This document shows positions 1 through 64,000 of a DNA stretch of 64,000 bases, piece by piece. How positions within the stretch are numbered: position 1 is the stretch's first letter; each line of letters starts with the position of its first letter. The notes beneath the pieces were generated by a model. It was given only the letters and a program-made list of their open reading frames with translations, was not told the DNA's origin and did no database searches. This DNA comes from a virus, in IMG/VR virus record IMGVR_UViG_3300042898_002521, positions 1-64,000 of that record; one strand, written 5' to 3'. The translations under genes were made by a program, and so were the position numbers.

Positions 1-1
1 C

Positions 2-154
2 TTATCCTTGGGCGTTTCCATCTTGCTCCTCTGAGTAGTGGTTGCCTAATGCGCGCGCAGCTCTGTCATCTCGAAACGCGGACATAGCGGTACTTACACC
101 AAATGACTTTACTAGTCTATCCATGTGTAGTTTGTGTAGCTCATCAACAGTCAT
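2..154 (-). CDS. hypothetical protein, 50 aa (MTVDELHKLH...)
   Basis: Manually translated ORF overlapping the stop of 151..522; followed by GAGGAG RBS and ATG (21) of a gene running off the left edge (METPKDK...). Confidence 0.55.
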   Translation of the reverse strand: MTVDELHKLHMDRLVKSFGVSTAMSAFRDDRAARALGNHYSEEQDGNAQG

Positions 155-522
155 TTTCCGTGCCTCTTTACTACTCTAAAGCCAGAACTGCTGCTATAGG
201 CGCTACCCATAGGGTATGAGCCTTCTTTATCGTATTTTAAGTCTTCAGGGTCTACAGGTTCAACTTCGTACACTTTAGCGTCATATGCGCCATTTTTGTT
301 GTTTCTCTCAGCTGAGTTTATTCCGTAAAACAAAGCCCCTCCTGGATGAGTAATAGCGTAAGCTTTACCACCTGGATTAAAGTCTGGTTTTAGGTTCCCT
401 ACTTCTGGGTCAAAGTTAGGGTTAGCTCCAGTGACATCTCTAGGTTGTACAAGGTCGCCTGGGTTTAAATCTACATGGGTGCCGTGATAGAACTGCGGTC
501 CTGGTTCAATAGCCATTATCAT
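151..522 (-). CDS. Arr-like (rifampin ADP-ribosyltransferase family) ART domain protein
   Basis: FYHGT-x3-L-x-PGDL, VYEVEP and terminal S-x4-FRVV motifs of the Arr-type fold; likely start 516 (MAIEPGPQF). Confidence 0.65.
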   Translation of the reverse strand: MIMAIEPGPQFYHGTHVDLNPGDLVQPRDVTGANPNFDPEVGNLKPDFNPGGKAYAITHPGGALFYGINSAERNNKNGAYDAKVYEVEPVDPEDLKYDKEGSYPMGSAYSSSSGFRVVKRHGK

Positions 523-527
523 GTGTC

Positions 528-872
528 CTAGTGGTGAAAATGGGAATCACCCATAGTAGTGTGCGGCTCATGTTCATCTGCAGGACCAGAGTCACTAGCG
601 GCATGAGATTCTTCATGGAGTGCGTGTAGGTCTTCGTGGGCCATGTCAGGGTGGGTGGTTTCATAATGCCCTGCAGACTCTAAGTGTGCACGTAAAGCAT
701 GAGTGTCTTTTAGGCTAATAGGAGCGGTACGCATGTGCTCAGCCATTTGACCTTGCATACGAGAAGCATCACGAATTGCTGCCATTTCTCTGCGGTCTTG
801 ATCTGTGATGTGGATGTGGTCGTCTTTTCCGCCACATTCTTCACACCACTGTTGTCCTTTATCAATAGCCAT
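528..872 (-). CDS. His-rich hypothetical protein with CxxC
   Basis: ORF track; TAATG coupling with upstream gene; begins MAIDKGQQW. Confidence 0.7.
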   Translation of the reverse strand: MAIDKGQQWCEECGGKDDHIHITDQDRREMAAIRDASRMQGQMAEHMRTAPISLKDTHALRAHLESAGHYETTHPDMAHEDLHALHEESHAASDSGPADEHEPHTTMGDSHFHH

Positions 873-1360
873 TATAAGTTCTTGTACTTTCTCTTAGGTA
901 CTGGGTCACCAGTGCTCTTTGCCCACTTTTCACCTTCGTTGGATAGGTGGGTGCTATGTACTGGTGGTGCAACTGTAGGGTCTGACTCTGACATTTTCTT
1001 TGCATAGCCGTACATGAAAGTAGCTAGTCCCTTACGTCTGTGGTCATCTCTGGTCCAGATGTCGTTAATCTCCCCCGCTTTAACAGGCCAAGGATCATTT
1101 GGTGCTTGTTCTTTCATTAAGTTGCTGTCTTTTGGTTCCCAGTTCATTGCAGCAATAAAGTTGGCGTTAGGCCTGTTTTCATCTTTTGGGACACCTTTTA
1201 AAGGCCTGATGGCAATTCTGTGTTGTTTATCATTTTCTTGATAGAAATAAGGTCTGCTGTATTCACCAACACTACGTCGTTCTACAGGAAGATCGCTTGT
1301 ATCTGATTCAATACGCCCGATAGGCATACCTATAAACTGAGGTCCTGAATCAATAGCCAT
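872..1360 (-). CDS. GNAT-family acetyltransferase
   Basis: acetyl-CoA motif A (IWTRDDHRRKGLAT); paralogous to the neighbouring gene. Confidence 0.7.
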   Translation of the reverse strand: MAIDSGPQFIGMPIGRIESDTSDLPVERRSVGEYSRPYFYQENDKQHRIAIRPLKGVPKDENRPNANFIAAMNWEPKDSNLMKEQAPNDPWPVKAGEINDIWTRDDHRRKGLATFMYGYAKKMSESDPTVAPPVHSTHLSNEGEKWAKSTGDPVPKRKYKNL

Positions 1361-1647
1361 TATTTATCCTCTAAACTTTGTGCCCAAGCTTCGCCATCTT
1401 CAGTCTGAATCTTTGAATGGTATGGATTGGCTAGTTTTGGGTGTTGTGTAGCATAATCCCACATAGCCGTAGCAACACCTTTTCTTCTATGGTCGGGATG
1501 CACGTTTATCATTCCTATTTTACCAGTAGTAAATACACTAAGAAGCCCAACAGGGTATCCAGTTTTACGATGTGTGGCCCTTACGTCATAGCCATCATTA
1601 ATTTGTTTATGTGTAATGTCGTAGGGGAACTGTTGTCCCTTATCCAT
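1360..1647 (-). CDS. GNAT-family acetyltransferase (minimal)
   Basis: INVHPDHRRKGVATAM motif A; shares HS-x3-[ST]-x-[DE]GE-x-WA with 872..1360. Confidence 0.75.
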   Translation of the reverse strand: MDKGQQFPYDITHKQINDGYDVRATHRKTGYPVGLLSVFTTGKIGMINVHPDHRRKGVATAMWDYATQHPKLANPYHSKIQTEDGEAWAQSLEDK

Positions 1648-1853
1648 TAGCGGTAGCCATCCTTAACAGATTCGTGATAAGTATGTAGAGCGTTTTGTGC
1701 CTCGCTTGGCTCAACATCAATTTTTTCAATGATGTTTGCGGGATCGCTAACATGGCTTACATGTAGTTGGCCTTCACGAATCTCTCCACGATACGGACCA
1801 GACTTATAAGTCGTGTCTCCAAACATAGTCATCTGACCGCGCTTTGGTTTCAT
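1647..1853 (-). CDS. hypothetical protein
   Basis: ORF track; coupled to next gene; -10-like GACAAT 6 nt before ATG. Confidence 0.6.
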   Translation of the reverse strand: MKPKRGQMTMFGDTTYKSGPYRGEIREGQLHVSHVSDPANIIEKIDVEPSEAQNALHTYHESVKDGYR

Positions 1854-1867
1854 TCATCTATTGTCCC

Positions 1868-2092
1868 TTATTTTACGCTTGACTGTGCTATGTACTCCAA
1901 ATAAGCATCCCCCAAGACACTCTTCACATTTTCATAATGATTATTATGTGAGTTCTTGAAGTGTTCTGCCCAGCCAATAGGGTCACGATACATCATGGCA
2001 CACCCTGCGTTGTAATCGCTGTAGCAAACCCGAGCTACCTTGCCGATTTCATCAGTTCTTTCTTGCTGTTCTAAAAACCATGTAGTAAACAC
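1868..2092 (-). CDS. YozE-like SAM-fold small protein
   Basis: F-x2-W-x2-QQERTDEIGKVA resembles the YozE N-terminus; leaderless TATCAT-N6-GTG. Confidence 0.45.
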   Translation of the reverse strand: MFTTWFLEQQERTDEIGKVARVCYSDYNAGCAMMYRDPIGWAEHFKNSHNNHYENVKSVLGDAYLEYIAQSSVK

Positions 2093-2185
2093 CCAATAAT
2101 GATAGCCAGCCCGTCGAACCCTGTCCGTCTTAAAAATACAACTATGACATCTTTGACATCTTTAACACGCCCACAAAGCCAAAAG

Positions 2186-2201
2186 TGTGATCCAGCTCAC
2201 A
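2186..2201. promoter_or_regulatory. CRP/GlxR-type box TGTGA-N6-TCACA
   Basis: perfect consensus TGTGAtccagcTCACA. Confidence 0.65.
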
Positions 2202-2379
2202 ATCAAAATTGCTTATACCCCCTCAAACCCGTTTTCCCGATAAAAATAAGCCTATTCTATTAAAAACAACCCAAAACCAGGCTACTGTATCGATAATAAG
2301 CTCGTTACCAGAGCGTGACACCTGGCCCCACGCGCTCGGGCGTGTCGCTTAAGGGGTAGGGGTGCTATCTGAGCGAGAG

Positions 2380-2450
2380 TGTGACCTACCTCACATAAAT
2401 AAGTGAGAATTGTTATCGGGTTTGGCAGATACCGCGATACTCTTTAAAGA
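2380..2450 (+). promoter_or_regulatory. early promoter 1: CRP-type box + TTGTTATCGGGTTTGG + -10 TACTCT
   Basis: box 2380-2395; TTGTT at 2410; -10 at 2438. Confidence 0.7.
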
Positions 2451-2500
2451 GTTAAGCAATACCGCTTAGCGAGAGTCACTCTAAGAGATAGGGAAACACT

Positions 2501-2833
2501 ATGAGTGAGAACACTATCGAACGCGCCGAGTTGCGCGCGTTTCTGCAAGGGCTAGGGAATAAGTTCTTTAGCGTAACTTACATCAAGCGCAAGACTGGCG
2601 AGGTGGCAACAATGACTGCCACGAACGCATACGGCAAGTTTCTTGCTGGCGGTACTCCTGCCTATGACGCTGAGGCAAAGGGACTTTATGTTCTACTTTC
2701 AACTAAGGCGGTTGCCATTGGCAAAGCTAAGGTTGACGCTGGCGAAACGGATAAGGTTCAAGGTATCCGTTCAGTAGGGCTTGAGGGCGTAATCACCGTC
2801 AAGTGTGACGGCACTCTCTACACCGTAGTCTAG
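2501..2833 (+). CDS. hypothetical early protein (possible SH3/WYL-like barrel)
   Basis: ORF track, RBS; FSVTYIKRKTGE..MTAT pattern. Confidence 0.75.
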   Translation: MSENTIERAELRAFLQGLGNKFFSVTYIKRKTGEVATMTATNAYGKFLAGGTPAYDAEAKGLYVLLSTKAVAIGKAKVDAGETDKVQGIRSVGLEGVITVKCDGTLYTVV

Positions 2834-2908
2834 GTGACTAGCCTCGACTCTATCTCTCGGGATAGAGTCGGGGTGGGCTACCTAGCCCCAATAACGAAAG
2901 GGAAAGTT

Positions 2909-3082
2909 ATGTTTGTAAACGGGTTCACCCTTTTACTCTGCCTAGTGTCTTTCATAGGTGGATACGGATACCGCGTGTTGGTTGTTAATTCACGCGAGTA
3001 TTACGATCAGCAACAACGCCAGCGACTACTGGCAAGTGACACGCCAATTCACGACAAACTATCTGAGGAGTGGGACTTCTAA
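2909..3082 (+). CDS. small membrane protein
   Basis: start re-assigned to ATG 2909 after AAAGGGA; N-terminal hydrophobic helix. Confidence 0.6.
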   Translation: MFVNGFTLLLCLVSFIGGYGYRVLVVNSREYYDQQQRQRLLASDTPIHDKLSEEWDF

Positions 3083-3246
3083 TGACTTACTACCGCAAAA
3101 TGACAGTAGTTCCAACACGCGCTGGAATTATGTACCAATGCTGTAACTGCGCGTTATCACTCTCGCCAGAGGAGGCAGATCAGCACCAAGAGGCTGACTG
3201 CCTAGCCTTGCAAGAGTTAGTGGATGCCGTAAGCGATCCACGATAA
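3082..3246 (+). CDS. hypothetical protein, 54 aa (CxxC)
   Basis: manual ORF MTYYRKMTVV...; TAATG coupling and GAGGAG RBS. Confidence 0.6.
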   Translation: MTYYRKMTVVPTRAGIMYQCCNCALSLSPEEADQHQEADCLALQELVDAVSDPR

Positions 3247-3251
3247 CCAAC

Positions 3252-3290
3252 TGGATAGCCAGCCCGACTTCCCTGCGGGTTGGCTATCCA
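3252..3290 (+). terminator. hairpin after early operon 1
   Basis: TGGATAGCCAGCCCG / CGGGTTGGCTATCCA inverted repeat. Confidence 0.6.
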
Positions 3291-3349
3291 CAGGTTATCC
3301 CCAAGCTGTGGATAAAGTTTTCCCCAGCCTGTGGATAACCTGTGGAAAA
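3284..3349. promoter_or_regulatory. array of six DnaA-box-like 9-mers
   Basis: CTATCCACA 3284, TTATCCCCA 3295, TGTGGATAA 3307, TTTTCCCCA 3318, TGTGGATAA 3330, TGTGGAAAA 3341; 11-12 bp period. Confidence 0.75.
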
Positions 3350-3422
3350 GTTTGTGTTGGCCGCCTTTGAGGGGGCCAATCGTCAGCTTTAAAGCTGACT
3401 CGGCCGAAGGCCGACACAAACA
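3350..3422. repeat. cloverleaf palindromic element copy A
   Basis: GTTTGTG...CACAAAC arms enclosing three hairpins incl. GTCAGCTTTAAAGCTGAC. Confidence 0.85.
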
Positions 3423-3430
3423 ACGGGGAG

Positions 3431-3491
3431 TGTGACGAGCGTCACATAAATTGTTATCGGGTTTGGTAGGAATGGGCTTATTCTAGAAACA
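3431..3491 (+). promoter_or_regulatory. early promoter 2: CRP-type box + conserved block + -10 TATTCT
   Basis: box 3431-3446; TTGTT 3451; -10 3479. Confidence 0.7.
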
Positions 3492-3524
3492 GTTGAGAAC
3501 CCGCTCAGCTAAAGAGAGGAAACT

Positions 3525-4043
3525 ATGTCTGAAATGACTAAAGTTGTTGCGTTAGCCATACTTGCTAATGACAACGGCAGGAAAGAAACAGCAATACCCC
3601 GCTTTACTGACCAAGTGAAGCGTGTTGCAAGGTTTAGCGAAGTCTTGGCTTCACTTGACCATAACTACACAGGTAAGTTTGATGTTAAGTCTGCATCTGC
3701 ACTAGCCGACATTCGTATCCGAGATGCGGTACTCCGCACCCTTTACGACTTGAAGCAAGAGGGTAACCTTGAACGGCTTACTAACTACCGCTTAACGCTT
3801 GAAACTTGGGCATCTAAGACAAGCGGTACTGCCCGTCTTGCTATCTTGGCACTTTGGGCAGGTTCGTATTGGCTCGAGGGTAATGATGCGCCAATTGAAG
3901 CCGTCCTTGAAACTGAGGACTTTGGCGAATACAGCCTTTGGCAACTGCTGGACATAGCCAAACGGCACAATGTCCCGTCCTTCGTTTGGGAGAACTCACT
4001 CAAGGAAACTCCCATTAACAAGTGTTTGCAGGGTGCGGGTTAG
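3525..4043 (+). CDS. DUF4192-like protein
   Basis: IRIRDAVL...ALWAGSYWLEGNDA...YSLWQLL resembles the actinobacterial DUF4192 C-terminal region. Confidence 0.6.
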   Translation: MSEMTKVVALAILANDNGRKETAIPRFTDQVKRVARFSEVLASLDHNYTGKFDVKSASALADIRIRDAVLRTLYDLKQEGNLERLTNYRLTLETWASKTSGTARLAILALWAGSYWLEGNDAPIEAVLETEDFGEYSLWQLLDIAKRHNVPSFVWENSLKETPINKCLQGAG

Positions 4044-4060
4044 CCCCGCAAGCAATAAGC

Positions 4061-4088
4061 CAAGCCAGCCCCTACGGGGGCTGGCTTG
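4061..4088 (+). terminator. GC-rich hairpin
   Basis: CAAGCCAGCCCC-TACG-GGGGCTGGCTTG. Confidence 0.65.
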
Positions 4089-4100
4089 TCGCTTGAAATT

Positions 4101-4173
4101 TGTTTGTGTTGGCGGCTTCAAGGCCGCCGCAGCAGCTGCAAGCTTAATCGGGCTTTAAAGCCCGACACAAACA
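4101..4173. repeat. cloverleaf palindromic element copy B
   Basis: TGTTTGTG...CACAAACA with internal GGCGGC-TTCAAG-GCCGCC and TCGGGCTTTAAAGCCCGA. Confidence 0.85.
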
Positions 4174-4182
4174 TCGGCCTAA

Positions 4183-4253
4183 TGTGGCGTAGATCACATA
4201 AATAAATGAGAGTTGTTATCGGGTTTGGTAAATCCCATGAGACTATAGAAACA
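4183..4253 (+). promoter_or_regulatory. early promoter 3: CRP-type box (1 mismatch) + conserved block + -10 GACTAT
   Basis: TGTGGcgtagaTCACA 4183-4198; TTGTT 4213; -10 4241. Confidence 0.65.
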
Positions 4254-4324
4254 GTTAAGCAACGGCTGGCGCGAGAGATTCTCACGTATTCAGGGGTTAA
4301 CGAGAGATAAGGGGTGATTGCCTT

Positions 4325-5341
4325 ATGGCACACGACTTAGAGATGAACGCCAATGGCGACGTCGCATTTGCACTGCGTGGCGCGCCTGCATGGCATGGTC
4401 TGGCTCAACACATCTTCGATGAAGATGAACACGTCACGACCTCGCAAATGTTGGATAGCGCACTGCTGTCTAACTGGGACGTCCGACTAGAGGACGTAAT
4501 CCTGCCCGAGGGTTACACCACGAAATCACCTAGTTTCATGGTGGTTCGGAACGACGTGCTCAACAACAACACGCCCGACGTGTTGGCTGTCGTTGGTGAT
4601 CGTTATCACACCTACCAGAATGAGGATTTATTCGCATTCGGAGATAACCTGCTCGACGGTGGAGGTTACTGGGAGTCTGCTGGTGCAATTCGCAACGGGC
4701 GCACAGTGTTCGGAAGCCTTAAGCTTGGCAAAGACATTGTGATTGACCCTGAGGGTATTGGTGACAAAACCGACACCTACCTACTGGTTACCACAAGCCA
4801 CGACGGATCGAGTGCAATTCAGGCAATGACTACGCCAGTACGGGTAGTTTGCCAGAATACGCTTAACATGGCTCTTGGCTATGGCACTAAGCAATCTTTC
4901 AAAGTTCGCCACACAGCGACTGCGCAAGATCGTGTGTCACAGGCTCGCGAGGCTCTTGGAATCTCGTTTGCCTACCTTGACCAATTCGAGGCCGAGGCCA
5001 ATGCGCTATTCCAGTCGGCTATCACTGACAAGCAATTTGGTGAAATCATCGAATCGCTGTATCCGACACCAGATCGCGCAACTGCTGGTAAAGCAGTTCT
5101 CACCAAGTACGACGATAAAGTCGACACTATGTGGGAATTGTGGCGTGGCCCTACCCAACTGGGTATCAAAGGCACAGGTTGGGGCGCGATGAATGCACTA
5201 ACCGAACGTGTCGATTACTACCGACTAGGGCGCAAGGGTACTAACGCTGGTATTCTCGCCAGTGCTAGTGGGTTCGACGCTCAAGTGAACGCCGAGAAGT
5301 CGCGCATTCGCAAGGCAGTGCTCGAGACTGCTGGTCTGTAA
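4325..5341 (+). CDS. DUF932/DUF945 phage-plasmid protein (TIGR03299-like)
   Basis: MAHDLE...PAWHGL; YLLVTTSHDGS; TPVRVVCQNTL; VRHT motifs. Confidence 0.85.
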   Translation: MAHDLEMNANGDVAFALRGAPAWHGLAQHIFDEDEHVTTSQMLDSALLSNWDVRLEDVILPEGYTTKSPSFMVVRNDVLNNNTPDVLAVVGDRYHTYQNEDLFAFGDNLLDGGGYWESAGAIRNGRTVFGSLKLGKDIVIDPEGIGDKTDTYLLVTTSHDGSSAIQAMTTPVRVVCQNTLNMALGYGTKQSFKVRHTATAQDRVSQAREALGISFAYLDQFEAEANALFQSAITDKQFGEIIESLYPTPDRATAGKAVLTKYDDKVDTMWELWRGPTQLGIKGTGWGAMNALTERVDYYRLGRKGTNAGILASASGFDAQVNAEKSRIRKAVLETAGL

Positions 5342-5344
5342 ACA

Positions 5345-5374
5345 ATAGTGGGGCAGGGCAACCTGCCCCACTAT
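5345..5374 (+). terminator. hairpin with GCAA tetraloop
   Basis: ATAGTGGGGCAGG-GCAA-CCTGCCCCACTAT. Confidence 0.65.
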
Positions 5375-5413
5375 CCACAGCCTGTGGATAAGTTGTGGAT
5401 AACCTGTGGATAA
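5371..5413. promoter_or_regulatory. array of four DnaA boxes
   Basis: CTATCCACA 5371; perfect TGTGGATAA at 5383, 5394, 5405. Confidence 0.8.
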
Positions 5414-5418
5414 CTTTT

Positions 5419-5486
5419 TGTTTGTGTTGGCTGGCTGGCTTCAAGGCCAGCTGCGCCTAATCGGCCTTTAAAGGCCGACACAAACA
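5419..5486. repeat. cloverleaf palindromic element copy C
   Basis: same arms; GCTGGC-TTCAAG-GCCAGC and TCGGCCTTTAAAGGCCGA. Confidence 0.85.
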
Positions 5487-5494
5487 ATCCGCTG

Positions 5495-5555
5495 TGTGAT
5501 CTATCTCACATAAATTGTTCTGGAGTCTGGCAAATACTAGGGCACAATAAGAGAG
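5495..5555 (+). promoter_or_regulatory. early promoter 4: CRP-type box + -10 CACAAT
   Basis: box 5495-5510; TTGTT 5515; -10 5543. Confidence 0.65.
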
Positions 5556-5583
5556 TGAGAGATTAGGAAAGAGAGGTGATTAA

Positions 5584-5790
5584 ATGAGTCACAAAGCAAG
5601 AATACCAATGATAGTAGAGGTTACTTACGGGGGAGATGATTTCCTGACTCTAGACGAGGTAGCAAATCTGATTAACCTGACGGTTACGTCACACGATACA
5701 GATGAGCTCGACGTCTTGAATTATCATTGTGAAGCAACCTACACTGTCGATCAAGGCAGTGTGCGCCCACCTCGGGGAATCAAGGTCTAA
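5584..5790 (+). CDS. hypothetical protein
   Basis: ORF track; GAGGTGA RBS. Confidence 0.7.
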   Translation: MSHKARIPMIVEVTYGGDDFLTLDEVANLINLTVTSHDTDELDVLNYHCEATYTVDQGSVRPPRGIKV

Positions 5791-5824
5791 GTAAGTGTGT
5801 CCTAGGTATGACAAAAACTGCCTA
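5788..5824 (+). repeat. 37-nt intergenic repeat, predicted H-type pseudoknot (copy 1)
   Basis: TGTC/GACA stem and TAGGTA/TGCCTA stem. Confidence 0.65.
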
Positions 5825-5854
5825 CCAAAATAGAGGTTAGGAACAGAGGTGATT

Positions 5855-6028
5855 ATGTACAAAACAACTTGTGAGTCTTGCGAGTCTAAACTAACCGTTG
5901 ATGCCAAAACAGATACGGTTTCGTCTGGAGATCAGAAAGACGAGATTTATTACCTGCACGATGTGGGACTAGCGTATGAATGCCCCGTCTGCGGATACGA
6001 GTCAGGCTTAGTGTTAGACTCTATGTAA
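5855..6028 (+). CDS. zinc-ribbon protein, 57 aa
   Basis: manual ORF MYKTTCESC...ECPVCG; GAGGTGA RBS. Confidence 0.7.
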   Translation: MYKTTCESCESKLTVDAKTDTVSSGDQKDEIYYLHDVGLAYECPVCGYESGLVLDSM

Positions 6029-6062
6029 GTAAGCGTGTCCTGGGTATGACAAAAACTGCCCA
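6026..6062 (+). repeat. 37-nt intergenic repeat, predicted pseudoknot (copy 2)
   Basis: TGGGTA/TGCCCA, compensatory change relative to copy 1. Confidence 0.65.
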
Positions 6063-6091
6063 AATACCTAACTAGAGATGAGGAAAACAAA

Positions 6092-6607
6092 ATGGGTATG
6101 GATGTAATCGGTAAAGCCCCTGCGAACGAAACGGGGGAGTACTTTCGCAATAATGTTTGGTACTGGAAACCACTTTGGAACTACTGCGAGGTAGTTGCAC
6201 CAGAACTAACCAAGTCTGTTAGTGGATACACTAATGACGGTGACGGCTTGCAAGCCAAGGAGTCAGAGTTGTTAGCAAGACTGTTACTCAATGAAATTGA
6301 GTCAGGGCGTACTGTTTCTTACGAGGCAGAGTACCGCAAGGAACAGTCAGAACTACCGTTGGTAGACTGCAAGTTGTGCCACGCAACAGGTATTCGTGGG
6401 GCAGATAGTCCTAACGGTATTGACCAATCCGACAAGGAACTAACAGAACTACAACAATCCTTGTATGGTCGCACCTACGGGTGGTGCAACGGCTGTGATG
6501 GGGCAGGTAACAAGCCTCATTTTGGCACGCAGTACCCATTCTCGGTAGAGAACGTAAAGGAGTTTGCGGAGTTTCTGCAATACTCAGGTGGGTTCTCTAT
6601 CTGCTAA
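6092..6607 (+). CDS. hypothetical phage protein with DnaJ-like CxxCxxxG pairs
   Basis: YFRNNVWYWKPLW; CKLCHATG, CNGCDGAG. Confidence 0.8.
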   Translation: MGMDVIGKAPANETGEYFRNNVWYWKPLWNYCEVVAPELTKSVSGYTNDGDGLQAKESELLARLLLNEIESGRTVSYEAEYRKEQSELPLVDCKLCHATGIRGADSPNGIDQSDKELTELQQSLYGRTYGWCNGCDGAGNKPHFGTQYPFSVENVKEFAEFLQYSGGFSIC

Positions 6608-6636
6608 GCCTACGCGTTACCTAATCTCCGCGTAGT

Positions 6637-6683
6637 GAGTGGCTACCAGTCCTGAGAGGCTGGTAGCCACTCTGCTTTTTTTT
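6637..6683 (+). terminator. intrinsic terminator
   Basis: GAGTGGCTACCAG...CTGGTAGCCACTC followed by T-run. Confidence 0.8.
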
Positions 6684-6755
6684 GTTTGTGTCGGCGTCGA
6701 GGCCGAAACAGCAGCTTTAAGCTGCAAAATTGGGCTTTAAAGCCCAACACAAACA
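6683..6755. repeat. cloverleaf palindromic element copy D
   Basis: TCGGC/GCCGA, GCAGC-TTTAA-GCTGC, TTGGGCTTTAAAGCCCAA inside the same arms. Confidence 0.85.
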
Positions 6756-6761
6756 TCGCAG

Positions 6762-6822
6762 TGTGAGGTAGATCACATAAATTGTTATGGGCTTTGGTAG
6801 AAATGACCTTACTATTTAGAGA
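6762..6822 (+). promoter_or_regulatory. early promoter 5: CRP-type box + -10 TACTAT
   Basis: box 6762-6777; TTGTT 6782; -10 6810. Confidence 0.7.
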
Positions 6823-6859
6823 GTGAGAGAAATACTTTCACTAGAGAGAGGTATCAACC

Positions 6860-7036
6860 GTGAGTAGTTGCCCACGTTGTATTACAGGCATAATGCCTGA
6901 CGCACCCGCCTTGTCACGCACAGATAACAAGACTCGTATCTGTTCAGCGTGTGGGTTATTAGAGGGAATTGAGCAGTTGCTTGATTGCCTGACACCACAG
7001 TCCCAATGGGGCATTACCGTTAATCAGGGGGTGTAG
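6860..7036 (+). CDS. small zinc-finger protein, 58 aa
   Basis: manual ORF, GTG start after GAGAGG; CPRC...ALSRTDNKTRICSACG. Confidence 0.7.
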   Translation: MSSCPRCITGIMPDAPALSRTDNKTRICSACGLLEGIEQLLDCLTPQSQWGITVNQGV

Positions 7037-7038
7037 GT

Positions 7039-7251
7039 ATGGATACATCAAACCTAACCACCGAAGCCGAACACGAGCGCGACTCTGGCTTTGAGACGTT
7101 TACAGTCCGTGCCAAACTTACTATCTGGCACACAGATACAGTCCAAGCCAAAAGTATCGAGGAGGCTTGGAAGCAAGTAGATGAGTGGGTAGCCGAGGAC
7201 TTTACCGAGGACTCGGACTGCTCTAGAAGTTGGGAGATAACCGTATGTTAA
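7039..7251 (+). CDS. hypothetical protein
   Basis: ORF track; VQAKSIEEA motif. Confidence 0.7.
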   Translation: MDTSNLTTEAEHERDSGFETFTVRAKLTIWHTDTVQAKSIEEAWKQVDEWVAEDFTEDSDCSRSWEITVC

Positions 7252-7460
7252 TGAACGCAGTAGTATGCCAAAATCAGTATCGGCTTACCAAGCAAAGTTT
7301 CCAAGAGTTAATTGAGGATCAACGGGAACACGAATACGTCGTAACTGACGAAGTCTGGGAAAGGGTTGCGGGCGAAATACTTGGTCGTATGGACAATTTC
7401 GTAGAGAACCTACTAACAGAACTAGTACACGACGTAATAGACGGAGATTACGACGAATAA
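7245..7460 (+). CDS. acidic hypothetical protein
   Basis: start re-assigned to ATG 7245 (or 7251). Confidence 0.65.
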   Translation: MLMNAVVCQNQYRLTKQSFQELIEDQREHEYVVTDEVWERVAGEILGRMDNFVENLLTELVHDVIDGDYDE

Positions 7461-7465
7461 CAATC

Positions 7466-7589
7466 TTGGTTAGGGGTAACAGAGTAATCTGCAATAAAGA
7501 ACACCCAGTCCTGTCATCGAGCAGGTACGGCTAGTACCGAGCAGACTCACAGTCACGGAAGTGGCACGGCTCTCTCTACCCCTAACCAA
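7466..7589 (+). ncRNA. candidate structured RNA, solo member of the AC/CUC stem family
   Basis: 13-bp closing stem TTGGTTAGGGGTA/TACCCCTAACCAA, AC/CTC internal loop, inner helices incl. GTCAC-GGAA-GTGGC. Confidence 0.65.
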
Positions 7590-7610
7590 CCTATTAAGGA
7601 GGAAAACGCT

Positions 7611-7787
7611 GTGGACATCAGCAAACTGTTCGAAATAGTACCAAAACTGGCAGATGAACTTGTAGAACTGCATAATGCGACAGGCATTGAGTTAGAACTG
7701 TGGGATACCGCGTATGCCCTAGTCAAGGAGTTCTACCACACAGAGGAAGTGGTACAGATCATCATCAGAGACAAGATAGTTAAGTAA
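7611..7787 (+). CDS. hypothetical protein, 58 aa
   Basis: manual ORF, AAGGAGG RBS + GTG. Confidence 0.7.
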   Translation: MDISKLFEIVPKLADELVELHNATGIELELWDTAYALVKEFYHTEEVVQIIIRDKIVK

Positions 7788-7794
7788 GAAACCA

Positions 7795-7834
7795 CCCCGA
7801 GGTTGCCGAACTTGGTAGCCTCGGGGCTTTTTTT
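7795..7834 (+). terminator. intrinsic terminator
   Basis: CCCCGAGG...CCTCGGGG + T-run. Confidence 0.8.
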
Positions 7835-7929
7835 GTTTGTGTTGACCCACCCACCCTAAGCCTTTAAAGGCTGTCCCTTAATGAATTCAGCTTTTAAAAG
7901 CTGAATTGGCTTTAAAGCCAACACAAACA
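7834..7929. repeat. cloverleaf palindromic element copy E (long)
   Basis: three TTTAAA-centred palindromes inside TGTTTGTG/CACAAACA. Confidence 0.85.
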
Positions 7930-7930
7930 A

Positions 7931-7946
7931 TGTGACCAAAGTCACA
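7931..7946. promoter_or_regulatory. CRP-type box
   Basis: TGTGAccaaagTCACA. Confidence 0.65.
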
Positions 7947-8423
7947 CCGCTTAAACGGCGTGTCGGCTTGACAGAGAGAGAGGAGAGTGATAGCTGGAGA
8001 GAGCCTAACAAGCTTGGTAGCCACCCCCGATTTGACAGCTAGGCTACTGCTGTGATATGGGACAAGCCTGACCGCTTGCGTGACCAGATCAGGAGACTAT
8101 CTGCCAGTCCTGTTATGTGATAAGAGATAACAGGCTTGAGAGAGTGAGAGAGTGATAACAGGCTAGTTACTAAAGTTGTTCATAGGTGGTTCAAGTGACC
8201 TGAAGTGTATTCAATCCTCTCTCTCTATCTCTATTAGTATTTGATAGCCAATTCAGGAAACCCCCCGATCTTTATTAGATTAGGTGTTGGGACACGCCCC
8301 GAAAGCTTTGAGACTCACCCCTAGCCTAAATCCTCCACCGCCACCAGATACACCGCCAAAAATAGTTTGAGAAAACTATTGACTTTTGACCCCTATGTGT
8401 GGTATGGGATTAGTCTAAATAAA

Positions 8424-8439
8424 TGTGACGAGGATCACA
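8424..8439. promoter_or_regulatory. CRP-type box upstream of the AAA+ operon
   Basis: TGTGAcgaggaTCACA. Confidence 0.65.
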
Positions 8440-8534
8440 CTAAATCTTTTGATAATAATTATGTAATTTCACCCTTTACTGGTACGGTCTGTGTATTGGA
8501 TAAATAAAAGCTTTATGAAAGGAAGCAATCCACT

Positions 8535-9971
8535 ATGACAATCGCACTCTACGTTGAGTCCCTGTCCGAGACCATTGGTGACAATGGCGAGGCAGGTCTT
8601 GACCAAACTATTATCGTGCCAAACTACACCGTTGGCGCAGTCCAGTTATTCCACCGCACCAGTACGGGTAAGCGTGGTCGTTCCGAGGCTTGGACACTAA
8701 CGCCTCTATCTGATCTACCTAATACCCGTGTCATTAAGAACCCTGTTGCTATCCGTCTCACCGACAATGACCACTTTGCTATTCAAGGTGGCAAGGTAAC
8801 TACTTTGGGATACAAGACCACCACCGCCTCCGATCAACTTACCAAGCTTGGTGGCGATTACACTCTTAACCACTTTGATCTAGTATCAGACTTGGTATCA
8901 CGTTTCGAGAACGCCGATAATAGCCTTGCTATCTACTTGACCGACTCTCGTTACAAGGACACCTCAATCGAGTTTCCTCCTCTAGTGCCTAACCGTGCCT
9001 TTGGTAATAGTCCTGTTAGCACTTCGATCAACCCGACAATTTCCAACGTGGCAGTCCCTAACCAGCCTGTTACACCTCGCCACACCACCACACCAAGCTT
9101 GGTAATGGAATTGGCTAGTGTGCCTGACATTAAATGGGCAAAGCAATACATCAACCGCAAGGTCGTAGGTGACGTTAGTGATTTTGATATCTTTGACGTT
9201 GCTATGCGTAATGACGAGAACGTGCTTATTACTGGTCACGCTGGTTCTGGTAAGACTTCCTCGGTTATGGCTTACGCCTCGGCTCGCGGATACCGTTACT
9301 ACAACTTCTCTTGCTCGGCTGGCACGGATACCAAGAAACTATTTGGTGGATACAACCCAAGCCCAGACGGTCACTTCCATTGGCAAGACGGGGCAATAAC
9401 AGACTTGGTACGCAACGGAGGAGTCCTGCTTATCGGTGAGATTACCTTTATGCCTGAACGTACCGCCTCGGAATTGTATTCTCTATTAGATTACCGCCGT
9501 GAAATCCAACTAACGGATAAAGACGGGGAGGTTGTCAAGGCTCACCCTGATCTGCTCATTATTGCTGACGGTAATCTTGGCTATCGTGGTACGCGCGAAC
9601 TATCCCAAGCTTTCAACGATAGGTTCACACACCACCTCGACTTCCCGTATGACCCAGACATTGAGGGTAAGCTAATCAAGAGTAAGGCAATCTTGGAAAT
9701 GGCTAATTCATTACGAGACCGTTTCGAGGAGGAGGAAATCCAGACCCCGATCTCGACTCGCTCACTTGTCGCTCTAATGGGTAACATTAACAGTCTTGGT
9801 TTGGACTACGGTATCTACGCCTACCTCAACTTATTCCCAATGCGCGAGCAAGCTAGTGTCAAGTTAGTTATTGACACCTACCGCTACAACATTGAGGAGG
9901 AACTAGGTTTGGTTCACTCTGCACCTGCCGAGCCTGTTATGGAGGTGCTTAATAATGGTAATGCCAACTAA
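8535..9971 (+). CDS. MoxR/CbbQ-NirQ-NorQ-type AAA+ ATPase with N-terminal extension
   Basis: Walker A GHAGSGKT, WQDG motif, Walker B LLIGE (variant), AFNDRF arginine finger, ISTR. Confidence 0.85.
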   Translation: MTIALYVESLSETIGDNGEAGLDQTIIVPNYTVGAVQLFHRTSTGKRGRSEAWTLTPLSDLPNTRVIKNPVAIRLTDNDHFAIQGGKVTTLGYKTTTASDQLTKLGGDYTLNHFDLVSDLVSRFENADNSLAIYLTDSRYKDTSIEFPPLVPNRAFGNSPVSTSINPTISNVAVPNQPVTPRHTTTPSLVMELASVPDIKWAKQYINRKVVGDVSDFDIFDVAMRNDENVLITGHAGSGKTSSVMAYASARGYRYYNFSCSAGTDTKKLFGGYNPSPDGHFHWQDGAITDLVRNGGVLLIGEITFMPERTASELYSLLDYRREIQLTDKDGEVVKAHPDLLIIADGNLGYRGTRELSQAFNDRFTHHLDFPYDPDIEGKLIKSKAILEMANSLRDRFEEEEIQTPISTRSLVALMGNINSLGLDYGIYAYLNLFPMREQASVKLVIDTYRYNIEEELGLVHSAPAEPVMEVLNNGNAN

Positions 9972-11820
9972 GAAACCTGCTAAGTCTGCCGATACTGGCA
10001 ACCTGTACCAAGACTGGTATGACTACAACAGCACCAACTCTAGCGAGGGTCTATCCCAGATCGAGCGTGAGGAACTCAAGGATTACCTTGTGGCTAAACA
10101 GGCTAAGAAGCTTGCTAGGTTTCAGGCTATCGCTGGTGTGTACCAGACTGCGGATAGTGTGCTTACCAAAGCTAGTATTACCGTTACTGCTGGTGACTTT
10201 AGTAACCTAGAGTCAATGGGTGAAGCACCTGCGTTCAATGACGGCAAGACTATCTATCTCAACACAAACGTCTTAGCCGAGATTGACGATAACAGTCTCA
10301 TTAGCCTTAACGGTATCAACTACCACGAAGTTGCTCATATCCTGTGGTCACCGCGAGGCAACTCCGAGTTTGGGCGCAAGGTTACTAAAGGTGGATACCA
10401 AACCTCTTTCAATATCCTTGAGGACTTGCGTATCGAAACTCTTATGACCGCGCGTTTCCCAAGCACTACCCTGTCACTTACCCAGTCTGTTTTGACCTAC
10501 ATTATGGATAACCCAGACCCAAGTGACTCGTTTCCTCTAATCCGAGGTCGGCGTTACTTGCCTATCGAGGTGCGCCAACTATCTGCTGATCTCTATGTAG
10601 GTCGGCACGGCTCAACTCACGCTAACAATGTCGCTCGTATCGTAGATGAATACCGACTACTTACTTACCCAAGTGATTATGAACGTGGTTACGATCTCAT
10701 TGTTGAGTTTCATAATCTGCTCAAGCTTGCTGACCCAAAGAATAAGACCGAGGGACAATGTGGCTCACGCCCAATGCTCAAGTCTGGCAGACCTGAAAGT
10801 AACGATAAGCAAAGCAATATTGCTAATCGCGCTAAGGGTATGGACAAGAAAGCCGAGGATATCCCACCCAACGACAAGTCAGGTGCAGGTGCAGGTGACG
10901 AGGGTGAGTCCCAAGAATATGACCCACTTCAAGAACGTACCGAAATGGATACCGAGTTTGCTAACGTAGTGCGCGAGGCTATCAAAACCATTATGAAGTC
11001 CAAGCAAGTCAAGACCGAGGCTCGACAACTACGTTCTGCTATCCGTGAGTCTGACCGTGCAGGTCGTACAGACCTCAAGGCAACCTCCGATCTACTCCCA
11101 GTAGATAACGTGTACCGCGTGGCAAGCAAAGCTTTCGCACAGGAACTTAGCAAACTGCGTATTGACAGCGACCCACATTGGGATATTGAGAAACCTGTTG
11201 GTCGGCTCAATATCAACCGTGTTATGAATATGGATATTAACGATATCAACACGGTCTTTGACGAGTGGCGTGAGGGGCGTGACGAGTTTAATATCGAAGC
11301 CGTTATTATGTGCGACACATCAGGCTCTATGGGCAACGTAATCAAGGAGGTCTCTCAATCTATGTGGGCGATCAAACGTGCGCTGGAGGAAATTGACGGC
11401 AAGGTTACGGTCATTGGCTTTAGTGACAAGACCAAGCTTGTTTATGGAAGCAACGAACGTGCCACTAGCCAATACCGATTTTGGTATGACGGTGGAGGTA
11501 CTGACCCACTTGACGCTTTACTTGACGCGGAAGCAATACTTGAGTCCTCTCGGCGCAAGACTAAGTTGTTATTCGTAATCACAGACGGGGAGTGGTCACG
11601 GTCTGACGATTGTGACTCTACTATTAAGCGTATTAACAATATTGACGGCACTATTAGTCAGATTGTATTCATTAGTAGTAGTGAATACATTATGGAACAG
11701 ACCGTGACGGACAGGGAAGCCACAATGAAGCGTTACCGTCATCACGCTCACGCCATTGAGTTAGTCTCTAAGCCTAATGAACTTGTTAGTGTTGCCCGTA
11801 ACATCTTACGGAGTCTCTAA
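9955..11820 (+). CDS. vWA-domain protein with N-terminal HExxH metallopeptidase-like domain
   Basis: HEVAH, FNILED; MIDAS DTSGSM, GGGT, ITDG. Confidence 0.85.
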   Translation: MVMPTKKPAKSADTGNLYQDWYDYNSTNSSEGLSQIEREELKDYLVAKQAKKLARFQAIAGVYQTADSVLTKASITVTAGDFSNLESMGEAPAFNDGKTIYLNTNVLAEIDDNSLISLNGINYHEVAHILWSPRGNSEFGRKVTKGGYQTSFNILEDLRIETLMTARFPSTTLSLTQSVLTYIMDNPDPSDSFPLIRGRRYLPIEVRQLSADLYVGRHGSTHANNVARIVDEYRLLTYPSDYERGYDLIVEFHNLLKLADPKNKTEGQCGSRPMLKSGRPESNDKQSNIANRAKGMDKKAEDIPPNDKSGAGAGDEGESQEYDPLQERTEMDTEFANVVREAIKTIMKSKQVKTEARQLRSAIRESDRAGRTDLKATSDLLPVDNVYRVASKAFAQELSKLRIDSDPHWDIEKPVGRLNINRVMNMDINDINTVFDEWREGRDEFNIEAVIMCDTSGSMGNVIKEVSQSMWAIKRALEEIDGKVTVIGFSDKTKLVYGSNERATSQYRFWYDGGGTDPLDALLDAEAILESSRRKTKLLFVITDGEWSRSDDCDSTIKRINNIDGTISQIVFISSSEYIMEQTVTDREATMKRYRHHAHAIELVSKPNELVSVARNILRSL

Positions 11821-12560
11821 TGACTTGTGGCATAGGCGTTAAACCGAGTCGTGAAATCTCGGCAAGGACTTCCATAATAAGCACTTACTTCCTTTCAGCT
11901 TTAGAAGTACCTGCGCTTATGCCACTTACTAAACTTAGTACGCCCAACTCCCATTTACGAACGGAACGCCTGTCTGAACGCGCTATGCGTAAGAGTGACT
12001 GTGGTTCACTATTAGAACTTGGGACTCTGGGCGTACTAACAAGCTTAGTAGGCGCAACGTACAACCTGCGTTTGCATATTGCAACAATGACCGTGCCTCT
12101 GCGCCTACTAACTAACTTGGTATCAACAACGGTATCTATCCGAACCACAGAGAACACGCTACGACAGGTTGTCAGGGTTGGTAGTGCTAGATCGCTCTCT
12201 GTTGATACCAAACCCTTTAACCACGCACGTTCAGGAGTATCTTGCCTGTGTCTGGTAAGTAAAGGTCGTGGTAACTACGTTCCGCTTTGCTTATCTATGA
12301 GGTGTTTCCCTCAAATTGGAAACCGTGTTAGACGAAGCGAGCATAATAGGAGTCTCAACTTACGACCTTTACCTCGCGTGGTTAATCCCATTACTACTGG
12401 TGAGAGTGACGATACAACTACTGGTCTGTTCCAAGATGTCCTAAAGCTTACCCAACTTAGGTTGTGGTCTGCTTGTGACCGAGAGAACCACCGAACGGTT
12501 TATCCTCCGCTCTCACCAGTAATAATGCTTATCCCAACACAAACTTTTGCAGGTGCATAA
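11820..12560 (+). CDS. open frame of atypical composition overlying an RNA structure array
   Basis: 246 codons, TAATG overlaps at both ends; rich in T/L/S/R/V, no recognisable domain. Confidence 0.45.
   Translation: MTCGIGVKPSREISARTSIISTYFLSALEVPALMPLTKLSTPNSHLRTERLSERAMRKSDCGSLLELGTLGVLTSLVGATYNLRLHIATMTVPLRLLTNLVSTTVSIRTTENTLRQVVRVGSARSLSVDTKPFNHARSGVSCLCLVSKGRGNYVPLCLSMRCFPQIGNRVRRSEHNRSLNLRPLPRVVNPITTGESDDTTTGLFQDVLKLTQLRLWSACDRENHRTVYPPLSPVIMLIPTQTFAGA
11827..12526 (+). ncRNA. array of six stem-closed structured RNA domains
   Basis: 11827-11925, 11935-12039, 12045-12111, 12117-12211, 12217-12385, 12390-12526; 10-19 bp closing stems, 4-9 nt spacers; AC/CTC junction in five. Confidence 0.75.
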
Positions 12561-12769
12561 TGGCTCTAATACATTCAAGCGGATTAGTTATTACAGAACG
12601 GTCAGAACATCTACCAGAATATGACGGTGACTCTAAGTATGTCGTATGGAACTTATCCGAGGCAGAGCCGAAGGCAAGCTTCACCGCTAGTTATCTACCA
12701 ACTTTGATTAGATATCTTGATATTAACTACACTATTGCTAATAAATACAAACCCGAGAGAGGTATCTGA
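12560..12769 (+). CDS. hypothetical protein
   Basis: ORF track; coupled. Confidence 0.65.
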   Translation: MALIHSSGLVITERSEHLPEYDGDSKYVVWNLSEAEPKASFTASYLPTLIRYLDINYTIANKYKPERGI

Positions 12770-12981
12770 TGACCGAACCAGAACAACCAAAACCACCCCG
12801 ACCCGACTACGAAGTTGCGATCTTAGGTACGCAAGACGGGAATAACATCACATACGAGATGAAAGTCTTTGCTGATGACCCTGCTCACGCGAGCGAGCAA
12901 GGGTTCGAGTGGGCGCAACACCATACAGACGATTGGGCAACCGCAACATACCGTATCAACAAGATCAAGTATTACAACTAA
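12769..12981 (+). CDS. hypothetical protein
   Basis: ORF track; GAGAGG RBS. Confidence 0.7.
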   Translation: MTEPEQPKPPRPDYEVAILGTQDGNNITYEMKVFADDPAHASEQGFEWAQHHTDDWATATYRINKIKYYN

Positions 12982-13020
12982 TAAGTTTATTAGTATTAAC
13001 TACTACAAGAAAGAATAGAA

Positions 13021-13179
13021 ATGGAATATCAAATAACACAAGTAATTACTTACTGGGTACACGCCGAGACAGCTCAGGAAGCTCTCGACAAGTGGAACGC
13101 TAACCCCCGAACAGGCGTGACACAATGGCAAGACGGGGATATTGAACTATCTGATGAACACGTTGAACTAAATGGATAA
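13021..13179 (+). CDS. hypothetical protein, 52 aa
   Basis: manual ORF MEYQITQVITYWVHAETAQEAL. Confidence 0.55.
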   Translation: MEYQITQVITYWVHAETAQEALDKWNANPRTGVTQWQDGDIELSDEHVELNG

Positions 13180-13342
13180 GGAAACTAACAAGGAAATGAA
13201 GCCAATACTTCACCCAATAACTATTAAAGACACCCTTTACTACCTAACTTACCGCGAACTATCTGCTCTCTATGCTCAACTTCAATGTGCCGTAGAGGAA
13301 GCTGATGTGCTTGAGTACGTCACAAGAAAGGAACTAAGCTAG
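13172..13342 (+). CDS. hypothetical protein, 56 aa
   Basis: manual ORF filling the operon gap. Confidence 0.5.
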   Translation: MDKETNKEMKPILHPITIKDTLYYLTYRELSALYAQLQCAVEEADVLEYVTRKELS

Positions 13343-13344
13343 TT

Positions 13345-13584
13345 ATGCTGTACCGAGTTGCGCTAGGAATAGTGCTTAAAGACTTACGGATTAAACAGGG
13401 TTGGACTTTGCGAGAGTTATCTACCAAAGCTCTTATGTCTCTAGGCTACCTATCCGAGATAGAAAGAGGAGTCAAAGAGGTGTCCAGCGACCTTATGTTT
13501 GGACTATGTGAAGCGTTAGACTCTAACGTGCCTGACGTATTAGATCAAGTATCAACCCTAATGAGAGAGAGAGTAACAGTATGA
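13345..13584 (+). CDS. XRE HTH regulator, ClgR-like
   Basis: TLRELS..ALMSLGYLSEIERGVKEVSS..LCEAL closely matches actinobacterial ClgR. Confidence 0.8.
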   Translation: MLYRVALGIVLKDLRIKQGWTLRELSTKALMSLGYLSEIERGVKEVSSDLMFGLCEALDSNVPDVLDQVSTLMRERVTV

Positions 13585-13850
13585 GTAACAACTTAAGAAT
13601 TAGAGGCTCGGTCACAATCTCAACGCCTCAACACAAACTAATTGTGCAAGATATCTTAGACTTCTTATCTAGTTTAGAAAAGCTTGGCGTACCTATCACA
13701 GCAGAAATCCCTGATGGTTTCCTGCACTTCGAGTGGTTCAGCAAAAACGTAGACGTTATCCAATGTGGCGAACACCTTGTAGATGAAGCTGACAAGTTTG
13801 ATTTTGTGATTAACGCCCACGAATGTGAGAAAGAGAGTAATACCGATTAG
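13581..13850 (+). CDS. hypothetical protein
   Basis: ORF track; ATGA overlap. Confidence 0.7.
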   Translation: MSNNLRIRGSVTISTPQHKLIVQDILDFLSSLEKLGVPITAEIPDGFLHFEWFSKNVDVIQCGEHLVDEADKFDFVINAHECEKESNTD

Positions 13851-14005
13851 TAAGAGAAACTTATTTGGTTGGTGTGGTGGCGCAGGTGCTACCCATACTG
13901 ATTGCCGAGTATCATTTACATCAAGCCTGACGGAGAAAACCTACACTTGCGAGTGTGAGTGTCATAAATAATTATGGTAATGTGTACCAAAGAGAGAGAG
14001 AGAGA

Positions 14006-14326
14006 ATGGCAACTAGCCCCGAAATGAAACAGTTTGTAATAGATGTAGCAGACATTATTACTGAATGTAGTAACCTGCTTATCTCAAAGCAAAACGATTA
14101 TGGCCCTCTAAACATAGCGAACGCCCCTGGCGGAGCATTAAATGGTTTAAGAGTCCGTATCTTTGATAAAGTATCTCGCATTAACAATTTAATAGATGAA
14201 AACAAAGACCCAAAGCACGAGTCGCTGAGGGACAGCTTCCTAGACTTAGCCAACTACGGCATTATTGCTTTAATGGTTATTGACGGAGTATGGCCTAAAC
14301 TAGAAAACGGAGAGAACAATGGCTAA
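14006..14326 (+). CDS. DUF1599 / nucleotide modification-associated domain 1 protein
   Basis: KQNDYG...VRIFDKVSRINNL...ESLRDSFLDLANY; start re-assigned to 14006. Confidence 0.75.
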   Translation: MATSPEMKQFVIDVADIITECSNLLISKQNDYGPLNIANAPGGALNGLRVRIFDKVSRINNLIDENKDPKHESLRDSFLDLANYGIIALMVIDGVWPKLENGENNG

Positions 14327-14591
14327 AAAAGATAAGAAGAAAAAGAGTGATAACATCACCATTGAGAAAGTAAGCCTTGAGTTTATTCTTAAGCTTAATA
14401 ACGACAACCCTTTAGTTGAGTTTTTTAACACGTTACCTGATGAAGCAAAGCAGGAAATACTAAAGGGAACTATTTACAGCTCTTTAATAAACTCAAAGGC
14501 TATGCACCTATTAAACGCTGACAACAGTTGGGCAGAACTTAGTCTTGTCCCACTTGATACCTGCACCTGTCCACCAGAGGAGGAGAAATAA
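14319..14591 (+). CDS. hypothetical protein
   Basis: ORF track; GGAGAG RBS. Confidence 0.7.
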   Translation: MAKKDKKKKSDNITIEKVSLEFILKLNNDNPLVEFFNTLPDEAKQEILKGTIYSSLINSKAMHLLNADNSWAELSLVPLDTCTCPPEEEK

Positions 14592-14797
14592 TGAGAACGG
14601 CACTGTGGATAATTGCGTTTGCCCAGATGTATAACATTGTAGAGGCTTGGGTCTGGGCAATACATTGGAGACTCAAAGGAAAGAAAAAGTTTGAGGAGCG
14701 AATGAAAGACCGAGATCGTTCAACGGATTTAGAAAGTTTATTGGCTCTTTACAGCAACGACATTGACAAGCTTGAGAAGAGAAAAAATGGAAAGTAA
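14591..14797 (+). CDS. small membrane protein
   Basis: N-terminal hydrophobic segment; GAGGAG RBS. Confidence 0.65.
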   Translation: MRTALWIIAFAQMYNIVEAWVWAIHWRLKGKKKFEERMKDRDRSTDLESLLALYSNDIDKLEKRKNGK

Positions 14798-15143
14798 TAC
14801 TTTGTTCTGTATCTTTTGTAGTGCTGACTTGGGAGAGGAAGCCACGCATTGTGCGTCTTGCTCTGAATACAAAGGTGTTATGACCTACGAGGACATAGTA
14901 AAACACTATCCTGAATTGGCTAAGGAACTTGTTGAGTCTAATGATCTTGAGGAATACTTTGAGTGGTTAAACACAGGGTTTACTAACAAGTGGATTACCC
15001 CACCGTTTTGTATGACTCACGACGGAGACCCATACCTTACCGAGCAAGAGAGTAATGATTGGGAGGAGGGCGGAGACCCTTGCGCTCACGTTGTTAAGTT
15101 AGCTTTAGAAACCGATTACTACAAGGAGAACCCAAATGGGTAA
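14787..15143 (+). CDS. zinc-ribbon hypothetical protein
   Basis: CIFC...CASC; C-x-THDG...EGGDPC. Confidence 0.7.
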   Translation: MESNTLFCIFCSADLGEEATHCASCSEYKGVMTYEDIVKHYPELAKELVESNDLEEYFEWLNTGFTNKWITPPFCMTHDGDPYLTEQESNDWEEGGDPCAHVVKLALETDYYKENPNG

Positions 15144-15273
15144 GCACCACGATAAAATATTAGAAGCATTAGAAGTCCGTAAGCGGAACGTGCCTAACCG
15201 TAGTGGGTACAACACACCTGGGTCTATGAATAAGAAAAAAACTGGGTATGCGGGAAAGGCTAAGAAACGATAA
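15136..15273 (+). CDS. small basic protein, 45 aa
   Basis: manual ORF MGKHHDKILEAL...; AAGGAG RBS; coupled to next gene. Confidence 0.6.
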   Translation: MGKHHDKILEALEVRKRNVPNRSGYNTPGSMNKKKTGYAGKAKKR

Positions 15274-15491
15274 TGGCTAACAAGCACGTTGAGACTCCTT
15301 GCTATTACACAGGAGAGATAGATTTAGATACTGCCGAGGTCTGGCATTATCCAGAGTCTAGTAAAGTAACTACTAAATGCCCTGCTTGCAGTAACATAGT
15401 AGCAATCAACCAAGTTAATAAGAGACTTCGTAAGCACAACGGAATTAGCATAGCTCCAAACGAGAGAGACTTAATTTATAGCTTCGAATAA
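15273..15491 (+). CDS. hypothetical protein (CPAC)
   Basis: ORF track; last gene of plus-strand block. Confidence 0.65.
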   Translation: MANKHVETPCYYTGEIDLDTAEVWHYPESSKVTTKCPACSNIVAINQVNKRLRKHNGISIAPNERDLIYSFE

Positions 15492-15618
15492 TATAAAATA
15501 GACCAGGAACTGCCACCTCTCTCCTAATCGGGAACGGGTGGCTTTTTCTTGTTTAATAATTAGCTTATGTTCTTCGTACCCCTCAGGCGCAGCTGGAAGG
15601 GGAGACTTGGCATAAGAA

Positions 15619-15646
15619 AAGCCCCCTAGTTTTGACTAGGGGGCTT
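15619..15646. terminator. bidirectional terminator at convergence of the two gene blocks
   Basis: AAGCCCCCTAGT-TTT-GACTAGGGGGCTT flanked by A/T-rich runs. Confidence 0.75.
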
Positions 15647-15660
15647 ATTCTATTTAATTA

Positions 15661-17679
15661 TTACTTTGGTATTTCGCAGAAGTCCGTACTGCAGTATTTC
15701 TCACCGATAGCGTCGGCTGCCATACCTGCATAGACATCTGTGAAGTCAATGGGTAGCAGTTTCATTTTATAAGCTTCATACTGTTCGGCAGTTATCTGTG
15801 TATACGGCATTTGCGGGTAAGTCTTGTTCCCCATTGGTAAGAAGGAAACAGTTTTGAGTTGCCCGTCAAAGAGGTGTAGGACTGTACCAACATCTTTAGT
15901 TTCCGTGTCCTTATTAAAGGATACAGTAACCGAGACCGAGTTGTCTGACCAATGGCGTTGAGCTACCGAAGCGAGAGACATTTTTTCATAGATTGAAACA
16001 TCTTTTTCACTACGAGAAGCGTCTGATTCCACAGGAAAGAAAACTACGCTGGTAGTCTTTGGAGACTCACTAGCAGGTTCAACCGTGTAACCAGAGAACT
16101 CAAAGAGAGGTAACATTGGGTCATCATTAGCAAATCGGATAGCTCGCAAGAAATGCTTACCACCTGGAGTCCAATGCACACCTGGGCTTTCTCCAGCTAG
16201 AATAGACACAGTTCCGCTTGGCTTAACGGTAGTAGTCTTGATTGACTCACGAATACCCAACCATTCCGAGTACATCTTGTCGTACTTCAGCACTGTGTCG
16301 TACCCAGAGTCCATCCAAGTACGCAAAGTTGGAAGCCCGTTCTTATCAGCAAAGTTAGCAATACCTGACATTGAAGTACCAATACGGCGATTGCGTTGCA
16401 TAATAGCGTTGGTTTCTTCCCAATGGGTAGGTAGAAGTGTAACCGTCTTGGCATATAGGTATGCAAACTTCAGGCTTCTTAAGTAGTCTGCCATATCGTC
16501 GTGACGGTTAAGGTAAGTCTCGACTAGAGTACAGCACTCAAACGATTCTAGGCTCTGCTCTGCACAAGGGTTGTAACCAGCCGCTCGCCAATCTTTGTTG
16601 TTAGGTGGGTCAATCAAACGACCGTACTTGCGGGTCACATCCATCCAAATAACACCAGGCTCACCATTCAAAGCAATACCATCAATGATATTGGATAGGT
16701 CGTCACCAACCGAGATGCCAACAGAGTTATTAGACATCCAACCCCAACCTGGAGCTTTCTTGTCATAGCTATTACGCTCTGGAAAACGCTCACTATTTTT
16801 TAGATTAAGGAAGTCATCATCATCCAAGCGACCCATCAGTAGCTCAGCTGAACGGCGCACGTTACCTGACACTACGCATACTCCAATAAGGTTACCCAAA
16901 TCGGCAATGTCCACTCTAGTTAATAGTGTGCCTTCTCTATCTTTAAAGATTCGGGTAATGTGGTCGTGGAGCATCTTCAGAGGTTCAGGGCCCGCTGCCG
17001 TTCCACCAAACGTTCTAATAGGTTCTCCCGCTTTACGGATTTCACTATAATCAAAACTAATGCAGTTTTGGTCGTGGCGCAGGTATGAGTTGATGAGCGC
17101 TGTGGTAGATTCAACCCACCCCTCACGGGTATCGGGGATTACATACTCGGTACAGGTTTGTGTTGGCGCGTAAATGGTGAACTCTTTGTCTGCACCTTTG
17201 TCATCAAAACCCACACCTACACCTAGCATTGAGGCTTCCATTAGGAACGCAAATGGCTTGGCGGGGTTAAACTTGGTCATTGACTCGGTAGATACAAATG
17301 AGCAGTTTTGGAGGGCTGCGCTATTCTTTTGCACAGTAACGATAGGTGTACCCATTACCCATAGCCCACGGCCTGGCGGAGTCCACTTGAGTTCGAACAG
17401 GCGTTCGAAAGCCTCTTTAGCCGAGGCCTGTGCCTTGTTCTCATTCCACGGCAGACGGTTGGTCTTGCAGTGGTCTTTTTGGATTGAGTACATACCCTCA
17501 ATAACGCGACGGCATACTTCTACCCAAGTCTCTTTAGTGCCATCTTCTTTCTTTCTAGAATAGGTTCGTAGAAACGTGATTTCCCCGACCGCGTTTCCAC
17601 CTGCGTCTTGGTAACCCCAGGGAACTTTTTTACCTTCATACGACGAGATGAACTCGTCAGTCAATTTAAATGACAACAT
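15661..17679 (-). CDS. nrdJ: class II (AdoCbl-dependent) ribonucleotide reductase, monomeric RTPR type
   Basis: RTYSR, PPGRGLW, GNVRRSA, NPCAEQ, TTVKPSGT, C-terminal CxxxxC. Confidence 0.92.
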   Translation of the reverse strand: MLSFKLTDEFISSYEGKKVPWGYQDAGGNAVGEITFLRTYSRKKEDGTKETWVEVCRRVIEGMYSIQKDHCKTNRLPWNENKAQASAKEAFERLFELKWTPPGRGLWVMGTPIVTVQKNSAALQNCSFVSTESMTKFNPAKPFAFLMEASMLGVGVGFDDKGADKEFTIYAPTQTCTEYVIPDTREGWVESTTALINSYLRHDQNCISFDYSEIRKAGEPIRTFGGTAAGPEPLKMLHDHITRIFKDREGTLLTRVDIADLGNLIGVCVVSGNVRRSAELLMGRLDDDDFLNLKNSERFPERNSYDKKAPGWGWMSNNSVGISVGDDLSNIIDGIALNGEPGVIWMDVTRKYGRLIDPPNNKDWRAAGYNPCAEQSLESFECCTLVETYLNRHDDMADYLRSLKFAYLYAKTVTLLPTHWEETNAIMQRNRRIGTSMSGIANFADKNGLPTLRTWMDSGYDTVLKYDKMYSEWLGIRESIKTTTVKPSGTVSILAGESPGVHWTPGGKHFLRAIRFANDDPMLPLFEFSGYTVEPASESPKTTSVVFFPVESDASRSEKDVSIYEKMSLASVAQRHWSDNSVSVTVSFNKDTETKDVGTVLHLFDGQLKTVSFLPMGNKTYPQMPYTQITAEQYEAYKMKLLPIDFTDVYAGMAADAIGEKYCSTDFCEIPK

Positions 17680-17753
17680 ACCTATCCTTATTTGTGTGGG
17701 TTTTACTATAGTGCTGTTCCACAGGGGAACGGGGGGCTCTTATAATATAAGAG

Positions 17754-19250
17754 CTAGTCTTCAATTGCTCTTCGGATGACCTGTGTAGTGTCATCTTCAG
17801 ACAGTCCGTTGTTTGGCAACTGACTCAAATCGCGGGCTCTTTCACCAAATATTTGGCTTAAAACCCCGCCTCCATTCTTTGCTTCAACAGTCATCTTAAT
17901 GAATGACGAAGTGTCTTGCAAGTCCTTAGCGTTCTTTACAAGTTTAAGTAATCTGTCCATTTCTTGACCCGTGTTAGGGTCTGGATAACCGCCGTTTAAT
18001 TCCTCAGCAAACCTTGAAAAAGCTACACGCTGGGCCTGCATTTCAATGATTGCATTAAGTAACGAAACTAGTTGTTCTTTTGTTTTAACCTCTACTGGGA
18101 GGTTAAAAGCACAGGTGTTTGCGGGCTTAAACGCGGGGCAATTTGAGGCCACAAAACAGGTATCACACATACGAAGGCTGGTTGCGTTTGACCGCATAAG
18201 GGGAACATCTTTAATGACATCAAACCCGTTTTCATCCTGCTCAACAATGGTTTTGTACTCGGTTCCAAACACAGGAAGCGTAGCCATTTCGGTGCTATCC
18301 CTATGTTCAAGTTTCCGCACCTGACCCCCCTTCTTATCATGTACGGCGGGGGTAGTTTCCGCGTTTCCAGTAGTATGCAATAAGTCGCTGTTATAATATA
18401 ACTCGTCTTCTTGATTGTAGTCATCTTCTGGACTTAAAAAGGGGTTATTCACCATATTAAAGCGCTCCTCAAACTGGTCATATGACCACAAGGCAAGCTT
18501 TGCTACCTCTACTGGGTCGTCTTGTATAATTTTATCAAAGTCTAGCCCAGCTTTCTCATACACCGCTTTGTATCTTGGGCGAGCTTGATCTTTCATTTTC
18601 TTTGGGTATCTAACCAACTTGTTACCATCCCACACAATGGTCTCTCCACGCATCATAGGGGACAGCCAGGACTGAGTAGTGGCTGACTCCACCTGAATCT
18701 GGCGCAAGTTATCTGGCTTGGCACAGGCAAGGGCGTGGAACACCGTACCGTATTGATTAGTCAAGGAACGGGTCTTAGCGGCTAGGGACACGTCTGACTC
18801 AATTAAGTCGTATGGGATGGCTACGTTCTTGTACTGTTGGCACAGGTCTAAGATTTCGGCGTAAGAACTATCTGACCTGATGGTCACCCAAAACTTATCC
18901 TCTTCAGACCAGGCGGCTTGTCGCTGTAGTTGAAGATTCAACTTGTCTACTTGTGGGTGCGTTATTTCTGTAAATGATGCAATCCTATCCATATTATGGG
19001 CTAGAAAGTCCTCATAAGCCTCTGCAAACTCCTCCAACTCAGCTGCCGTTAGCACTGTTGCCTCTGGAATGCCAGGATGAACGTGTATTTCCATGTAGGG
19101 TTGAAAGTAGTTTTCTAGTAAATACCGTTTGCTTTTAGGTAATCCACGGCGGGTTAGTCTCCAAAAGGACACGCCAACGCGTTTAATCCCCATGGTTTCT
19201 AGAATTACCCTATTACTAGGTACATCCGCTCCTAAATAAATTAGGTGCAC
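17754..19250 (-). CDS. hypothetical protein; possible TGT-like barrel plus Cys-rich C-terminal domain
   Basis: FHALAC...ESATTQSW resembles the H-x-LG..S-x-DS-x-SW pattern; CDTC..CPAF..C. Confidence 0.6.
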   Translation of the reverse strand: MHLIYLGADVPSNRVILETMGIKRVGVSFWRLTRRGLPKSKRYLLENYFQPYMEIHVHPGIPEATVLTAAELEEFAEAYEDFLAHNMDRIASFTEITHPQVDKLNLQLQRQAAWSEEDKFWVTIRSDSSYAEILDLCQQYKNVAIPYDLIESDVSLAAKTRSLTNQYGTVFHALACAKPDNLRQIQVESATTQSWLSPMMRGETIVWDGNKLVRYPKKMKDQARPRYKAVYEKAGLDFDKIIQDDPVEVAKLALWSYDQFEERFNMVNNPFLSPEDDYNQEDELYYNSDLLHTTGNAETTPAVHDKKGGQVRKLEHRDSTEMATLPVFGTEYKTIVEQDENGFDVIKDVPLMRSNATSLRMCDTCFVASNCPAFKPANTCAFNLPVEVKTKEQLVSLLNAIIEMQAQRVAFSRFAEELNGGYPDPNTGQEMDRLLKLVKNAKDLQDTSSFIKMTVEAKNGGGVLSQIFGERARDLSQLPNNGLSEDDTTQVIRRAIED

Positions 19251-19717
19251 TACTTTTCCTCAAGTCTGGCATCGTCATCATATAACCCTTGCTGACGGTC
19301 TAACTCCTCGTTAATGGCATCCCAGCTTTTTTTGCCTTCACGCCCATCTGGGCGGAACTCCAGCCTAGTATATCTTGGATTAAGGAACACTAAAACGGGA
19401 ATACCTATTTCAATTAACTGGGTAGCTAGTTCAGTGTCCTCTGTGACAACGTAATCAATTTTGCCTTTACTGCGTATGGTTTCAATAGTGAGTAAACGAG
19501 GGCGTTCTAGAGGGGTATCAACCACTGCTATAATGTCGTCTAATTTTTTAGCCAAATTGTTAGTCTTTAACCAAACGTCTGTTCGTTCTGCGTCATCGCA
19601 CACCAAAATAACCCTGTTAGTTTCATTAAGGGACTTATATAGGGCTACACCTTCCATAATAATGGACTGGTCACGCACTCGGCGCATTACCCCATCAACA
19701 AAAATTACGACTGACAT
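19250..19717 (-). CDS. HAD-like hypothetical protein
   Basis: VIFVDGVMR degenerate motif I. Confidence 0.55.
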   Translation of the reverse strand: MSVVIFVDGVMRRVRDQSIIMEGVALYKSLNETNRVILVCDDAERTDVWLKTNNLAKKLDDIIAVVDTPLERPRLLTIETIRSKGKIDYVVTEDTELATQLIEIGIPVLVFLNPRYTRLEFRPDGREGKKSWDAINEELDRQQGLYDDDARLEEK

Positions 19718-19823
19718 TTAGAGCACGCACGTTTTCCAGAATGGTACGTTACGTCTACACGTAGTTCGTGGCACACGTCGCATAATTGCCAGATTTCCTC
19801 GTACTCTTCTTCAAATGTACCTG

Positions 19824-20540
19824 TCATTTTAGCTGGTCCAATCCAGTTCCAGGCTCGTTCATAGACGCCCAAGACTTGTAGTGCGCTTCATCTAGCCACA
19901 TAGGCTTATGATGTTGCAGTACAGCCCCCGTGTGTGCGTGCATTGGTATTCCAAGTGAGGTAAGCTTTGAACAAAACATCAAGTCTTCGGATAACCATTT
20001 ACCGTCACCAATAGGGCCGTCTTGGAACCAGCACCAATCTTTTAGACCATCGTCTACAGAGTCACGCAGTTTCTGCAAGGCTGAACGGTGCATCAATAAT
20101 GCTCCAGTACCTGCTGCATGGATTTGTACCACTTGATTTTCTGGGTAGTTGTCCCACGGCTGTAATCCATTTTCTTCGTCTAATGTAAAAATTAAAGGCA
20201 CTGGTCGTAACGAAGGGCCTTCCCAAAGGGCTGCAAAGTATAGCCCAGCCATTATTGGGCGCTCGACTTGATCTGCAGTAGCGGATAACAAGTTGAAAGT
20301 GTCTGGGGAAATACGCTCATCAGAATCTAGCATTAATAACCAGTCATCTGTTGTTTTATCTAAAAAATGCTTAACCATAATGTTGCGGCTCTTAGCCAGC
20401 AGCCCTAAGCCCTCTACACAGAAAAATGTACCTACGCGTTTAGGATTTTCGCGGATAATCTGCATAATGCTTAATGCAAATTCAGTGTCTACTTCACCTG
20501 CGTGGCACCAACCAATGGCTACGGTATCTTTTGCTTTCAT
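19824..20540 (-). CDS. glycosyltransferase (GT-A / family 2-like)
   Basis: SRN..V..FL, LMLDSD (DxD), GTGALLMHR, SEDLMFC. Confidence 0.8.
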   Translation of the reverse strand: MKAKDTVAIGWCHAGEVDTEFALSIMQIIRENPKRVGTFFCVEGLGLLAKSRNIMVKHFLDKTTDDWLLMLDSDERISPDTFNLLSATADQVERPIMAGLYFAALWEGPSLRPVPLIFTLDEENGLQPWDNYPENQVVQIHAAGTGALLMHRSALQKLRDSVDDGLKDWCWFQDGPIGDGKWLSEDLMFCSKLTSLGIPMHAHTGAVLQHHKPMWLDEAHYKSWASMNEPGTGLDQLK

Positions 20541-20585
20541 TTAATTCTCCATTTAGTAGAAATCTTGCGTTTACACTATCACAGT

Positions 20586-20978
20586 TTAAGGAATCCACAA
20601 TTTAAATTCGCGGGTAATAATCACCATGTCTTTTGCACCTGCGTGGTACACCTCAAGGCCTACGGGTTGACCCTTGTTGGCTTTAAAAAACCAAGTACCC
20701 GAATGTATGTTATCTAAAGTTAAATCAAGCATGCGCTGCCCAGTAAAATCTGCGTCTTTAGTTCCAATGTCGCGGGTAAAACGAATCTTCATATTTTTAG
20801 CTCCGCCAAGGTCTTTTATGTTAACGTAAAACGCCCAGTTAGCATGGCCTGTGTTTTTTGGAACGATTGAGTCTTGTGCGCCAAAGTCTAGTTGTGTCCA
20901 TACTTTTGGGCGAATTGTTTGCGGAGATGGCTTGATCTTTGGGTCTCCAGCTTTCCAGGATACATATTCAATAGTCAT
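20586..20978 (-). CDS. hypothetical beta-rich protein
   Basis: ORF track. Confidence 0.7.
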   Translation of the reverse strand: MTIEYVSWKAGDPKIKPSPQTIRPKVWTQLDFGAQDSIVPKNTGHANWAFYVNIKDLGGAKNMKIRFTRDIGTKDADFTGQRMLDLTLDNIHSGTWFFKANKGQPVGLEVYHAGAKDMVIITREFKLWIP

Positions 20979-20979
20979 T

Positions 20980-21906
20980 TTATTTCCTCATTGTTCGTGA
21001 TAGTAGTGTACTTGTATCTGGTAATTCTATACCATAAGTCTCTTTTGAAAACCGCTCGCTGGCTTCTTTAGACATTGCATGTATTTTTCTTAATGCTGGA
21101 ACCACACCACTTTGCTTTCCCGCTTGCCAACGGTAGTTTGCAAAATCTGCATAGCCTGCACCCGTAGGGCTAAAAGCTCCACTTCGTGAGGTGTGAATGT
21201 CTTCAAACATTGCGGCTCCCTGTTGCACCGATACAGCCAAAGCCGCCTCTGCATTTATACGCATTGCATCATTAGCCGCGTTCTTGATTTGATCTAACGC
21301 TGTTGAATATCTTTTAACAAGTTCAACGGCTTTGACTTTATCACGCTCAACCGCAGTCATCCATTCAGGGTTAGATGGCGGTTCTAGTTTTGTTGGTGGA
21401 ACTACCCAAGTGTTATTTGTAACTGAATACGCTGCGTAGGGTTTTAGCTCTGTAATGTTTGGATTAGGGTTTACATAAAAAGTAAGCTCAAAGTCATTCA
21501 TAAAATTATCTGTACGGGGATGCAATTCGTTTCTAAACCCCTGGTTAATCTCAGCTGCAATTTCTCTATCCGACCAGCCCTTGTACTCTTGATTAGACTG
21601 GCGAAATTGAATGTAATCTACACTAACTAAGCAATCTAAGTCTGCTGGGGCTCTGTGGGCTTGCCAGTTAAACGACACCCCAGAACCAGCTAAAAATACC
21701 TGTACCCAGGACATAGGTTCGTTATACCCAAGTTCTAAATGGTTTTTAAGTAAAACTAAAACAGCGTTACGCACATTAGGAATTAGGGTAGCCCCACGAA
21801 ATAACCTTGAGTCTAAATGACCAGCAGATTCACTAAAGTAAGAGGTTTCGCTTGGTTCAAACTCTACGGATTCCGCTTGTTTAGCTAGCGTTTCGTAGTA
21901 ATTCAT
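20980..21906 (-). CDS. Pol-beta superfamily nucleotidyltransferase
   Basis: LAGSGVS...ADLDCLV (GS..DxD) motif. Confidence 0.65.
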   Translation of the reverse strand: MNYYETLAKQAESVEFEPSETSYFSESAGHLDSRLFRGATLIPNVRNAVLVLLKNHLELGYNEPMSWVQVFLAGSGVSFNWQAHRAPADLDCLVSVDYIQFRQSNQEYKGWSDREIAAEINQGFRNELHPRTDNFMNDFELTFYVNPNPNITELKPYAAYSVTNNTWVVPPTKLEPPSNPEWMTAVERDKVKAVELVKRYSTALDQIKNAANDAMRINAEAALAVSVQQGAAMFEDIHTSRSGAFSPTGAGYADFANYRWQAGKQSGVVPALRKIHAMSKEASERFSKETYGIELPDTSTLLSRTMRK

Positions 21907-22133
21907 TATTTTTCCTGGTCTATGTTAAACGGTTTGGTTGGGGTTTCACGTTGCTCAAGTAAAGGACTAACTAAACCACACTCAATGTGTGCATTAGTAA
22001 ATCTGTTTACAAGTAACCAACCTGCGTCTTCTCTATTTTTTTCCAGGTCTACACTAATTGAAGCCATGCACGAGCACACCAATTCGACGAACATGGTAGC
22101 ACCACCCCTGCTGATAGGATTTTGTAATCCCAT
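21906..22133 (-). CDS. hypothetical protein
   Basis: ORF track; coupled. Confidence 0.55.
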   Translation of the reverse strand: MGLQNPISRGGATMFVELVCSCMASISVDLEKNREDAGWLLVNRFTNAHIECGLVSPLLEQRETPTKPFNIDQEK

Positions 22134-22148
22134 TCTACCCCCTCAAGG

Positions 22149-22691
22149 CTACTTATACAGCCCCTTCTCGGCGTTAGACTTTTGCATATTAAAGGATTTT
22201 ACGGGGCAGAAGTCACATAAATAGACTTTAGGGCCAGTTTTGCCTGCTTTTTCAAGGCCAGCCTCTTTACGGTCGGCATCTGTGTCAGGCTTAAGCAATT
22301 TCTTATCCGACTTGTAGTCTGGACACTGGCCTTTAGGGCGCATATGGTCTGAATAGCAGGACATGGCGTCCTCAGCAAACTGGTTTTTAGTCTCGTAAAA
22401 CTTAGTTTGAAATACGTCTAAACCTTCAGAGCCGCCACGAATCTGTTTAATGATTTCTTCTTGGATTTTAGGTACTGCCCAGTACTTAAACGGGAACTTC
22501 ATAAGCAAACCAATATGCTCTACAGGTTTTTGGTGCTTAGATACCAATATATTTAATAACGTGTCAGTAGCTGGATCGCCATCGTAGTCTGGCATTTCCT
22601 CAATTGTTTTACAATTACGACATACCAGTACACGAATCATAGGTTCGTCTTTGCTGGCTGGGCTTAGGTCTTTTGCTCCGTTAAAATCCAT
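22149..22691 (-). CDS. hypothetical protein with CxxC pairs
   Basis: ORF track; leaderless TGTGGTAAAAT-N6-ATG. Confidence 0.75.
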   Translation of the reverse strand: MDFNGAKDLSPASKDEPMIRVLVCRNCKTIEEMPDYDGDPATDTLLNILVSKHQKPVEHIGLLMKFPFKYWAVPKIQEEIIKQIRGGSEGLDVFQTKFYETKNQFAEDAMSCYSDHMRPKGQCPDYKSDKKLLKPDTDADRKEAGLEKAGKTGPKVYLCDFCPVKSFNMQKSNAEKGLYK

Positions 22692-22717
22692 GACCCAATT
22701 TTACCACAAAAGGTTAA

Positions 22718-23389
22718 TTATCCTCGGGCACGTCGAACCATAAATTGCTCAGCAATGTCTTGTTGTCCTGAGGAAGTAAGGGAACTAGCTACAGGGGTAC
22801 AAGTAGCACATAGCGTGTCATCACGAGTAGGCTCTTCAAATGTTGTGTTGGTATTACGTCCTACTAATTGCTGACGAGGAGGTTTTCCTGGGCCACCATA
22901 TACTGGAACATACCTAGGTTTGTTTTCTTTAGGGGTTGCTGCTTCTATATCTGGTATAGCAGAATCACAATTAGTGCAAAATCCGCCAACACCACTCTTT
23001 GCTTCAATATCGCTAGAGGCACCACGTTTAGCTACGCTACTCCAATAAGCAGCTGCATTTCCAGACTCTGCGGCACGGCGTTGTTCGTACATTCCTGCTG
23101 GTCGTCCCATAGCATTTCTTTGACCTGTAAGCGTACGGTTTGGCTCTGGGTCTACACGGTTTGCGCTTGTTGATTTAAATAGTCGCCCAGCTTCTGGGTC
23201 TTCCGAACCTATTTCTCCAGCAAATCTTTCGTTTTTTGCAGACCTGTAACGTTGCTGATCATCAGTAGATTCAACTTTACTAGGGCCACGTCTAATAACG
23301 GGACGCGTAGTTGGAATTTCAATTCGGTTGTAGGGACCTTCTATGTCACGACCAAAAAGAAGTTTTTTTGGCTTAGCTGCTTCTTCCAT
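22718..23389 (-). CDS. hypothetical protein (two CxxC)
   Basis: ORF track. Confidence 0.65.
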   Translation of the reverse strand: MEEAAKPKKLLFGRDIEGPYNRIEIPTTRPVIRRGPSKVESTDDQQRYRSAKNERFAGEIGSEDPEAGRLFKSTSANRVDPEPNRTLTGQRNAMGRPAGMYEQRRAAESGNAAAYWSSVAKRGASSDIEAKSGVGGFCTNCDSAIPDIEAATPKENKPRYVPVYGGPGKPPRQQLVGRNTNTTFEEPTRDDTLCATCTPVASSLTSSGQQDIAEQFMVRRARG

Positions 23390-23391
23390 AA

Positions 23392-23808
23392 TTAATGCCT
23401 ATCGTATCTATTTTCTTCAGGAATGTCTTCGCCTTTATAAGATTTGCCGTGTTTTCCACCCATAGCTGAAAATTCTGGGTAGTAACGATTCTTGCCTTCT
23501 ATAGGTTTTAATGGCATATTTACAGGTTCGTCATATTTACCGCCACGAGTAGTGCGCTCAGATTTGGCATGACGTGCGTAACTAGTAGCTTCAGCTAAAC
23601 CTGCATATCCAGCTTCCCTATCAGCTATGTCTTCTCTGATGTCAGACTCATCCATTTGCATCATGTAACTGCTGGCTTGTTCATAAGCATTTGGGCGACG
23701 ACCTGGATCGCTACCACGGTCTGGTGGAGTTAGGGACTCAGCGTGTTCATCTTGCCATTCAGATGTATGGCTAAAATCGTTAGGATTGTCGTTATCTCCG
23801 CGTGACAT
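23392..23808 (-). CDS. hydrophilic protein with PPDRGSDPGRR motif
   Basis: start re-assigned to MSRGD (23808). Confidence 0.7.
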   Translation of the reverse strand: MSRGDNDNPNDFSHTSEWQDEHAESLTPPDRGSDPGRRPNAYEQASSYMMQMDESDIREDIADREAGYAGLAEATSYARHAKSERTTRGGKYDEPVNMPLKPIEGKNRYYPEFSAMGGKHGKSYKGEDIPEENRYDRH

Positions 23809-23809
23809 A

Positions 23810-24262
23810 TTAGTACCCGCCCATATTAGGACGACGTGCCTCACTATTACCGCGGTCTGGTGGAACTACGGGCGTGTCATTAACATCATAACCATCGCGA
23901 TCACGCGTTGCGTACAATGATTTTCCACCCAGTTTAGCCAAGTCGTCTCCACTTATAGGATAACCTGGAATGTCTCGTTCGGCTTCTTTTTTTGTATAGC
24001 CCTTTTTTCCATACTTTAAAATAAAATCATGCTGTTGTTCTATGTGGTCTGAGTACCGTTCTTTAACATCTTCTACACTAGAATGGGCTATAGAAGGGGT
24101 AATGGCTGGGCCAAAGTAAGGATGATAATCTTCTTGATGATCCTCTGGATTATCTAAAATAGCTACGTTTTCAGTAGGCTGTAAATTATTGTCGCGCAAA
24201 TCTTTAACATTTTCGGCAGAAACAGCCCTGTCAAAAGTTGGTTTTTTTGATTTCTTAGCCAT
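23810..24262 (-). CDS. hydrophilic protein with PPDRGNSEARR motif
   Basis: ORF track; paralog of 24265 gene (MAKKSK, P[IV]SGDD[LI]AK). Confidence 0.7.
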   Translation of the reverse strand: MAKKSKKPTFDRAVSAENVKDLRDNNLQPTENVAILDNPEDHQEDYHPYFGPAITPSIAHSSVEDVKERYSDHIEQQHDFILKYGKKGYTKKEAERDIPGYPISGDDLAKLGGKSLYATRDRDGYDVNDTPVVPPDRGNSEARRPNMGGY

Positions 24263-24264
24263 TG

Positions 24265-24708
24265 TTATACCTTTGAACGGCGTGCAGGGTCGCTGCCACG
24301 ATCTGGTGGAGCTACTACATTTGCACGAATAGCAGATTTACTAGGGGTTAACATGTTTGGGCGAATAGGATATCCGCCTTCATCTGCGTCATCATATGAC
24401 CTGTACAGAGTGGTGTACCCCTCTTCATCGTCATAATTACCCCTTCTTGGACTAGGGTCAAGTTCAGTTCGTGAGTTACGCATTTTTGCAATGTCGTCCC
24501 CACTTACGGGACCGCTAGGTGCGTCTTCAAATCTTGAGTTTACAAGACGATCAACTGGTGCTTTATACCCATTTCGAGGGTGCTGTAAAAATTTTTCTGG
24601 TTCATCTAGTACAGCTTCGTCATCAATATGCACTGCTTTACCTAAAGTATCGCGGGCCTTAGCGTGCTCTCGTGTAATAGCTTTACTAAATTTTGACTTT
24701 TTAGCCAT
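24265..24708 (-). CDS. hydrophilic protein with PPDRGSDPARR motif
   Basis: start re-assigned to MAKKSK (24708), AGGAG RBS. Confidence 0.7.
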   Translation of the reverse strand: MAKKSKFSKAITREHAKARDTLGKAVHIDDEAVLDEPEKFLQHPRNGYKAPVDRLVNSRFEDAPSGPVSGDDIAKMRNSRTELDPSPRRGNYDDEEGYTTLYRSYDDADEGGYPIRPNMLTPSKSAIRANVVAPPDRGSDPARRSKV

Positions 24709-24709
24709 A

Positions 24710-24916
24710 TTATGCTCCTGGGTTGACTTTTTGCGGTTCCTCGGAGTTAATAAAACCATAGTTCATGTAAGGATGCAAACCTGCGCGGTTAGCTACGACA
24801 GACTGGTCACCCATGCCAGCAGCGACTGTTGTATTTGGGCGACGCTTTCGGTATTTTCCATCGGTAGACCCTTCATTAAGCTCTGCATTAGGCGAGCGGC
24901 GATATGGTACGGTCAT
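24710..24916 (-). CDS. hypothetical protein
   Basis: ORF track; coupled. Confidence 0.65.
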   Translation of the reverse strand: MTVPYRRSPNAELNEGSTDGKYRKRRPNTTVAAGMGDQSVVANRAGLHPYMNYGFINSEEPQKVNPGA

Positions 24917-25149
24917 TAGGACACCATTCCGTTCTTTACGTGGTTGTAAGACTTGCGATTACTGCACCCTGCACAATATTGATTATGCAATGCACGGTAG
25001 GGGTCTAAATTTAAACCGCATTCTATACAAGGCTTACTATTATTGTAGTACGTATTCTCAAGGTTTTTCTGGGTAACTAAGGAAACATCTGTGGCTCCCG
25101 CCATACCCTCGCCTGTAGCGTCTGTCATTATTCCTGGATCAATAGCCAT
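24916..25149 (-). CDS. hypothetical zinc-binding protein
   Basis: CIEC...CAGC; begins MAIDPG. Confidence 0.65.
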   Translation of the reverse strand: MAIDPGIMTDATGEGMAGATDVSLVTQKNLENTYYNNSKPCIECGLNLDPYRALHNQYCAGCSNRKSYNHVKNGMVS

Positions 25150-25496
25150 TAGACTCCGCCTCCTAAAGTATTTCGTGAGCTTGGTTCAGCCTGGGCCGCT
25201 GGCTTAGCTGTGTCCACACGCTCGGTCATTGGAACATTCAAGTCTATCATGTCATCTATCCCGTACTCACGGGTTTCGTAACCAAATCGTGGGGGAAATA
25301 ATTGAATCTGCGGCAGGTTAGGACGAACGTACTGTTGGATGTCTTCGCTGGACATCTGAAGGGACGCCAGGGCCTGTGACAAGTTTTGCTCTTGGTTGCT
25401 AGCAAAAGGACCAATGTACGCCTGTGGAGGATACGCAGCCTCTGGTGGGGCAATCCACGGCCTATTAGAATAGACACCGCTAGTTAAATTAGGCAT
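25149..25496 (-). CDS. hypothetical protein
   Basis: ORF track; TAATG coupling. Confidence 0.7.
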   Translation of the reverse strand: MPNLTSGVYSNRPWIAPPEAAYPPQAYIGPFASNQEQNLSQALASLQMSSEDIQQYVRPNLPQIQLFPPRFGYETREYGIDDMIDLNVPMTERVDTAKPAAQAEPSSRNTLGGGV

Positions 25497-25720
25497 TATT
25501 TACCCCTTTTAAGACATGTGTCACTGTGTGTTTCTAAAGTACCGACGCAATCTCTGCAAGGCATGTCCGCAAACATACTACGGGAAACTTTATAATAAGG
25601 GTATTCTCCAACCATGTTTTCTGGTTTGGATGCTTCCGCAGCAGCTCGCATGGTGGCTCCATGTTGTTGTTCTGGGGTAAACCCCTTAGCATCAAGAAAA
25701 TCTTTTTTGTTTCTTGGCAT
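25496..25720 (-). CDS. hypothetical protein
   Basis: ORF track; TAATG coupling. Confidence 0.65.
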   Translation of the reverse strand: MPRNKKDFLDAKGFTPEQQHGATMRAAAEASKPENMVGEYPYYKVSRSMFADMPCRDCVGTLETHSDTCLKRGK

Positions 25721-26193
25721 TATTGGTATTCCTTAGGATAAACTTCTTTAACTTTTTTCAAGTGTTCTTCATGGGCTTGAATAAACTTCTTTGGGTCCAT
25801 ATCAACTGGGCCCATAACGTTGGGGTCAGGGTGACTAATGTTAGTAACGTCTAATGTTCCGTGCTTAGCATGGGTATGGTCAATATAAATGCCGCCACTC
25901 CATGTTGATTTCCAAGGGCCACTTGAATGCTCAACATAAGGTGAGTTATCTTCATCAGTTTTAACCATATGAGGTGGAAACGATCTCATTTTGTACAAAT
26001 TATGCGCATCTACAGCGGCTCTAAACCCGCCCTTTTCCCCCGTCATTGCCATTTCTAAACCTTCAAACAAGTGTTCACCAATGGCACGCCCCTGCATTTC
26101 ACGAGATTCACGTTGACTAATGCCAAAATCTTCAGGGTTAAGATTAGGAGTACGGCGTGGGTCAGACCCTTTATCTGAAGGGGTTTCGTTCAT
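25720..26193 (-). CDS. hypothetical protein with N-terminal TPSDKGSDPRR motif
   Basis: start re-assigned to MNETP (26193), GGAG RBS. Confidence 0.7.
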   Translation of the reverse strand: MNETPSDKGSDPRRTPNLNPEDFGISQRESREMQGRAIGEHLFEGLEMAMTGEKGGFRAAVDAHNLYKMRSFPPHMVKTDEDNSPYVEHSSGPWKSTWSGGIYIDHTHAKHGTLDVTNISHPDPNVMGPVDMDPKKFIQAHEEHLKKVKEVYPKEYQ

Positions 26194-26194
26194 G

Positions 26195-26734
26195 TTATCT
26201 CCAGCTTGGGCGCATGTTACGAAGCTGGGATGCCCGCTTTTGGTCAATGTTGTAGGGGGAATCGCTACGTACGTCAGGGCCAGCCTTGCCATCATTTGGA
26301 AGGTGAGGGGCTGGAACAAGTTTTTGGTTCTCAACGTGACGAGGCACCATGTAGGTACTGCCATCAAACTTAGCTTTCATTTGACGCTTAACCCCACGGG
26401 CTGGGTCTAATTCAGTTGGGTAGTAGTAATCAGACGGGTCAATGCGCTCACCACGGTGAACGCCTCTTTGATAACCGCGCTGACCGAGGCGTTGCTTCAT
26501 GCTATTCAGAACTGTGTCTGAAGTGCTAGAAGGACGACCTCGGTCATCACGGCGGGAACGAATAGTTCCTAAATAGCCATCAGGGTATTCAGCAGATGGA
26601 ACCCTACCTACACCAAGGCGCAAGAAATCAAGCTCTCCGCGAGCTACGGGTACGCCACCGCCACCATATGTGGTGTTAGTGCCGTATAGACCGTTGGCGC
26701 CTAGATTTTGAATGTTCTGGTGGGCTTGAGGCAT
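26195..26734 (-). CDS. hypothetical protein
   Basis: ORF track; leaderless TAAAAT-N5-ATG. Confidence 0.75.
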   Translation of the reverse strand: MPQAHQNIQNLGANGLYGTNTTYGGGGVPVARGELDFLRLGVGRVPSAEYPDGYLGTIRSRRDDRGRPSSTSDTVLNSMKQRLGQRGYQRGVHRGERIDPSDYYYPTELDPARGVKRQMKAKFDGSTYMVPRHVENQKLVPAPHLPNDGKAGPDVRSDSPYNIDQKRASQLRNMRPSWR

Positions 26735-26754
26735 ACCCTAATTTTACGGGTAAA

Positions 26755-27783
26755 TTACCTTGCTGTTGACCTAAACTCAGTACCTGCGTAAACTGCCCAG
26801 CCATCCATGATATGAATATTTTCAATACTAAAATCGTTGGCACCTTTAAAGTCGCCTGCTGATTTGTACCAAACTAGACCCATACCTTGTTGCCAGTCTT
26901 CGTACTGTAATACTGGGCGTTCATCAGCTTTAATCCCGCCTTTAACGGAAGGAACTGCGCCATCAATACGGCATAAGCAACCTGGGCTATACGCACCGTT
27001 TTGAACAGGACCTGCAAGTGTATCGTGAGTCTTGTAATGCAAATCCATGCGGTGTGAATGACCGTAAACAGTAGTGTACATAGGCTCTTTACTTACGTAC
27101 TTTGCCGCTGTAGAACCGTTAGAGTTGGCGGTCACGCCGTGGCGTGCTACAAGACGATCGTTAATCCAAAACTTATCTGCTGGATACCCGTCTACATAGG
27201 TTACGCCAATATCGTCAAACCTAAGCAAATGAGGAATACTCATAACGGGAGTATCACTACCAATTTGTTTCATACGTGAACTAGCCATTGCGTTTAAGCC
27301 CACGTATCTTACAAGACGGCAATCATGGTTTCCTTCAATAAACACAATTTCTGCGTCAGGGGAGATTGCTCTTTGACCAGCAATGTAATCATGACCAGCT
27401 TTTAAGGACTCATTAACAGTGTTAAAAAATGCATTTTCTTGAGCATACTTACCAAACATAGGTAGGTCAATAGTATCTCCAAGATTAATAATTTGATCAA
27501 TTCCGTATTCTTCTTCTAAAGTAGCCGTTACTTGCATGGCAACATTAATAGCATTTATATCGTGGAATGGGTCTAAAGAACCGTCTTCATAACGACGGTA
27601 TCCAATTTGGGTATCTGGCAATAGAACTGCCAATTTCCAATCGGTTTTGCCTTTTTTATTTTTAGTCTTTGTGGTTTTAGGCAATTTAGCGGCATTTACT
27701 GGTTTGAGAGTTGTTGACTCATCTACTTGTGGCTCGTTTAACGCAGCCATAATGATGTCGATAAACTCTATTGTGTTTGACAT
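26755..27783 (-). CDS. calcineurin-like metallophosphoesterase
   Basis: PDTQ, LGD, GNHD, HG, GHSH motifs. Confidence 0.85.
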   Translation of the reverse strand: MSNTIEFIDIIMAALNEPQVDESTTLKPVNAAKLPKTTKTKNKKGKTDWKLAVLLPDTQIGYRRYEDGSLDPFHDINAINVAMQVTATLEEEYGIDQIINLGDTIDLPMFGKYAQENAFFNTVNESLKAGHDYIAGQRAISPDAEIVFIEGNHDCRLVRYVGLNAMASSRMKQIGSDTPVMSIPHLLRFDDIGVTYVDGYPADKFWINDRLVARHGVTANSNGSTAAKYVSKEPMYTTVYGHSHRMDLHYKTHDTLAGPVQNGAYSPGCLCRIDGAVPSVKGGIKADERPVLQYEDWQQGMGLVWYKSAGDFKGANDFSIENIHIMDGWAVYAGTEFRSTAR

Positions 27784-28004
27784 TTACAGTCCCCTCGCAC
27801 ATGCGATTTAAAAGTGGTTGATTTGAATGGAAGGTCGGTTAAGGTAGTCATAGAACGGTATAAATTAGCTACATTGATTGATTTTTTTTGCATTAATAAA
27901 GCAAAACCTTCTTGGTCTGATTTACTTTGTTGATGTAACCAAGCGCCAAAACTACACTTAGCATCTGCATCATTTAAATGCTGTTTAATAATTTCACTAA
28001 ACAC
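27768..28004 (-). CDS. hypothetical protein
   Basis: ORF track; AGGAGG RBS. Confidence 0.65.
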   Translation of the reverse strand: MFSEIIKQHLNDADAKCSFGAWLHQQSKSDQEGFALLMQKKSINVANLYRSMTTLTDLPFKSTTFKSHVRGDCKCQTQ

Positions 28005-28129
28005 GATTCCTCCTTGGAATTTCGTTGCCCATTCAGACTAGCATACACATAAATCTAAAAACAACAAAACCCCAACTGAAAATTCAGTTGGGGCGTGTCG
28101 AAAGTCCACCGTAGTCCACGGTAGTCTAT

Positions 28130-28459
28130 TTAGTTAGTGCTGTACATTCCTGCAAGGAAATTAGGTGCGCTTCGGTTGATAGCATGCTGGAACAAACGTC
28201 CGTTAGCCTGCGTCATACCAGCTTCTGGAGCAGTGTGAGCTTCAAAGCCGACCTGTATGCCGTAGCATGCGCCACAACGCTCTTTTGGAGCAAATACATA
28301 GGCAGGACCTGCTGGAGACAAAGCTGGGTTTACAGATTTGCTGTGTCCCTTAGGCATTAGCATTGTGTTCTTTGATGGCGCACCTGATGCGTTCACAACA
28401 GCGCCAGCGCCCATAGGGGCTGAACCGTCTGCTGGAACAGGGGCAATATTTTTAGCCAT
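28130..28459 (-). CDS. hypothetical Ala/Pro-rich protein
   Basis: ORF track; followed by hairpin near 28070-28094. Confidence 0.7.
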   Translation of the reverse strand: MAKNIAPVPADGSAPMGAGAVVNASGAPSKNTMLMPKGHSKSVNPALSPAGPAYVFAPKERCGACYGIQVGFEAHTAPEAGMTQANGRLFQHAINRSAPNFLAGMYSTN

Positions 28460-28524
28460 TTAAACCTCTTTAAGAGTGGGATATCCTTATTAAAGGATAA
28501 AGGGGTTTTCTTTAATAGTCAGGC

Positions 28525-28803
28525 TTAATCAGAAGTGATTGTAAAAACAATAGCTGAAATATCGCCATCATGACTTGTAATAGTGGAAAACCCTGGAATG
28601 CACTTAAGGTCTAAACCTCTAGGAGCTGTGTAACCGCGTGCAATGGCAATAGCTTTAACAGCCTGGTTAACCGCGCCTGCGCCAACGGCACGAAGCTTGC
28701 AAGAATGATTTTCATAAATACTGTGGGCAATAGCCGCAGCCACTGACTGGGGGTTAGACCCAGCGCCAACTTTTAAAATTTGCTCGTCTTGTATTTCAGA
28801 CAT
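28525..28803 (-). CDS. spoVS: SpoVS family protein (Alba-like fold)
   Basis: LKVGAGSNPQSVAAAIA..RAVGAGAVNQAVKAIAIARGY..PGF is the SpoVS signature. Confidence 0.9.
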   Translation of the reverse strand: MSEIQDEQILKVGAGSNPQSVAAAIAHSIYENHSCKLRAVGAGAVNQAVKAIAIARGYTAPRGLDLKCIPGFSTITSHDGDISAIVFTITSD

Positions 28804-28861
28804 TTTGTACCTCGTATTGTAATAGTGTTTTTATCAATTATGAGGTATTACACCCGCATTT

Positions 28862-29404
28862 TCAGGGTGAAGTTAACTTATCGTACACTTCTTTTTCATA
28901 TTCAAAATCATGCTTATTCATTACAATACGAGCTAATCCATAGGAATCTGCTGCGTTATCGTCAGTAAAATCAACATCCCATTTTTTGTAAACCGCTAGT
29001 AACATCTGGCTTTTACTTATTCCTGTGCCTTTTCCAGTCACGTATTTCTTTAGGCTAGTTGGAGGTACCACTAAAGGGAACCGCGCTTGGGGAACCGCTG
29101 GGTACAAGTCATACATTAGTAACCTAAGCATTCCACCTAATTCACCTGCCATGTTAGCCATCTGTGATCCAAATGCATAGCCTTCCATGCAAGTTTTTTG
29201 CACATCATAACTAGATAAAAAATCTTCAGTATAGTTACGCAAGTTTGAAAGTCTTTCTACACCAGTTCCCTCTGGCTTATACACCTCAGTGTAATAGTTA
29301 AGATTTTTATCAATAGCGGTTATAGCAAACCCGCTATACGACTGGTCAATACCTACGGCTACTGCTCCTCGCAGGTTTGGCTTACCAAAAATTTTCTTAG
29401 CCAC
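28862..29404 (-). CDS. ruvC: RuvC-like Holliday junction resolvase
   Basis: GIDQS, MEG, PTSLKKYVTGKG..SK, DNAADS. Confidence 0.8.
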   Translation of the reverse strand: MAKKIFGKPNLRGAVAVGIDQSYSGFAITAIDKNLNYYTEVYKPEGTGVERLSNLRNYTEDFLSSYDVQKTCMEGYAFGSQMANMAGELGGMLRLLMYDLYPAVPQARFPLVVPPTSLKKYVTGKGTGISKSQMLLAVYKKWDVDFTDDNAADSYGLARIVMNKHDFEYEKEVYDKLTSP

Positions 29405-29529
29405 TACTTTTTGTGCTTTTCTTTAATGTGAGCTATAAGGTCTAGAACCTCAACAAACGTGGACTCACAATAAGAACAACGGTGTTCTTGGTTATACATT
29501 CGCATCATATCCTCAGTTTTATTGCACAT
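29404..29529 (-). CDS. 41-aa C2H2 zinc-finger peptide
   Basis: manual ORF: CSYC-ESTFVEVLDLIA-HIKEKH; coupled at both ends. Confidence 0.6.
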   Translation of the reverse strand: MCNKTEDMMRMYNQEHRCSYCESTFVEVLDLIAHIKEKHKK

Positions 29530-30017
29530 TAGGTTGTAAACTTACTGGCTCTGTTAGTAAAGCTGGAAGATGTGCGGCGAGTAAGATCACGGCTAATAAA
29601 CGCACAGTCGCGTTCTACGTTAGCGTGCATCATTTCCATACCTTTGCGGTACGCATTGGCCTCTGTGTGTGCTTGAGCTAGTTTAAATACGTTAGGATCA
29701 GCCATAACTTTAGCCTTAATAGCTGAGACAGTCATTTTAGGTTGAGTATAGTCTTCCATGGCAGAAGCCTCAGCGTAGTCCAACCGTTTCTTAGCGTTGA
29801 CTTCATCAATTTGTGCGCACGCCATTTGAGCAGTAATAAAAGACAAGAAAGCGTTGTATTCTTGAAATAGTCTCATAGCACCCAAATCATCTAAGTCTGT
29901 AATATCAGACGGCATTATTGGGTTGATACCAGTAAACTCTGAATCAAAAGTAAATCCTTGAGCACGAATTGTATCAATAGTACGTTGGCTTTCCTCAGCC
30001 CTAAGTTTAATTGACAT
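29529..30017 (-). CDS. coiled-coil protein, possible recombination mediator
   Basis: start re-assigned to MSIKL; located in the recombination cluster. Confidence 0.6.
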   Translation of the reverse strand: MSIKLRAEESQRTIDTIRAQGFTFDSEFTGINPIMPSDITDLDDLGAMRLFQEYNAFLSFITAQMACAQIDEVNAKKRLDYAEASAMEDYTQPKMTVSAIKAKVMADPNVFKLAQAHTEANAYRKGMEMMHANVERDCAFISRDLTRRTSSSFTNRASKFTT

Positions 30018-30882
30018 TAAACACCTCACATTTAGAACAGCTACCTGTTGGAGATATATTACACCCAGGAGGCTGTTGTTTGTCAATTGCAGCCATAATC
30101 ATGGTAGCGGCTTCAAACAAAGGTGTTACCCCAAAATCACTTTTAGGAATAATAAATTCTTTAACTTCTTGATTAGGTTTAGCTTCGTAAATAAATACAG
30201 CTTCTTTAGGGTAGTTAGTTGGGTCCATAAGTTCCAGTAGTTTCATGTAAACCTGAGCTTGCATGATATGAGTATAAAACGGAGACTTTAAATTAGACCA
30301 TGCTTTTTTAAAATCTTCTCCCTGTTCTTGCCAACCCATTCGGTCTTCCCAAGCAAATGTACCTTCACCTACGGACTTAATCTCAAGCAATAAGTCATCC
30401 CCAAAATCTTTAAGCCAACCGTCAGCATGACCTGAGATACCATGCGCTGGACTGGACACAGGAACTTCGTTGTATACCACTGGCCCACAACCGTCAATGT
30501 GAGGTTCCATTTCAGCCGATAAGCCCCACTCTTTAAGTCCGCAATTTAAACATTTCCATTGACCATACAGCTTACCCATATCTCTAAACCAGTTTTGCCA
30601 ACGAGCATGGATGCGATGACCCTCTTCAAAAGTAAGATGAGTCTTCATGCTGGAACGGTATTTAGGAGGAGCAGGCTCCGCGCCCTGTAAGTGGTAGTAC
30701 TCAGCTCGGTGGCACCAGTCAGGCTTAATCATAGCCGAAGGGTGAATTACATCAGTAGCACGGCTCTTGTCAGCTGGTCGTGCAAGAATCCAACGCTCTA
30801 CAGAACCAACAACTCTAGTTTGTTTTTTCCCAACGTCTACCAATTTTTTAAGAGTACCTAATGGGCGGGTGATTTGGGTCAT
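30007..30882 (-). CDS. Cas4-like PD-(D/E)XK exonuclease
   Basis: HPS..C, GHADG, LEIKS, QAQVY, C-terminal Cys cluster. Confidence 0.8.
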   Translation of the reverse strand: MTQITRPLGTLKKLVDVGKKQTRVVGSVERWILARPADKSRATDVIHPSAMIKPDWCHRAEYYHLQGAEPAPPKYRSSMKTHLTFEEGHRIHARWQNWFRDMGKLYGQWKCLNCGLKEWGLSAEMEPHIDGCGPVVYNEVPVSSPAHGISGHADGWLKDFGDDLLLEIKSVGEGTFAWEDRMGWQEQGEDFKKAWSNLKSPFYTHIMQAQVYMKLLELMDPTNYPKEAVFIYEAKPNQEVKEFIIPKSDFGVTPLFEAATMIMAAIDKQQPPGCNISPTGSCSKCEVFNVN

Positions 30883-31099
30883 GTGGGTCCTTCTTATTTG
30901 GTTTATGGTAGTCATTGCAAGAATGCCAATCGTACTTAGTTACATTCTTACCACACATTGGACAAGAAATCCAACCTTTGCGTGGAGAGTCTGTAGCTTT
31001 GCGTTGATAATCTGTATTTGATTTTGCAACTATGCATTTGTGCGTCTCTCCACGCCACCATACACTACAGTCAGGACATTTAAAAGGATCATACGTCAT
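30848..31099 (-). CDS. small zinc-finger protein
   Basis: CPDC...CPMC. Confidence 0.6.
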   Translation of the reverse strand: MTYDPFKCPDCSVWWRGETHKCIVAKSNTDYQRKATDSPRKGWISCPMCGKNVTKYDWHSCNDYHKPNKKDPHDPNHPPIRYS

Positions 31100-31419
31100 T
31101 TTTTTTTACCACTTTCTACCCAGTCTTTCAGGGTCACTCCGTTACGTTCAGCTTTGCGTTTTAACGCATTTCTTTCTCTATGGCTTAGCCCACCCCAAAT
31201 ACCATACTGCTCGTTCATAGTTTCTGAGTACATCAAACACTCTTTACGAACAGGGCATTCAGGACGACCGTCTCTACCAAAGCATATTCCTTTAGAAACA
31301 TCAGCAATAGATTTGTAAAGTTCTTTTTCTCTGGGTGGAAACCATAGCTCCGTATCCATACCTTTACATTTAGCGTCTGCGCGCCAGTTCTCTACGTCTA
31401 AGGGGTCTCGCACGAACAC
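31096..31419 (-). CDS. whiB: WhiB-family transcription factor
   Basis: WRADAKC..D.ELWFP...C..CPVRKECL...YGIWGGLS.RER. Confidence 0.9.
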   Translation of the reverse strand: MFVRDPLDVENWRADAKCKGMDTELWFPPREKELYKSIADVSKGICFGRDGRPECPVRKECLMYSETMNEQYGIWGGLSHRERNALKRKAERNGVTLKDWVESGKKK

Positions 31420-31730
31420 TCCTGGAGCTTTTGGCGAAGCTCCAGGAAATCGTTTTCATCTAACATGACATAGTTCTCGCCATTAAGATGGAAACCTAGG
31501 ACAGGCATCCTACCGTCAAGGATAGCTTCCTTAACAATTTTTTCCAGGACCCCCGCTTTAACGGTTACCTGTTGCTTGCCTGTCCACTTATGTTCTATAA
31601 GTAGGTCGCGAGACCTGACATCACCTTTGCGGCTCCAAAAAGCTCCACTGGCAGCTACGGTACTACCGCCAACTGCTTTAGCTAGTCTGTTCTCGTGCTT
31701 CTTAGACTGCTTTTGCCCTTCAGAGCGCAC
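31398..31730 (-). CDS. PD-(D/E)XK Holliday-junction-resolvase-like nuclease
   Basis: SGA...KGDV...LIEHK. Confidence 0.7.
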   Translation of the reverse strand: MRSEGQKQSKKHENRLAKAVGGSTVAASGAFWSRKGDVRSRDLLIEHKWTGKQQVTVKAGVLEKIVKEAILDGRMPVLGFHLNGENYVMLDENDFLELRQKLQECSCETP

Positions 31731-32778
31731 CAGCCACCTCGTAAGTTGCACTAGCTTCTGGACGTACGATTCTTCGTACGTCTCGTTCTAGAGCTTCTTT
31801 GAGGTCAACCTCTTCCCTAATAGAGTTTACCACAGCATCTCCGCCTAGCCATTTTCGATCTCCGTAGCTGTAATAAGCGCCTGCACGAGTAATTATCTTG
31901 TAAATAATGCCCAAGGCTACAATCTCTTTTGCAAAGTCAAAATCACCTGCGTAACAGTTACCACCGTCACTGAAGTAAAAATCTACGTACGCTACCTGTG
32001 CTGGTGGGGCTGACTTATTCTTTATGGTGCGTACCTTGATAGTTTGACCTACCTTACGCTTCTCCTGTCCTGTACCAGCCTCAATCCACTCATCACGCTT
32101 TACTTCAAGACGAGTAAAGAACGCGTAGTTCTTAGCCTCTCCACCTGGGGTGGTACGAGGATCACCGTACATAACGCCAATCTTCATGCGGTACTGGTTA
32201 ATGATAATGCCAATGAATGGTCTTTCTGATTCTACAAGGGAACGACGTGATGCCTTACCTACCTTGCGGAAAAACTTACCTGTAAGCAGTGCACCGCGAC
32301 CAACGGTTGCTTCGTCCATGTTCTTGTCATCTTCTGCTATTGGTACAAGAGCAGGTAACGAGTCAATAACTACGCAGTCAATGGCTTTGGTCTCTACTAA
32401 TTCAATAACTGCTTCGTAGGCTTCTTCCATAATGTTAGTAGCAACTACGTACACGCGAGATAAATCTATGCCACACATCTCTGCGTATTGTGGCACCCAA
32501 GTTTCAGCGGCTACCCAAACAGTAGTAAATTCTGGATCACGGGCTTGGTTGGCAGCAACAGTCTTAAGCGCAAGAGCTGTCTTACCGTTAGACGCTTCGC
32601 CTACGATCTCATGCCATTGATTAACAGGAAACCCGCCACCAAGAATCATGTCTACTGCAAGTGATCCTGTAGTCATACGACCTAGGACATCGTCTTTAAT
32701 GTCTGCTCCTAGGACAATCATTTCTGAACCAAACTTTTTGTTAAGTTTGGCAATTGCTTTGGCGAGGTCTAAGTCCAT
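31720..32778 (-). CDS. recA: RecA recombinase
   Basis: TGSLAVD..LGGGFP, GEASNGKT, VIDSL, INQYRMKIGVMYGDPRTTPGG. Confidence 0.93.
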   Translation of the reverse strand: MDLDLAKAIAKLNKKFGSEMIVLGADIKDDVLGRMTTGSLAVDMILGGGFPVNQWHEIVGEASNGKTALALKTVAANQARDPEFTTVWVAAETWVPQYAEMCGIDLSRVYVVATNIMEEAYEAVIELVETKAIDCVVIDSLPALVPIAEDDKNMDEATVGRGALLTGKFFRKVGKASRRSLVESERPFIGIIINQYRMKIGVMYGDPRTTPGGEAKNYAFFTRLEVKRDEWIEAGTGQEKRKVGQTIKVRTIKNKSAPPAQVAYVDFYFSDGGNCYAGDFDFAKEIVALGIIYKIITRAGAYYSYGDRKWLGGDAVVNSIREEVDLKEALERDVRRIVRPEASATYEVAGAL

Positions 32779-33161
32779 TATTCAATCTTTCCGATGATAG
32801 TTTGCGGGTTAAAATTATTAGCAGTACTAATTTGTCTAGCTGGAGTGGCTGGTCCCCCGCCACCTTGTTGAGAAACGCCTCTACCCATACCGCTACCTGA
32901 TTGAACTATAGGGTAGCCACAGTCGTAACACCTAGCTTTAGACTCAAGAGTTACCGATCCATAGTTTCCGCTACCGCAACCAGGGCACCTATTGGCTGTT
33001 CTAGCGCTCTGAGGCAGCGTAGAAGCCTCTTGAGGGGGCATATTAGGTTGGGGTACGGGATTGTAGGGAACTGGCGCTGGAGGCGTGTACGGAGGCGTAG
33101 GAGAAGGCCTACTTGTTGGAACTGGGGCACCTAGTTTGTCTGCCCACCAATTACCGCTCAT
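32778..33161 (-). CDS. Pro-rich zinc-ribbon protein
   Basis: CPGCGS...RCYDCGY; start MSGNWW. Confidence 0.7.
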   Translation of the reverse strand: MSGNWWADKLGAPVPTSRPSPTPPYTPPAPVPYNPVPQPNMPPQEASTLPQSARTANRCPGCGSGNYGSVTLESKARCYDCGYPIVQSGSGMGRGVSQQGGGGPATPARQISTANNFNPQTIIGKIE

Positions 33162-33615
33162 AGAAATCTCCCGATACAAATGACCCTGGGTTTACCAAGA
33201 TACCTAACTCTAAAGCAGCCGCAAGAGCTGGAATAAGAACTGCTGCTGACACCCGTGTGTAAATCTCAGCCATTAATTCCATGTCTTCTGCAAGGCTTGA
33301 GTCATCACCAATAACGCCATCTTCTTTTAACGTTGTAGTAAGGGTCTCCGCTAAAACTTGTCCGTTCATGGAAGCCATCATGTCAACAAAAGCTTTGTAA
33401 GGAATAACTTGAAGCAATCTGTCAAGGCTTTCTTTACGTTCCATCTCGTCACCCTCATCACTTACAGGGGTAAACCCAGCCGTTACTGCGTATTTATTAG
33501 GGTTATCAATACCACTATCGTACAAGAACCACCTGTAAAGAGTAGTTGCAGGAACGTCTGCGGTCTCAAACACATACTCAGGCTCGCTATTACGTTCCCA
33601 AAATTTCCAATTCAT
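33151..33615 (-). CDS. hypothetical protein
   Basis: ORF track, start MNWKF. Confidence 0.7.
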   Translation of the reverse strand: MNWKFWERNSEPEYVFETADVPATTLYRWFLYDSGIDNPNKYAVTAGFTPVSDEGDEMERKESLDRLLQVIPYKAFVDMMASMNGQVLAETLTTTLKEDGVIGDDSSLAEDMELMAEIYTRVSAAVLIPALAAALELGILVNPGSFVSGDFYER

Positions 33616-35591
33616 TTTGCTTCTCCCCAACGGTCTACTACTTTTATGTCAGCTACTATAGGCACAGATAACAAATCAATACCCTCCATAGCATCTCGGA
33701 TTGCTGACACCGTGTCATCAACCTTATCATTTGGAGTTAGTGTAACCAACTCGTCATGAACTGTAAGAAGGAGCCTAGCACCTTCTGGCAGCCTTTTGTA
33801 CGCACGCACCATAGCCAACTTAATAATGTCAGCGGCAGAGCCTTGAATGCGTGTATTAAAAGCCTGTCGCTCTGCGGCAGACCTTAAAAATGGGTCACTA
33901 GATAAAATGTCTGGAAGGTACCGTTTACGACCTAATACGGTAGTTACATAAGGAGGAGTGTTAGCTTTAGTTGCCCCAATAACTTTTATCCTATAAGAAC
34001 TTACGGATGAAAACTCTGCCCCAAACCTAGAAAGCAAATCGCGGGCCTCAGTAATAGAACACCCAATAGAACGAGAAATTTTATCTGGGCCTACTCCGTA
34101 TGCCATAGCGAGCACTAACACCTTACCTGCTTTACGATCCACTCCCATGGTGTCACCTACTGTTGTGTAGATATCCCCACCCCTTGAATAGTTTTCCATC
34201 ATAATAGGGTCTTTAGACATAGAGGCAATAACGCGGGGTTCAATCTGGGAGTAATCCGCCACTACAAGTTTGTATCCTTCGGGGGCAAAGAAAAGGTTTC
34301 TGATTGCCTTTCCGTGTGCTGTATGAGGTGCAGGAACGTTTTGAAGGTTAGGGTTACGACTGCTGAAACGACCAGTTTCCGCGCCGTGCTGTATGAAATC
34401 GCAATGAATCCTACCGCTAATAAGGAGCGAGTTTTTATGTTCACGTTTTTCCTTTCCTCCTGTAGTTCGAACTACTTCCCCACCTAAATAAGGCACTACA
34501 TAAGTAGTACTCAATTTGTTAAGATCAGCGTAGGTAAGCATAGCATCCACTAAAGGATCAGCTAACTTGTACGCTTCTAAAGCCTCGGCTGACACAGAGT
34601 AGTCTGAATAAGTAAGTTCCAAACCTTGTTCGGCCTTACGATTTCCAGCGGTAGTAAGAATTTTAGGCTTAAGCCCCCTACCGCCCTCGTCCTTAGAGCC
34701 GTACAACAATAATTGTTTTTCCTGGTTAGAGTTAATATTAAATGGGCGCTCAGCAATACGGAATATCTCTGCCCTGGCAGTTTCAATGTCAATTCGTAAT
34801 TGCGCATCAAGGGCCTCTAGTTCAACCACATCTATTGGAGCACCTTCAAGTTTCATAGCGCATAAAACTTTAAGCACGTCCATTTCTAAACTCATAATAA
34901 CGTCAAGCTCTGAGTCTTTAATTTTTGGAACTAAAGCTTTCCATAATAAGAAAGTATATTTAGCATCAAGAAAAGCATACTTGGCAACTTCGGTAAACGA
35001 ATACTTCTCTACCTCTTTACCTACACCTTTAACCATCTCGTAACCAAACTCACGCTTAAGGCAAGCGTCAAGCCCGCACTTGTTCTTGTTACGGTTATCA
35101 CTAATAAATGATGCAATCATAGTGTCAAAATATGGGCCTGTAGGAACTTCCCCTTTATAGTACTTTGCGATGGATGTCAAATCAAAGATTAGGTTATGAC
35201 CTACTGTAAGAAGGTTACTATTGAATAGAATAGGACGCAAAGCCTTAAACACTTCATTAGGGTACAGCTGGGCTGGTGGGGGACCAAACTTTTTAGTGGC
35301 TTTTTTCTTATCCCGTGAGTAATCACTAGGGCGAGCGGTAAGGCCTGCTTCTACGCGTTTCTCGCCTTGGCCTGTAAGTGGAAACACTTCCTCTACAAAA
35401 TCACCGTTAGGGTGTCCCATTGGAATTACATCGCACCGACCGTGAGTGGCAAAAGTAATCCATAAGACCTCGTTAATCGGAGTAACCCCACGATTATCGC
35501 CAACGGTTTCTACGTCAAATGCAAAAGCGTCTTGTGTTAAATAATGTGCGACCATGTCATTTAACTGGTCAAGTGTAGTAATAATATTCAT
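33612..35591 (-). CDS. polA: family A DNA polymerase with 3'-5' exonuclease
   Basis: FDVET ExoI; TGRFSSRNPNLQNVP; DYSQIE; ERQAFNTRIQGSAAD; VHDEL. Confidence 0.93.
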   Translation of the reverse strand: MNIITTLDQLNDMVAHYLTQDAFAFDVETVGDNRGVTPINEVLWITFATHGRCDVIPMGHPNGDFVEEVFPLTGQGEKRVEAGLTARPSDYSRDKKKATKKFGPPPAQLYPNEVFKALRPILFNSNLLTVGHNLIFDLTSIAKYYKGEVPTGPYFDTMIASFISDNRNKNKCGLDACLKREFGYEMVKGVGKEVEKYSFTEVAKYAFLDAKYTFLLWKALVPKIKDSELDVIMSLEMDVLKVLCAMKLEGAPIDVVELEALDAQLRIDIETARAEIFRIAERPFNINSNQEKQLLLYGSKDEGGRGLKPKILTTAGNRKAEQGLELTYSDYSVSAEALEAYKLADPLVDAMLTYADLNKLSTTYVVPYLGGEVVRTTGGKEKREHKNSLLISGRIHCDFIQHGAETGRFSSRNPNLQNVPAPHTAHGKAIRNLFFAPEGYKLVVADYSQIEPRVIASMSKDPIMMENYSRGGDIYTTVGDTMGVDRKAGKVLVLAMAYGVGPDKISRSIGCSITEARDLLSRFGAEFSSVSSYRIKVIGATKANTPPYVTTVLGRKRYLPDILSSDPFLRSAAERQAFNTRIQGSAADIIKLAMVRAYKRLPEGARLLLTVHDELVTLTPNDKVDDTVSAIRDAMEGIDLLSVPIVADIKVVDRWGEAK

Positions 35592-35607
35592 AGCATGCCC
35601 CTTAAGA

Positions 35608-35647
35608 GCCACTAGCGGTAGGAAAGGGGGTACCTACCGCTAGTGGC
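35608..35647 (-). terminator. hairpin between SSB-like gene and polA
   Basis: GCCACTAGCGGTAGG...CCTACCGCTAGTGGC. Confidence 0.55.
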
Positions 35648-35661
35648 AGTCTGTGTGTTAT

Positions 35662-36345
35662 TTAGGAATTACGAAGGCTTTCAGCAATTTCAAGAAGCTG
35701 ATCGTAAGGTGTTTCACGGATTACTTCGTCAGTATAAACCTCTACTGTTGCAATGTAAGCGTCTGCATCTGCCTGGTTAATTCCCCAGTCTTCATCTAGA
35801 TCGCGTGCCTTAATAGCGTTGACGTGGTAAGTAGTACCAGCCTTTTCTCCTGTGCGACTAATCGCCCAGTAGTTCTTATTAATTGGACCTTGTGGAGAAC
35901 TGTTTGCCTGCAACAAAGTGCGAAACAAAGGAGGGGTTGCAGTAAGGATTTGGCGCTGTGGGCCACCTTCTGCGCTTAGGTTAACAATCGTGAAGCCACG
36001 CTTGTCGTCTGGACGGTGATCTAAAACTGTGCACAATGGGCAAGTCTGACCACTTGGCTTGAGGCAAATGTATGACTTTTTGCCTGGCTTGTTAGTTAAG
36101 AAATGTTGCTTGTAGGTAGCAAAGGGGCCACCTTCATCCAAAAACTTTACAACTTGCAAAGTTTCACTTGCTTTGAAGTCAATTGGAAAACTACCTGATG
36201 GGGTAGTCATGCTTTCGGCTGCATCCCAGCCTGACTTAACTGCACCGCTACTTGCTTGAGCGGGACGGGCGTTTACATCGAAGTCTTCACCAAAGCTATC
36301 TGCTACGGAGTACTTCTCTTCTTCTATCGAACGGTTAACTGGCAT
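35662..36345 (-). CDS. putative single-stranded DNA-binding protein
   Basis: KFL..PF..Y.QH..Y.C..CPLC pattern, YWAISRTG; adjacent to polymerase. Confidence 0.6.
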   Translation of the reverse strand: MPVNRSIEEEKYSVADSFGEDFDVNARPAQASSGAVKSGWDAAESMTTPSGSFPIDFKASETLQVVKFLDEGGPFATYKQHFLTNKPGKKSYICLKPSGQTCPLCTVLDHRPDDKRGFTIVNLSAEGGPQRQILTATPPLFRTLLQANSSPQGPINKNYWAISRTGEKAGTTYHVNAIKARDLDEDWGINQADADAYIATVEVYTDEVIRETPYDQLLEIAESLRNS

Positions 36346-36346
36346 T

Positions 36347-36841
36347 TTATTTCTCTTTTTCTGCTTTATCGGCATTGTTGGTTGTTTCTTGCATCTTAAT
36401 GTGTTCCCACATCTCAGCAAGTTCTTGGGGAACTTGCTGGTATTCGGACCACTCGATTCTATCTAAACCTAATAGTCCGTGCTTGTCAAATAGATCGACA
36501 GCTGCATCTACCATAGCACGGCTGTACAGCTTTCGACCTCTTCTTGTGTCACCATTTTTATCAACTACATCAGGTAATCGATATGGTGCGTTAGGTAAAT
36601 ACCCTAACATACCCCAGGTTCGTACCGTGACAATCGGTCTACCTAGAGCCTGTGCCAAAGCACCGAGCGTAAACATTTCTACGTCAATACCACTTGGCAA
36701 AGTTTTTACAAAAGGACGAGCATCCCAAGTTTTTTCTACAATTACTTTGGGCTTCTCTTCTTTAACTAATTTTCTTTTACGTTTACTGCCTGGGTAATAC
36801 TGGTCAATAGCAGAAAACATTTCATCAATTAAATCTTCCAT
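36347..36841 (-). CDS. MerR-like HTH protein
   Basis: FTLGALAQALGR..VTVRTW...G.LP..R.LYS. Confidence 0.6.
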   Translation of the reverse strand: MEDLIDEMFSAIDQYYPGSKRKRKLVKEEKPKVIVEKTWDARPFVKTLPSGIDVEMFTLGALAQALGRPIVTVRTWGMLGYLPNAPYRLPDVVDKNGDTRRGRKLYSRAMVDAAVDLFDKHGLLGLDRIEWSEYQQVPQELAEMWEHIKMQETTNNADKAEKEK

Positions 36842-36842
36842 G

Positions 36843-37250
36843 TTAACTCTTTGACATTACTAACGCCCAAGTTATTTTAGCTGGAAACATCTTGTCAATA
36901 TCTTCTTCAGTAACTAAGCCTTCGTAATAAGCAGCCATAATTGCTTCCTCATCTAGAACAGGAATCATTGTGACGCAGCGCTCGTGCAATCCCTTTTCTT
37001 TTAAGATGTCCTCAGCAATATCCATGTCTAAAGACTTGGATACTTTCCGCTGATTAAGTACTCTCTTGATGCCTGTTATGTCGTCATTAATTTCTACTAC
37101 AACATGCCCACGATCATCAACTTCACCTAGCTCTTTTAAACCGTCGCGTAGTTTTTCTTTAATGTCATTTTGAATTGCAATTGTGCTATCAATACGATCT
37201 TTAAGCGTAGCGTTTTGGCGGACTAGGTCTAACATATCTTCTACGTTCAT
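36843..37250 (-). CDS. hypothetical coiled-coil protein
   Basis: ORF track. Confidence 0.7.
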   Translation of the reverse strand: MNVEDMLDLVRQNATLKDRIDSTIAIQNDIKEKLRDGLKELGEVDDRGHVVVEINDDITGIKRVLNQRKVSKSLDMDIAEDILKEKGLHERCVTMIPVLDEEAIMAAYYEGLVTEEDIDKMFPAKITWALVMSKS

Positions 37251-37274
37251 GTGAACCCCCTTCTTAGGTAGAGA

Positions 37275-37448
37275 TTACTCTAGCACATCAACCTGACGTG
37301 CACGGGCACTCTTTAGATACGAGTACAACCCGTCAATAATAATACTAGTTACCGTAACTCCGTCAATTCGGGCTTGGTCTTGAACAGCAAGCCAAAGCTC
37401 GTCATCTACCCGTAGGGTGCGAGTTGGCGTCTTAGGTGCGTTAGGCAT
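37275..37448 (-). CDS. ribbon-helix-helix DNA-binding protein, 57 aa
   Basis: manual ORF MPNAPKTPTRTLRVDDELW..A..DGVTVTSII; leaderless TACAAT-N6-ATG. Confidence 0.75.
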   Translation of the reverse strand: MPNAPKTPTRTLRVDDELWLAVQDQARIDGVTVTSIIIDGLYSYLKSARARQVDVLE

Positions 37449-37489
37449 ACCTATATTGTACCAAGATGTACTGACAAAATCAGTAAAGA

Positions 37490-38056
37490 TTATAATTTTT
37501 TAAACCAAACTTGCGAGTTAGCCACTAAAAGTTCTATTAAATCCTTACAAATATGGTGAAAAGCATCAACTCCTGGGGCTGGGTCATAGTATGAACCCTT
37601 ACCTGATGCCCAAGTGTAGTCATCAAACGCAATGATTCCCCCAGGCTTAAGTAACTGAAAAGCGTTAAGCCCGTCTTTAACAGTTTGACTAGCCGTGTGA
37701 TCACCGTCAATGTAAATAAAATCATACTCATCTGATTGCTGATAGTATTCATAGAAGAAACAATCGCTAGTCATTTTCCATTTGCGAATTGACTTATTAT
37801 CTTTATGGCGAGAATCGTAAACAGATTCAACTTTAGTAAAATCTATTTGCTCGTGCGCATCTTCCTGACTACCCTGCCAAGTATCAACGTCATCAAGTTC
37901 CCATTTAGTATTGTTTGCAATCCACTCAGTAGCATCTCCTGTGTAAGCACCAATTTGTAAAGCTTTTATACTGGAGTTACTACGCATTTTTTTAGGCAGT
38001 AAAGTGTCAAAGTTGTCTTTGGCAGTAATGTTAAACCAGTTGGGAAAATCAGACAT
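37490..38056 (-). CDS. class I SAM-dependent methyltransferase (Methyltransf_24-like)
   Basis: LQIGAYTG, DTW.GS, YDFIYIDGDH, LKPGGIIAFDDY. Confidence 0.85.
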   Translation of the reverse strand: MSDFPNWFNITAKDNFDTLLPKKMRSNSSIKALQIGAYTGDATEWIANNTKWELDDVDTWQGSQEDAHEQIDFTKVESVYDSRHKDNKSIRKWKMTSDCFFYEYYQQSDEYDFIYIDGDHTASQTVKDGLNAFQLLKPGGIIAFDDYTWASGKGSYYDPAPGVDAFHHICKDLIELLVANSQVWFKKL

Positions 38057-38082
38057 GCCAAGATAGTATCACAAGATACTAA

Positions 38083-38268
38083 CTACTCGTCGTTGTCTTT
38101 ATCTTCACGAATCCGAATAGTGATTAGATGTATAAGGGTTACTAATAGGATTGCGTAGCCCACAACTGTGCGTGCGCTGCCTTCCAATAGTAGCCAGGCT
38201 ACAAAGAACCCAAGGAGTGTGTATCCCTGGTTCAATGATTCAATGATTGCGTCTTTTAACCAGCGCAT
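38083..38268 (-). CDS. small two-TM membrane protein
   Basis: two hydrophobic helices. Confidence 0.7.
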   Translation of the reverse strand: MRWLKDAIIESLNQGYTLLGFFVAWLLLEGSARTVVGYAILLVTLIHLITIRIREDKDNDE

Positions 38269-38269
38269 T

Positions 38270-39964
38270 TTATCTCCTTGCTAACGAGGTGGTAACTCCA
38301 CCAACAATTACTTGTCCAACAAGAACCACAGCTACTGTGCCTTGTTGAGCGGTCTTTCTAATTTCTTTTGGTAGGTCTGCACCTACGTTGGAAATAGCTT
38401 TAAGGGCTTTTTCTGGGTCTGTGAATACTGTGGCAAGAAGTTCTGCTGGGTCTTCAAAGATTTCAATAGCGTCTGCAATTTCTGCAAGCAAAACCACACC
38501 GTTTTCTAATGTGATCGGTTGGTCTGGAGGCAAATCTTCGTAATCCAAACCAGACTCTTCAAATACATCAGCGGGAATGGCTGTATCTTCGTACGCGGCT
38601 ACCAAAACATCAGATAAAAATTCTTTTTCATCTTCAGTTAAAACCACAGTAGGGTCAAAAGTATCAAACAGATTTGTTAATTCTTCTTCAGTAATCTCTC
38701 CATCAGACAAAAAAGCATCAATTACATCAGCCGTATCCGCTGCAGAAATTGAACCGTCAGATAGTGCTTCAGAAACAAGTTCTGTAGTTTCTTCTGCGGA
38801 TGTTATAGTTGGTTCTATTGTAGGTTCAGGAAATGGTGATTCACTTTGAGTAGGTTCAGGTATTGGCGTTGGCTCTGGGTCCAGAGGTGGCTCAACACTC
38901 GCAGTCGGTTCAGGCTCTGGAGTCTGTGTTTCTACTGGCGTTGGTACAACAACTTCAGGAGTTGGTTCAGGTGTTAAAGTTTCTGAAGGGCTTGGGGTTG
39001 GCTCTGGGGTTGGTTCTGGGGATGGCGTTGGTTCAAGGCTTGGTGTTGGCTCTGGCGTGGGTGTTACTGTTGGTTCTGGTGTCGGGGTGGGACTAGGTTC
39101 CACAGGGCACGTCTGATTCCACATAATTACAGACCCGTCCCAGCAAGTAATGTCTGGTGGCGTAGGCGGACATTGAGCGTCCCAGCTAACTGAAGTACCG
39201 TCCCAGCACTCAAGTGGTGGAGGTTGTTGAGGGCAGGTTTGGCTCCAAGTAATCCATGACCCATCCCAACACTGTGTATCAGGCGGTACGGGTGGGCAAG
39301 TCTCATTCCAAGCTACGGTAGACCCATCCCAGCATTGGCCTGGAGGGGGCTCTGGAGGGCACGTAGAGGTCAAGGGAATGACAGACCCATCCCAGCATGA
39401 CTGCATCTCTACAGGAAGCCCACCGTTGACGGTAAAGGCCTCAGAGATGGTTACAACGTCTGTGTTAGGGGCAAATCGGATACCACGCCGCAAGTCTGCA
39501 GGAAGCCATCCTGTGGTTTCTACAGTGCCCGACCATGAAGGGTACCTGGCTATATCTACAGTTAATTTAATTTCAGTTATTGCTCCAGTTGATTGTGGGT
39601 AAGGTCGAACCTTCCAAAGCACACAAAAACCTGTGTTGTTAACGCCATAACTTAAACTAGTACCCTCACCAAAAGTTACCCAGTCATACCCAGCAAGGGA
39701 AATAGATGGGGTATTAGGGTAGGAACTAAAATTAGCGTCAGGAGTACCAAACGTAAGCGTTCCATTAGTAGTTACATACGTAATGTCATAGGTAGTATCA
39801 CCTAGTGGTAATGAAAATGGCAAAATCATTTGATGCGCAGCGTCATCTTCCCGCGTCCATGAGTAAGTGTCACAGGGAGCATCTACCACTGCGTAAGCGG
39901 GCACAGCGTTTAACGGAAAAGCAAATGCAAATGCCAGGGCAGCAAAAATTTTAAAGGATTTCAA
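38270..39964 (-). CDS. secreted, membrane-anchored protein with five CWDG repeats and Pro/Thr/Glu stalk
   Basis: signal peptide (AYA), 5x CWDG-x8-CP, PTPEPT repeats, C-terminal hydrophobic segment. Confidence 0.8.
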   Translation of the reverse strand: MKSFKIFAALAFAFAFPLNAVPAYAVVDAPCDTYSWTREDDAAHQMILPFSLPLGDTTYDITYVTTNGTLTFGTPDANFSSYPNTPSISLAGYDWVTFGEGTSLSYGVNNTGFCVLWKVRPYPQSTGAITEIKLTVDIARYPSWSGTVETTGWLPADLRRGIRFAPNTDVVTISEAFTVNGGLPVEMQSCWDGSVIPLTSTCPPEPPPGQCWDGSTVAWNETCPPVPPDTQCWDGSWITWSQTCPQQPPPLECWDGTSVSWDAQCPPTPPDITCWDGSVIMWNQTCPVEPSPTPTPEPTVTPTPEPTPSLEPTPSPEPTPEPTPSPSETLTPEPTPEVVVPTPVETQTPEPEPTASVEPPLDPEPTPIPEPTQSESPFPEPTIEPTITSAEETTELVSEALSDGSISAADTADVIDAFLSDGEITEEELTNLFDTFDPTVVLTEDEKEFLSDVLVAAYEDTAIPADVFEESGLDYEDLPPDQPITLENGVVLLAEIADAIEIFEDPAELLATVFTDPEKALKAISNVGADLPKEIRKTAQQGTVAVVLVGQVIVGGVTTSLARR

Positions 39965-40029
39965 TGCCAGTTCTCTCCTAAGGGCAATACATAAAGTTTA
40001 CCCGAAGAAAGAATAATAATCTTGGCTTG

Positions 40030-40101
40030 CTCCCCGCCGTGGACTTGAACCACGAACATTTCGATTAACAGTCGAACGCTCTGCCATTGAGCTAGCAGGG
40101 A
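40030..40101 (-). tRNA. tRNA-Asn (GTT)
   Basis: TCCCTGC acceptor, TAGCTCAATGGCAGAGC D arm, CT-GTT-AA loop, GGTTCAAGTCC T arm. Confidence 0.92.
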
Positions 40102-40105
40102 TTAG

Positions 40106-40184
40106 TGGAGCAGTCGAGAGTCGAACTCGATTCCTAACATTTCCGACATGCGGAGTTAATGCCAGTCGATACCAAATCTGCCCC
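40106..40184 (-). ncRNA. tmRNA-like RNA reduced to the tRNA-like domain (no tag ORF)
   Basis: GGGGCAG/CUGCUCC-A acceptor with G3:U; stemless D loop ..GGUAUCGAC; helix 2a; GAA linker; T arm UCGAG-UUCGACU-CUCGA. Confidence 0.75.
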
Positions 40185-40193
40185 TGGTAGAAA

Positions 40194-40667
40194 TTAAACT
40201 CTACCATAGCGGACGTTAGACGTCCAGATACTTTCTATTCGTACACGGTGCCCGTGTTTAGGAGAATGAATAACCTTTCCATTACCTACATAAATTGCTA
40301 CATGGTAAGCGTAACCTTGCTTAGTGACAAAAAATACTAAGTCTCCTGGTTTTGCTTTTGAAGCAACAATTTTTGTGGCAATACGATATTGACCTTGTGC
40401 AGTTGGTGGCAACTTAATGCCCTGATGGTTATATACGTATTTTGTAAATCCAGAGCAATCAAAGCATCTGGGGTTTTGTCCACCCCGACAGTACGGGGTT
40501 CCGATATATTGTTTAGCAATAGCTACGATCGATTTAACCGCAACTTTTGTTTCGATTTTTGTCTGCATTTCATTAGCATTAGCCTGACCCTGGGCTACTG
40601 GTAGCGATACAAGTAAACTTGCAAGAAGCGCAATAGCGGTGGTCAGACGTTTGGTTCTGTCTAACAT
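40194..40667 (-). CDS. NlpC/P60 cell-wall peptidase, secreted
   Basis: GTPY..GG...FDCSG, PGDLVFF, HVAIY.GNG..IHS. Confidence 0.92.
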   Translation of the reverse strand: MLDRTKRLTTAIALLASLLVSLPVAQGQANANEMQTKIETKVAVKSIVAIAKQYIGTPYCRGGQNPRCFDCSGFTKYVYNHQGIKLPPTAQGQYRIATKIVASKAKPGDLVFFVTKQGYAYHVAIYVGNGKVIHSPKHGHRVRIESIWTSNVRYGRV

Positions 40668-40722
40668 ACATTTCTACCCTAACATAAAAAAAGTTAAGGT
40701 TCAGATAGACAGGGTGTATTAC

Positions 40723-42306
40723 TTAAACAGATGTTCCTTCAATAAATGACTTCAAAGAACCAAGAGTTAGGTCTACTCCGCCTTTATCGTCAATGCCTTC
40801 GCCGTCCATAACAGCGTTAGCTATTGAATTTTTCTGCTGTAGTGACTCATGTTGGCGGACTTCAATAGAGCCAGACACTAGAAAATCCTGAATAACAATA
40901 GTTTCCCAAGTAGATGAAGCTCTTTTTATTCGACCGTTTCTTTGCGTCGCAAGGCCAGACGACCACGGCATGTCATAATTAACCAGTAGATTGGCAGCAG
41001 GAAGGTCAACACCATAACCCCCAGCGTCGCTACTAATAAGAACACGCACATCAGGGTTAGTGTTAAATTCAATCTTATTATCTTCTTTAGATTTTGCATC
41101 AAGCTGCCCTGTGTAGGTTCGACAAATGTCTTCTCCTAGCTTATCTTTAATCATGCTTACCATGTCTATGTAAGTAGCAAAGATTACAACTTTATTGTCT
41201 GGGCGTTGCCCTAAAAAATCTTGTACATATTCAATTAAAGCGTCTAGTTTAGGAGAGGCGGTAACTCCATCTAATAACCCTTCTAACAAGAGGTAACTAG
41301 CGTATTGGGAACCTGCGTCTCCTACGGCTTGAAATTTTTCTGCACTTAACTTAACTAGCTCTGGGTGGGAACATAGCATCTTAAGGCATCCTACTTTAGA
41401 CATAATTCTGCCGCGTATCTCATCGGCTCGGCTACCTGTTTTATCGGCATACCCGTAGTGGGAAAGCATATTAAAAGAACCGCCAAATAAATCTTTAGCA
41501 TTATCAAGTTCTTGAATTAGATCATCAACAATTTTTCTGTATAACTTTGCAGATTTCCTGTCAAAGTAAACAAGAATAGGTTCTTTATGAATTGAGTCAG
41601 GTAAGTATGGAGCTACGTCTGGGTCTTTCTGCGACTTCCTTACGGAAGCCTCTTTCATTTTCGTATGTAGCGTAGGTAAATTTCTGTACCTATCAACGCC
41701 GCCCCAAGTATTACGGACAATAAATGTTGTGTCAAAAATATCAAAACGTCCCAGCACTTTCTGATCTACAAATTGCATGATTGAATACAGCTCTTCAGGC
41801 TTACCGTTTTCAATAGGTGTTCCCGTAAGGGCAAATTTAAAAGGAGCATTAGCTAACTTCTTTACTTGTTTAGCTCTTTTAGACTTAAAAGATTTAATAG
41901 CGGTGGCTTCATCTAAAACAACAAACCCGCGAGGTAACTTAGATACGTAAGCCCAGTCGTTTACTACTTGTTCGTAGTTCATAATGATGTAGTCAACTTC
42001 AGAAGTTTCCCAGTTCATTGCTTCTGCGTATTGGGCTTGGCGTTGTTTGGGGGTTCCGTCAATTACTAGTGAAGTAGAGTCACTAAATTTTGTAATAGAG
42101 TTAGCCCACTGGTATTTAAGGCTGGACAAGCATACTACTAGTCCAGGCTCATAGATTTTGTCTTCATCCATTAATCGTTCAACAGCTGCAATGGTTAGTA
42201 CAGTTTTACCTAGTCCTAAATCATAAGCAACCAACATTGAGCCTTGTTCACACATACGGTCTACAGCTTCTACCTGATAAGGCAGAAGTGTTCCAATAAA
42301 TGACAT
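40723..42306 (-). CDS. SNF2-family helicase
   Basis: LGLGKT, LDEA, LTGTPIEN, GGYGVDL, QRNGRI.R. Confidence 0.9.
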   Translation of the reverse strand: MSFIGTLLPYQVEAVDRMCEQGSMLVAYDLGLGKTVLTIAAVERLMDEDKIYEPGLVVCLSSLKYQWANSITKFSDSTSLVIDGTPKQRQAQYAEAMNWETSEVDYIIMNYEQVVNDWAYVSKLPRGFVVLDEATAIKSFKSKRAKQVKKLANAPFKFALTGTPIENGKPEELYSIMQFVDQKVLGRFDIFDTTFIVRNTWGGVDRYRNLPTLHTKMKEASVRKSQKDPDVAPYLPDSIHKEPILVYFDRKSAKLYRKIVDDLIQELDNAKDLFGGSFNMLSHYGYADKTGSRADEIRGRIMSKVGCLKMLCSHPELVKLSAEKFQAVGDAGSQYASYLLLEGLLDGVTASPKLDALIEYVQDFLGQRPDNKVVIFATYIDMVSMIKDKLGEDICRTYTGQLDAKSKEDNKIEFNTNPDVRVLISSDAGGYGVDLPAANLLVNYDMPWSSGLATQRNGRIKRASSTWETIVIQDFLVSGSIEVRQHESLQQKNSIANAVMDGEGIDDKGGVDLTLGSLKSFIEGTSV

Positions 42307-42375
42307 ACAAAAAGACTACACCACGTTAAGCAAAAAGAAAACCCACCCTTTGGGGTGGGTCATCTTTAGTAAAAA

Positions 42376-42780
42376 CTATGCGTCTAGAATTGCCTGTGGA
42401 TTAAGACCTGCGCCTTTTTTCCAGCCTGGACCCTTTTGAAGTTCCATGTGAAGATGTGGACCCGTGACATTGCCTTCGGCTCCAACCTTCCCAATTACAT
42501 CTCCAACTGCAAGAGCTTGACCAACCTTGACGTTATTGGAAGATAGGTGAGCAAAAAGAAGGTGTCCACCTGCAACTTTCATTAATACGGAGTGTTGACC
42601 AAAGGCAGCACCCCAGCATTGACCAACTTTGACTACCTTGCCAGCTACAGGAGCAACAACTACAGCACCCGTTGGAGCAGCAAAGTCTACTCCTTCATGC
42701 TTTCCGCTGGACCATCGTTTCCCCGCGATACCCCAAGGTGTCGTGACCTTATACTTTTTATCTTTCATTGGTGAAGCCAT
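42376..42780 (-). CDS. M23 family peptidase
   Basis: HEGVD, AHLS, TGPHLHME. Confidence 0.9.
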   Translation of the reverse strand: MASPMKDKKYKVTTPWGIAGKRWSSGKHEGVDFAAPTGAVVVAPVAGKVVKVGQCWGAAFGQHSVLMKVAGGHLLFAHLSSNNVKVGQALAVGDVIGKVGAEGNVTGPHLHMELQKGPGWKKGAGLNPQAILDA

Positions 42781-42789
42781 GTTCTCTCC

Positions 42790-43716
42790 TTAGAGACTAG
42801 TTTTATATCGAATTGAATGTCTAGCAGATTCCAAACCAAGGAGTACCTCGGTTTTGCTCATGCCACCAACATCCTTCATATCAGTACCAGAGTAGTCAAA
42901 GAACCAAGCTTCAAAGTTTTGAGTCTTAGTTAGCTGTGCCAGTTTAAAAGAAGCTGACGTACCAGCCTCATCGGAATCTAACGCCATTACAATTCTATCA
43001 GCGGAACGTATGTATTTCAGTTGAATGTCTGAAATTAATGCCCCATAGACAGCTACTCCACCAGGTATTCCTATAGACGCAAGCCGTACAACGTCTAGTG
43101 GGGACTCTACAACTATCATGTCGCCATCTGTGTACTGCTGAAACCCAAATAATCCGTTGGACTTCTTTACCCCCACAGGGTAATTTCGGAAGTGCCTTCC
43201 AGTAAAGGCTTTAACTTGCCAGCCTTGCAGGTTACCTGTTTGAGGGTCTCTAATAGGAATGATCCAGCTTTCAGTAGATCGTTCCCACCGTAAACCAAAC
43301 TGCTGAGCAGCAGCTAGTGTCAACCCACGAGCTTGCAAGGCATGCTCTGGAGGGTCTGTAAAAGCTGCTAGAGAGGCTTCTGAAATGTAAACCAACTCTT
43401 CAAAAATTTCTTTGGGTTTACTAATTGCTCGCTCAAAAGCATCCATAAGTTCTCCGCCACTAGACAACCAAGCCTTAGCATCGTCGTAGTTTAATTCACG
43501 CAAAGTTGCTGTAAGAGAAATGATGTTACCGCGGTACTCGCACGAGAAACAGATGTGAGCTCCAGTATCGGCGTTTATATACCAAGAAGGATTGCGGTCT
43601 GCTTTCCCTGTGCGCTGTTCATGCATGGGGCAAAACCCTTGTATCTCGTTTCCACGAGAACCTACATGCTCAATACCTAAGTCGTCTAAGACGCGCTCCA
43701 TTTCATCTATGGTCAC
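42790..43716 (-). CDS. DNA primase (CHC2 zinc finger + Toprim)
   Basis: CPMH..CFSC; VVESPLD; LDSDEAG; KDVG. Confidence 0.85.
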   Translation of the reverse strand: MTIDEMERVLDDLGIEHVGSRGNEIQGFCPMHEQRTGKADRNPSWYINADTGAHICFSCEYRGNIISLTATLRELNYDDAKAWLSSGGELMDAFERAISKPKEIFEELVYISEASLAAFTDPPEHALQARGLTLAAAQQFGLRWERSTESWIIPIRDPQTGNLQGWQVKAFTGRHFRNYPVGVKKSNGLFGFQQYTDGDMIVVESPLDVVRLASIGIPGGVAVYGALISDIQLKYIRSADRIVMALDSDEAGTSASFKLAQLTKTQNFEAWFFDYSGTDMKDVGGMSKTEVLLGLESARHSIRYKTSL

Positions 43717-44942
43717 ATGTCATCACTACTAATCTCACGGAACTCACCTGTGTTCCAATCCCACACTAATGAAACCTCTAAAGGGCCACAGTTACGGCTA
43801 GCCATAACCTTTAACAACCTAGTGTCGTCTACGTTTTCATCCTCACGTTGCAAACCAAATACAACATCAGCATCTTGAAAAAACGAGGAGGAGTAACCAA
43901 TAGAGTCTACTGTTACGTTACCCTTACGCATCTTCCATCCCAAAGCCTGAGTGGTAATAACAATTGGAATCTGATGCTTCTGTGCAAGACGCTTAAGACT
44001 ACGTGTGATGTTAGTAAGAGCTAAAGCAGTGTTTGCTTCTCCAGACTGCTCATCCATCATTAAGTACACACCGTCAATAAATAAAACGTTAGGCTGCAAC
44101 TGCTGAATCTTATTTGATATTCCAGAAACTACGGATGCTCCTGCTGAGTCGGTCAACCAAAACTTATGTTGAAGCATTGTCATACCGCGAAGCTTTGCTT
44201 GGTACCGCGCTTCTTCCTCTGAGGTAAGAGTTCCTGTGGTTAGGCGGTGGTGTGAGATACGAGCACGCATAGCATCGTAACGAGTAATTTGTTCTTGGTT
44301 ACTCATTTCAAATGATTGAAAAACAGGAACCTTTCCACCACTATGAATGTTATGAGCCATCTGTAATGCAAGAGTTGACTTACCAGTTTTAGGTGGAGCA
44401 ACAATTACAATCAGCTGACCTGGCTGTAGACCGCTGGTTGCTTGATCAATAGTACTAAACCCTGTTGCCATTCCACGAAGACCTCCTGGAAGGTTCTTAC
44501 GCTCAAGGTACTCTTCCCAACGCTGATCAGTGTTCTGGGTAATATCAATGTCACTAACCGCGTGAAATCCATTGTCGTCAAGTGTGGAAAACCCGCTTTG
44601 TAAAATAGATACAGCGTTTTCGTGGTTACCAAACTTTTCAATCTCTTCAATTGCTTTTCGAATAGAGTTATTAACAATAGCTTTACGTTGGGCTTTGACT
44701 ACTTCATCTACTAAAAAATCAAGAGAGTCGCTAACTTCAACAAGAGCGTACGTAGGAAAATTATCTTTAATAACTTCTGTGCTAGGAACTTCATTGTAAT
44801 TGGTGTAATGGTTCCTGACAAAAGACCATACTCTTCGGTCCTCATTGTTTGAAAACCAGGGCTCGGACACGCCGCGCTCAAGCAGAAAACTAATGCTTCG
44901 TTCGTTTAATGCTCGGTTTAGTAGTAGGTTTTCGTAGTTCAT
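43713..44942 (-). CDS. dnaB: DnaB-like replicative helicase
   Basis: TGFSTID..TSGLQPGQL, APPKTGKS, SFEMS, FIDG, QDAD. Confidence 0.88.
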   Translation of the reverse strand: MNYENLLLNRALNERSISFLLERGVSEPWFSNNEDRRVWSFVRNHYTNYNEVPSTEVIKDNFPTYALVEVSDSLDFLVDEVVKAQRKAIVNNSIRKAIEEIEKFGNHENAVSILQSGFSTLDDNGFHAVSDIDITQNTDQRWEEYLERKNLPGGLRGMATGFSTIDQATSGLQPGQLIVIVAPPKTGKSTLALQMAHNIHSGGKVPVFQSFEMSNQEQITRYDAMRARISHHRLTTGTLTSEEEARYQAKLRGMTMLQHKFWLTDSAGASVVSGISNKIQQLQPNVLFIDGVYLMMDEQSGEANTALALTNITRSLKRLAQKHQIPIVITTQALGWKMRKGNVTVDSIGYSSSFFQDADVVFGLQREDENVDDTRLLKVMASRNCGPLEVSLVWDWNTGEFREISSDDM

Positions 44943-44951
44943 CTGTTCCCC

Positions 44952-45347
44952 TTAAAAGTCCAATCCTAAGCGACCATACATTAGTTGGTGCTCTGGGTCA
45001 ATTACGCCGATTACTTCTGGTCTGTATGGTAAGTCTGCAACTAACTTCTTTGGAGAAGCGTAATGGTTATAGTACCTGAACGGGTTGTTGCCTGCCCTAT
45101 CAATTTTGTTAAACAAGATTTCAAGTTCAGAATCTTTGTACTCAAATGAAACTAGCTCAAGTGTTATCCCTGCACGAGTAGTGTACAAGTAAAACTTGTT
45201 TAAAAGAAACTTGTCAAACCCAATCTCTTCAGACTTAACATTAAATATTTTTAATTTCTTTTCTATTACGGGTACCTTGATAAATATTAAATTAGCATTT
45301 ACAAGTACACGCCGTGGCATGTCATTGCTTATGTCCCCTTTATACAT
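44952..45347 (-). CDS. hypothetical protein
   Basis: ORF track. Confidence 0.7.
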   Translation of the reverse strand: MYKGDISNDMPRRVLVNANLIFIKVPVIEKKLKIFNVKSEEIGFDKFLLNKFYLYTTRAGITLELVSFEYKDSELEILFNKIDRAGNNPFRYYNHYASPKKLVADLPYRPEVIGVIDPEHQLMYGRLGLDF

Positions 45348-45350
45348 GGT

Positions 45351-45662
45351 TTAACAAACCTCTATTTTTCCAAATTTAATAATGAACTTTCGCAGTTCTT
45401 CTGAAGACTCGTGAGCCCTATCAGTTTCTTCATCAGTTACTTCTGTAGAAATTTGTAATGGGTAAGTACCGTGGTTTTGTTTGACGCGTGAGGTTACAAA
45501 TTTAGTATGCTTGCACGTCCCACGTCCAGCGTATCCTGGACAAGTGCAGATAAAGTTTCTATCTCTGTTAATACTTACTTCAAAAATACCTGGGCCTGGG
45601 GTGCCTGAACCGCCTAAGAAAATCTGAACTAACTTGGTGTCTTCCATAACTCCCTCGCTCAT
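45351..45662 (-). CDS. SWIM zinc-finger protein
   Basis: CTCPG...CKH. Confidence 0.7.
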   Translation of the reverse strand: MSEGVMEDTKLVQIFLGGSGTPGPGIFEVSINRDRNFICTCPGYAGRGTCKHTKFVTSRVKQNHGTYPLQISTEVTDEETDRAHESSEELRKFIIKFGKIEVC

Positions 45663-46354
45663 TTTTTTCGTAAGTCTCCCTTAGTAGATTTTAGTTCAAT
45701 TGTGGCAAAAGCTTCGTGTATAAACGACCCAGTTGCTTCACCATACGCAGCGGACCAAGCATCTATGGGAAGATTTGTGGTAACTATGGTGGGAAGTCCT
45801 AGGTTAAATCTGGTACGCAAAATATGATGAAGCAAGTTCTTGTTCCAGCCACTGCCTGATACATGCTCTTTACCTACGTCATCAATGACTAGTACTCGAA
45901 TGTTATATGCATCGTCTTCGCACTCACCGTGCATACCTAAAAACAAACGCTCTTGCTCATCGGTTTTATCTGATCCCATCAATGCGCCTTTAAGTTCAAT
46001 AATGTCGTTATAAGTAGCAAAGTGACATGGCTTTACAAGAACTCTACCTTTGTTTACAGCAAAATCTTCTAAATCAAATGTCCGCATCATCTCTTGGATA
46101 ACCGCCAAAGAAAGAGTAGTCTTCCCATGCCCTGGCTCCCCAACAAGTAACAAGCCTTTGCCACAAATAGGTTTACCATCTGCACGGATTACGTCTCCAG
46201 ACTTAACCTTGCGTATCCAATTAGATACAAGTTTTAAGTCTTGCGCAGATACCTCTTTGCAGTCTGATAACTCCCAGCCCCTGCGGTTTGAAGGGACGTT
46301 AGCAATAGTTAACCAGGACTTACGTCGCACAGGTAACTCGCTAACATTAATCAT
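45659..46354 (-). CDS. DnaC/IstB-like AAA+ helicase loader
   Basis: GEPGHGKT, LVIDDVGKE, R.N..LPTIVTTNL. Confidence 0.85.
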   Translation of the reverse strand: MINVSELPVRRKSWLTIANVPSNRRGWELSDCKEVSAQDLKLVSNWIRKVKSGDVIRADGKPICGKGLLLVGEPGHGKTTLSLAVIQEMMRTFDLEDFAVNKGRVLVKPCHFATYNDIIELKGALMGSDKTDEQERLFLGMHGECEDDAYNIRVLVIDDVGKEHVSGSGWNKNLLHHILRTRFNLGLPTIVTTNLPIDAWSAAYGEATGSFIHEAFATIELKSTKGDLRKK

Positions 46355-46514
46355 TTGCTTCCTCTGACTTACCGCAACTGCAATTAGTGCACTTACAATC
46401 TGGGTTAGACTTCTCTGCTTTCTGAATCCACTCAGTTATGCGCTGAACAGATTCTGAAGTTAAACCTGCTTGACGGTAATCACGCTCAATACTTTCTTCA
46501 AACGCACGTTTCAT
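46347..46514 (-). CDS. hypothetical protein, 55 aa
   Basis: manual ORF MKRAFEESIE... between loader and initiator. Confidence 0.5.
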   Translation of the reverse strand: MKRAFEESIERDYRQAGLTSESVQRITEWIQKAEKSNPDCKCTNCSCGKSEEAND

Positions 46515-46515
46515 A

Positions 46516-47448
46516 TTACTCACTTAACCACTCCTGTGACTTAGCAGCTTGTAAAGCTGATGTTTCTTTTTCCTCTGGTGTTTGTACCATACGTTTTGCC
46601 TGTACTGCAAGTTCGGGTGAACGAGTAATAAACAGTTTCCACATATGCTCTCCGTCTTCGTACTTTTCAAACTTTGTAGTTTCAAAGAATAAATCTAACA
46701 TCTTGTACTCAGTCTCACCATCAGTCTGATGCACCATTCGCATTTTAGCAAATGCGCCTGTAATCCTGCGTACGGTAATGTTGTTTTTAATATGAAAATA
46801 CCGAGTTAAACGATCCATAAATTCATAAGCAACTTCGTTACTACCCCATTTTTCAACTGCAAGATCGTGACGAGAGCCTAACTTAGCCCTTTTCGTAGAA
46901 GTAAAAGTTGTCTGAGACTCCGCCATCTTAGCATCCCGTAGTTTACGCCGTTCTTCTTTACCGTCCTGAGTGTAATCATCTTCTGACTCATTTGCGTTAA
47001 AAAAATGATACGGCATTTCCTTCTCCTCTACCAAGATGTTAAATGTCTTGTCTTCGTTACGAGGGTTTCCCCTCGTAACTTCTTTACTAGTTATACTAGT
47101 TATATTATTAGGATTAATAAGCTGGTTCCCACTTAAAAGGACGACGGGTTTTCCGACCCCCGACCCCCACTCCGCAGTCGGATTATCCGACCGCGGCAAC
47201 CAGTCTCTGATGTACATCCAACCAAGGTCGGTAATGTCTTCAAAGTTGTTCCATTGTTTTTGCGGCCCTGTTTGATAGCTGCCTCTTTTGATCATGCCCG
47301 CTTCCTCAAGCTCCTTTAAAGCCCCGCTCCAATAGTCTCTACCGAACCCTGGAAAGGCCTCCATAAGCCCAGGCCTGGTCATGCGAACCTTACCTGTAGC
47401 TCCTGCCATAAGGGCAACTAGTGCCTTAGGCGATAACATGCTTATCAT
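46516..47448 (-). CDS. putative replication initiator (N-terminal wHTH)
   Basis: GRD..SGALKELEEAG.I.R wHTH; upstream of DnaC-like loader; internal iteron-like/AT-rich DNA. Confidence 0.6.
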   Translation of the reverse strand: MISMLSPKALVALMAGATGKVRMTRPGLMEAFPGFGRDYWSGALKELEEAGMIKRGSYQTGPQKQWNNFEDITDLGWMYIRDWLPRSDNPTAEWGSGVGKPVVLLSGNQLINPNNITSITSKEVTRGNPRNEDKTFNILVEEKEMPYHFFNANESEDDYTQDGKEERRKLRDAKMAESQTTFTSTKRAKLGSRHDLAVEKWGSNEVAYEFMDRLTRYFHIKNNITVRRITGAFAKMRMVHQTDGETEYKMLDLFFETTKFEKYEDGEHMWKLFITRSPELAVQAKRMVQTPEEKETSALQAAKSQEWLSE

Positions 47449-47981
47449 TTCTTTAATACTCGCTTTAACTCTTTGCCAATAGCCTCGGCAAAAATGTCAG
47501 CAATAATACGAACGGCTTCATATAGTGGGTCTTCAAATTCCTCTGGGTCCTCGTCATCCTCAGAGTCAGACTCAAGTTCTTCTTCCGTCATTTGTTCTTG
47601 TTCAGGAATAGCAGGTGCCGTAACAGCTTTGATTGAATCTTGAGGTACTAGTTCGTTAAGCCCCTCAGTCAAGTCAAACGCTGGAATTCCGTTTTCTTTA
47701 GCAATAGCAAGGCTAGATAAAGACTCAGGATCATCGTCATCCCAAAGAATGAACATAGCTGAGTTATCTGGCATATCCTCAGGGTTTGAAAGCTCTGTCT
47801 TAAACTCAATTTCCTTATCGGCAAGGTATTGTTTAAGCCAAACTTGACCCTCGGAAAGTCTAACAGGGTTAGCTAATGTAAACTTAATTTTTGGGTTAGC
47901 GTGAATGTAGTCATCTACTAAAGCCTCAACATTTGCACGGCTAGTTTTACCATTTCCCGTAACTATAATGTGGTCGTACAT
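47445..47981 (-). CDS. acidic hypothetical protein
   Basis: ORF track; AGGAG RBS. Confidence 0.7.
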   Translation of the reverse strand: MYDHIIVTGNGKTSRANVEALVDDYIHANPKIKFTLANPVRLSEGQVWLKQYLADKEIEFKTELSNPEDMPDNSAMFILWDDDDPESLSSLAIAKENGIPAFDLTEGLNELVPQDSIKAVTAPAIPEQEQMTEEELESDSEDDEDPEEFEDPLYEAVRIIADIFAEAIGKELKRVLKK

Positions 47982-48036
47982 AAAATCTCCTTATAGGTAG
48001 GAGACCTACTATACACGTACTGTTATAATTTACAAA

Positions 48037-51000
48037 TTAAGGTACATTCCAAGATGGAACTACATTATAATTCACAGTAAAATAAGGTTTTAGACTGTTA
48101 GAAGATACCGCGTGCCCATACACCTTACTGTAATAAGTTAACGAGGTTGAAGTAGGTGGTCCAAGCGTAAATCCTCTTACACCTCCATCGTATAGTAAAT
48201 CCCTAATAGTTGAGTTTAATGTAACTGTTACAGTAGTATCATCTGCATGGCTGTATGATTGTTTACGAGGGTTTATGGTACCAAAAGCTGTTTCTCCATA
48301 AGTATCCCAACTTGTACTTGAACCGCTTGCGTTTTCGTGAGTACCAATGTAAACGGTTCCAGGGTCTGTACCAGCAGCATTACCTCTAGATAAACGCAGC
48401 GTTGCAGAGTTAATTGCATTCGAAGCGTCAAGTTTTTCCCATGCTGGAAATGTCGTAAAGCCCATTGCACTCTTTTGTGTATCCCATGATGTGTCATAGT
48501 AACCAAAGTATAGGAAGTCTCCTTGACCTGTACGGACCGCATTAGAACCCGCGTAAGAACGAGAAATGTTAGCGTAAGCAACATCGGTTTCATTTACATA
48601 AATTGTGTAATACGCCTCATCACCAGCTACAGAAGTATAATTATTTTTAGTTGCACTAATAAAGAACTCAAAAGAAGTAGTTAAGTCAAGTGCTGGTGAC
48701 GCACTACTTAAAGTTAACGTTGCTTGACCGCTAGCGTTTGTAGTGCCTGTTGCTCTAGATGTGTAAGAAGATGCTGGGAATTGAACAGCACTCCAAGTAA
48801 TTGCTGCTCCTTCTACAGGTGTGTTGTACACATCAGTTACTTCAACTGTTACAGTTCCTGTAGATGCTATAGCTGGAGCTGACCCTCCTGGGGCATTAAA
48901 CGTACCTTGATGGTTATATGTATCAGCAACAACAACTACATATAAAGTATTGGATACAGGGTCAATAGTTACAGTATTGCTAATGGTTTGAGTGTATGTA
49001 GAGTCTTGAGCAACTACCATTCTAAAGTATCTAGCGGCTGTGGTATCAGCGGTCCATGTTATGTCGTTAGTTCCACTGCTAGTGTACGTGGTAAGGTCAC
49101 TCCAACCAGAAGTTCCTGTTGTAGATATTTGAATAGCTACCGACCTACCCGATTGTGTAACTCCACGCAATGTTGTGCCTGTGTTAAAGTACGGAGAAGC
49201 TCCCGAAGGAGCTGACAAAGAAGCCGACCCTTCAACTCTTACAGGTGTAGCCGTAGCAACAATTGCACTTGAAGTGCTTGATGTACCAATACTATTAACC
49301 GCAAGAACACGGAAGTTATACGCAGAGTCAGCAGTCAACCCATTTAATGTATAGGAGCTTGAACCCGCAGAAATTCCCGTAAGAGTTGTGTAAGTAGTAG
49401 TGCTAGTTAACTTATACCCAAGCGTGTAACTTGTAATTGGTGTGTTAACACTATTAACACTAGCGCCCGACCAAGTAATTGCAACCGTTGATGCGTTTAT
49501 TGAGCTTGCACTAACGCTGGTTGGGTTAAATGGAATTGAATACGAAAGCACGGAGTTACTTGAAGCAGACCAACTCAAGGTTGTAAGTTCAGAGTTTTTA
49601 GCTTTGACCTGGTACAAGTATGAAGTATTTGCAGATACAGAAGTATCAACATATGGAAGCGTAATAGAGAAGTTAGTTGCACCAACAGACGAGAACGATG
49701 TTGGAGAGCTAGTAAGTGCGCGTTGTATGTTGTAGCCACTAATAGCTGGGTTAGCTGTGTATGACCCTGTAACTGTAAGACTTGTTGTAGACGTAGATGA
49801 GTTGCTAGTTACAGGTGCGCTTATTGGATCGGCTAAATAGAATGCTTGTATAGAGTTACTCTCTACGTACGCGCTAGTTAATTGAGTATTTAAAGCCCTA
49901 ACTCTGTACTTGTAATAGATAGCAGAGGACGCGGCAGTATCAGAATACGAAGTTGCGGTAGGCGAACCAAGAGTTAAACTTGACCACCCAGAAAAAGTAG
50001 AGTTATTACTAGACGAGGCTCTTTGAAGTTCGTAACTTGTAACAGCTGGGTTTGCCGCAGAAACAGCACTCCACGATACAAGTAATCTGTTTGCAGTAGA
50101 GGCAACTGTAGCCGCAGTAGGAGTTGTTGTAGATATAAAGAATGGGTAAATTGCCGAGCTACTTGTGTAAGAACTATAAATATCTCCACCAACTCCAGCG
50201 GCGTACGCGGCTTTAGCCCTAATTCTATACGTGTAAGCCGTACTTCCATTTGCAGTTGCTGTTGTATCTGCATAAGCAAAAATAGAACTTGATGTAGTAG
50301 CTAAAGTTGACCATGAAGACCCGCCGTTAGAACTTCTATCAATTTCATATTGACTTATTGCAGCATTTGTTTCAGGAGCGCCCCAAGATAAAGAAACAGC
50401 ATTTGCCGTATTGGGCTTAGCCACTGCAGTTAAAGCAGATATTGCACTAATGTATAACGTAGTTACGCTACTAGTAGCCACTTGACTTGAAATAGAGTTT
50501 AACGCGCTAACTCTATAAGTGTAAGATACTCCAGAGGTTAAGCTTCCGTCTAAAACATAAGATGCAGAAGTAGAAACACTAGTAGCCGCAGTGCTAATTA
50601 CTGTGGTAGTTGTTCCAAGAATTCTTTCAACTGATACTGTTGCTTGAGGGTTAGATACGCCCAACGCGTCCCAGGTTACAAGAACACCGTTTCCAGAAGC
50701 AACTAATGATATTTCAGGAGAAATAAAATTAAAGTATTGCGGTCTAACAAGTTTTTCAGGCTGTGCAAATAATAACTCTGAAGACATTAACGAGCCATTA
50801 ATTGAATAGACTGTTGCATCACTACTAACAGCTAATGTTGCTGGGAAAGTTCCTCCGTATGTGAAGTCAGAACCTGGTTTAACACTAAAAGAAGTTGCAT
50901 TGTTTACTTTGTACACTAAAGCACTAGTTACGTTTGGCAGTACTCCAGTAGTTGCTGTAATGCCCGTTACTGTTACTTTAGCACCTTCAAAAATTGAGTG

Positions 51001-51096
51001 CGGGTTAGGCGTAGTGTACGTAATAAGAGTATTAGACTCTACAGTAGCAGTAGCTACTTGGGCAGCTGAGTTTCCCAAACTTGCTTTTTTAAGCAT
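48037..51096 (-). CDS. tail fibre / receptor-binding protein with fibronectin type III repeats
   Basis: repeated L.W...Y.I.R...W...Y.D...Y.YRV.A.N FnIII units; Ser/Thr-rich. Confidence 0.8.
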   Translation of the reverse strand: MLKKASLGNSAAQVATATVESNTLITYTTPNPHSIFEGAKVTVTGITATTGVLPNVTSALVYKVNNATSFSVKPGSDFTYGGTFPATLAVSSDATVYSINGSLMSSELLFAQPEKLVRPQYFNFISPEISLVASGNGVLVTWDALGVSNPQATVSVERILGTTTTVISTAATSVSTSASYVLDGSLTSGVSYTYRVSALNSISSQVATSSVTTLYISAISALTAVAKPNTANAVSLSWGAPETNAAISQYEIDRSSNGGSSWSTLATTSSSIFAYADTTATANGSTAYTYRIRAKAAYAAGVGGDIYSSYTSSSAIYPFFISTTTPTAATVASTANRLLVSWSAVSAANPAVTSYELQRASSSNNSTFSGWSSLTLGSPTATSYSDTAASSAIYYKYRVRALNTQLTSAYVESNSIQAFYLADPISAPVTSNSSTSTTSLTVTGSYTANPAISGYNIQRALTSSPTSFSSVGATNFSITLPYVDTSVSANTSYLYQVKAKNSELTTLSWSASSNSVLSYSIPFNPTSVSASSINASTVAITWSGASVNSVNTPITSYTLGYKLTSTTTYTTLTGISAGSSSYTLNGLTADSAYNFRVLAVNSIGTSSTSSAIVATATPVRVEGSASLSAPSGASPYFNTGTTLRGVTQSGRSVAIQISTTGTSGWSDLTTYTSSGTNDITWTADTTAARYFRMVVAQDSTYTQTISNTVTIDPVSNTLYVVVVADTYNHQGTFNAPGGSAPAIASTGTVTVEVTDVYNTPVEGAAITWSAVQFPASSYTSRATGTTNASGQATLTLSSASPALDLTTSFEFFISATKNNYTSVAGDEAYYTIYVNETDVAYANISRSYAGSNAVRTGQGDFLYFGYYDTSWDTQKSAMGFTTFPAWEKLDASNAINSATLRLSRGNAAGTDPGTVYIGTHENASGSSTSWDTYGETAFGTINPRKQSYSHADDTTVTVTLNSTIRDLLYDGGVRGFTLGPPTSTSLTYYSKVYGHAVSSNSLKPYFTVNYNVVPSWNVP

Positions 51097-54000
51097 AGTA
51101 AGTCACATCCGTAATTAATGAGTCTAGTTTACCAAATGTAGTTACCCTATCAATGTACAAATGGCTAGGGCTTAATCGAGCCGTAGCCTCCCACATTGAG
51201 TCTCTATCATCCGAGTAATTTTGTCCGTCGTAATCTCCGTCAAAGTAATAATCTAAAAACTCAGACTTTTCTGCCATTACTGCGTCTACTAAAAATGTAG
51301 CTGTGTTAGTCATTGCACTTAGTTTTCTAACAGAAACCGCAGCTCTAAAAACGCCGCTAGGGGCCGTACCTTTAACGGTTAACCTTGTCCATCCGCTAGC
51401 AGTAGTTATTGTTGTAGCGGTAGTAGTAGATAAAGTACCAAGTACTGCTGGGGAAGCTACACTGGAATCATACCAAACTACGTTAAGATCATAATTTGCG
51501 GAAGCCCCATTTGTTACTTTTACATAAGCACTAAATGTATATATCTCTCCACTGCTTACTTTTATTGGGTAAGACGTATCACTTGACACCACCCCGCTGT
51601 TAACCGCAGCGGCCGAAGCTACAACTGCTTCCAAAGAGGCTGAGCCTTTATAATAATCTGACGTTACCCTAGAGATTGTTACCGCAGAAGTACTTGCTGC
51701 TGCTGCCCAACTAGTAGTATTTGTTTCAAAAGAAGGATTAGGAACTAAGTTAGTTCTATTTGATTCTACTGTAATTTCAGAGGCTCTTGCATCTACAAAA
51801 TTTGTTGGGATTGACGCGGCGTAGCCTAAACAAATATCCCCAATAATATTAGCATTAGTAGCTGCATAAGTAAACGAATAATTACCTGTAGAAGCATTGT
51901 TAGTTACTGCTGTTATAGTAAAAGTTCCATCAAACGGCGCTCCTAAACCAGTAACACTAACCGTGCGATTAGCTACAAAGTTATTTTCTTCGCTAGTAGA
52001 TAAAGTAGCAAAGTCATCTGTAAGACTTCTGTAGGTTATTTGTATAGGGTGAGTAAATGAGGACGCGTCTACGTAATAACTTTCGGCAGAACCCATACTG
52101 TTAATAGCAAATGCAGGCTCAGCATAGGCCGCATTAACTGGACTAACTGCAGTTATATGATTTAAGTACCAAGCGTTTGCAGTAGATTGAGTAGCAGATG
52201 CCAACGATCCAGTAGCTGTAGTTCCTACTGATTCACCTTTTACGTTGTACCAAGATACTCTAACTTCAGTAGTCCTAGCAGTTCCTGCGCCTTTACTAAA
52301 GTACATCCCAAACGCATACGGTTTATTTGATTGAACCGCTTGCCAGGCTGTAGATGCTGCAGGAATATCTGAAGCAGGAGGTGGAGAAAGCCAAACAGAT
52401 TGGGCAGATGCTATTGATCCCCCAGTAGGATTAGATATAGATGCGGTTGCAGATGAACTTGTAGCAGAAGTTACGTAAGTTCCTTCTATAATTGAAATGC
52501 TTGAATTACCAGTAGGTAATAGCACGTAGTCATTTGTAGCTGCAATATTTGGTTTTAAACTTAATGAAGTAGCTCCGCTACTAGCCGTAGCAGTTAGCTC
52601 CGCTCTTTTAGGCCCTGTAGAGAACAAAGGGGACCCTGCGGTTGCGGCCGTTATTTTTCCCATTCCAGATACTATGTTATCTGAAAATTGAATAGTAGCA
52701 CCGCTCAAAGGAGTGCCTGGAGTTAAATTAACTATAAAAGTAGTTGAACTTTCAACATACGTTACTACGGTACCAACAGCAAACGCTCCAGTTCCAGAGG
52801 ATACGTTAACGCGCATACCAGAACGTATTTTTGAAGTGTCTGCGCCTGATAAAGTTACAGTTTTTCCCACAGAAGATGCGGTAGCAAGAGTTAAGTTCCA
52901 GTTTGCGTAAGAAGCTAGGCTTCCATCAACAGGCCCTACTAAAGTTAAAAGGCTTGAAAAAGGAGCACTAGTCCCATACGCAGCGGAGTTTCTAGGGTAC
53001 CAATCCCCAGTGTTTTCTACAAACGAAGAAGTATTGTAATCGTGTAAATAGTTAGTCCCCGCTTGTATTGAAACTGGGTATCCGCTATGTGATTCAAGTT
53101 GATTAGCTACACCAATAGAAGAACCTGAAGTCGAGTAGTTTCTAATAAGATTTGCTAATAATGTTCTAGCTTGAATTAAACTACTTACGTTTTCGTAAGA
53201 ACCGCCCAATTGTTTTATTAATAGTTTTAGTAATGGCTCATCAACTGTTTTTGGATCGGACATCTCAAATACAGCTTTATTTGAAGTACGGTAAAGGTCT
53301 ATATGAAAAGCAAACAAACTTAAAAAGTCTTTTAAATCTTGGTTGTCTTGACCTCTAGCATTAAGTTTATATATTGCAGGGAGGTGTTGACGAATTGTTT
53401 CTACCGTCCCAGCATTAATAATAGCAAAACTAGATGCTTGATTTAATTTTTTCCATCTACGAGTGGCTCCGTCGTTATACTCCGCAAATAATGAATAATA
53501 GTATTTTGGAGAGTTTAATGGGCTACCAGTAACGCCTTTACCTGGGTTGGAAGTTAACGCAGAGCTAGTTCCTGTATCGTATATGTGAAATGATCCCTCT
53601 ACACCCAGTTCAATTTCTGTTACCCTACCTCCAATAAGAGACGCAGGTATTCTAATTTTATCTCCCACATTATAGTTAGAGCCGCTATTTCTAAGCGTAA
53701 CTGTTGTTGTAGCAGTAGTTCCGTTACCTACTCTAGACACGTCAAAAGTTGCACCCCTACCTTTTGATGACCCTACCGAAACTCCTGCTAAATTAGTATA
53801 CGTAAACGTACCGCTATCAGGAATTATTTTTGATTTGTCATACGTAACAGTACTAAACCCAGTAGCTGTAATACCTTTTTGAGTTCCTCCTAAAGCCGTT
53901 ACGGTTAAAACTAGATCAGTAACTAGTGGAGTAGCAGTAGTTGAAACATACCCAATGCTAGCTTTTGGTATTGTTAAAGTATCCCCAACAGCATACCCAC

Positions 54001-54412
54001 TACCGTATGAAATAATTTCAACTTCAATCACGGCTCCAAGGTCTGCTGATGCTCGTGCTACATTAAATTTTGCACCTTTTGTATCACCACTTGCAGTCAG
54101 GTTTGTATAGTACACATAGTCTTCGGATAACGGAGCGTTACCCCCACCAGCGTAAGTAAGAGCTCCAAGAGAATTTGCACCAGAAACGGCTGTAGCTACA
54201 GTAATAATTATAGATTCAGGTCCTTCAGAAAATATAGCTACGCCATCATTAATGTTTCTAGGGTATCCAGACGTGTTTCTAATTATTCTTAAGTCTGTCC
54301 AATCAGTTGCTTCAGAAGGAGGTTCCCAAGCAATATGATTAATTAAATAGTTAGATGGTTGTGCGGAAACCTCTGAAGTAAAAAGAGCATCAAGGCTATT
54401 TACTAAAGGCAT
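51089..54412 (-). CDS. baseplate/tail protein with carbohydrate-binding-like domains
   Basis: LP.IY...LKDFLSLFAF gpI-like segment; NLVPNPSFE CBM-like domain; YFDG. Confidence 0.75.
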   Translation of the reverse strand: MPLVNSLDALFTSEVSAQPSNYLINHIAWEPPSEATDWTDLRIIRNTSGYPRNINDGVAIFSEGPESIIITVATAVSGANSLGALTYAGGGNAPLSEDYVYYTNLTASGDTKGAKFNVARASADLGAVIEVEIISYGSGYAVGDTLTIPKASIGYVSTTATPLVTDLVLTVTALGGTQKGITATGFSTVTYDKSKIIPDSGTFTYTNLAGVSVGSSKGRGATFDVSRVGNGTTATTTVTLRNSGSNYNVGDKIRIPASLIGGRVTEIELGVEGSFHIYDTGTSSALTSNPGKGVTGSPLNSPKYYYSLFAEYNDGATRRWKKLNQASSFAIINAGTVETIRQHLPAIYKLNARGQDNQDLKDFLSLFAFHIDLYRTSNKAVFEMSDPKTVDEPLLKLLIKQLGGSYENVSSLIQARTLLANLIRNYSTSGSSIGVANQLESHSGYPVSIQAGTNYLHDYNTSSFVENTGDWYPRNSAAYGTSAPFSSLLTLVGPVDGSLASYANWNLTLATASSVGKTVTLSGADTSKIRSGMRVNVSSGTGAFAVGTVVTYVESSTTFIVNLTPGTPLSGATIQFSDNIVSGMGKITAATAGSPLFSTGPKRAELTATASSGATSLSLKPNIAATNDYVLLPTGNSSISIIEGTYVTSATSSSATASISNPTGGSIASAQSVWLSPPPASDIPAASTAWQAVQSNKPYAFGMYFSKGAGTARTTEVRVSWYNVKGESVGTTATGSLASATQSTANAWYLNHITAVSPVNAAYAEPAFAINSMGSAESYYVDASSFTHPIQITYRSLTDDFATLSTSEENNFVANRTVSVTGLGAPFDGTFTITAVTNNASTGNYSFTYAATNANIIGDICLGYAASIPTNFVDARASEITVESNRTNLVPNPSFETNTTSWAAAASTSAVTISRVTSDYYKGSASLEAVVASAAAVNSGVVSSDTSYPIKVSSGEIYTFSAYVKVTNGASANYDLNVVWYDSSVASPAVLGTLSTTTATTITTASGWTRLTVKGTAPSGVFRAAVSVRKLSAMTNTATFLVDAVMAEKSEFLDYYFDGDYDGQNYSDDRDSMWEATARLSPSHLYIDRVTTFGKLDSLITDVTYYA

Positions 54413-56322
54413 TAACTAGCACCGCCCGTAGTAATAATGTTAATGTACGAGCTCTCAAGAATTGGAACTTCATTTACAGAGCACGATAGGTCTGCTACGT
54501 TTCCGTAACCTTGAATAACAATTGCTGTTCCACTACTTACTGTTGAAGATGGGGCAGTACTAACGGTTACCCCACCCGTTGTAGCGTTTGCAACAGCAGT
54601 AGATGTAGAACCCGAAGCAGCTGTTGCTACAATAGTAAACTGTGTTGCAGTAGCGCTAGCAATTGGTAAAGTTACGTTGTACTGAGTGCTAGTTGCTCCA
54701 GTAACTGCCACCGTTTGCCCAGGAACAAACGTGTTGCCTGCCGTGTAGGTAATGACCGTTCCTGATGAGGTATAAGAAATTGCTGTAATACTGGCACTAG
54801 TTCCAGCTAAGCTAGATATGGTTGCGTTATTAAAAGCCGTTGGAGAAATGATTCTAGGCTTAACTGTTCCAGATGACCATAATCCAGCTGTGCTGTCTAC
54901 TATTAACACGGTTGACCCTGTAGTAGCGTTAGTCTGTAGAGTTGCAGTTTGGCTATAGATTCCTGAACCGCTACTTGGGTTGCTAATAAACTTTTCAAAG
55001 TCATTTATAATGACATACTCAACCCCATCTACGGCATTACAAGTTGCGTAAATGTCACCCAAAGTAATTAAATCATTAAAAGTAACGTTTGCAAAGTTTA
55101 GTAACGTTTCTAAAGCATCCGCTACAGCAGCTCCTACAAGAGCCGCGTTATATTGATTGCGAACATGAACAGTAACTGTTAAGTATGGGTAAACCGCAGT
55201 AAAATCTTGAATAGACACAGTTGTTCCAGGTGGAATTTTATCAACAAAATACTCAGACACAGTTTGTTTAAACGCAGTGGTAGTTAATCTACCGCCAGAA
55301 GCAGCAATAAATAAAACAATAGAAGCTAAATTTGTTGCCATAGCATTTGCTTTTTCTACCCCGTTAAACTGCACGGCAAGACTTGCGTAGTCTTTTAGAG
55401 ACACTGCCCTATCTAAAGCTCTTAAAGAAAGCGGAGCATTTATTCTAACGGAGTCAGTAGGTTCAGCATCAGTTCCTCCAGAAAAACCAAGCGCGTTATT
55501 TACAGAAATTCCAAACTCGTTTACAGTTTTTACTGAGCTAGCCGCCACATTTCCAGCAGCGCCTGCGGTTGATGAGTACCTGTAAGTTACTGAAATTGAA
55601 GACCCGTTTGGTGGAATGCGGCCAGATACCCCATCACCAAACACTACATACGTAATTCCAGCGCCATCAGTATAAGTGTAGTAAACAGCGTCCGTGCTAT
55701 TTGCGTCAATAATAAAATTAATTTTACTGTAGTTAATCCCACCAACAGTAACAGTAATTCCTGATCCAGTTATTACTCCAGTATTTAATAAAGGAAATTC
55801 TTGGTTAGGCGTGCCGATAGACGTGCCTACAGTTTCTGTTATAACTTTTCCTTGAGTTACTGTGGCAGTTTTTGTACCATTAACAATACCAACTTGTGGC
55901 GGCACTGTTACTGTGGAGTCAACAGTAAAAATTATTGCTGGATTAATTCCGTCAGACGTTGTAGAGACTTCAGTTCCAGCAACAATGTCTTTTTCAATAG
56001 CTTCAGAGTTACTAAATGTTACTGTGCCCGTTGCGGCATTAACCTCGTTTGGAATATAATTTAATAATTTAGCTAAATTAAGAACTGTTTCTCTTTGGGT
56101 AGCCGTAGAAATAAATGATTCATTAGCTGCTCTGTCAATTTGGTAGTTAAGGAGATCACCAAGATAAGCAAACAATTCAAGCAATACAATGCCAAAGTCT
56201 CCCGAGTCACGGGAAGTCCACTGAGGAGCAAAATTTGGGATAAGAGCTTTAAGGTCTTTACTTAAAGACGCGTAGTCCCTAGATGTGTAATCTACCTGTG
56301 GTAGGTATAAATTGTCAGCCAC
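54412..56322 (-). CDS. baseplate wedge protein (gpJ / T4 gp6-like)
   Basis: DYTSRDY, D.GIVLLE.FAY, FGDG..G.IP, GG.D.E, RAVSL.DY. Confidence 0.88.
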   Translation of the reverse strand: MADNLYLPQVDYTSRDYASLSKDLKALIPNFAPQWTSRDSGDFGIVLLELFAYLGDLLNYQIDRAANESFISTATQRETVLNLAKLLNYIPNEVNAATGTVTFSNSEAIEKDIVAGTEVSTTSDGINPAIIFTVDSTVTVPPQVGIVNGTKTATVTQGKVITETVGTSIGTPNQEFPLLNTGVITGSGITVTVGGINYSKINFIIDANSTDAVYYTYTDGAGITYVVFGDGVSGRIPPNGSSISVTYRYSSTAGAAGNVAASSVKTVNEFGISVNNALGFSGGTDAEPTDSVRINAPLSLRALDRAVSLKDYASLAVQFNGVEKANAMATNLASIVLFIAASGGRLTTTAFKQTVSEYFVDKIPPGTTVSIQDFTAVYPYLTVTVHVRNQYNAALVGAAVADALETLLNFANVTFNDLITLGDIYATCNAVDGVEYVIINDFEKFISNPSSGSGIYSQTATLQTNATTGSTVLIVDSTAGLWSSGTVKPRIISPTAFNNATISSLAGTSASITAISYTSSGTVITYTAGNTFVPGQTVAVTGATSTQYNVTLPIASATATQFTIVATAASGSTSTAVANATTGGVTVSTAPSSTVSSGTAIVIQGYGNVADLSCSVNEVPILESSYINIITTGGAS

Positions 56323-56742
56323 TTAAAGCACCTCTAACGTTTCACCCGCATTATTGAGGGAAGATGTTGATATTTTAACAGAATCTGTATCCCCAGAGGG
56401 AAGTAAATAAATTATAGTAAAAGTAACCGCTGCATTGTCTGAGTCAATTTCAACAGCAACTTCAGATAGTTCTAGGTCGGGCAACCAGGATACAAATAGT
56501 TGGGAAATAGCTGTTCTTGCATCTTCCACAACTTGAGAACTGGTTTCAAATATTAGACTGTTTAAGTTAGCTCCATAAATATAATACCAAACTCGCTCGT
56601 TAATTCCCGTTGATAACAGGGCTAAAAGCTTGTTTCTCCAAACTTTTGGAGAGTTATCAACAATAGAATTAACCCTGCCTTTAGTAGATAAATCAAAAGG
56701 AAGGTCAATAACATAAGAGTTATCTAGTACCGTTTTTTTCAT
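56323..56742 (-). CDS. gp25-like baseplate wedge subunit
   Basis: LLST..NERV....YG..L..LIFE...WLP. Confidence 0.8.
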   Translation of the reverse strand: MKKTVLDNSYVIDLPFDLSTKGRVNSIVDNSPKVWRNKLLALLSTGINERVWYYIYGANLNSLIFETSSQVVEDARTAISQLFVSWLPDLELSEVAVEIDSDNAAVTFTIIYLLPSGDTDSVKISTSSLNNAGETLEVL

Positions 56743-56743
56743 T

Positions 56744-56998
56744 TTAGAACGCTCCTAGCCATAGTGGAAAATTAGGGTCTCCGCCTTCAAACATTACCCA
56801 GACCCCCGTACCAGGATTACCTGGAGAAGTGCTAATAATAGGATAAGACCAACCTGTAACAGCACTACCTAAAATTTGCGGAATTTGCACTTTAATGCGG
56901 TTTGCATTTTCTGGGTCGTTTTTATCAACAACAATTCCACGGTAAATACCATAAAACCTTTTATCGGCAAGATCATTAGCAAGTAGGTTAGATAACAC
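56744..56998 (-). CDS. baseplate spike protein, OB-fold (gp5/gpV N-terminal domain)
   Basis: YRGIVVDKNDP...RIKVQIP...VWVMFEGGDPNFPLW; start re-assigned to GTG 56998. Confidence 0.8.
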   Translation of the reverse strand: MLSNLLANDLADKRFYGIYRGIVVDKNDPENANRIKVQIPQILGSAVTGWSYPIISTSPGNPGTGVWVMFEGGDPNFPLWLGAF

Positions 56999-58316
56999 CG
57001 CGAGACTCCAACCTGGTAGCTGCTGCTCGAGAACGTACCCGTGTGTCACTTGCAGTAGTTGCTTCTGACTTAGGGAGTTTTGCTCTCCATGTTGTTGCCT
57101 TATTAGTGACTGCAATATTTGGCAAAACTGCATTTGTTACAAGAGTAAACCCATCATTAGCCGTTGCTTGTGACCCCGTTATTAATACGGACTTTGAATT
57201 TACTGAAACATTTTTTACTCCAGAAACTAAAATTCTTTCTGGAATATTGTTTGGCGCTTGTACAAGTCCGTCAGACCATACAGAAGCTGCTCCAATTGAG
57301 TCAGACCCAACTTCTAGAATAGTTGTATACCGTAATATATTAGGGCTAGTTTCAACTATGCGATGCGCAGCTGATAGAACTATCCAATAACCAGTGTAGT
57401 CTTTGCCAATACCACTTAAGTAAATAGGTTTATCTGGCCCTAACGTAGGAGTTCCTAAGACTTCAATTTTAGCCCTGTAAGGGAAACGGTTTCTTTGGTT
57501 GACCCCAATAGCTTCATAGTATGCTGCATCGTAGCCAGGGGCCACGGTATCCACAGAATAGCTATCAAATAATTCAGTTCTGTATACTTCTCTTAAAGTA
57601 TCTAATCTAGTGTCTGTTACTAAATTTAAATTAGTATTTTTTGGGTCAACGCCGCCAATTTGAGTTGCGGACTTATAGGCATCTAAATACCGTACAGACT
57701 CACCAAGAGTTAAATTAAAAGAATATAAAGTAGAGCCTGCTGGGTTATTAGCTTCTCGCATAATAAAAGATTTAGCATTTTTTCTTTGGTACGTATACTC
57801 GCTAGTTAATCCTTGAAAAAATATTGAGGTGTTTTGAATACGAAACGTGTACCCACATTGTTTAGCTAGTCTAGTTATTAATTGGAGTTCAGTTTGACCA
57901 GCCTGCACAATTTGCTCGTAAACTCTGGGATGTGGTTCTACAATAGCTTGTAAAGAATACTCCTGTGCTATTTGCTCTACTACTTGGGACGCGGTTACAT
58001 TAGTAAATACTCGTTGCCTCGCTTGTTTTAACTTATAAGATGCCCCAATTAAAGTCATTTTTACAAACGCTTTTCCAGGAGTTATCTCAGGGTTAATGTC
58101 GTGGATGTACCCCACAAATTCCCGAAGCTCTTCTCGACCTTTAATTACACAACGAACTGGCTCACCTGGTCTGATGTTAGCGTACTTTACATCCCAATCC
58201 CTAAATTTAACAACGGCTACTTCATGTGCGTAACGCTCTTGATTTAGGGTAAACGAAAGTAACCGTTGAGGCGGAGTTTCTGCCAACGGAAATTCAATCG
58301 TAACGTAATTAAGCAT
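56988..58316 (-). CDS. baseplate hub protein (gp27/VgrG/gpD-like)
   Basis: TASQVV..IA..Y.L, Q.G.T..QL..RLAK..G, G.W.V...H. Confidence 0.8.
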   Translation of the reverse strand: MLNYVTIEFPLAETPPQRLLSFTLNQERYAHEVAVVKFRDWDVKYANIRPGEPVRCVIKGREELREFVGYIHDINPEITPGKAFVKMTLIGASYKLKQARQRVFTNVTASQVVEQIAQEYSLQAIVEPHPRVYEQIVQAGQTELQLITRLAKQCGYTFRIQNTSIFFQGLTSEYTYQRKNAKSFIMREANNPAGSTLYSFNLTLGESVRYLDAYKSATQIGGVDPKNTNLNLVTDTRLDTLREVYRTELFDSYSVDTVAPGYDAAYYEAIGVNQRNRFPYRAKIEVLGTPTLGPDKPIYLSGIGKDYTGYWIVLSAAHRIVETSPNILRYTTILEVGSDSIGAASVWSDGLVQAPNNIPERILVSGVKNVSVNSKSVLITGSQATANDGFTLVTNAVLPNIAVTNKATTWRAKLPKSEATTASDTRVRSRAAATRLESRGVI

Positions 58317-58590
58317 TAGGTATTCTTAACTCAGTTCCTGCAGGTATATTTATAAAATCCGTTACTTCGGGGTTGTACTCAGCAATAGCCCACCATAAAT
58401 CTGGTCGGTTATAGTATTTATTTGATATCCCTTGTAGAGTTTCTCCTTCAATAAGTGTATGAAGGTTAAACGATATGTTAGTTAAAGAATCAAAAGAATA
58501 AAAAACAATAGGGTAGGTATTACCATTTTCGTCTTTTTTAAAGTAATCAACAATTGAGTTTTCATACCTAGAGCCTGATACAATAGCCAT
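58309..58590 (-). CDS. LysM/tail-X baseplate protein
   Basis: GETLQGISNKYY..PDLWW.IAEYNP...G..LRIP. Confidence 0.8.
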   Translation of the reverse strand: MAIVSGSRYENSIVDYFKKDENGNTYPIVFYSFDSLTNISFNLHTLIEGETLQGISNKYYNRPDLWWAIAEYNPEVTDFINIPAGTELRIPNA

Positions 58591-59624
58591 TATTTTGTCG
58601 CCAATCCTGCAGTAGCCATTAAGTTGAACTGAAGGGATACATCAGTTCTAATTGGAACCATGCTTCTATTAAAAGCTATATGGCTTACCGAAATGTTATT
58701 TACATAACCTAAGTAACTCAAAGGCCCAATATCTACACGAAGAAGGGTAGGGCTTAGGAAACCAATATCAGAGCTGTCACGCCCAGTAGCTTGGTTTGTC
58801 CAACCAGGACCATTAATAGCTTTATATAAGTACTCAATGTCGGCTATAGTTCCAAGTTTTCTAAGTTCTTTTATTTTATTTTTAAAATAATCCTGGTAAG
58901 AGCCAGTAGTATCAAACGTTCCCGCTAAATCGTAGTATTGTTTATCTGCAAATTTTTTTGCAATTTGATCTTCACTTGGATTTGCAGCTCCAGGGGCAAT
59001 ACCTTGAATACAAGCAAAGTCATTAGTCCTATCTAGACGAATTGTAAATGCAAGCGCCTCACCACTTGGAAATGCCCCAGCAACATCAACAAACTTATCA
59101 GCAAACGTGGGGGTAATGTCAAGGTTTACAGCAACTGAGGTGGTAATTGTGTCAGGGTTCCATAGAAACTGAAATCCGTATCTAGGGTCTTTTTTATTGG
59201 TTCCGTTATTATTACCAGTTGAAGTAGCGTATGTATTACCAGGTCGGGCATACCAATAAATTCTTCCTCGCCTATACCTATCGGATACGCCAATGTTTAA
59301 CTGTCGAACTTTTTGATTAACTACAGTATTGCCTATCATAGTTGACGGTTCAACGGGCATACTCCATTGGTGTGGAGGTAAGTTCCATTGATACCGATAT
59401 AAAATGTTTGGAGTAGCACTCAACGTTGGAATAGCAGTAGCGAGAGGGGCTGAAGACAAAGCATCATCTATTTTACCTAGCAACTCATCTGTTGCGGATG
59501 TTCCAAGATTTACTGGATTAAAAGGTAAACTTTCTGTTACTACACTGTTGTTTTGTGCAATTTGCCTCGAAGAAGACGCGCTAGAGCTTGGTAGACTGCT
59601 GTTACCATTAGTAATATTTGCCAT
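58590..59624 (-). CDS. tail tube initiator-like protein
   Basis: FQFLWNP.TI; F...MVP.RT.V; position after tape measure. Confidence 0.65.
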   Translation of the reverse strand: MANITNGNSSLPSSSASSSRQIAQNNSVVTESLPFNPVNLGTSATDELLGKIDDALSSAPLATAIPTLSATPNILYRYQWNLPPHQWSMPVEPSTMIGNTVVNQKVRQLNIGVSDRYRRGRIYWYARPGNTYATSTGNNNGTNKKDPRYGFQFLWNPDTITTSVAVNLDITPTFADKFVDVAGAFPSGEALAFTIRLDRTNDFACIQGIAPGAANPSEDQIAKKFADKQYYDLAGTFDTTGSYQDYFKNKIKELRKLGTIADIEYLYKAINGPGWTNQATGRDSSDIGFLSPTLLRVDIGPLSYLGYVNNISVSHIAFNRSMVPIRTDVSLQFNLMATAGLATK

Positions 59625-59632
59625 TGTGTCCT

Positions 59633-61171
59633 CTAACTCTTAGCCGTCATAGCTTTGTAAATTGCATCCCCAAATGCATATGGATCGTCAGAACTGCTAG
59701 TAACATTAATTGTTATGCTGCCTGTGTATAAAGGTCCAGCTTTTGAAGCCATAGTTGCGCCTGTTGTACGTATACCAGTTGACTCAATGGCTTGGTCTGC
59801 AACACCAAAATTTCTGTTTTCTGCATCTTTTAAGACTGCAGCTAGTGCCGCACCGCCAAGAAAATGACTAGCGTTTCCAGCAGATAATGCGTCCGATAAA
59901 ACTCCACCAGCTCCGCCTCGTATTCCCGCAAATGTTTCCATTACGGTAGCTAAATTTAATCCTTTTCTCATAGCTGTTCTCATTTTATCTTGCGCCCCAG
60001 CCGCTTTTCCTGTTCCATATTCGCTACCAAAAATATTAAACATTCCTTGAATTGCGTTATTTGCGCTAGTAAGCCCTTGAATAACAGGATTAGACAAGTT
60101 TTGTAACATTTGTAACTCTGAAGAACTTCTGTTACTTGTGGTCATTGCGCCTTGACTTAAAGCGCCACTTTCTTCAAGAGAACCTCTTTTAGGATATTTT
60201 TTGCTTGTATTTTTTGAAAAACCCATTCCTTTTGATTTTTGAATAAGTCCAGCAATAATTGTAGAACGAATATTAGGGTCTCCGCCAAAATATTGATTAA
60301 TAATACTATCTAACGCATTACCAGACATAGCAGATATAGCAATGTCTCTTTCAGTAAGGGCCCCACCTCTAGCTAGTAATGTGTATAACTGGTCAATAAT
60401 ATTACTTAAATCATTCATACCAGTACCATCAGGAGTTCTAACTTGAACGCCAAACATTCTTAACATGTTTACGTTAGACGCTTGGTTTAATCCAGCCATT
60501 ACTCCAGCACCACCAGTAATTCCTATACCAGGAGTAAGGTTTGAGGCTAGTGCTGCGCCACCAAGAATTCCTGTGTATCCTGTGCCAGCTCTAAAATTTT
60601 TTAAACCAGGCATTAATCCCGATGAAGTTAAACTATTAATTGCGGTAGGGGCGTCTAGTGCACTAATTGCGGTACCCATACTTGAGGCTTGTTTTTGAAT
60701 ATTAAAGCCTTCTTTATTGGATATATTTCCGTTATTGTAAAATCTAAGCCTATTTGAAAGTTGCTCCAGATACACAGCTTCATTAGTGGTTGGACCTAGT
60801 GCGGCTCCAGCCATTCCAACATTAAGCGCATAGGACCCAACTTTTCCTAGCATGCCAAGGCTTTTTTGAAGTCCCGTACGATCGTCTGCCGATTTAAATC
60901 TTTCGGGAGTACTAGGTATTGTAGCGCTCGGTGCGGTACTTGTAGGTGCCCCGCCTGCAAATGAGGCAAACCCAGTAGAGCCAAAAGTTCCGCCAGGACC
61001 AGGTTTAGATGTGCTTACGTTGCCTTGGCTAGAGGAACCACCACCAGAAGAAGATGAGCCACCAGATATAGCCGCACCACCTCGTTCCAGGTGGTTTGCG
61101 GTTTTTTCAGCTTTAGATACGATACTATCTAAAATTTTATCGGTATTCTCTAAATCATCATTGAGTGCCAT
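59633..61171 (-). CDS. tape-measure-like protein
   Basis: Gly/Ala-rich helical protein following the tail chaperones. Confidence 0.6.
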   Translation of the reverse strand: MALNDDLENTDKILDSIVSKAEKTANHLERGGAAISGGSSSSGGGSSSQGNVSTSKPGPGGTFGSTGFASFAGGAPTSTAPSATIPSTPERFKSADDRTGLQKSLGMLGKVGSYALNVGMAGAALGPTTNEAVYLEQLSNRLRFYNNGNISNKEGFNIQKQASSMGTAISALDAPTAINSLTSSGLMPGLKNFRAGTGYTGILGGAALASNLTPGIGITGGAGVMAGLNQASNVNMLRMFGVQVRTPDGTGMNDLSNIIDQLYTLLARGGALTERDIAISAMSGNALDSIINQYFGGDPNIRSTIIAGLIQKSKGMGFSKNTSKKYPKRGSLEESGALSQGAMTTSNRSSSELQMLQNLSNPVIQGLTSANNAIQGMFNIFGSEYGTGKAAGAQDKMRTAMRKGLNLATVMETFAGIRGGAGGVLSDALSAGNASHFLGGAALAAVLKDAENRNFGVADQAIESTGIRTTGATMASKAGPLYTGSITINVTSSSDDPYAFGDAIYKAMTAKS

Positions 61172-61180
61172 GCTAATCCT

Positions 61181-61291
61181 TTATCTTCTGGCTCTTCTAA
61201 GCCAATTTTGCCTTTCCCTAAAAGAAAGAGAGCGCACATCGCTCATGCTCCAACCAGGAAATGCACGGATTAGTACTTCATAGGTGTCCAT
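61181..61291 (-). CDS. small tail assembly chaperone extension (possibly a frameshift product)
   Basis: manual ORF MDTYEVLIRAFPGWSMSDVRSLSFRERQNWL; frame open back to the upstream TTT CGC. Confidence 0.6.
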   Translation of the reverse strand: MDTYEVLIRAFPGWSMSDVRSLSFRERQNWLRRARR

Positions 61292-61313
61292 TAGGTATTC
61301 GTAGTCTTTATTA

Positions 61314-62111
61314 TTATAAGCGAAATAAGTCCGCTAGACTTAGTGATAACGGAATTTCCGTACCACATGCCTTGCAAGCCTTACTCACCTCCCCAAGGCG
61401 TGGGCCTGGGTTTCTTTTGTATATTTCATTTGCAAGAAGTTCTCGGTCAGCCATTCCCAGTCCTAGAGCAGTACTTCTACCCATTGAAGGCTCACCGTCT
61501 ATAGAGATTAAACATCCTGATAGCAGCGCAGTAACAAGTTCTGGAAAAGCGCCGTTTTCAATTTCTAGTAGGCGTTTTGTTGTTACGCCATTAGGCATTC
61601 CAACTTTAAATTCGCCAGCTTTTCCTTTTACGGTAAACACTCGATCATTAATTGGGTTTTCTAGAAATTCAGTTTTTAAATCTGTTTCTAAATCAAACTC
61701 AATATCTTGAAGTTCTCCGCAAGTGCAGGTTACTTTAAATGGAACAGTGCTGCCAAAAGTAGCAATCCTAATACCTACAAGAATAGATTCTCTATCCCCA
61801 GCTAATAAAGTATCTAAATCTTGTTTTGTAGGAGGCTCGTCCCCTAACAATACAAGGCCTTGTTTAAAGATAACTTCTAGCGCACGACCTACAGAAAGTG
61901 TTGAGGCAATAAGTTCCTCATCAGCCCCAGTAAGTTCACGAATAGTAGCAGATTTAATTAATATTCCCTCGTTATTAATTAAACCCCCAGGTAAAAATAC
62001 CTCATTACTAATTGGCATTTGAGTAGTAATAGGCTCTAGGTCACTAGACTCGTCCATAAACTGCTTAGCAAGTTCATTAATTTTATCTGGGTTGGTAATT
62101 GTTTGTTCCAT
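61314..62111 (-). CDS. tail assembly chaperone / gp26-like hub assembly protein
   Basis: IRELTGADEE, L..GDR..IL..IRIATFG, CxC and CxxC. Confidence 0.75.
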   Translation of the reverse strand: MEQTITNPDKINELAKQFMDESSDLEPITTQMPISNEVFLPGGLINNEGILIKSATIRELTGADEELIASTLSVGRALEVIFKQGLVLLGDEPPTKQDLDTLLAGDRESILVGIRIATFGSTVPFKVTCTCGELQDIEFDLETDLKTEFLENPINDRVFTVKGKAGEFKVGMPNGVTTKRLLEIENGAFPELVTALLSGCLISIDGEPSMGRSTALGLGMADRELLANEIYKRNPGPRLGEVSKACKACGTEIPLSLSLADLFRL

Positions 62112-62149
62112 TAGTGCTCCTTATTTAACTCGAAATAGTCTATCGTAGT

Positions 62150-62773
62150 TTAAGCAAACCCAGCTGGTTTGTAGTTTCCAGTAGCAGCAGTTCCATCTGC
62201 GTTAAGCATTGCTACAGATAAACCTTCGTGAACTAATGTCATTTGCTCAAACATAAGCTCGTTAGCACCAGCGTTTAGATCAGAAAACGCTAGGCTAGTA
62301 ATCCAAGCATTGTGTAGGTAAAATCCAATTCTTGGAATGTTGGTGGAAGTCCCAGCATTTGGGTGGTCCATAGCTTCAATAGTTACTTTACAACGGAAGT
62401 TGTTAGCGTTACTGGTAGTACCTACAGCCAGTCCTTCTCCCGATGCTGCGGCAAATAAGCCTCTCATCCAAGTAATAGCACTATCATTTCCGTACAAAGC
62501 TCCACGGCTAAACGTTACAGGCGAGAATGTAGCCATGCCAGGAACCTGGTGCATAGTAGTGTTGTACCCACCCTCACGGTACGTGATAGGAGCTACCGTA
62601 GTATTAAGACCAGATACAGAGTTAAACCCGCCACTAAAGCTAGTAATAGCGGAACTAAATGCGGTTCCACCAGCAATGTTAAATTTAGCGCGGAATCTAA
62701 ATGCACGCATTGGGTCAGTTTGAATGGTAGAACGTGAGTCAATCACATTCAGATTTTTAGTTGTTTCTGACAT
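62150..62773 (-). CDS. tail tube protein (T4 gp19-like)
   Basis: DP.R.FRF, GF..VSGL, YREGG, PG...F..VT.SRG, NAW....SDL.A. Confidence 0.88.
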   Translation of the reverse strand: MSETTKNLNVIDSRSTIQTDPMRAFRFRAKFNIAGGTAFSSAITSFSGGFNSVSGLNTTVAPITYREGGYNTTMHQVPGMATFSPVTFSRGALYGNDSAITWMRGLFAAASGEGLAVGTTSNANNFRCKVTIEAMDHPNAGTSTNIPRIGFYLHNAWITSLAFSDLNAGANELMFEQMTLVHEGLSVAMLNADGTAATGNYKPAGFA

Positions 62774-62787
62774 GTTGTGTTGTCTCC

Positions 62788-63999
62788 TTAAATAGAGGTA
62801 GTAACGGTGGCTCCACCGTCAATCTGACCAAGTTTAATAATTACGAATTCAGCTGGGCGAAGCAACGCTACGCCTACCTCAATTCTGAGTTCTCCAGCAG
62901 CAATTACTTGTGAGGTATTAATAGTTGCATCACATTTAACGTAAAACGCTTCAGATTCTGTAGAACCAAATAAGCCACCATCGTTCCAGAAGTCTGAAAG
63001 AATTCCTCTTACAGTTCCAGTTACAGTGTTCCACAATGTAGCGTTGTTAGGCTCAAATACTGCAAATGCAGTGGAGTTTTTAAGGGTGTTTGACAAGTAG
63101 TTCAAAGTACGACGCACTGGAACATACTTATCTGAGTACAAGCTGCTAAGAGTTCTAGCTCCCATTACACAAATTCCTGAACCTGGTACAAAACGAATAA
63201 CGTTTAAGTTGCTTGTACTTCCGCTAATTAAATCAAACTCTTCGCTAGTTAGCGCGGGTACAGAGACCGCTGAACGAACCAATGCATTTGAACCCGCAGG
63301 AGCTTTAAACACGCCTCTAGCTGCGTCTGTGGACGCGTAAAGAGCAGCTACAGCGCCTCCAGGACCGACAGTCTTGGTAGCACCAGTTGTAGATGCTGGA
63401 TCAGCAATTACAATGTACGGGTAGTAGGCAGCACCATAATTCAAGTTATTTGTGTAAGAACCGATTCCAACATCAGCTGTGGTGCTTAATACATTAGCTA
63501 CCGTATCGTTTTTAGCATCAATTACTACAAATGAATCTCCGCGGGTTGCCGCGTAGCTTAATAACCCGTTAATTGTTGCCGTAGTGCTAACATTTGGGTA
63601 GTTTAAAATAAGTGGAGAAGAAACAGCGTCTAATCTAGCAAGTACTTGAGAAGATAAAGTAGGCGCAGTTGAACCGTCAGAACCAGCAACTCCTGCAAGA
63701 GTAACAACGGTTGTACCTGTTTTTCCAAGTTTTGCAGCAGACAAAGTTGCTGTACTAAAACTTGCGGTATTCCAAACAAACGAACCGTCTACTCCGCTAA
63801 TATTTGCAGACGTAGTTGCAGTTCCCCAGTAGCCAGTAAATGCTGGAAGGTCGTACCGTCCAGTAGTAGCCGCTGCATTATCTGATACCGTAATCCAATT
63901 AGAGTTGCTTCCAATAATATTTACAAAATAACGAGCGTTTGTTGAATCCATGCTTAAACTAGTAAACCGCTCAACCCTGTTAGTGGCGGTAAGTTCAGT
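62788..63999 (-). CDS. tail sheath protein (5' end beyond window)
   Basis: AAYYP, RGVFKAPAG, GARTL, YVPVRR, FEPN..LW, AFYVKCD, PAEF; frame open to the edge. Confidence 0.92.
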   Translation of the reverse strand, partial: TELTATNRVERFTSLSMDSTNARYFVNIIGSNSNWITVSDNAAATTGRYDLPAFTGYWGTATTSANISGVDGSFVWNTASFSTATLSAAKLGKTGTTVVTLAGVAGSDGSTAPTLSSQVLARLDAVSSPLILNYPNVSTTATINGLLSYAATRGDSFVVIDAKNDTVANVLSTTADVGIGSYTNNLNYGAAYYPYIVIADPASTTGATKTVGPGGAVAALYASTDAARGVFKAPAGSNALVRSAVSVPALTSEEFDLISGSTSNLNVIRFVPGSGICVMGARTLSSLYSDKYVPVRRTLNYLSNTLKNSTAFAVFEPNNATLWNTVTGTVRGILSDFWNDGGLFGSTESEAFYVKCDATINTSQVIAAGELRIEVGVALLRPAEFVIIKLGQIDGGATVTTSI

Positions 64000-64000
64000 A

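Follow-up and report, generated by a model that had tools for sequence, protein, structure and literature searches.

Candidate DnaA-box arrays at early-cassette boundaries of a freshwater actinophage and their possible link to early transcription

The DNA analysed here (the window) comprises positions 1 to 64,000 of the IMG/VR virus record IMGVR_UViG_3300042898_002521, which is linear and 91% complete. In the early region of this uncultured lake phage, two arrays of DnaA-box-like 9-mers lie on either side of two genes, one encoding a 172-aa protein and the other a DUF932 protein (Table 1). An ortholog of the 172-aa protein encoded at a related locus (L081, 67% identity) is likewise preceded by an array. 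A blastn search with positions 3000-5700 against 50,697 phage records gave no match, and comparison with Rfam gave none in the early region, the only hits being a tRNA and a tmRNA-like sequence near 40.1 kb. As judged by the presence of two WhiB genes and of a PolA whose nearest relatives are those of Streptomyces phages, the phage is an actinophage.

A sequence-only reading of the window had credited the phage with its own replisome, including an initiator-like protein. The genes for a primase, DnaB and a DnaC-like loader, together with PolA, were confirmed, while the initiator-like assignment came down to a language-model lead. The 310-aa protein in question had no sequence match in Pfam, PHROG or PDB, and the ESM-Atlas lead to Phage_rep_O/HTH_36 (feature score 0.95-0.96) is to be read as a lead only; the protein is probably an O-type initiator encoded beside the loader, as in lambda. 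No Bac_DnaA_C domain is encoded, and the phage is hence without a DnaA DNA-binding domain of its own. A search for a phage origin near the replication genes found no iterons at 44.8-48.3 kb, and an AT-rich stretch at 45.18-45.31 kb, considered as an origin candidate, is coding sequence.

Table 1. Features of the early region and of the replication genes. Positions are those of the window; mismatches are counted against the strict consensus unless stated otherwise.
Feature	Position	Strand or orientation	Remarks
Strong hairpin closing the upstream cassette	3252-3290	+	-34 kcal/mol, z -7.5; without T-run
DnaA-box array 1	3284-3349	both	2 boxes perfect, 3 with one mismatch, 1 with two
Array 1 box	3284-3292		CTATCCACA
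Array 1 box	3295-3303		TTATCCCCA
Array 1 box	3307-3315		TGTGGATAA
Array 1 box	3318-3326		TTTTCCCCA; 2 mismatches, 1 against TT[A/T]TNCACA
Array 1 box	3330-3338		TGTGGATAA
Array 1 box	3341-3349		TGTGGAAAA
Cloverleaf-type inverted repeat, copy 1 of 5	3350-3421		GTTTGTGTTGGC...GCCGACACAAAC; 5' arm directly adjoins the last array 1 box
CRP/GlxR-type palindrome TGTGA-N6-TCACA	3431-3446		in many relatives, this promoter slot has one DnaA box instead
Conserved promoter word TTGTTATCGGGTTTGG and likely -10 TATTCT (3479-3484)	3451-3484	+	inferred from five-copy alignment
Early gene, 172 aa	3525-4043	+	weak DUF4192-like match; downstream of array 1
DUF932 gene, 338 aa	4325-5341	+	upstream of array 2
Strong hairpin 3' of the DUF932 stop codon	5345-5374	+	-28 kcal/mol, z -5.6
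DnaA-box array 2	5371-5413	both	3 of 4 boxes perfect
Array 2 box	5371-5379		CTATCCACA
Array 2 boxes	starting at 5383, 5394, 5405		each TGTGGATAA
Cloverleaf-type inverted repeat, copy 3	5420-5485		
CRP/GlxR-type palindrome of the next early promoter	5495-5510		
Lone perfect box	14604-14612	+	inside small ORF
Replisome genes	42790-46354	-	~40 kb from the arrays
Primase	42790-43716	-	
DnaB	43713-44942	-	
DnaC-like loader	45659-46354	-	
Putative initiator, 310 aa	46516-47448	-	just upstream of the loader; lead to lambda-O/HTH_36-type

Array 1 consists of six boxes and array 2 of four; compared with TTATCCACA or TT[A/T]TNCACA, five of the ten are perfect copies of TGTGGATAA, four have one mismatch and one has two. 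With TTATCCACA on the + strand designated R and TGTGGATAA designated F, the boxes are ordered R R F R F F in array 1 (start-to-start spacings 11, 12, 11, 12, 11; gaps 2, 3, 2, 3, 2 bp) and R F F F in array 2 (spacings 12, 11, 11; gaps 3, 2, 2 bp). Hence, the box numbers and the 11-12 bp repeat given in the sequence-only reading were correct. All eight inter-box gaps are 2 or 3 bp, a 3-bp gap being found at every R-to-F (convergent) junction and a 2-bp gap at all others. The whole 87.5-kb genome contains six perfect boxes, five in the arrays and a lone one at 14604, which is probably due to chance and outside the array system. The six compare with 0.47 (sd 0.63) expected in the window, and none of 100 shuffles reached that number.

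Both arrays are housed in a repeated boundary module with the order hairpin, array, cloverleaf palindrome, TGTGA-N6-TCACA box and promoter, where they fill the position held by the terminator T-run at sister junctions. The stop codon of the cassette before array 1 is at 3244-3246. That each array starts in the 3' arm of a hairpin, as had been claimed, was confirmed, with 6-7 nt of the first box lying within the arm in array 1 and 4 nt in array 2. When an intrinsic terminator is defined as a GC-rich hairpin with a T-run within 0-2 nt, neither hairpin qualifies, as the stems are strong and no T-run adjoins them; the T-run belonging to the second is shifted to 5415-5419, 3' of array 2. The only canonical hairpin plus T-run terminators in the window are at 6637-6672 and 7795-7826. 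Such a terminator was found at none of 9 array junctions versus 51 of 60 other junctions, a contrast that is phylogenetically non-independent (perhaps five independent events) and is partly built in by the location of the array between stem and T-run. The cloverleaf-type palindrome recurs family-wide in relatives, and three of its five copies in this phage are without an array; only 2 of about 7 early promoters have one. A PafBC-type (RecA-NDp) promoter core was also considered, and by-eye inspection of the alignment gave no obvious fit, the spacing from TTATCGGG to the likely -10 being ~16 nt.

The distribution of the 9-mer was assessed in 80 related early regions fetched with the DUF932 protein as query. 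These 823 kb include 199 perfect boxes, ~24 times the expectation. In complete relatives of 96-98 kb, the boxes are restricted to 6-7 kb and lie predominantly on the same strand (9 of 10 and 6 of 7), with a control word found 0-2 times. At 56 of the 93 cloverleaf junctions, one F-oriented box lies just downstream of the palindrome, ~25 nt before a TTGCAt-N17-TAnnnT promoter. In many relatives, every early promoter has one box in this fixed slot, ~25 nt before its -35; the dispersed single boxes at promoters of relatives number 8-10. The single promoter box is in register with the TGTGA-N6-TCACA palindrome of the present phage (17 nt to a common AAAT[CT]GTTAT word), and the array boxes nearest the downstream promoter match it in orientation. 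The box was rejected as a -35 or -10 element, given the separate promoter downstream of it in relatives, and as a CRP half-site, given that single-box promoters include no second half-site at N6. Arrays ahead of a cloverleaf are also found at loci L001, L077, L006 (three times), L030 and L003, always with R boxes followed by F boxes.

Conservation in related phages, on which the sequence-only reading had staked its claim, thus extends to close and some distant relatives, and it is patchy. A box is located downstream of the DUF932 gene in 19 of 70 relatives and none is found there in the other 51. To see whether the box variant follows the host, Streptomyces phage BRock, a cultured relative syntenic with this phage, was compared; its first 30 kb contain neither TTATCCACA nor TTGTCCACA. 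These absences mark the feature as dispensable. Where present, the 9-mer is invariant across lineages in which the adjacent promoter words have diverged and the DUF932 proteins are only 50-59% identical, as would be expected of a site for a conserved host protein. In sequence terms, the 9-mer is a regulatory word of the early cassettes across the phage family.

The DnaA box preferred by high-GC actinobacteria is TTGTCCACA. In three actinobacterial genomes of 1.3-1.5 Mb, the dnaA-dnaN spacer includes the array TGTGGATAA-NN-TGTGGATAA-N-TGTGGATAt, located 50-70 bp past the dnaA stop codon. Of 5 other bacteria checked, 2 have triple arrays next to dnaA, and a scan of species genomes gave matches in many phyla, which by itself does not point to a host; a streamlined actinobacterium is the likely host type. 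In E. coli, DnaA binding in vivo was detected by ChIP-seq almost only where two boxes were separated by 2 or 3 bp (PMC11317965). Given the perfect 9-mer, the 2-3 bp gaps and the same phased array in actinobacterial dnaA-dnaN spacers, the arrays are DnaA boxes as well as sequence can show, in agreement with the first identification.

It is unlikely that the DnaA likeness is coincidental and that the arrays are sites of another phage or host regulator, such as a dimer bound to the 21-bp palindrome TTATCCACA-N3-TGTGGATAA. Near-palindromes of 9+3+9 bp do occur within each array, and the conserved word runs a little past the 9-mer as CC-TGTGGATAA-CT, both of which would suit such a protein. However, a phage operator would be expected to drift with its regulator, whereas the match to the DnaA box is exact and invariant across diverged lineages, and early promoters must function before phage proteins exist. 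In addition, most family members have single non-palindromic boxes, direct repeats dominate array 2, the variants TTTTCCACA, TTATCCCCA and CTATCCACA are one-mismatch kinds listed for T5-like phages, and the identical array type adjoins dnaA in genomes of the likely host type.

DnaA is known to act as a transcription activator, repressor and roadblock at double boxes near promoters or in transcribed regions (PMC11317965; PMC8203912). The interpretation that we tentatively prefer is that the arrays are cooperative binding platforms for host DnaA, placed in the cassette boundary element and acting on early transcription. DnaA protomers would bind head-to-tail on direct boxes with 2-bp gaps and face-to-face at the convergent junction with its 3-bp gap, and the resulting complex would be flanked on one side by the stem of the upstream terminator hairpin and on the other by the next cassette's cloverleaf and promoter. 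There it could stop or pause polymerase leaving the upstream cassette, in place of the missing U-run, and could also feed into the downstream promoter. Early expression would then be coupled to the amount of active host DnaA, a report on replication and growth, while the cAMP state would be read in parallel by the CRP-type boxes of these promoters. Some 130 bp, including a 70-bp palindrome, separate the arrays from the likely -10 downstream, a long distance for a classical activator. Simple replacement of the U-run is mechanistically uncertain, because polymerase halted by a roadblock that begins in the 3' arm would not yet have transcribed the whole hairpin. Doubtful, if conceivable, is the further suggestion that array and split terminator form a DnaA-gated boundary switch, in which the array has taken the place of the U-run, behind the terminator stem and ahead of the next cassette, the extruded cloverleaf could bring the array beside the promoter, and DnaA occupancy sets whether the early cassettes are insulated or read through. 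If this were true, the DnaA-gated switch would represent a class of phage control element without a described counterpart and, with CRP-type and DnaA boxes interchangeable in its promoter slot, the actinophage early region would be a programmable reader of host master regulators.

Three functions had been put forward for the arrays in the sequence-only reading. The tie between early promoters and cell state fits best, given the family-wide word and its fixed promoter slot, and the arrays most likely link early transcription to host DnaA rather than act as a replication origin. The weakest of the three is the first-round origin, for lack of an unwinding element and in view of the multiple arrays and the probable O-type initiator. 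Titration of host DnaA would be more a by-product than a design principle, since relatives place single boxes at fixed promoter positions.

A host-dependent origin, in which DnaA would open adjacent DNA, perhaps the cloverleaf, and the DnaC-like loader would place phage DnaB for the first round, has a low probability. In geometry, the arrays correspond to the sub-arrays of origins, among them origins of the likely host lineage, and resemble the DnaA-oligomerisation arrays of chromosomal origins, with which they share perfect or near-perfect boxes repeated directly every 10-11 bp and opposed boxes nearby. The phage has a helicase, loader and primase and no iteron-type origin near its replication genes, and the arrays adjoin a structure-prone palindrome. 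However, unlike in chromosomal origins, no AT-rich unwinding element adjoins them (AT content is at most 63% in 30-nt windows around both, where the genome averages 56%, and the highest values occur elsewhere), and they occur inside transcription units and more than once per genome. One locus per replicon would be expected, whereas two arrays lie 2 kb apart here and three are found at successive gene junctions in L006. The array-free cloverleaves, the single promoter boxes of relatives, which cannot be origins, and the probable O-type initiator next to the loader also argue against an origin.

A DnaA decoy, by which multiplying phage genomes would titrate host DnaA and so block host replication, in the manner of datA, or alter the DnaA regulon, is likewise improbable. 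In E. coli, datA function depends on an IHF site and works by promoting ATP hydrolysis, not by simple titration. Each genome copy carries ten close boxes of the array type of the host origin, binding would scale with phage copy number, and DnaA molecules are probably few in a host whose genome is 1.3-1.5 Mb in size. Against this, a sponge needs no set position, whereas the boxes of the family are in precise slots with fixed orientation to transcription; ten sites per genome is modest, and many relatives are without boxes. E. coli also has DnaA-box clusters outside its origin, DARS and datA, which comprise 3-5 boxes and act on DnaA itself (PMC6868365; PMC4585315). The DARS core resembles array 2, R F F(F), in having one box opposed to two direct boxes; however, DARS boxes I and II are opposed across a 5-bp gap, with II and III direct, and this core was not found in the R F F order with its 3-bp gap.

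DnaA boxes in the first-injected region of T5 provide a known precedent, having been described in the first-step-transfer/injection-stop region of T5-like phages by Heusterspreute et al. 1987, as cited in Davison 2020 (10.1101/866236). These phages are likewise large lytic siphoviruses with their own replication genes, and their consensus and one-mismatch boxes are clustered a few bp apart among the inverted repeats and palindromes of the pre-early region. In both cases two clusters lie a few kb apart, an origin role is judged unlikely and the function is putative. Pairs of boxes were confirmed in the T5 record, direct with 3-bp gaps, and the T5-type association with secondary structure is found here, where the arrays overlap a hairpin arm and adjoin a 66-72 bp palindrome in the early region. 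The differences are in host phylum and phage lineage, in the gaps (2 bp for direct and 3 bp for convergent boxes here) and in the 4-6 boxes per array. In addition, the arrays here are at cassette boundaries near promoters, with a box in each early promoter of relatives, and the T5 region is a terminal repeat, whereas the present phage is known from assembled contigs alone.

A T5-like DNA-entry or anchoring signal, with arrays and palindromes entering first and membrane-associated DnaA pausing or positioning the genome, is very unlikely, as the T5 model is itself a hypothesis, the geometry differs, BRock is without boxes and the single boxes at every promoter of relatives fit transcription better, even though T5-like phages have conserved box pairs in the inverted repeats of their first-step-transfer terminal repeat (10.1101/866236) with two clusters a few kb apart, as here, share the TTATCCCCA variant with this phage, and BE-cluster relatives have terminal repeats of ~10.6 kb (PMC12160451). 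The BRock record begins just upstream of its early block, and by synteny the arrays could be 1-3 kb from a genome end. As deposited, BRock does not repeat the early block at its right end, and the comparison with terminal repeats therefore depends on another BE phage only.

The arrangement described here has further partial counterparts. The double boxes of the E. coli DnaA regulon are likewise separated by 2 or 3 bp (Stringer, Fitzgerald & Wade 2024, PMC11317965), but belong to cellular genes with two boxes, whereas the viral arrays have 4-6 boxes of mixed orientation between a terminator stem and a promoter. Transcription from pR in the ori-lambda region is stimulated by DnaA (Szalewska-Palasz et al. 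1998, as cited in PMC8203912). As in lambda, P1 and plasmids, a mobile element would here draw on host DnaA, via its boxes, for transcription to its own benefit. None of these has phased arrays at cassette boundaries: lambda has few boxes downstream of one promoter, and in P1 and plasmid origins the boxes flank the iterons of a Rep protein. The T4-type promoter-early stem-loop (PeSL) cassettes (Arbiol et al. 2010, PMC2839356) are similar in that many small early genes are framed by a repeated strong promoter and stem-loop terminator, the repeats being joints of modular shuffling. PeSL joints have no host-regulator sites, whereas the joints described here add DnaA-box arrays, a cloverleaf palindrome and CRP-type boxes.

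The common view of lytic phages is that they seize the host with factors of their own. An abundant freshwater actinophage lineage instead appears to equip the control units of the genes that it expresses first with DnaA sites and, in the same slot, with sites of the cAMP-regulator type. Should DnaA bind the former, the phage could sense the replication competence of a slow-growing, streamlined lake bacterium before committing, and rising phage copy number would feed back on host initiation and on phage early transcription. Binding would also provide a second, independent example, in another phylum, for the long-unexplained DnaA boxes of T5, making the role of DnaA on lytic phage DNA testable by comparison. 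The arrays may further be regarded as a natural example of DnaA sites replacing part of an intrinsic terminator. Array 2 was identical in contigs from other lake samples.

Both arrays of DnaA boxes, with their phasing and their starts within the 3' arms of strong hairpins, were confirmed by sequence reading and by folding of the array-side hairpins (-34 and -28 kcal/mol; z = -7.5 and -5.6). Boxes are designated R for TTATCCACA and F for TGTGGATAA on the + strand. The start-to-start spacing is 11, 12, 11, 12 and 11 bp in array 1 and 12, 11 and 11 bp in array 2, and in both the gap is 3 bp at each R-then-F step and 2 bp at all others. The genome-wide box count proposed in the sequence-only reading gave six perfect boxes in the 64-kb window, as compared with 0.47 expected, and none of 100 shuffles reached six. 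Five of these are in the two arrays and the sixth is a lone box at 14604; the whole 87.5-kb genome holds no others.

Coordinates of the arrays, associated palindromes, WhiB-family genes and dnaA-dnaN spacer arrays (G000, full phage genome record; L207-L209, actinobacterial genomes with dnaA)
Feature	Position	Strand	Sequence	Remarks
Array 1	3284-3349		CTATCCACA, TTATCCCCA, TGTGGATAA, TTTTCCCCA, TGTGGATAA, TGTGGAAAA	six 9-mers, R R F R F F
Array 2	5371-5413		CTATCCACA, then three perfect TGTGGATAA	four 9-mers, R F F F
Cloverleaf-type palindrome, 66-90 bp	3350, 4102, 5420, 6684, 7835		GTTTGTGTTGGC...GCCGACACAAAC	five copies
CRP/GlxR-type palindromes	all within 2186-8439		TGTGA-N6-TCACA	eight; 1.9 expected
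WhiB-family gene 1	G000:31162-31386	-		in replication/recombination block
WhiB-family gene 2	G000:82071-82280	+		outside the window
Spacer three-box arrays	L207:1454-1483, L208:1480-1509, L209:1501-1530

The arrays belong to a boundary module repeated in the early region (2.1-8.5 kb), which consists of a hairpin at the cassette end, the cloverleaf, TGTGA-N6-TCACA, a TTGTTATCGGGTTTGG word and a -10-like TAnnnT hexamer, in that order, and each array is placed after the hairpin stem and before the cloverleaf. At two junctions without arrays, a T-run directly follows the hairpin (6637-6672 and 7795-7826), and no other canonical + strand terminator was found in the early region. Where an array is present, the T-run is absent (at 3290) or displaced behind array 2, to 5415-5419. 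Among 69 distinct cloverleaf junctions, a canonical terminator is present at 0 of 9 with arrays versus 51 of 60 without (Fisher p about 9e-7), an association to be read with care because the junctions share descent and an array by construction splits the stem from the T-run. The consistent design shows DnaA boxes in place of the U-run. In the related locus L006, two arrays come after a stop codon and lack an evident terminator of their own.

One boundary in this phage matches neither pattern: at the junction at 4061-4088 (within 4043-4325), the strong hairpin is accompanied by no T-run and no DnaA array. The TGTGA-N6-TCACA copies at 2380 and 4183 are followed by 10 additional nt (ataagtgaga and ataaatgaga) ahead of the TTGTTATCGGG word.

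Across the 80 related IMG/VR loci fetched with the DUF932 gene (4325-5341), which total 823 kb, the perfect box occurs 199 times, ~24 times as often as composition predicts. Two complete relatives, of 98 and 96 kb, have their perfect boxes restricted to a 6-7 kb early region and biased to one strand (9/10 and 6/7), while a reversed control word occurs 0-2 times. Two architectures recur. In type (i), seen in ~20 loci, each cloverleaf is closely followed on its 3' side by one perfect box in F orientation (56 of 93 junctions), which begins ~25 nt 5' of a TTGCAt-N17-TAnnnT promoter and is followed by a second, lineage-dependent word, cTAGGTTAACa, cTTTCTGAG or AAATCGTTAT...TGTTATC. In type (ii), groups of 2-6 boxes, always R..R then F..F, lie just 5' of the cloverleaf; this is the arrangement of this phage and of loci L001 and L077 (95% and 94%), L006 and L003 (59%) and L030, with box groups at three successive junctions in L006. 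The promoter slot of the type (i) single box is occupied in this phage by TGTGA-N6-TCACA in exact register, as the distance from TGTG to the shared AAAT[CT]GTTAT word is 17 nt in both slot types. The 9-mer is invariant among lineages that have diverged in their other promoter words and share just 50-59% identity in DUF932, as would be expected of the site of a highly conserved host protein and not of a co-evolving phage regulator. Conservation in related phages is partial: where the flank after DUF932 is intact (70 relatives), a box lies within 260 nt in 19 and none in 51, and neither box variant was found in the first 30 kb of the cultured Streptomyces phage BRock.

In L006, the post-cloverleaf promoter slot has neither a DnaA nor a CRP-type box but tandem CCTGAGAGTTA-like words (600-700, 1870-1930 and 2820-2880), a third interchangeable promoter word. 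A separate subgroup of relatives (L034-L038, L040, L042, L043 and L045) carries an AT-rich non-coding stretch of ~400 bp located 4-5 kb downstream of DUF932. This stretch, at 5180-5560 in L035, includes some nine closely paired DnaA boxes, in direct and convergent orientation with 2-3 bp gaps, surrounding a near-consensus TTGACA-N17-TATAGT promoter, and resembles an origin or hub more than any part of the window does.

A single linear contig of 87,548 bp (43.7% GC, completeness estimate 91%) makes up the record, and contigs from several lake-water metagenomes carry the phage nearly unchanged. Given two WhiB genes, a PolA most similar (39% identity) to those of Streptomyces phages of BRock/Alone3 type, and synteny with BRock (+ strand small early genes, then a - strand block opening with queuine tRNA-ribosyltransferase), the phage is assigned to the actinophages on sequence grounds.

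Four lines of evidence support host DnaA as the predicted reader of the boxes. The boxes match the consensus exactly, with variants of the kinds given for T5-like phages, and the gaps, 2 and 3 bp, are those required for in vivo binding of E. coli DnaA, which is lost with one more base pair (PMC11317965). No Bac_DnaA_C domain was found among the proteins of this phage in a domain search. The triple direct array occurs in genomes of at least 120 species from many phyla, and of 5 genomes examined, 2 have it less than 1 kb from dnaA. A perfect direct pair is present in 8 of 401 sampled Actinomycetes genomes, four of the 8 being among the ~29 genomes of 1.0-1.5 Mb. Three of these streamlined actinobacterial genomes (1.3-1.5 Mb, local GC 47%) have TGTGGATAA-NN-TGTGGATAA-N-TGTGGATAt in the dnaA-dnaN spacer, 50-70 bp past the dnaA stop codon, with opposed boxes ~100 bp beyond, before dnaN; L209 also has a perfect box pair upstream of dnaA, at 11-31. 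Streamlined freshwater actinobacteria are the plausible host type. Summing contig depth across 5364-5445, which covers array 2, gives ~10 times the value of its neighbours in three lake metagenomes (X2-X4), and the excess derives from contigs with unrelated flanks; phased TGTGGATAA arrays are thus common in many other genomes there.

A transcriptional role is ranked first for the arrays, because the boxes are embedded in a transcription cassette, hold a fixed position and orientation relative to promoters family-wide, and are interchangeable with a CRP-type site, and because promoter-near array boxes share the F orientation of the single promoter boxes. Of the functions proposed in the sequence-only reading, the tying of early promoters to the state of the cell fits best, with the action of DnaA itself predicted. 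Complexes of DnaA with its boxes are known to act as roadblocks (references in PMC11317965), and DnaA bound at an array could do so too, making termination or read-through between cassettes dependent on DnaA. It could also act on the next promoter, for which PMC8203912 gives a precedent in DnaA-stimulated transcription in lambda.

The CRP-type box in the promoter slot is particular to this phage, as are the predicted DnaA input through phased 4-6-box arrays on the terminator side of the cloverleaf and the replacement of the U-run by arrays. That DnaA serves as a transcription factor or roadblock is well established, as are non-origin box clusters (datA, DARS). In the core of E. coli DARS the boxes have an order similar to the R F F of array 2, but the opposed gap there is 5 bp, not 3 bp. 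A full-text literature search found no paper joining DnaA boxes with phage early promoters or actinophages.

Titration of DnaA, also suggested in the sequence-only reading, would follow automatically from binding as the phage genome multiplies, but leaves the precise box placement unexplained. A DNA-entry signal is possible by analogy with phage T5, in which pre-early DnaA boxes, according to 10.1101/866236, have been known since 1987; the comparison of 25 T5-like phages made there in 2020 describes box pairs that are conserved within inverted repeats of the terminal repeat injected first. Terminal repeats of BE-cluster relatives measure ~10.6 kb, and by analogy the arrays could lie near a genome end, but the T5 model is itself unproven. 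A first-round replication origin is less likely: a search near the replication genes found no alternative origin, but neither array adjoins an AT-rich unwinding element, arrays occur more than once per genome, relatives carry dispersed single boxes, and a probable O-type initiator lies beside the loader. This initiator is a lead only, while the other components of the claimed replisome (primase, DnaB and DnaC-like loader) are encoded, together with PolA and RecA, ~40 kb from the arrays on the opposite strand. At 40029-40184, a tRNA-Asn gene directly adjoins 82 nt that match the tmRNA model at its ends (Rfam RF00023, 61.7 bits), the tag-coding part being absent.

Follow-up and report, generated by a model that had tools for sequence, protein, structure and literature searches.

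The attC sites of integron cassettes carry core sequences in the order RYYYAAC...GTTRRRY, with strand asymmetry and conserved extrahelical bases, and belong to a system with an integrase, an attI site and a common promoter. REP and BIME sequences are bacterial chromosomal repeats, present in hundreds of copies and associated with the RAYT transposase. The stoperators of Cluster A mycobacteriophages such as L5 and Bxb1, which are temperate, are 13-bp sites located mainly in short gaps between genes, 20-30 to a genome, and recognised by a known immunity repressor (Mavrich and Hatfull 2019, PMC6550527). At the promoter-early stem-loops (PeSLs) of T4-type phages, exchange has been demonstrated by mini-circle PCR (Arbiol et al. 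2010, PMC2839356; Comeau et al. 2014, PMC4122927). The injection-stop region (iss) of T5 is a single untranslated block of 1.2 kb, in the terminal repeat, with eight fixed DnaA boxes, the role of DnaA there being a proposal only (Davison 2020, bioRxiv 10.1101/866236).

We analysed a window of 64,000 nucleotides from the 87,548-base record of an uncultured lake-water actinobacterial phage, in which five hairpin-forming DNA elements lie between early gene units. Each consists of an inverted pair of a word that is also found alone in the genome, and the elements therefore most likely serve as docking sites for a putative factor that fences transcription units, rather than being tRNA-like RNAs. 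Like REP and BIME sequences, they are short extragenic palindromes that follow genes and have a conserved motif at the stem base; unlike them, the family is confined to one stretch of the phage genome and is essentially absent from bacteria (eight sporadic matches in 185,579 species).

Elements between early transcription units

The sequence-only reading had reported five copies with GTTTGTG arms, and all five were found, against 0.02 elements of the form GTTTGTG...CACAAAC expected. The pattern GTTTGTG-N40-70-CACAAAC gave four matches versus 0.02 expected, a number reached in none of 100 shuffles; element 5, with a longer gap, falls outside this pattern. No further copies were present across the whole 87,548-base record. 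With an extra T/A at both ends, the elements are 73, 73, 68, 73 and 96 nt long. Folded as single-stranded DNA, each copy had a z score of -5.2 to -6.7 versus dinucleotide shuffles (0/200 shuffles equal), and each predicted fold was an outer stem around one to three hairpins.

Element 1 (3350..3421) has arms GTTTGTGTTGG and CCGACACAAAC with three hairpins inside; element 2 (4102..4172) has the same arms and hairpins centred on TTCAAG and TTTAAA, its middle hairpin being decayed relative to that of a close relative, L005. Element 3 lies at 5420..5485, and element 4 (6684..6754) has arms GTTTGTGTCGG and CCAACACAAAC. In element 5 (7835..7928), the last of the array, the left arm GTTTGTGTTGA is followed by CCCACCCACCC, a motif that marks the last element in most relatives. 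The stem variants noted previously (TCGGGC/GCCCGA and others) and the TTTAAA and TTCAAG centres were likewise present.

Terminators had been proposed ahead of the elements. A GC-rich hairpin does lie upstream of all five, but a strict scan found a canonical T-run in only two. The T-runs of the intrinsic terminators at 6637..6672 and 7795..7826 (both plus strand) merge directly into the left arms of elements 4 and 5, respectively. The remaining plus-strand hairpins are an inverted repeat that closes the first early unit without an adjacent T-run (3252..3290), a terminator hairpin ahead of element 2 (4061..4088) and a hairpin with a GCAA loop that closes the DUF932 unit (5348..5371). In these three cases either no T-run is adjacent or DnaA boxes separate the hairpin from the element, so that transcription could still read through into the elements.

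On the other side, the CRP-type box said to follow each element was confirmed, a TGTGN8CACA box beginning 2-10 nt past the right arm in 5/5. That after element 1 is a CRP/GlxR-type box, TGTGA-N6-TCACA (3431..3446, a direct repeat), and equivalent boxes at 4183-4198, 5495-5510, 6762-6777 and 7931-7946 follow elements 2-5. The elements are restricted to terminator-to-promoter junctions between co-directional units. The first early promoter region (2380..2440, plus strand) shares the CRP box and the TTGTTATCGGGTTTGG motif, but has neither a co-directional unit nor an element upstream.

Two phased DnaA-box arrays adjoin the elements: TGTGGATAA and variants in both orientations (3284..3349) abut element 1, and three TGTGGATAA boxes with 11-bp spacing (5371..5413) abut element 3. 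The elements could thus serve replication or entry, as an origin or helicase-loading site, a single-stranded initiation signal for a DnaG-type primase, or an entry stop resembling that of T5, where DnaA boxes are also combined with palindromes (bioRxiv 10.1101/866236). A DnaA box lies within 60 nt of 59% of elements, versus a background of one per 1,540 nt, and the phage encodes DnaB, a DnaC-like loader and a DnaG-like primase, with no recognised initiator. As in the iss, this is non-coding early-region DNA with conserved palindromes or inverted repeats and DnaA boxes. However, instead of a single locus there are 3-5 small elements per genome, one at every cassette border; the DnaA box is optional, stands on either side of the element in either orientation, and is replaced by the CRP-type box in this phage. 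Because the assemblies of three relatives have direct terminal repeats, there is no ground for presuming that one fixed end enters first. We consider a role in replication or entry very improbable. The gap between an element and a DnaA or CRP box is anything between 2 and 22 nt, and the spacing of the arms follows no helical period, which argues that the element is not a phased activator site.

A word in paired and single copies

More than 100 distinct elements were found within a single clade, in about 35 freshwater myovirus contigs of 90-100 kb from IMG/VR. In each of five near-complete relatives they are confined to one stretch of 3.3-4.6 kb. Their size ranges from 59 to 126 nt, with a spacer of 36-105 bp between the arms. 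The constant part is an asymmetric 11-nt word, CCRACACAAAC on the sense strand (11-12 nt as CCRACACAAAC(A)). There are 8-16 copies per genome, most of them as inverted pairs, the solo copies often being inside genes.

The arm is an autonomous, oriented, lineage-specific word. In 542 kb there are about 20 independent solo copies versus about two expected (Poisson p ~1e-12), i.e., about ten times chance, whereas a reversed-pattern control gave two in total; the 7-mers alone occur at chance frequency. Among independent solo copies inside ORFs, 16/18 read CCAAC...AAAC on the mRNA-sense strand (p = 0.0013), which is the orientation of the right arm. Genomes with GTTTGGG/CCCAAAC arms contain only GGG-type words, paired or solo, and GTG genomes only GTG-type words, while other clades have TTGTTGAGTTGG or TTGYTGGGTTGG at the same place. 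In the L007 lineage, the sense word stands alone after each terminator, with neither left arm nor palindrome. The solo copies, their orientation and this co-variation by lineage point to a sequence-specific reader. That the arm also occurs singly, as an oriented and lineage-specific word, had escaped the sequence-only reading.

The bias in orientation would be equally expected of a motif acting in RNA. In that case CCAACACAAAC within mRNA would be the target of an RNA-binding protein, nuclease or translational regulator, the left arm would mask it in read-through transcripts, and the elements would be 3'-end structures or processing sites. Consistent with this, some solo words are located at start codons (ATGCCAACACAAAC, or, in the GGG lineage, ATGCCAACCCAAAC) and others 17-47 nt upstream of start codons, three of the five upstream hairpins have no canonical T-run, and the left arm prolongs the terminator U-tract in 33 of 71 elements. 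However, the right arm is upstream of its promoter, and usually downstream of a strong terminator. This explanation, against which the pairing described below also speaks, seems unlikely.

Pairing inside the elements

The earlier claim that pairing is kept while sequence changes was borne out by compensatory changes in the arms and interiors, also between paralogues and between orthologues. The Watson-Crick fraction at positions 12-21 was 0.61-0.65, versus 0.30-0.32 with shuffled partners; position 8 of the arm changes from T:A to C:G within single genomes, and the differences between the paralogous elements 3 and 4 of relative L016 were compensatory. With the arms fixed, 77% of interiors folded at z < -3.

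This interior pairing is real and looks DNA-level. There were 34 G·T and 33 A·C mismatches, i.e., no bias toward G·T, and GNRA loops were present in none of 107 element hairpins versus 12/47 adjacent terminators (p = 2e-7). Loops in the elements take the form of TTAA centres and GAA triloops, neither GNRA nor UNCG, many hairpins are perfect palindromes through a TTTAAA centre, and GC content is higher at the base (0.57) than at the centre (0.38). A tRNA-like identity, raised on account of size, was not supported, ARAGORN and Rfam giving no match. The structure therefore fits DNA better than RNA, as in the junctions first proposed, but the multi-way cloverleaf is not conserved: in most relatives the interior is one long hairpin, and in some it is unpaired and G-rich. 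The cloverleaf shape is lineage-specific and is not the conserved feature.

These DNA-type features would also agree with a purely structural role, in which a cruciform buffers or senses the supercoiling that transcription generates between tandem units, or a REP/BIME-like site is wrapped by a gyrase-type enzyme, the likeness of the arms being kept by concerted evolution alone. The occurrence of elements only between co-directional units, their GC-rich bases and AT-rich centres, and the absence of a phasing constraint are all as such a role would have it. It leaves without explanation the solo words, their orientation and the lineage-wide word switch at solo sites, and it sits poorly with the 10-13% of interiors that are no more structured than shuffles and with the L007 lineage. 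We regard it as improbable.

Cassette exchange and transcription boundaries

Cassette content differs between elements across the relatives, as does cassette order: for example, family F7 precedes DUF932 in some and follows it in others, and F9, F3 and F4 may be retained, missing or grouped differently. The sequence-only reading had suggested recombination or cassette-shuffling sites, at which cassettes would be gained, lost and reordered. The palindromes would be break-prone or cruciform sites, with the words and shared promoter and terminator sequences guiding exchange, in a PeSL-like manner, in an attC-like manner with a putative recombinase, or as a programmed hot spot using the phage RecA and RuvC-like resolvase, both of which are encoded, together with a weak Metallophos nuclease match. 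The clearest case is L106, which lacks the F3 cassette relative to L016 and whose junction element is 97% identical to element 3 of L016, with flanks at about 70%. Several homology blocks also start or stop within 15 nt of an arm.

However, a global breakpoint test gave no excess, 29/318 HSP ends in the array regions lying in or within 20 nt of an element versus 11% expected (p = 0.89), and relatives can also differ in genes within a cassette where no element is present, e.g., between F7 and F9 in L016. One skip joint from 3318 to 5383 in metagenome contigs depends on 21 nt that fall within the repeated DnaA-box arrays and is thus not usable as evidence. Arms of 11-13 bp are short for RecA-driven exchange, and oriented solo words inside genes are left unaccounted for. 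The elements resemble attC sites in their conserved short inverted ends, variable but paired centre, size, and presence at one site per border. They differ in having GTTTGTG...CACAAAC ends, which match neither the attC core sequences nor their order, and no strand asymmetry or conserved extrahelical bases; attI, a common promoter, and integrase, HUH or transposase domains were absent (the domains from about 70 ORFs), and the cassettes have their own promoters and terminators. As with PeSLs, there are chains of small genes without assigned function, each with a host-type promoter and stem-loop terminator (PMC2839356, PMC4122927), and repeated composite control regions at cassette borders where gene content varies among relatives. 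But a PeSL is a promoter and terminator only; nothing in it corresponds to the additional element seen here, whose inverted ends are conserved and whose paired centre varies. Support for cassette shuffling at the elements is anecdotal, consisting of one clear case plus anecdotes, and we take it to be a minor possibility, although one of some substance.

It is plausible, if short of probable, that the elements are transcription boundaries resembling stoperators, each duplicated as an inverted copy across a spacer that is prone to form hairpins. They would mark borders in a chain of self-contained early transcription units in this clade of freshwater actinobacterial myoviruses. The functional core would be the word, placed after the terminator of one unit and ahead of the next control region (a DnaA or CRP box, then the promoter), and read by a sequence-specific trans-acting factor, which is probably a protein that binds DNA. 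Most relatives, and this phage, have a further copy in inverted orientation that appears to be fused to the terminator T-run. The two copies thus bracket the spacer, which has become self-complementary and would be able to extrude as hairpins. By analogy with stoperators, which block in one direction, a factor bound in both orientations would block RNA polymerase from either side and insulate each unit from its neighbour. We infer that the reader is a protein, that transcription is blocked and that hairpins form in vivo. Such blocking does not need a self-complementary spacer, which may have arisen incidentally, through template switching between the neighbouring inverted repeats, or may have another function.

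Both words are short, asymmetric, present in many copies, mostly oriented with transcription, variable in consensus by lineage and largely outside promoters (PMC6550527). Unlike stoperators, the words here mostly form inverted pairs around a self-complementary spacer, are 11-12 rather than 13 nt long and fewer per genome, and stand at terminator-to-promoter junctions or, as solo copies, often within genes. Neither a repressor-like family in the roughly 70 ORFs scanned nor lysogeny genes or signs in the phage were found, and the one clear HTH protein that the phage encodes (13345-13584) has no counterpart in the relatives, all of which counts against the stoperator model. Possible read-through past the three hairpins that lack a canonical T-run, and the fit of the solo-word orientation with an RNA motif, count against it as well. 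If the boundary reading is correct, a protein telling CCAACACAAAC from CCAACCCAAAC would be expected.

Solo sense words within operons would serve as single polar sites. In the window, CCAACACAAAC occurs in sense orientation at 12534..12544 (plus strand), as an in-frame P-T-Q-T near the end of ORF 11820-12560. It is also read on the coding (minus) strand at 17156..17166, where the ribonucleotide reductase gene has a hypervariable loop.

Five palindromic elements at the borders of early cassettes

We found five palindromic elements, with arms of the form GTTTGTG...CACAAAC, exactly where the sequence-only reading had placed them (3350-3421, 4102-4172, 5420-5485, 6684-6754 and 7835-7928). Pattern matches in the shorter gap class numbered four, against 0.02 expected; there were no further elements elsewhere in the whole record, and each of the five folded well beyond its shuffles (z between -5.2 and -6.7). 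At the borders, a GC-rich hairpin ending the upstream unit is followed by the element, a CRP-type box, a repeated promoter segment, and then a leader and genes, with DnaA-box arrays between hairpin and element at elements 1 and 3 only. The CRP-type boxes described beside the elements were confirmed at all five, as TGTGA-N6-TCACA lying 2-10 nt 3' of the element. The proposed location between terminators and promoters was borne out less fully: a GC-rich hairpin lies upstream of each element, but just two of the five passed a strict terminator scan. Of 71 oriented elements, 33 have a GC hairpin whose end is 0-6 nt upstream of the left arm, so that a T-run and the left arm together provide the terminator's U-tract. 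The array's first promoter (2380-2440) shares this box and promoter segment, yet lacks an element, and no co-directional unit lies upstream of it.

The record is an 87.5 kb IMG/VR virus, estimated as 91% complete, of which the window covers the first 64 kb. It encodes a tail sheath, major head protein, portal and terminase, i.e., it is a myovirus, together with Pol I, ribonucleotide reductase, DnaB, a DnaC-like loader, a DnaG-like primase and RecA (31720-32778). Other matches were a RuvC-like resolvase (28862-29404), a WhiB-family regulator (31096-31419) and a queuine/DpdA-like transglycosylase (17754-19250), the last of which suggests 7-deazaguanine modification of the DNA. The closest cultured relatives by protein are Streptomyces phages, at 39-52% identity, and no similar DNA was found among cultured phages; with the WhiB protein, these relatives point to an actinobacterial host. 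The phage DNA is also found repeatedly in metagenomes from lake water. Between about 2,500 and 15,500 the genes point rightwards, and elsewhere leftwards; those of the early cassettes encode proteins of 58-338 residues with no assigned function. Directly after a tRNA-Asn gene come 82 nt that score above the Rfam threshold for tmRNA across the model ends (together 40030-40184). These were the sole tRNA or tmRNA matches obtained with ARAGORN and Rfam, and no Rfam match overlapped an element even at E <= 1, which gives no support to the suggestion that the elements are tRNA-sized RNAs.

Hairpin promoters of the N4 type have a stem of 5-7 bp and a 3-nt loop, and are read by a virion RNA polymerase. 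They were rejected as a model, because no phage RNA polymerase was seen among the large ORFs, the elements are 59-126 nt long, and the promoters downstream of them look host-type.

Starting from the DUF932 protein of the second cassette, we recovered 80 related loci. When 2.9 million viral contigs were scanned with the arm pattern, it occurred in 39 stretches, which belong to about 35 contigs of up to about 100 kb each, whereas one genome from each of 185,579 bacterial species gave only eight scattered matches. The element family thus belongs to one phage clade rather than being a host repeat. Repeats of the REP/BIME or MITE type are scattered through a cellular genome in many copies, and have either a conserved interior or target-site duplications. 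Such an origin was rejected given the sporadic bacterial matches and interiors that are unrelated between copies; the flanks of the elements continue the inverted repeat instead of being duplicated directly. In each of five near-complete relatives, the three to five elements all lie inside a single stretch of 3.3-4.6 kb.

The 104 distinct elements collected had a median length of 81 nt, with the outer seven pairs almost invariant. Even orthologous interiors may differ where the flanking genes are 95% identical, as at element 1 compared with L005, the locus of a close relative. The commonest architecture is a single long hairpin in which 20-40 positions are paired. The cloverleaf of several small perfect palindromes, described in the initial reading, turned out to be confined to the window and to L005 and L081, the relatives nearest to it. 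A third architecture, in 10-13% of elements, has an interior that is asymmetric, G-tracts lying on its left side and GCTCGCT-type repeats on its right, and its structure is at the level of shuffles. In the lineage of a further relative, L007, the borders carry the sense-strand arm sequence alone after the terminator, with neither left arm nor palindrome, and the borders of more distant relatives carry another, GC-rich motif. Six such distant loci (L041, L046, L056, L062, L063 and L067), examined at the flanks of the DUF932 gene, lack the arm sequence; short GC-rich palindromes of the GGGCCGGGCC type occupy the same borders, adjoining TTGACA promoters, and tRNA genes often lie beside the DUF932 gene. 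The forms with the arm sequence alone, a pair with an unpaired spacer, a long hairpin and several hairpins constitute a natural series for asking what the hairpin contributes.

Pairing within the elements

Compensatory variation was found in both arms and interiors. At arm position 8, the two sides change in concert from T:A to C:G, and do so inside individual genomes. All four types of Watson-Crick pair occur at positions 12-21, which are paired in 61-65% of elements, compared with 30-32% with shuffled partners and 23-34% when slid by one position. Differences between paralogues in the related locus L016 are likewise compensatory, and with the arms held fixed, 77% of interiors had z < -3.

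Several features bear on the level at which this pairing would occur. There are as many G·T as A·C mismatches (34 and 33). The element hairpins have TTAA centres and GAA triloops, and none of 107 has a GNRA loop, whereas 12 of 47 terminator hairpins a few bases away do (p = 2e-7). GC content declines from the base of the stem to its centre. There is no 10.5-bp periodicity in the spacing of the arms that would indicate helical phasing, and the distance from element to next box varies. Taken together, the covariation, mismatches, loops, GC gradient and spacing favour intrastrand pairing of DNA, rather than either an RNA hairpin or two sites bridged on one face of the duplex.

It had been argued that symmetry, not sequence, is under selection. 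Pairing is indeed kept while sequence changes, but selection is not required to account for this, because template-switch mutation can drive close inverted repeats to perfect palindromes. Inversion of the spacer between the arms was rejected, since with all loci turned the same way, asymmetric interiors have a single polarity with respect to transcription.

An oriented word and a candidate transcription boundary

The arm also occurs without its partner. An 11-nt word, CCRACACAAAC on the sense strand, is present singly, outside elements, in every genome examined. Independent solo copies number about 20 in 542 kb, where about 2 would be expected and the reversed pattern, as a control, gave 2. 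A short Chi-like word was excluded because 7-mers are at chance frequency and only the 11-mer is enriched. Genomes whose arms are GTTTGGG/CCCAAAC have solo words of that type alone, and GTG genomes those of the GTG type alone. The clade has four word types (GTG, GGG, TTGTTGAG and TTGYTGGG), with two word variants being CCAACACAAACA and CCAACCCAAACA; two further clades have TTGTTGAGTTGG or TTGYTGGGTTGG at the same borders. Within ORFs, 16 of 18 independent solo copies read CCAAC...AAAC on the sense strand (p = 0.0013), which is the orientation of the right arm, and the arms of the elements add both orientations at the borders.

The two solo words in the window (12534-12544 and 17156-17166) are both in frame as Pro-Thr-Gln-Thr. 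The second lies in ribonucleotide reductase, where it replaces a hypervariable loop that differs in every relative compared, and it looks like a nucleotide word put where the protein tolerates it. A few words are sited at start codons. From the solo copies, the switch between lineages, the orientation bias and the L007 borders that lack a palindrome, we conclude that the constant unit is the oriented word, the palindrome being an elaboration of it.

The lineage-wide change of one base at paired and solo sites alike is not explicable by hairpin pairing, and calls for a sequence-specific factor that recognises the word. The elements may thus be boundary sites, presenting the word in both orientations exactly where early units need insulation from one another. 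The closest parallel is with the stoperators of Cluster A mycobacteriophages, an asymmetric word in many copies, co-oriented with transcription and with a lineage-specific consensus; it is bound by the immunity repressor of the temperate phage, which blocks elongation, and the consensus varies with the cognate repressor (PMC6550527). The solo copies and their sense orientation in ORFs give the same statistical signature here, with the lineage-wide GTG/GGG switch as the counterpart of the lineage-specific consensus.

We regard a stoperator-like role between early units as a reasonable candidate that falls somewhat short of an even chance. It is held at that level because no reader of the word was recognised among the ORFs scanned, because lysogeny functions are lacking, and because the orientation bias would fit a motif acting in RNA equally well. 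Neither repressor, integrase nor partition genes were found among the approximately 70 ORFs scanned. A 79-residue XRE-type helix-turn-helix protein (HTH_3; 13345-13584) in the long early operon was considered as the reader, and rejected since it has no counterpart in ten related records. The GTG and GGG forms are a natural specificity switch within an 11-nt word, and could be used as bait for the reader.

Possible cassette exchange and interchangeable control sites

Early regions of large phages hold their fastest-changing genes, for host takeover and anti-defence. A role in cassette shuffling, also suggested initially, found mixed support: cassette content and order do vary among relatives, but the ends of high-scoring segment pairs, taken as homology breakpoints, showed no global enrichment at elements. 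Two related loci, L106 and L016, are distinguished by one deletion or insertion whose junction falls within an element; this element is 97% identical in the two genomes, its flanks about 70%. However, gene differences among relatives also occur within cassettes, so that exchange at elements is no more than a possibility. Contigs from four lake metagenomes were set aside as evidence: they often end at elements, and the lone skip joint (3318 to 5383) depends on 21 nt of the repeated DnaA-box arrays.

In integrons, attC sites have the core sequences RYYYAAC (5') and GTTRRRY (3'), and form an imperfect palindrome of about 57-141 bp in which structure is conserved within a variable centre. An adjacent IntI tyrosine recombinase, an attI site and a common promoter serve cassettes that have no promoters. 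The lengths of our elements, their covariation at positions 12-21 and their structured interiors are similar to this. However, they end in GTTTGTG (5') and CACAAAC (3'), agreeing with attC only in the GTT and AAC triplets, in opposite order; no integrase domain accompanies them, and every cassette has its own promoter region and terminator. The resemblance is therefore architectural only. The layout matches that of the PeSLs of T4-type phages, in which a repeated host-type early promoter and a stem-loop terminator lie between small non-essential genes. Insertions, deletions and replacements between relatives end in these repeated motifs, and neighbouring motifs exchange to yield excised mini-circles (PMC2839356, PMC4122927). 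Here too, terminator hairpins and repeated promoter regions flank small cassette genes.

We think it improbable that inverted words and a break-prone palindrome make up a dedicated cassette-exchange site of lytic actinobacterial phages. Such a site might work by either of two routes. An unrecognised structure-specific recombinase could recognise the folded site through the base of its stem, in the way that IntI does with attC; alternatively, a phage resolvase or nuclease could cut the extruded hairpin, leaving ends flanked by outward-facing words and channelling repair into exchange at the border. Such a site would amount to a phage equivalent of the integron, with a promoter and a terminator of its own for each cassette. 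Transcriptional separation and exchange of early genes are poorly understood outside T4, and the word family offers a clean, testable case.

A link to replication or DNA entry through DnaA would be in keeping with the DnaA box found within 60 nt of 59% of elements, but seems unlikely; in this phage CRP/GlxR-type boxes largely replace DnaA boxes. The iss of phage T5 (bioRxiv 10.1101/866236) fits poorly with one element per border, and requires a fixed entering end, which cannot be assumed here. The DnaA boxes of the window (TGTGGATAA and one-mismatch variants) form two arrays, at 3284-3349 and 5371-5413, the latter with three boxes spaced at 11 bp. The depth of this stretch in contigs from lake metagenomes is 4-6x that of its surroundings, and it has many loose ends there, so it is common to many other genomes.

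Compared with the 95%-identical L005, the same replacement of about 20 nt is seen at all four cassette promoters (3447-3470, 4209-4232, 5511-5530 and 6778-6800), with TTGTTATCGGGTTTGGTA in this phage and GTCTAAATnnGTGAGCGA in L005. This amounts to the concerted swap of a promoter specificity element. Beside elements of a few relatives there are parS-like sites. Together with the replacement of DnaA by CRP/GlxR-type boxes, these changes indicate that each control region works as a panel whose sites are interchangeable: in phages of abundant lake Actinobacteria, the same regions gain and lose host DnaA, CRP-type and, occasionally, parS-like sites. Four relatives have a near-perfect parS site (TGTTTCACGTGAAAC) adjoining or closely preceding a boundary word (L007:4316, L016:5793, L025:5492 and L087:2468). 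The arms themselves (TGTTTCAC/GTGAAACA) resemble parS (TGTTTGTG/CACAAACA), but the inner three bases differ and we treat this as coincidence.

In nearly all lineages, the last element of each array has CCCACCCACCC after its left arm, the copy in the window being at 7845-7856. In some lineages (L010, L023, L096 and L120), G-tracts of the GGGTGGG type take its place on the sense strand of other elements; both motifs are able to form quadruplexes. Three further motifs are kept across relatives: CGCGCTCGGGCGTGTCG before the first promoter (2325-2345), ACGGCGTGTCGGCTTGACA 3' of the last element (7955-7973), and TAGGCTACTGC downstream of the latter (8040-8050).

Follow-up and report, generated by a model that had tools for sequence, protein, structure and literature searches.

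RNase III sites lie between the cistrons of the T7 early mRNA, and long-range processing stems flank the bacterial rRNAs. The T7 early sites (R0.5, R1, R1.1 and R1.3) are intercistronic elements of an early polycistronic mRNA, each a helix with a small asymmetric internal loop, and in the rRNA processing stems the helix is made by sequences that flank a structured RNA. Substrates of RNase III typically extend over about two turns of helix, a length that short helices can reach by stacking, and internal loops limit cutting to one strand, with protective 3′ hairpins left behind (PMC1540722). A further comparison is offered by the Y RNAs of bacteria and phages (YrlA/YrlB and Yrn1, with Ro60/Rsr proteins as partners), which are about 80–130 nt in size, have an end-formed stem, an internal loop and a variable module, and occur as several different RNAs side by side. 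Y RNAs are defined by adjacency to Ro60 and by a GGUCCGA-like motif in the stem (PMC4201824). The C-loop, a protein-binding motif, is an asymmetric internal loop in a hairpin-type stem, with a longer strand that starts with C (PMC9516175). Here we describe an element of 124 nt, at positions 7466–7589 on the plus strand of a 64-kb stretch of lake-phage DNA (the window), that resembles these systems in some respects and differs from them in others. An earlier note on this DNA had called it a solo, intergenic copy of the RNA units of an array located further downstream.

Position and fold of the solo element

The window comprises the first 64 kb of the record IMGVR_UViG_3300042898_002521, a linear genome of 87.5 kb that is about 91% complete. 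The public runs that contain this DNA are lake-water metagenomes, no RNA run being listed among them, and the phage is uncultured. The left 16 kb form an early region of short plus-strand transcription units with repeated promoter/palindrome modules, and these units share a recurring grammar of promoter, hairpin and terminator; the region is highly mosaic and has further palindromic junction elements. At 8535–11820 an AAA gene (CobS/MoxR-like) and a gene for a CobT-like vWA protein form a pair that is syntenic with Bendigovirus-type Gordonia phages. Protein identity of the pair to the Gordonia phages DalanDe (L011) and GMA6 (L012) is 26–28%, genome sizes are similar, and the shared gene order suggests that the host of the lake phage may be actinobacterial. 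The vWA protein had no match among PDB sequences.

The solo element is intercistronic and lies within a single promoter-to-terminator early unit. Upstream in the same unit are early genes at 6860–7036 and 7039–7251, followed by the gene for a 76-amino-acid protein (7230–7460), the stop codon of which (TAA, 7458–7460) is separated from the element by the 5-nt linker CAATC (7461–7465). Downstream, the ribosome-binding site AAGGAGG (7596–7602) has its first base 7 nt past the stem, leaving 6 nt between; it is followed by a 58-amino-acid gene of the ORF list, running from a GTG at 7611 to 7787, and by an intrinsic terminator at 7795–7830, all on the plus strand. The 76-amino-acid protein has 11 homologue clusters at 62–100% identity, none of which bears a family name, and searches of it against Pfam and PHROG gave no match. 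No plus-strand frame in the ORF list crosses the element, in agreement with the earlier description of it as lying between two genes, about 4 kb from the array (at 11827), with no coding constraint on the plus strand.

The closing stem (P1) is made by the arms TTGGTTAGGGGTA (7466–7478) and TACCCCTAACCAA (7577–7589), which are perfect complements and form 13 pairs. Immediately inside it an unpaired AC (7479–7480) and an unpaired CUC (CTC in the DNA, 7574–7576) form a 2 × 3 internal loop, referred to below as the handle; both halves are invariant in relatives, and the AC is common to units u1–u5 of the array. The inner helix (P2) then pairs AGAGU (7481–7485) with GCUCU (7569–7573) and ends in a U·G wobble. 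A third helix (P3, UCUGC/GCAGA, 7488–7492 with 7541–7545) encloses the central hairpins. Among these is a core hairpin at 7505–7527, carrying the 9-mer CCAGTCCTG, in which CCUG and CAGG (CCTG at 7510–7513 with CAGG at 7522–7525) pair across 8 nt; a GTAC/GTAC pairing around 7525–7537 rivals this hairpin for G7525. Between P3 and P2 lies the hairpin GUCAC-GGAA-GUGGC (7552–7565), which has a GNRA-type tetraloop and belongs to the window allele only, with 2 pairs in common with the allele of the relative described below. The 13-bp stem, AC...CTC, AGAGT/GCTCT and four small helices that had been read from the sequence beforehand were thus all present where they had been placed.

The predicted minimum free energy of the element is −44.4 kcal/mol (z = −3.67), and none of 200 shuffled sequences was as stable. 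The wobble pair U7485·G7569 forms on the plus strand only, the opposite strand having an A·C mismatch in its place. ARAGORN reported no tRNA or tmRNA at the site. The genome holds no second copy of the element, and there is no target-site duplication around it (flanks CAATC vs CCTAT). A search of the phage genome for antisense targets of the unit interiors gave nothing above chance-level 12-mers. Separately, we observed that CCAGTCCTG occurs three times in the window, at 6646, 7505 and 8104, always on the plus strand and within 1.5 kb, compared with 0.31 occurrences expected, a count that none of 100 shuffles reached. The three sites are a terminator hairpin, the core hairpin of the solo element and an ORF-free region, and the 9-mer may serve all three as a protein-binding or loop motif.

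The AC/CUC handle in the downstream array

Directly after the vWA-domain gene, 4.2 kb downstream of the solo element, six stem-closed units stand in tandem on the plus strand (11827–12527). The first (u0, 11827–11925) has the stem without the handle, and the other five carry AC/CUC: u1 (11935–12039), u2 (12045–12111), u3 (12117–12211), u4 (12217–12385) and u5 (12395–12521). The handled units were located by a motif scan for, in order, a stem, AC, a helix, an interior, a helix, CTC and the returning stem. When a stem of at least 9 pairs and an inner helix were required, the 87.5-kb genome contained six AC/CTC sites on the plus strand and none on the minus strand, and the six are the solo element and the five handled array units. 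Considering all long-range stems followed by a loop and then a helix, no 2 × 3 loop identity other than AC/CTC occurred more than twice in the genome, and 0 of 20 block-shuffled genomes contained AC/CTC.

Across the family the closing stem measures 10–14 bp (up to 20 in u5), the inner helix 2–5 bp and the interior 38–144 nt, giving units of 67–169 nt, which in the array are spaced 3–9 nt apart; around the loop, u4 has 10 + 2 bp and the solo element 13 + 5 bp. The stem sequence differs in every unit. Array stems begin with UURGUA and the solo stem with UUGGUU, and the only columns that are invariant across all aligned units are the three of the CUC. Placement is alike for the solo element and the array, each starting 5–6 nt past a stop codon and ending shortly before the next ribosome-binding site. 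The solo linker CAATC also resembles the inter-unit linkers CAAGC and CTAAC of the array, and the pattern CWANCTTRGT is enriched (12 matches vs 3.4 expected); this likeness is weak, since the enrichment is mostly due to a separate palindrome.

A covariance model (R1) was trained on array units u1, u2, u3 and u5 with their relatives, the solo element being excluded. Run with the filters off, R1 recovered the solo element (7466–7589, plus strand) with exact ends and over the full model length at 18.9 bits and an E-value of about 0.02, a rough figure because the calibration was short. It was the top hit in the 64-kb window besides the training units or their reverse strands; with the default filters of Infernal it was missed. 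Local alignment of the interior of the solo element with those of u0–u5, by comparison, gave scores within those of shuffled controls. What the solo element and the array units have in common is thus the architecture and five loop bases only, and with interiors that share no sequence the solo element is a further member of the family by architecture. The proposal that it was a copy of the same RNA is therefore not upheld. The family is defined by a closing stem, a fixed 5′-AC/3′-CUC, an inner helix that is short and an interior that branches and varies freely. We consider it very probable that the solo element is a genuine structured RNA and belongs with the array units to one family.

The solo element serves as a natural control for the array, which overlaps an open frame of 246 codons, so that its conserved features could merely be side effects of coding. 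In the solo element the handle and the placement recur with no coding frame running through, which argues that the handle is a signal at the level of RNA, or at least of a specific nucleic-acid strand. The earlier suggestion of an RNA-level signal is borne out to this extent, the handle recurring on the same strand as in the array at a site free of plus-strand coding constraint.

Comparison with Rfam gave no match at gathering thresholds over the whole window, none at E-values up to 10 with permissive filters over 7300–7750, and none on the array; the known riboswitch or ribozyme that had been raised as a competing identity was accordingly not found. A catalytic or ligand-sensing RNA of a known class (a self-cleaving ribozyme or a riboswitch) that is too diverged for Rfam would share the order of stem, loop, helix and junction, which is superficially like that of twister-sister-type ribozymes and junction-type aptamers, and a riboswitch would suit the position of the solo element directly upstream of a gene. 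We give this reading very little credence. The permissive Rfam search, run up to E = 10, returned no family; P1, being a perfect helix of 13 bp, is unable to switch, and no part of the fold sequesters the ribosome-binding site. Moreover, a conserved core for catalysis or binding is missing, as the units have only five unpaired bases in common and unrelated interiors; a ribozyme or riboswitch of an Rfam class was rejected on the lack of a family match and on the three invariant alignment columns.

Several other identities were considered and set aside. A retron was rejected as the phage has no reverse transcriptase gene. An integron attC site was rejected because AC faces CUC unpaired (the R-box needs AAC/GTT) and because the units are 3–9 nt apart with no gene cassettes. 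A repeated mobile element of the MITE or REP type is excluded, as no stem sequence is common to the units and target-site duplications are lacking. The phi29 pRNA was rejected solely because no Rfam family of any kind matched and because pRNA is not known outside small phi29-like phages. A candidate unit at 8123–8232, with a weak stem of 7 bp, was also dropped, its 5′ half being deleted in the relative described below.

Other features were observed in and around the array. The palindrome ACCAAGCTTGGT and its relatives occur at 8841–8852 and 9092–9103 in the AAA gene, at 11431–11440 in the vWA gene and at 8009–8018 in the ORF-free region, and palindromes of this type also stand at the array junctions 12036–12051 and 12108–12123. 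Two of the ACCAAGCTTGGT copies form a 15-bp inverted repeat (8839–8853/9091–9105), and the palindrome may be a DNA-binding site. At the 3′ end of the vWA gene (11595–11708) there is a perfect long-range stem of 11 bp, GTCACGGTCTG/CAGACCGTGAC, which has AC inside the 5′ arm while CUC is missing inside the 3′ arm; this stem, which immediately precedes the array, may represent a unit that is degenerate or a precursor. The 246-codon frame through the array (11820–12560) is open in all three related genomes, even across an in-frame 3-nt deletion. Substitutions in it are spread near-evenly over the codon positions (18/17/28 and 22/23/32), and its peptide had no match in Pfam or PHROG; judged by this pattern, it looks like an open frame without selection at the protein level.

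Conservation and exchange in related phages

Two related IMG/VR contigs are about 90% identical to the window in this region. The first (G001/L005; 93 kb, 98% complete) has a single solo element (L005:3543–3667) and five handled units, each on the sense strand of the genes; in the second (G002) the array is present and the contig ends before the solo position. Between the window and the first relative, the stop codon, the linker, both P1 arms, AC, CUC and P2 are identical, and the interior is only about 60% identical. RNAalifold of the two alleles gave 33 common pairs, of which 5 are double compensatory and none is broken, a result that represents one comparison of two interior alleles. In P3, UCUGC/GCAGA of the window is replaced by CUCCC/GGGGG, with 3 double compensatory changes and 1 single change. 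The CCUG/CAGG core hairpin is nearly unchanged while the remaining interior has diverged. A 1-nt indel in the interior of the relative rules out an overlapping minus-strand ORF. Across the relatives, the closing and inner helices of the array units have double compensatory changes at 3 pairs and one-sided conservative changes at 5, and 1 terminal pair is broken; substitution density is 5–7% in the array stems vs 11–13% elsewhere in the array. The structure is therefore kept in the relative through compensatory changes, and the earlier suggestion that the units are modular agrees with an interior that has diverged inside identical stem arms, handle and inner helix.

These comparisons bear on the possibility that the element acts purely in cis, as a very stable intercistronic hairpin in the mRNA. 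Such a hairpin would stop exonucleases and shield the downstream ribosome-binding site from structure further upstream, and would set how strongly the flanking small genes are expressed relative to each other, neither excision nor a trans-acting RNA being involved. Its exact placement between stop codon and ribosome-binding site, with the 3′ arm 6 nt before AAGGAGG, would fit such a role, as would the very stable closing stem and the promoter/hairpin/terminator grammar from which the early units are built. A simple hairpin would suffice for this, however, and a purely cis-acting role leaves unexplained why AC/CUC is common to five other units, why a branched interior is kept by compensatory changes and why six units stand in a row before only one gene. 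We consider it rather unlikely.

Public contigs were also compared over 7100–7900, using Logan contigs from four lake studies. Two of these (X2 and X4) cover the whole stretch with zero differences, and a third (X13) covers it in three short gapped pieces, again with zero differences. A relative among the Logan contigs (X9) has 44 differences over 7104–7841 and none within 7464–7698 (235 nt), with about 6% divergence on either side. The left edge of this identity tract is 2 nt before the element and its right end 88 nt into the next gene. Since the tract covers coding sequence too, it points to recent recombination rather than to selection on the RNA.

A mosaic joint of this kind raises the question of a DNA-level element, that is, an inverted repeat or single-strand hairpin that would act in recombination, replication or module exchange. 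The element does lie at mosaic boundaries (the X9 tract at 7464–7698, and the first relative differing in the interior only), in an early region that is highly mosaic and has other palindromic junction elements. On the other hand, the handle is strictly strand-specific and the G·U pairs are A·C mismatches on the other strand, the stem sequence differs per unit and offers no common DNA word for a protein to bind, there is no target-site duplication, and the right edge of the X9 tract does not match the end of the element; duplex DNA would also offer no ready reason for the compensatory changes in P3 and other internal helices. The strand-specific handle, the G·U wobbles, the placement between stop codon and ribosome-binding site and the covarying internal helices together favour a plus-strand RNA over duplex DNA, and we regard a DNA-level function as very improbable.

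The range of the family was examined in several further collections. INPHARED phages gave no DNA match, viral contigs searched with the vWA protein, with both flanking small proteins and with 11 aligned homologues yielded only the two relatives, and metagenome scans for relatives found none. About 19 more distant contigs were retrieved via the palindromic junction arms, and in the partial stretches obtained from them, 179 kb in all, no AC/CUC units were present outside the known relative. The AAA + CobT-like loci of the Gordonia phages DalanDe and GMA6 have no such units and hold ordinary genes at the position of the array. The handle was thus found only in the window genome and its two closest relatives, and the family is known so far only in one phage lineage, with no catalogued match.

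Two additional observations concern neighbouring or more distant sequences. Two of the more distant phage contigs share an element of 253 nt (L030:6832–7084 and L031:9927–10179) with a 12-bp stem, TATTCGGGGGTT..., and AAC inside its 5′ arm, possibly a comparable RNA that is closed by a stem and has another handle. In the window, 600 nt without ORFs (7930–8530) lie downstream of a TGTGA-N6-TCACA box (7931). Parts of this region (approximately 8029–8090 and 8165–8310) are nearly identical in the first relative and better conserved than the neighbouring genes, and a GA-rich arm (7970–7990) pairs with a CU-rich arm (8211–8231), the z-score of the fold being only −1.0. Rfam gave no match over 7780–8560, and the region could encode a non-coding RNA of its own or serve as a leader.

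Recognition and processing of the units

Stem geometry and five loop bases that do not vary, around a variable inside, fit a recognition signal that brackets a payload. We tentatively favour, with confidence a little short of even, the reading that the solo element is a self-contained structured RNA module of the array-unit family, carried on an early polycistronic sense transcript, in which the stem and loop act as a recognition or punctuation signal. For the narrower statement that the handle is a signal for protein recognition or processing, we see the case as evenly balanced. The reader of the stem and loop would be a double-stranded-RNA-binding protein or nuclease, host RNase III being the leading candidate. 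What is known of RNase III substrates (PMC1540722) speaks for processing, the solo element having 13 + 5 bp on either side of a small loop. A cut at the handle would separate the upstream from the downstream cistron and free the downstream ribosome-binding site, and a compact RNA of about 100–125 nt, with the variable interior as its payload, would be released or stabilised. We infer the protein recognition, the cleavage and the function of any released RNA from the arrangement of the units.

The identification of RNase III as the enzyme is drawn by analogy with the T7 sites, and we regard it as doubtful. Folded here, T7 R0.5, R1, R1.1 and R1.3 are simple hairpins of about 60 nt that share sequence with one another and have an upper stem that is capped and about 10 bp long. 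The lake-phage units differ in having a long lower stem of unit-specific sequence, the fixed AC/CUC, an inner helix of 2–5 bp and a branched interior; the solo element has nothing like the capped upper stem of T7, its inner helix being 5 bp long and opening into a junction. The coaxial helix of 13 + 5 bp (10 + 2 in u4) would also fall short of two full turns, and no RNase III gene was found in the phage. That stem length varies across the units argues against a strict measuring enzyme.

The same stem and loop could instead dock a host or phage protein with no cleavage at the handle, the variable interior serving as a mimic or a tether, as in a Y-RNA-like scaffold or decoy. This would account for the long end-formed stem, the internal loop, the variable module and the unit sizes of 67–169 nt, and the array does follow a vWA-domain gene. 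C is the first base of the longer loop strand, a trait of protein-binding C-loop motifs (PMC9516175). The likeness of the handle to a C-loop, seen in the sequence, is a possible lead; the base triples that define the motif cannot be read from sequence, and the shorter strand here has two unpaired bases. Against a Y-RNA-like part, PF05731 (TROVE) is absent from the 87.5-kb record, control genomes having given PF05731 matches, the GGUCCGA-like motif is absent from the solo sequence and no match to the Rfam Y_RNA family was obtained; on these grounds a Y RNA proper was rejected. The phage thus differs from the Y RNA systems in lacking a TROVE protein (Ro60), a Ro-binding motif, a tRNA-like domain and an Rfam match. 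In addition, the vWA protein is CobT-like, and Gordonia phages that have the AAA + CobT-like pair are without the units. Taken together, we judge a scaffold or decoy to be clearly unlikely.

Returning to the reading of a recognition or punctuation signal, a bolder form of it is that the closing stem and AC/CUC constitute a portable RNA "cassette format", by which a phage or host protein would excise, stabilise or load any payload. We hold this form to be possible, if on the unlikely side. If it were true, the phage would make at least six different payload RNAs (the solo one and the five of the array), with fast replacement of the interior and a fixed handle, and it would have an RNA processing or presentation system without a catalogued counterpart.

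What is new here is that the handle occurs outside any reading frame, that a model trained on the array finds the solo element, and that the interior evolves as a replaceable module. The solo element is also a small, clean test object, with 124 nt, two natural interior alleles and an invariant handle. If the handle is a general signal for excision or loading, it would give the phage a compact route to several small structured RNAs from an mRNA; if it is only punctuation of the RNase III type, the T7 paradigm would be extended to freshwater phages, probably of actinobacteria, with another site architecture.
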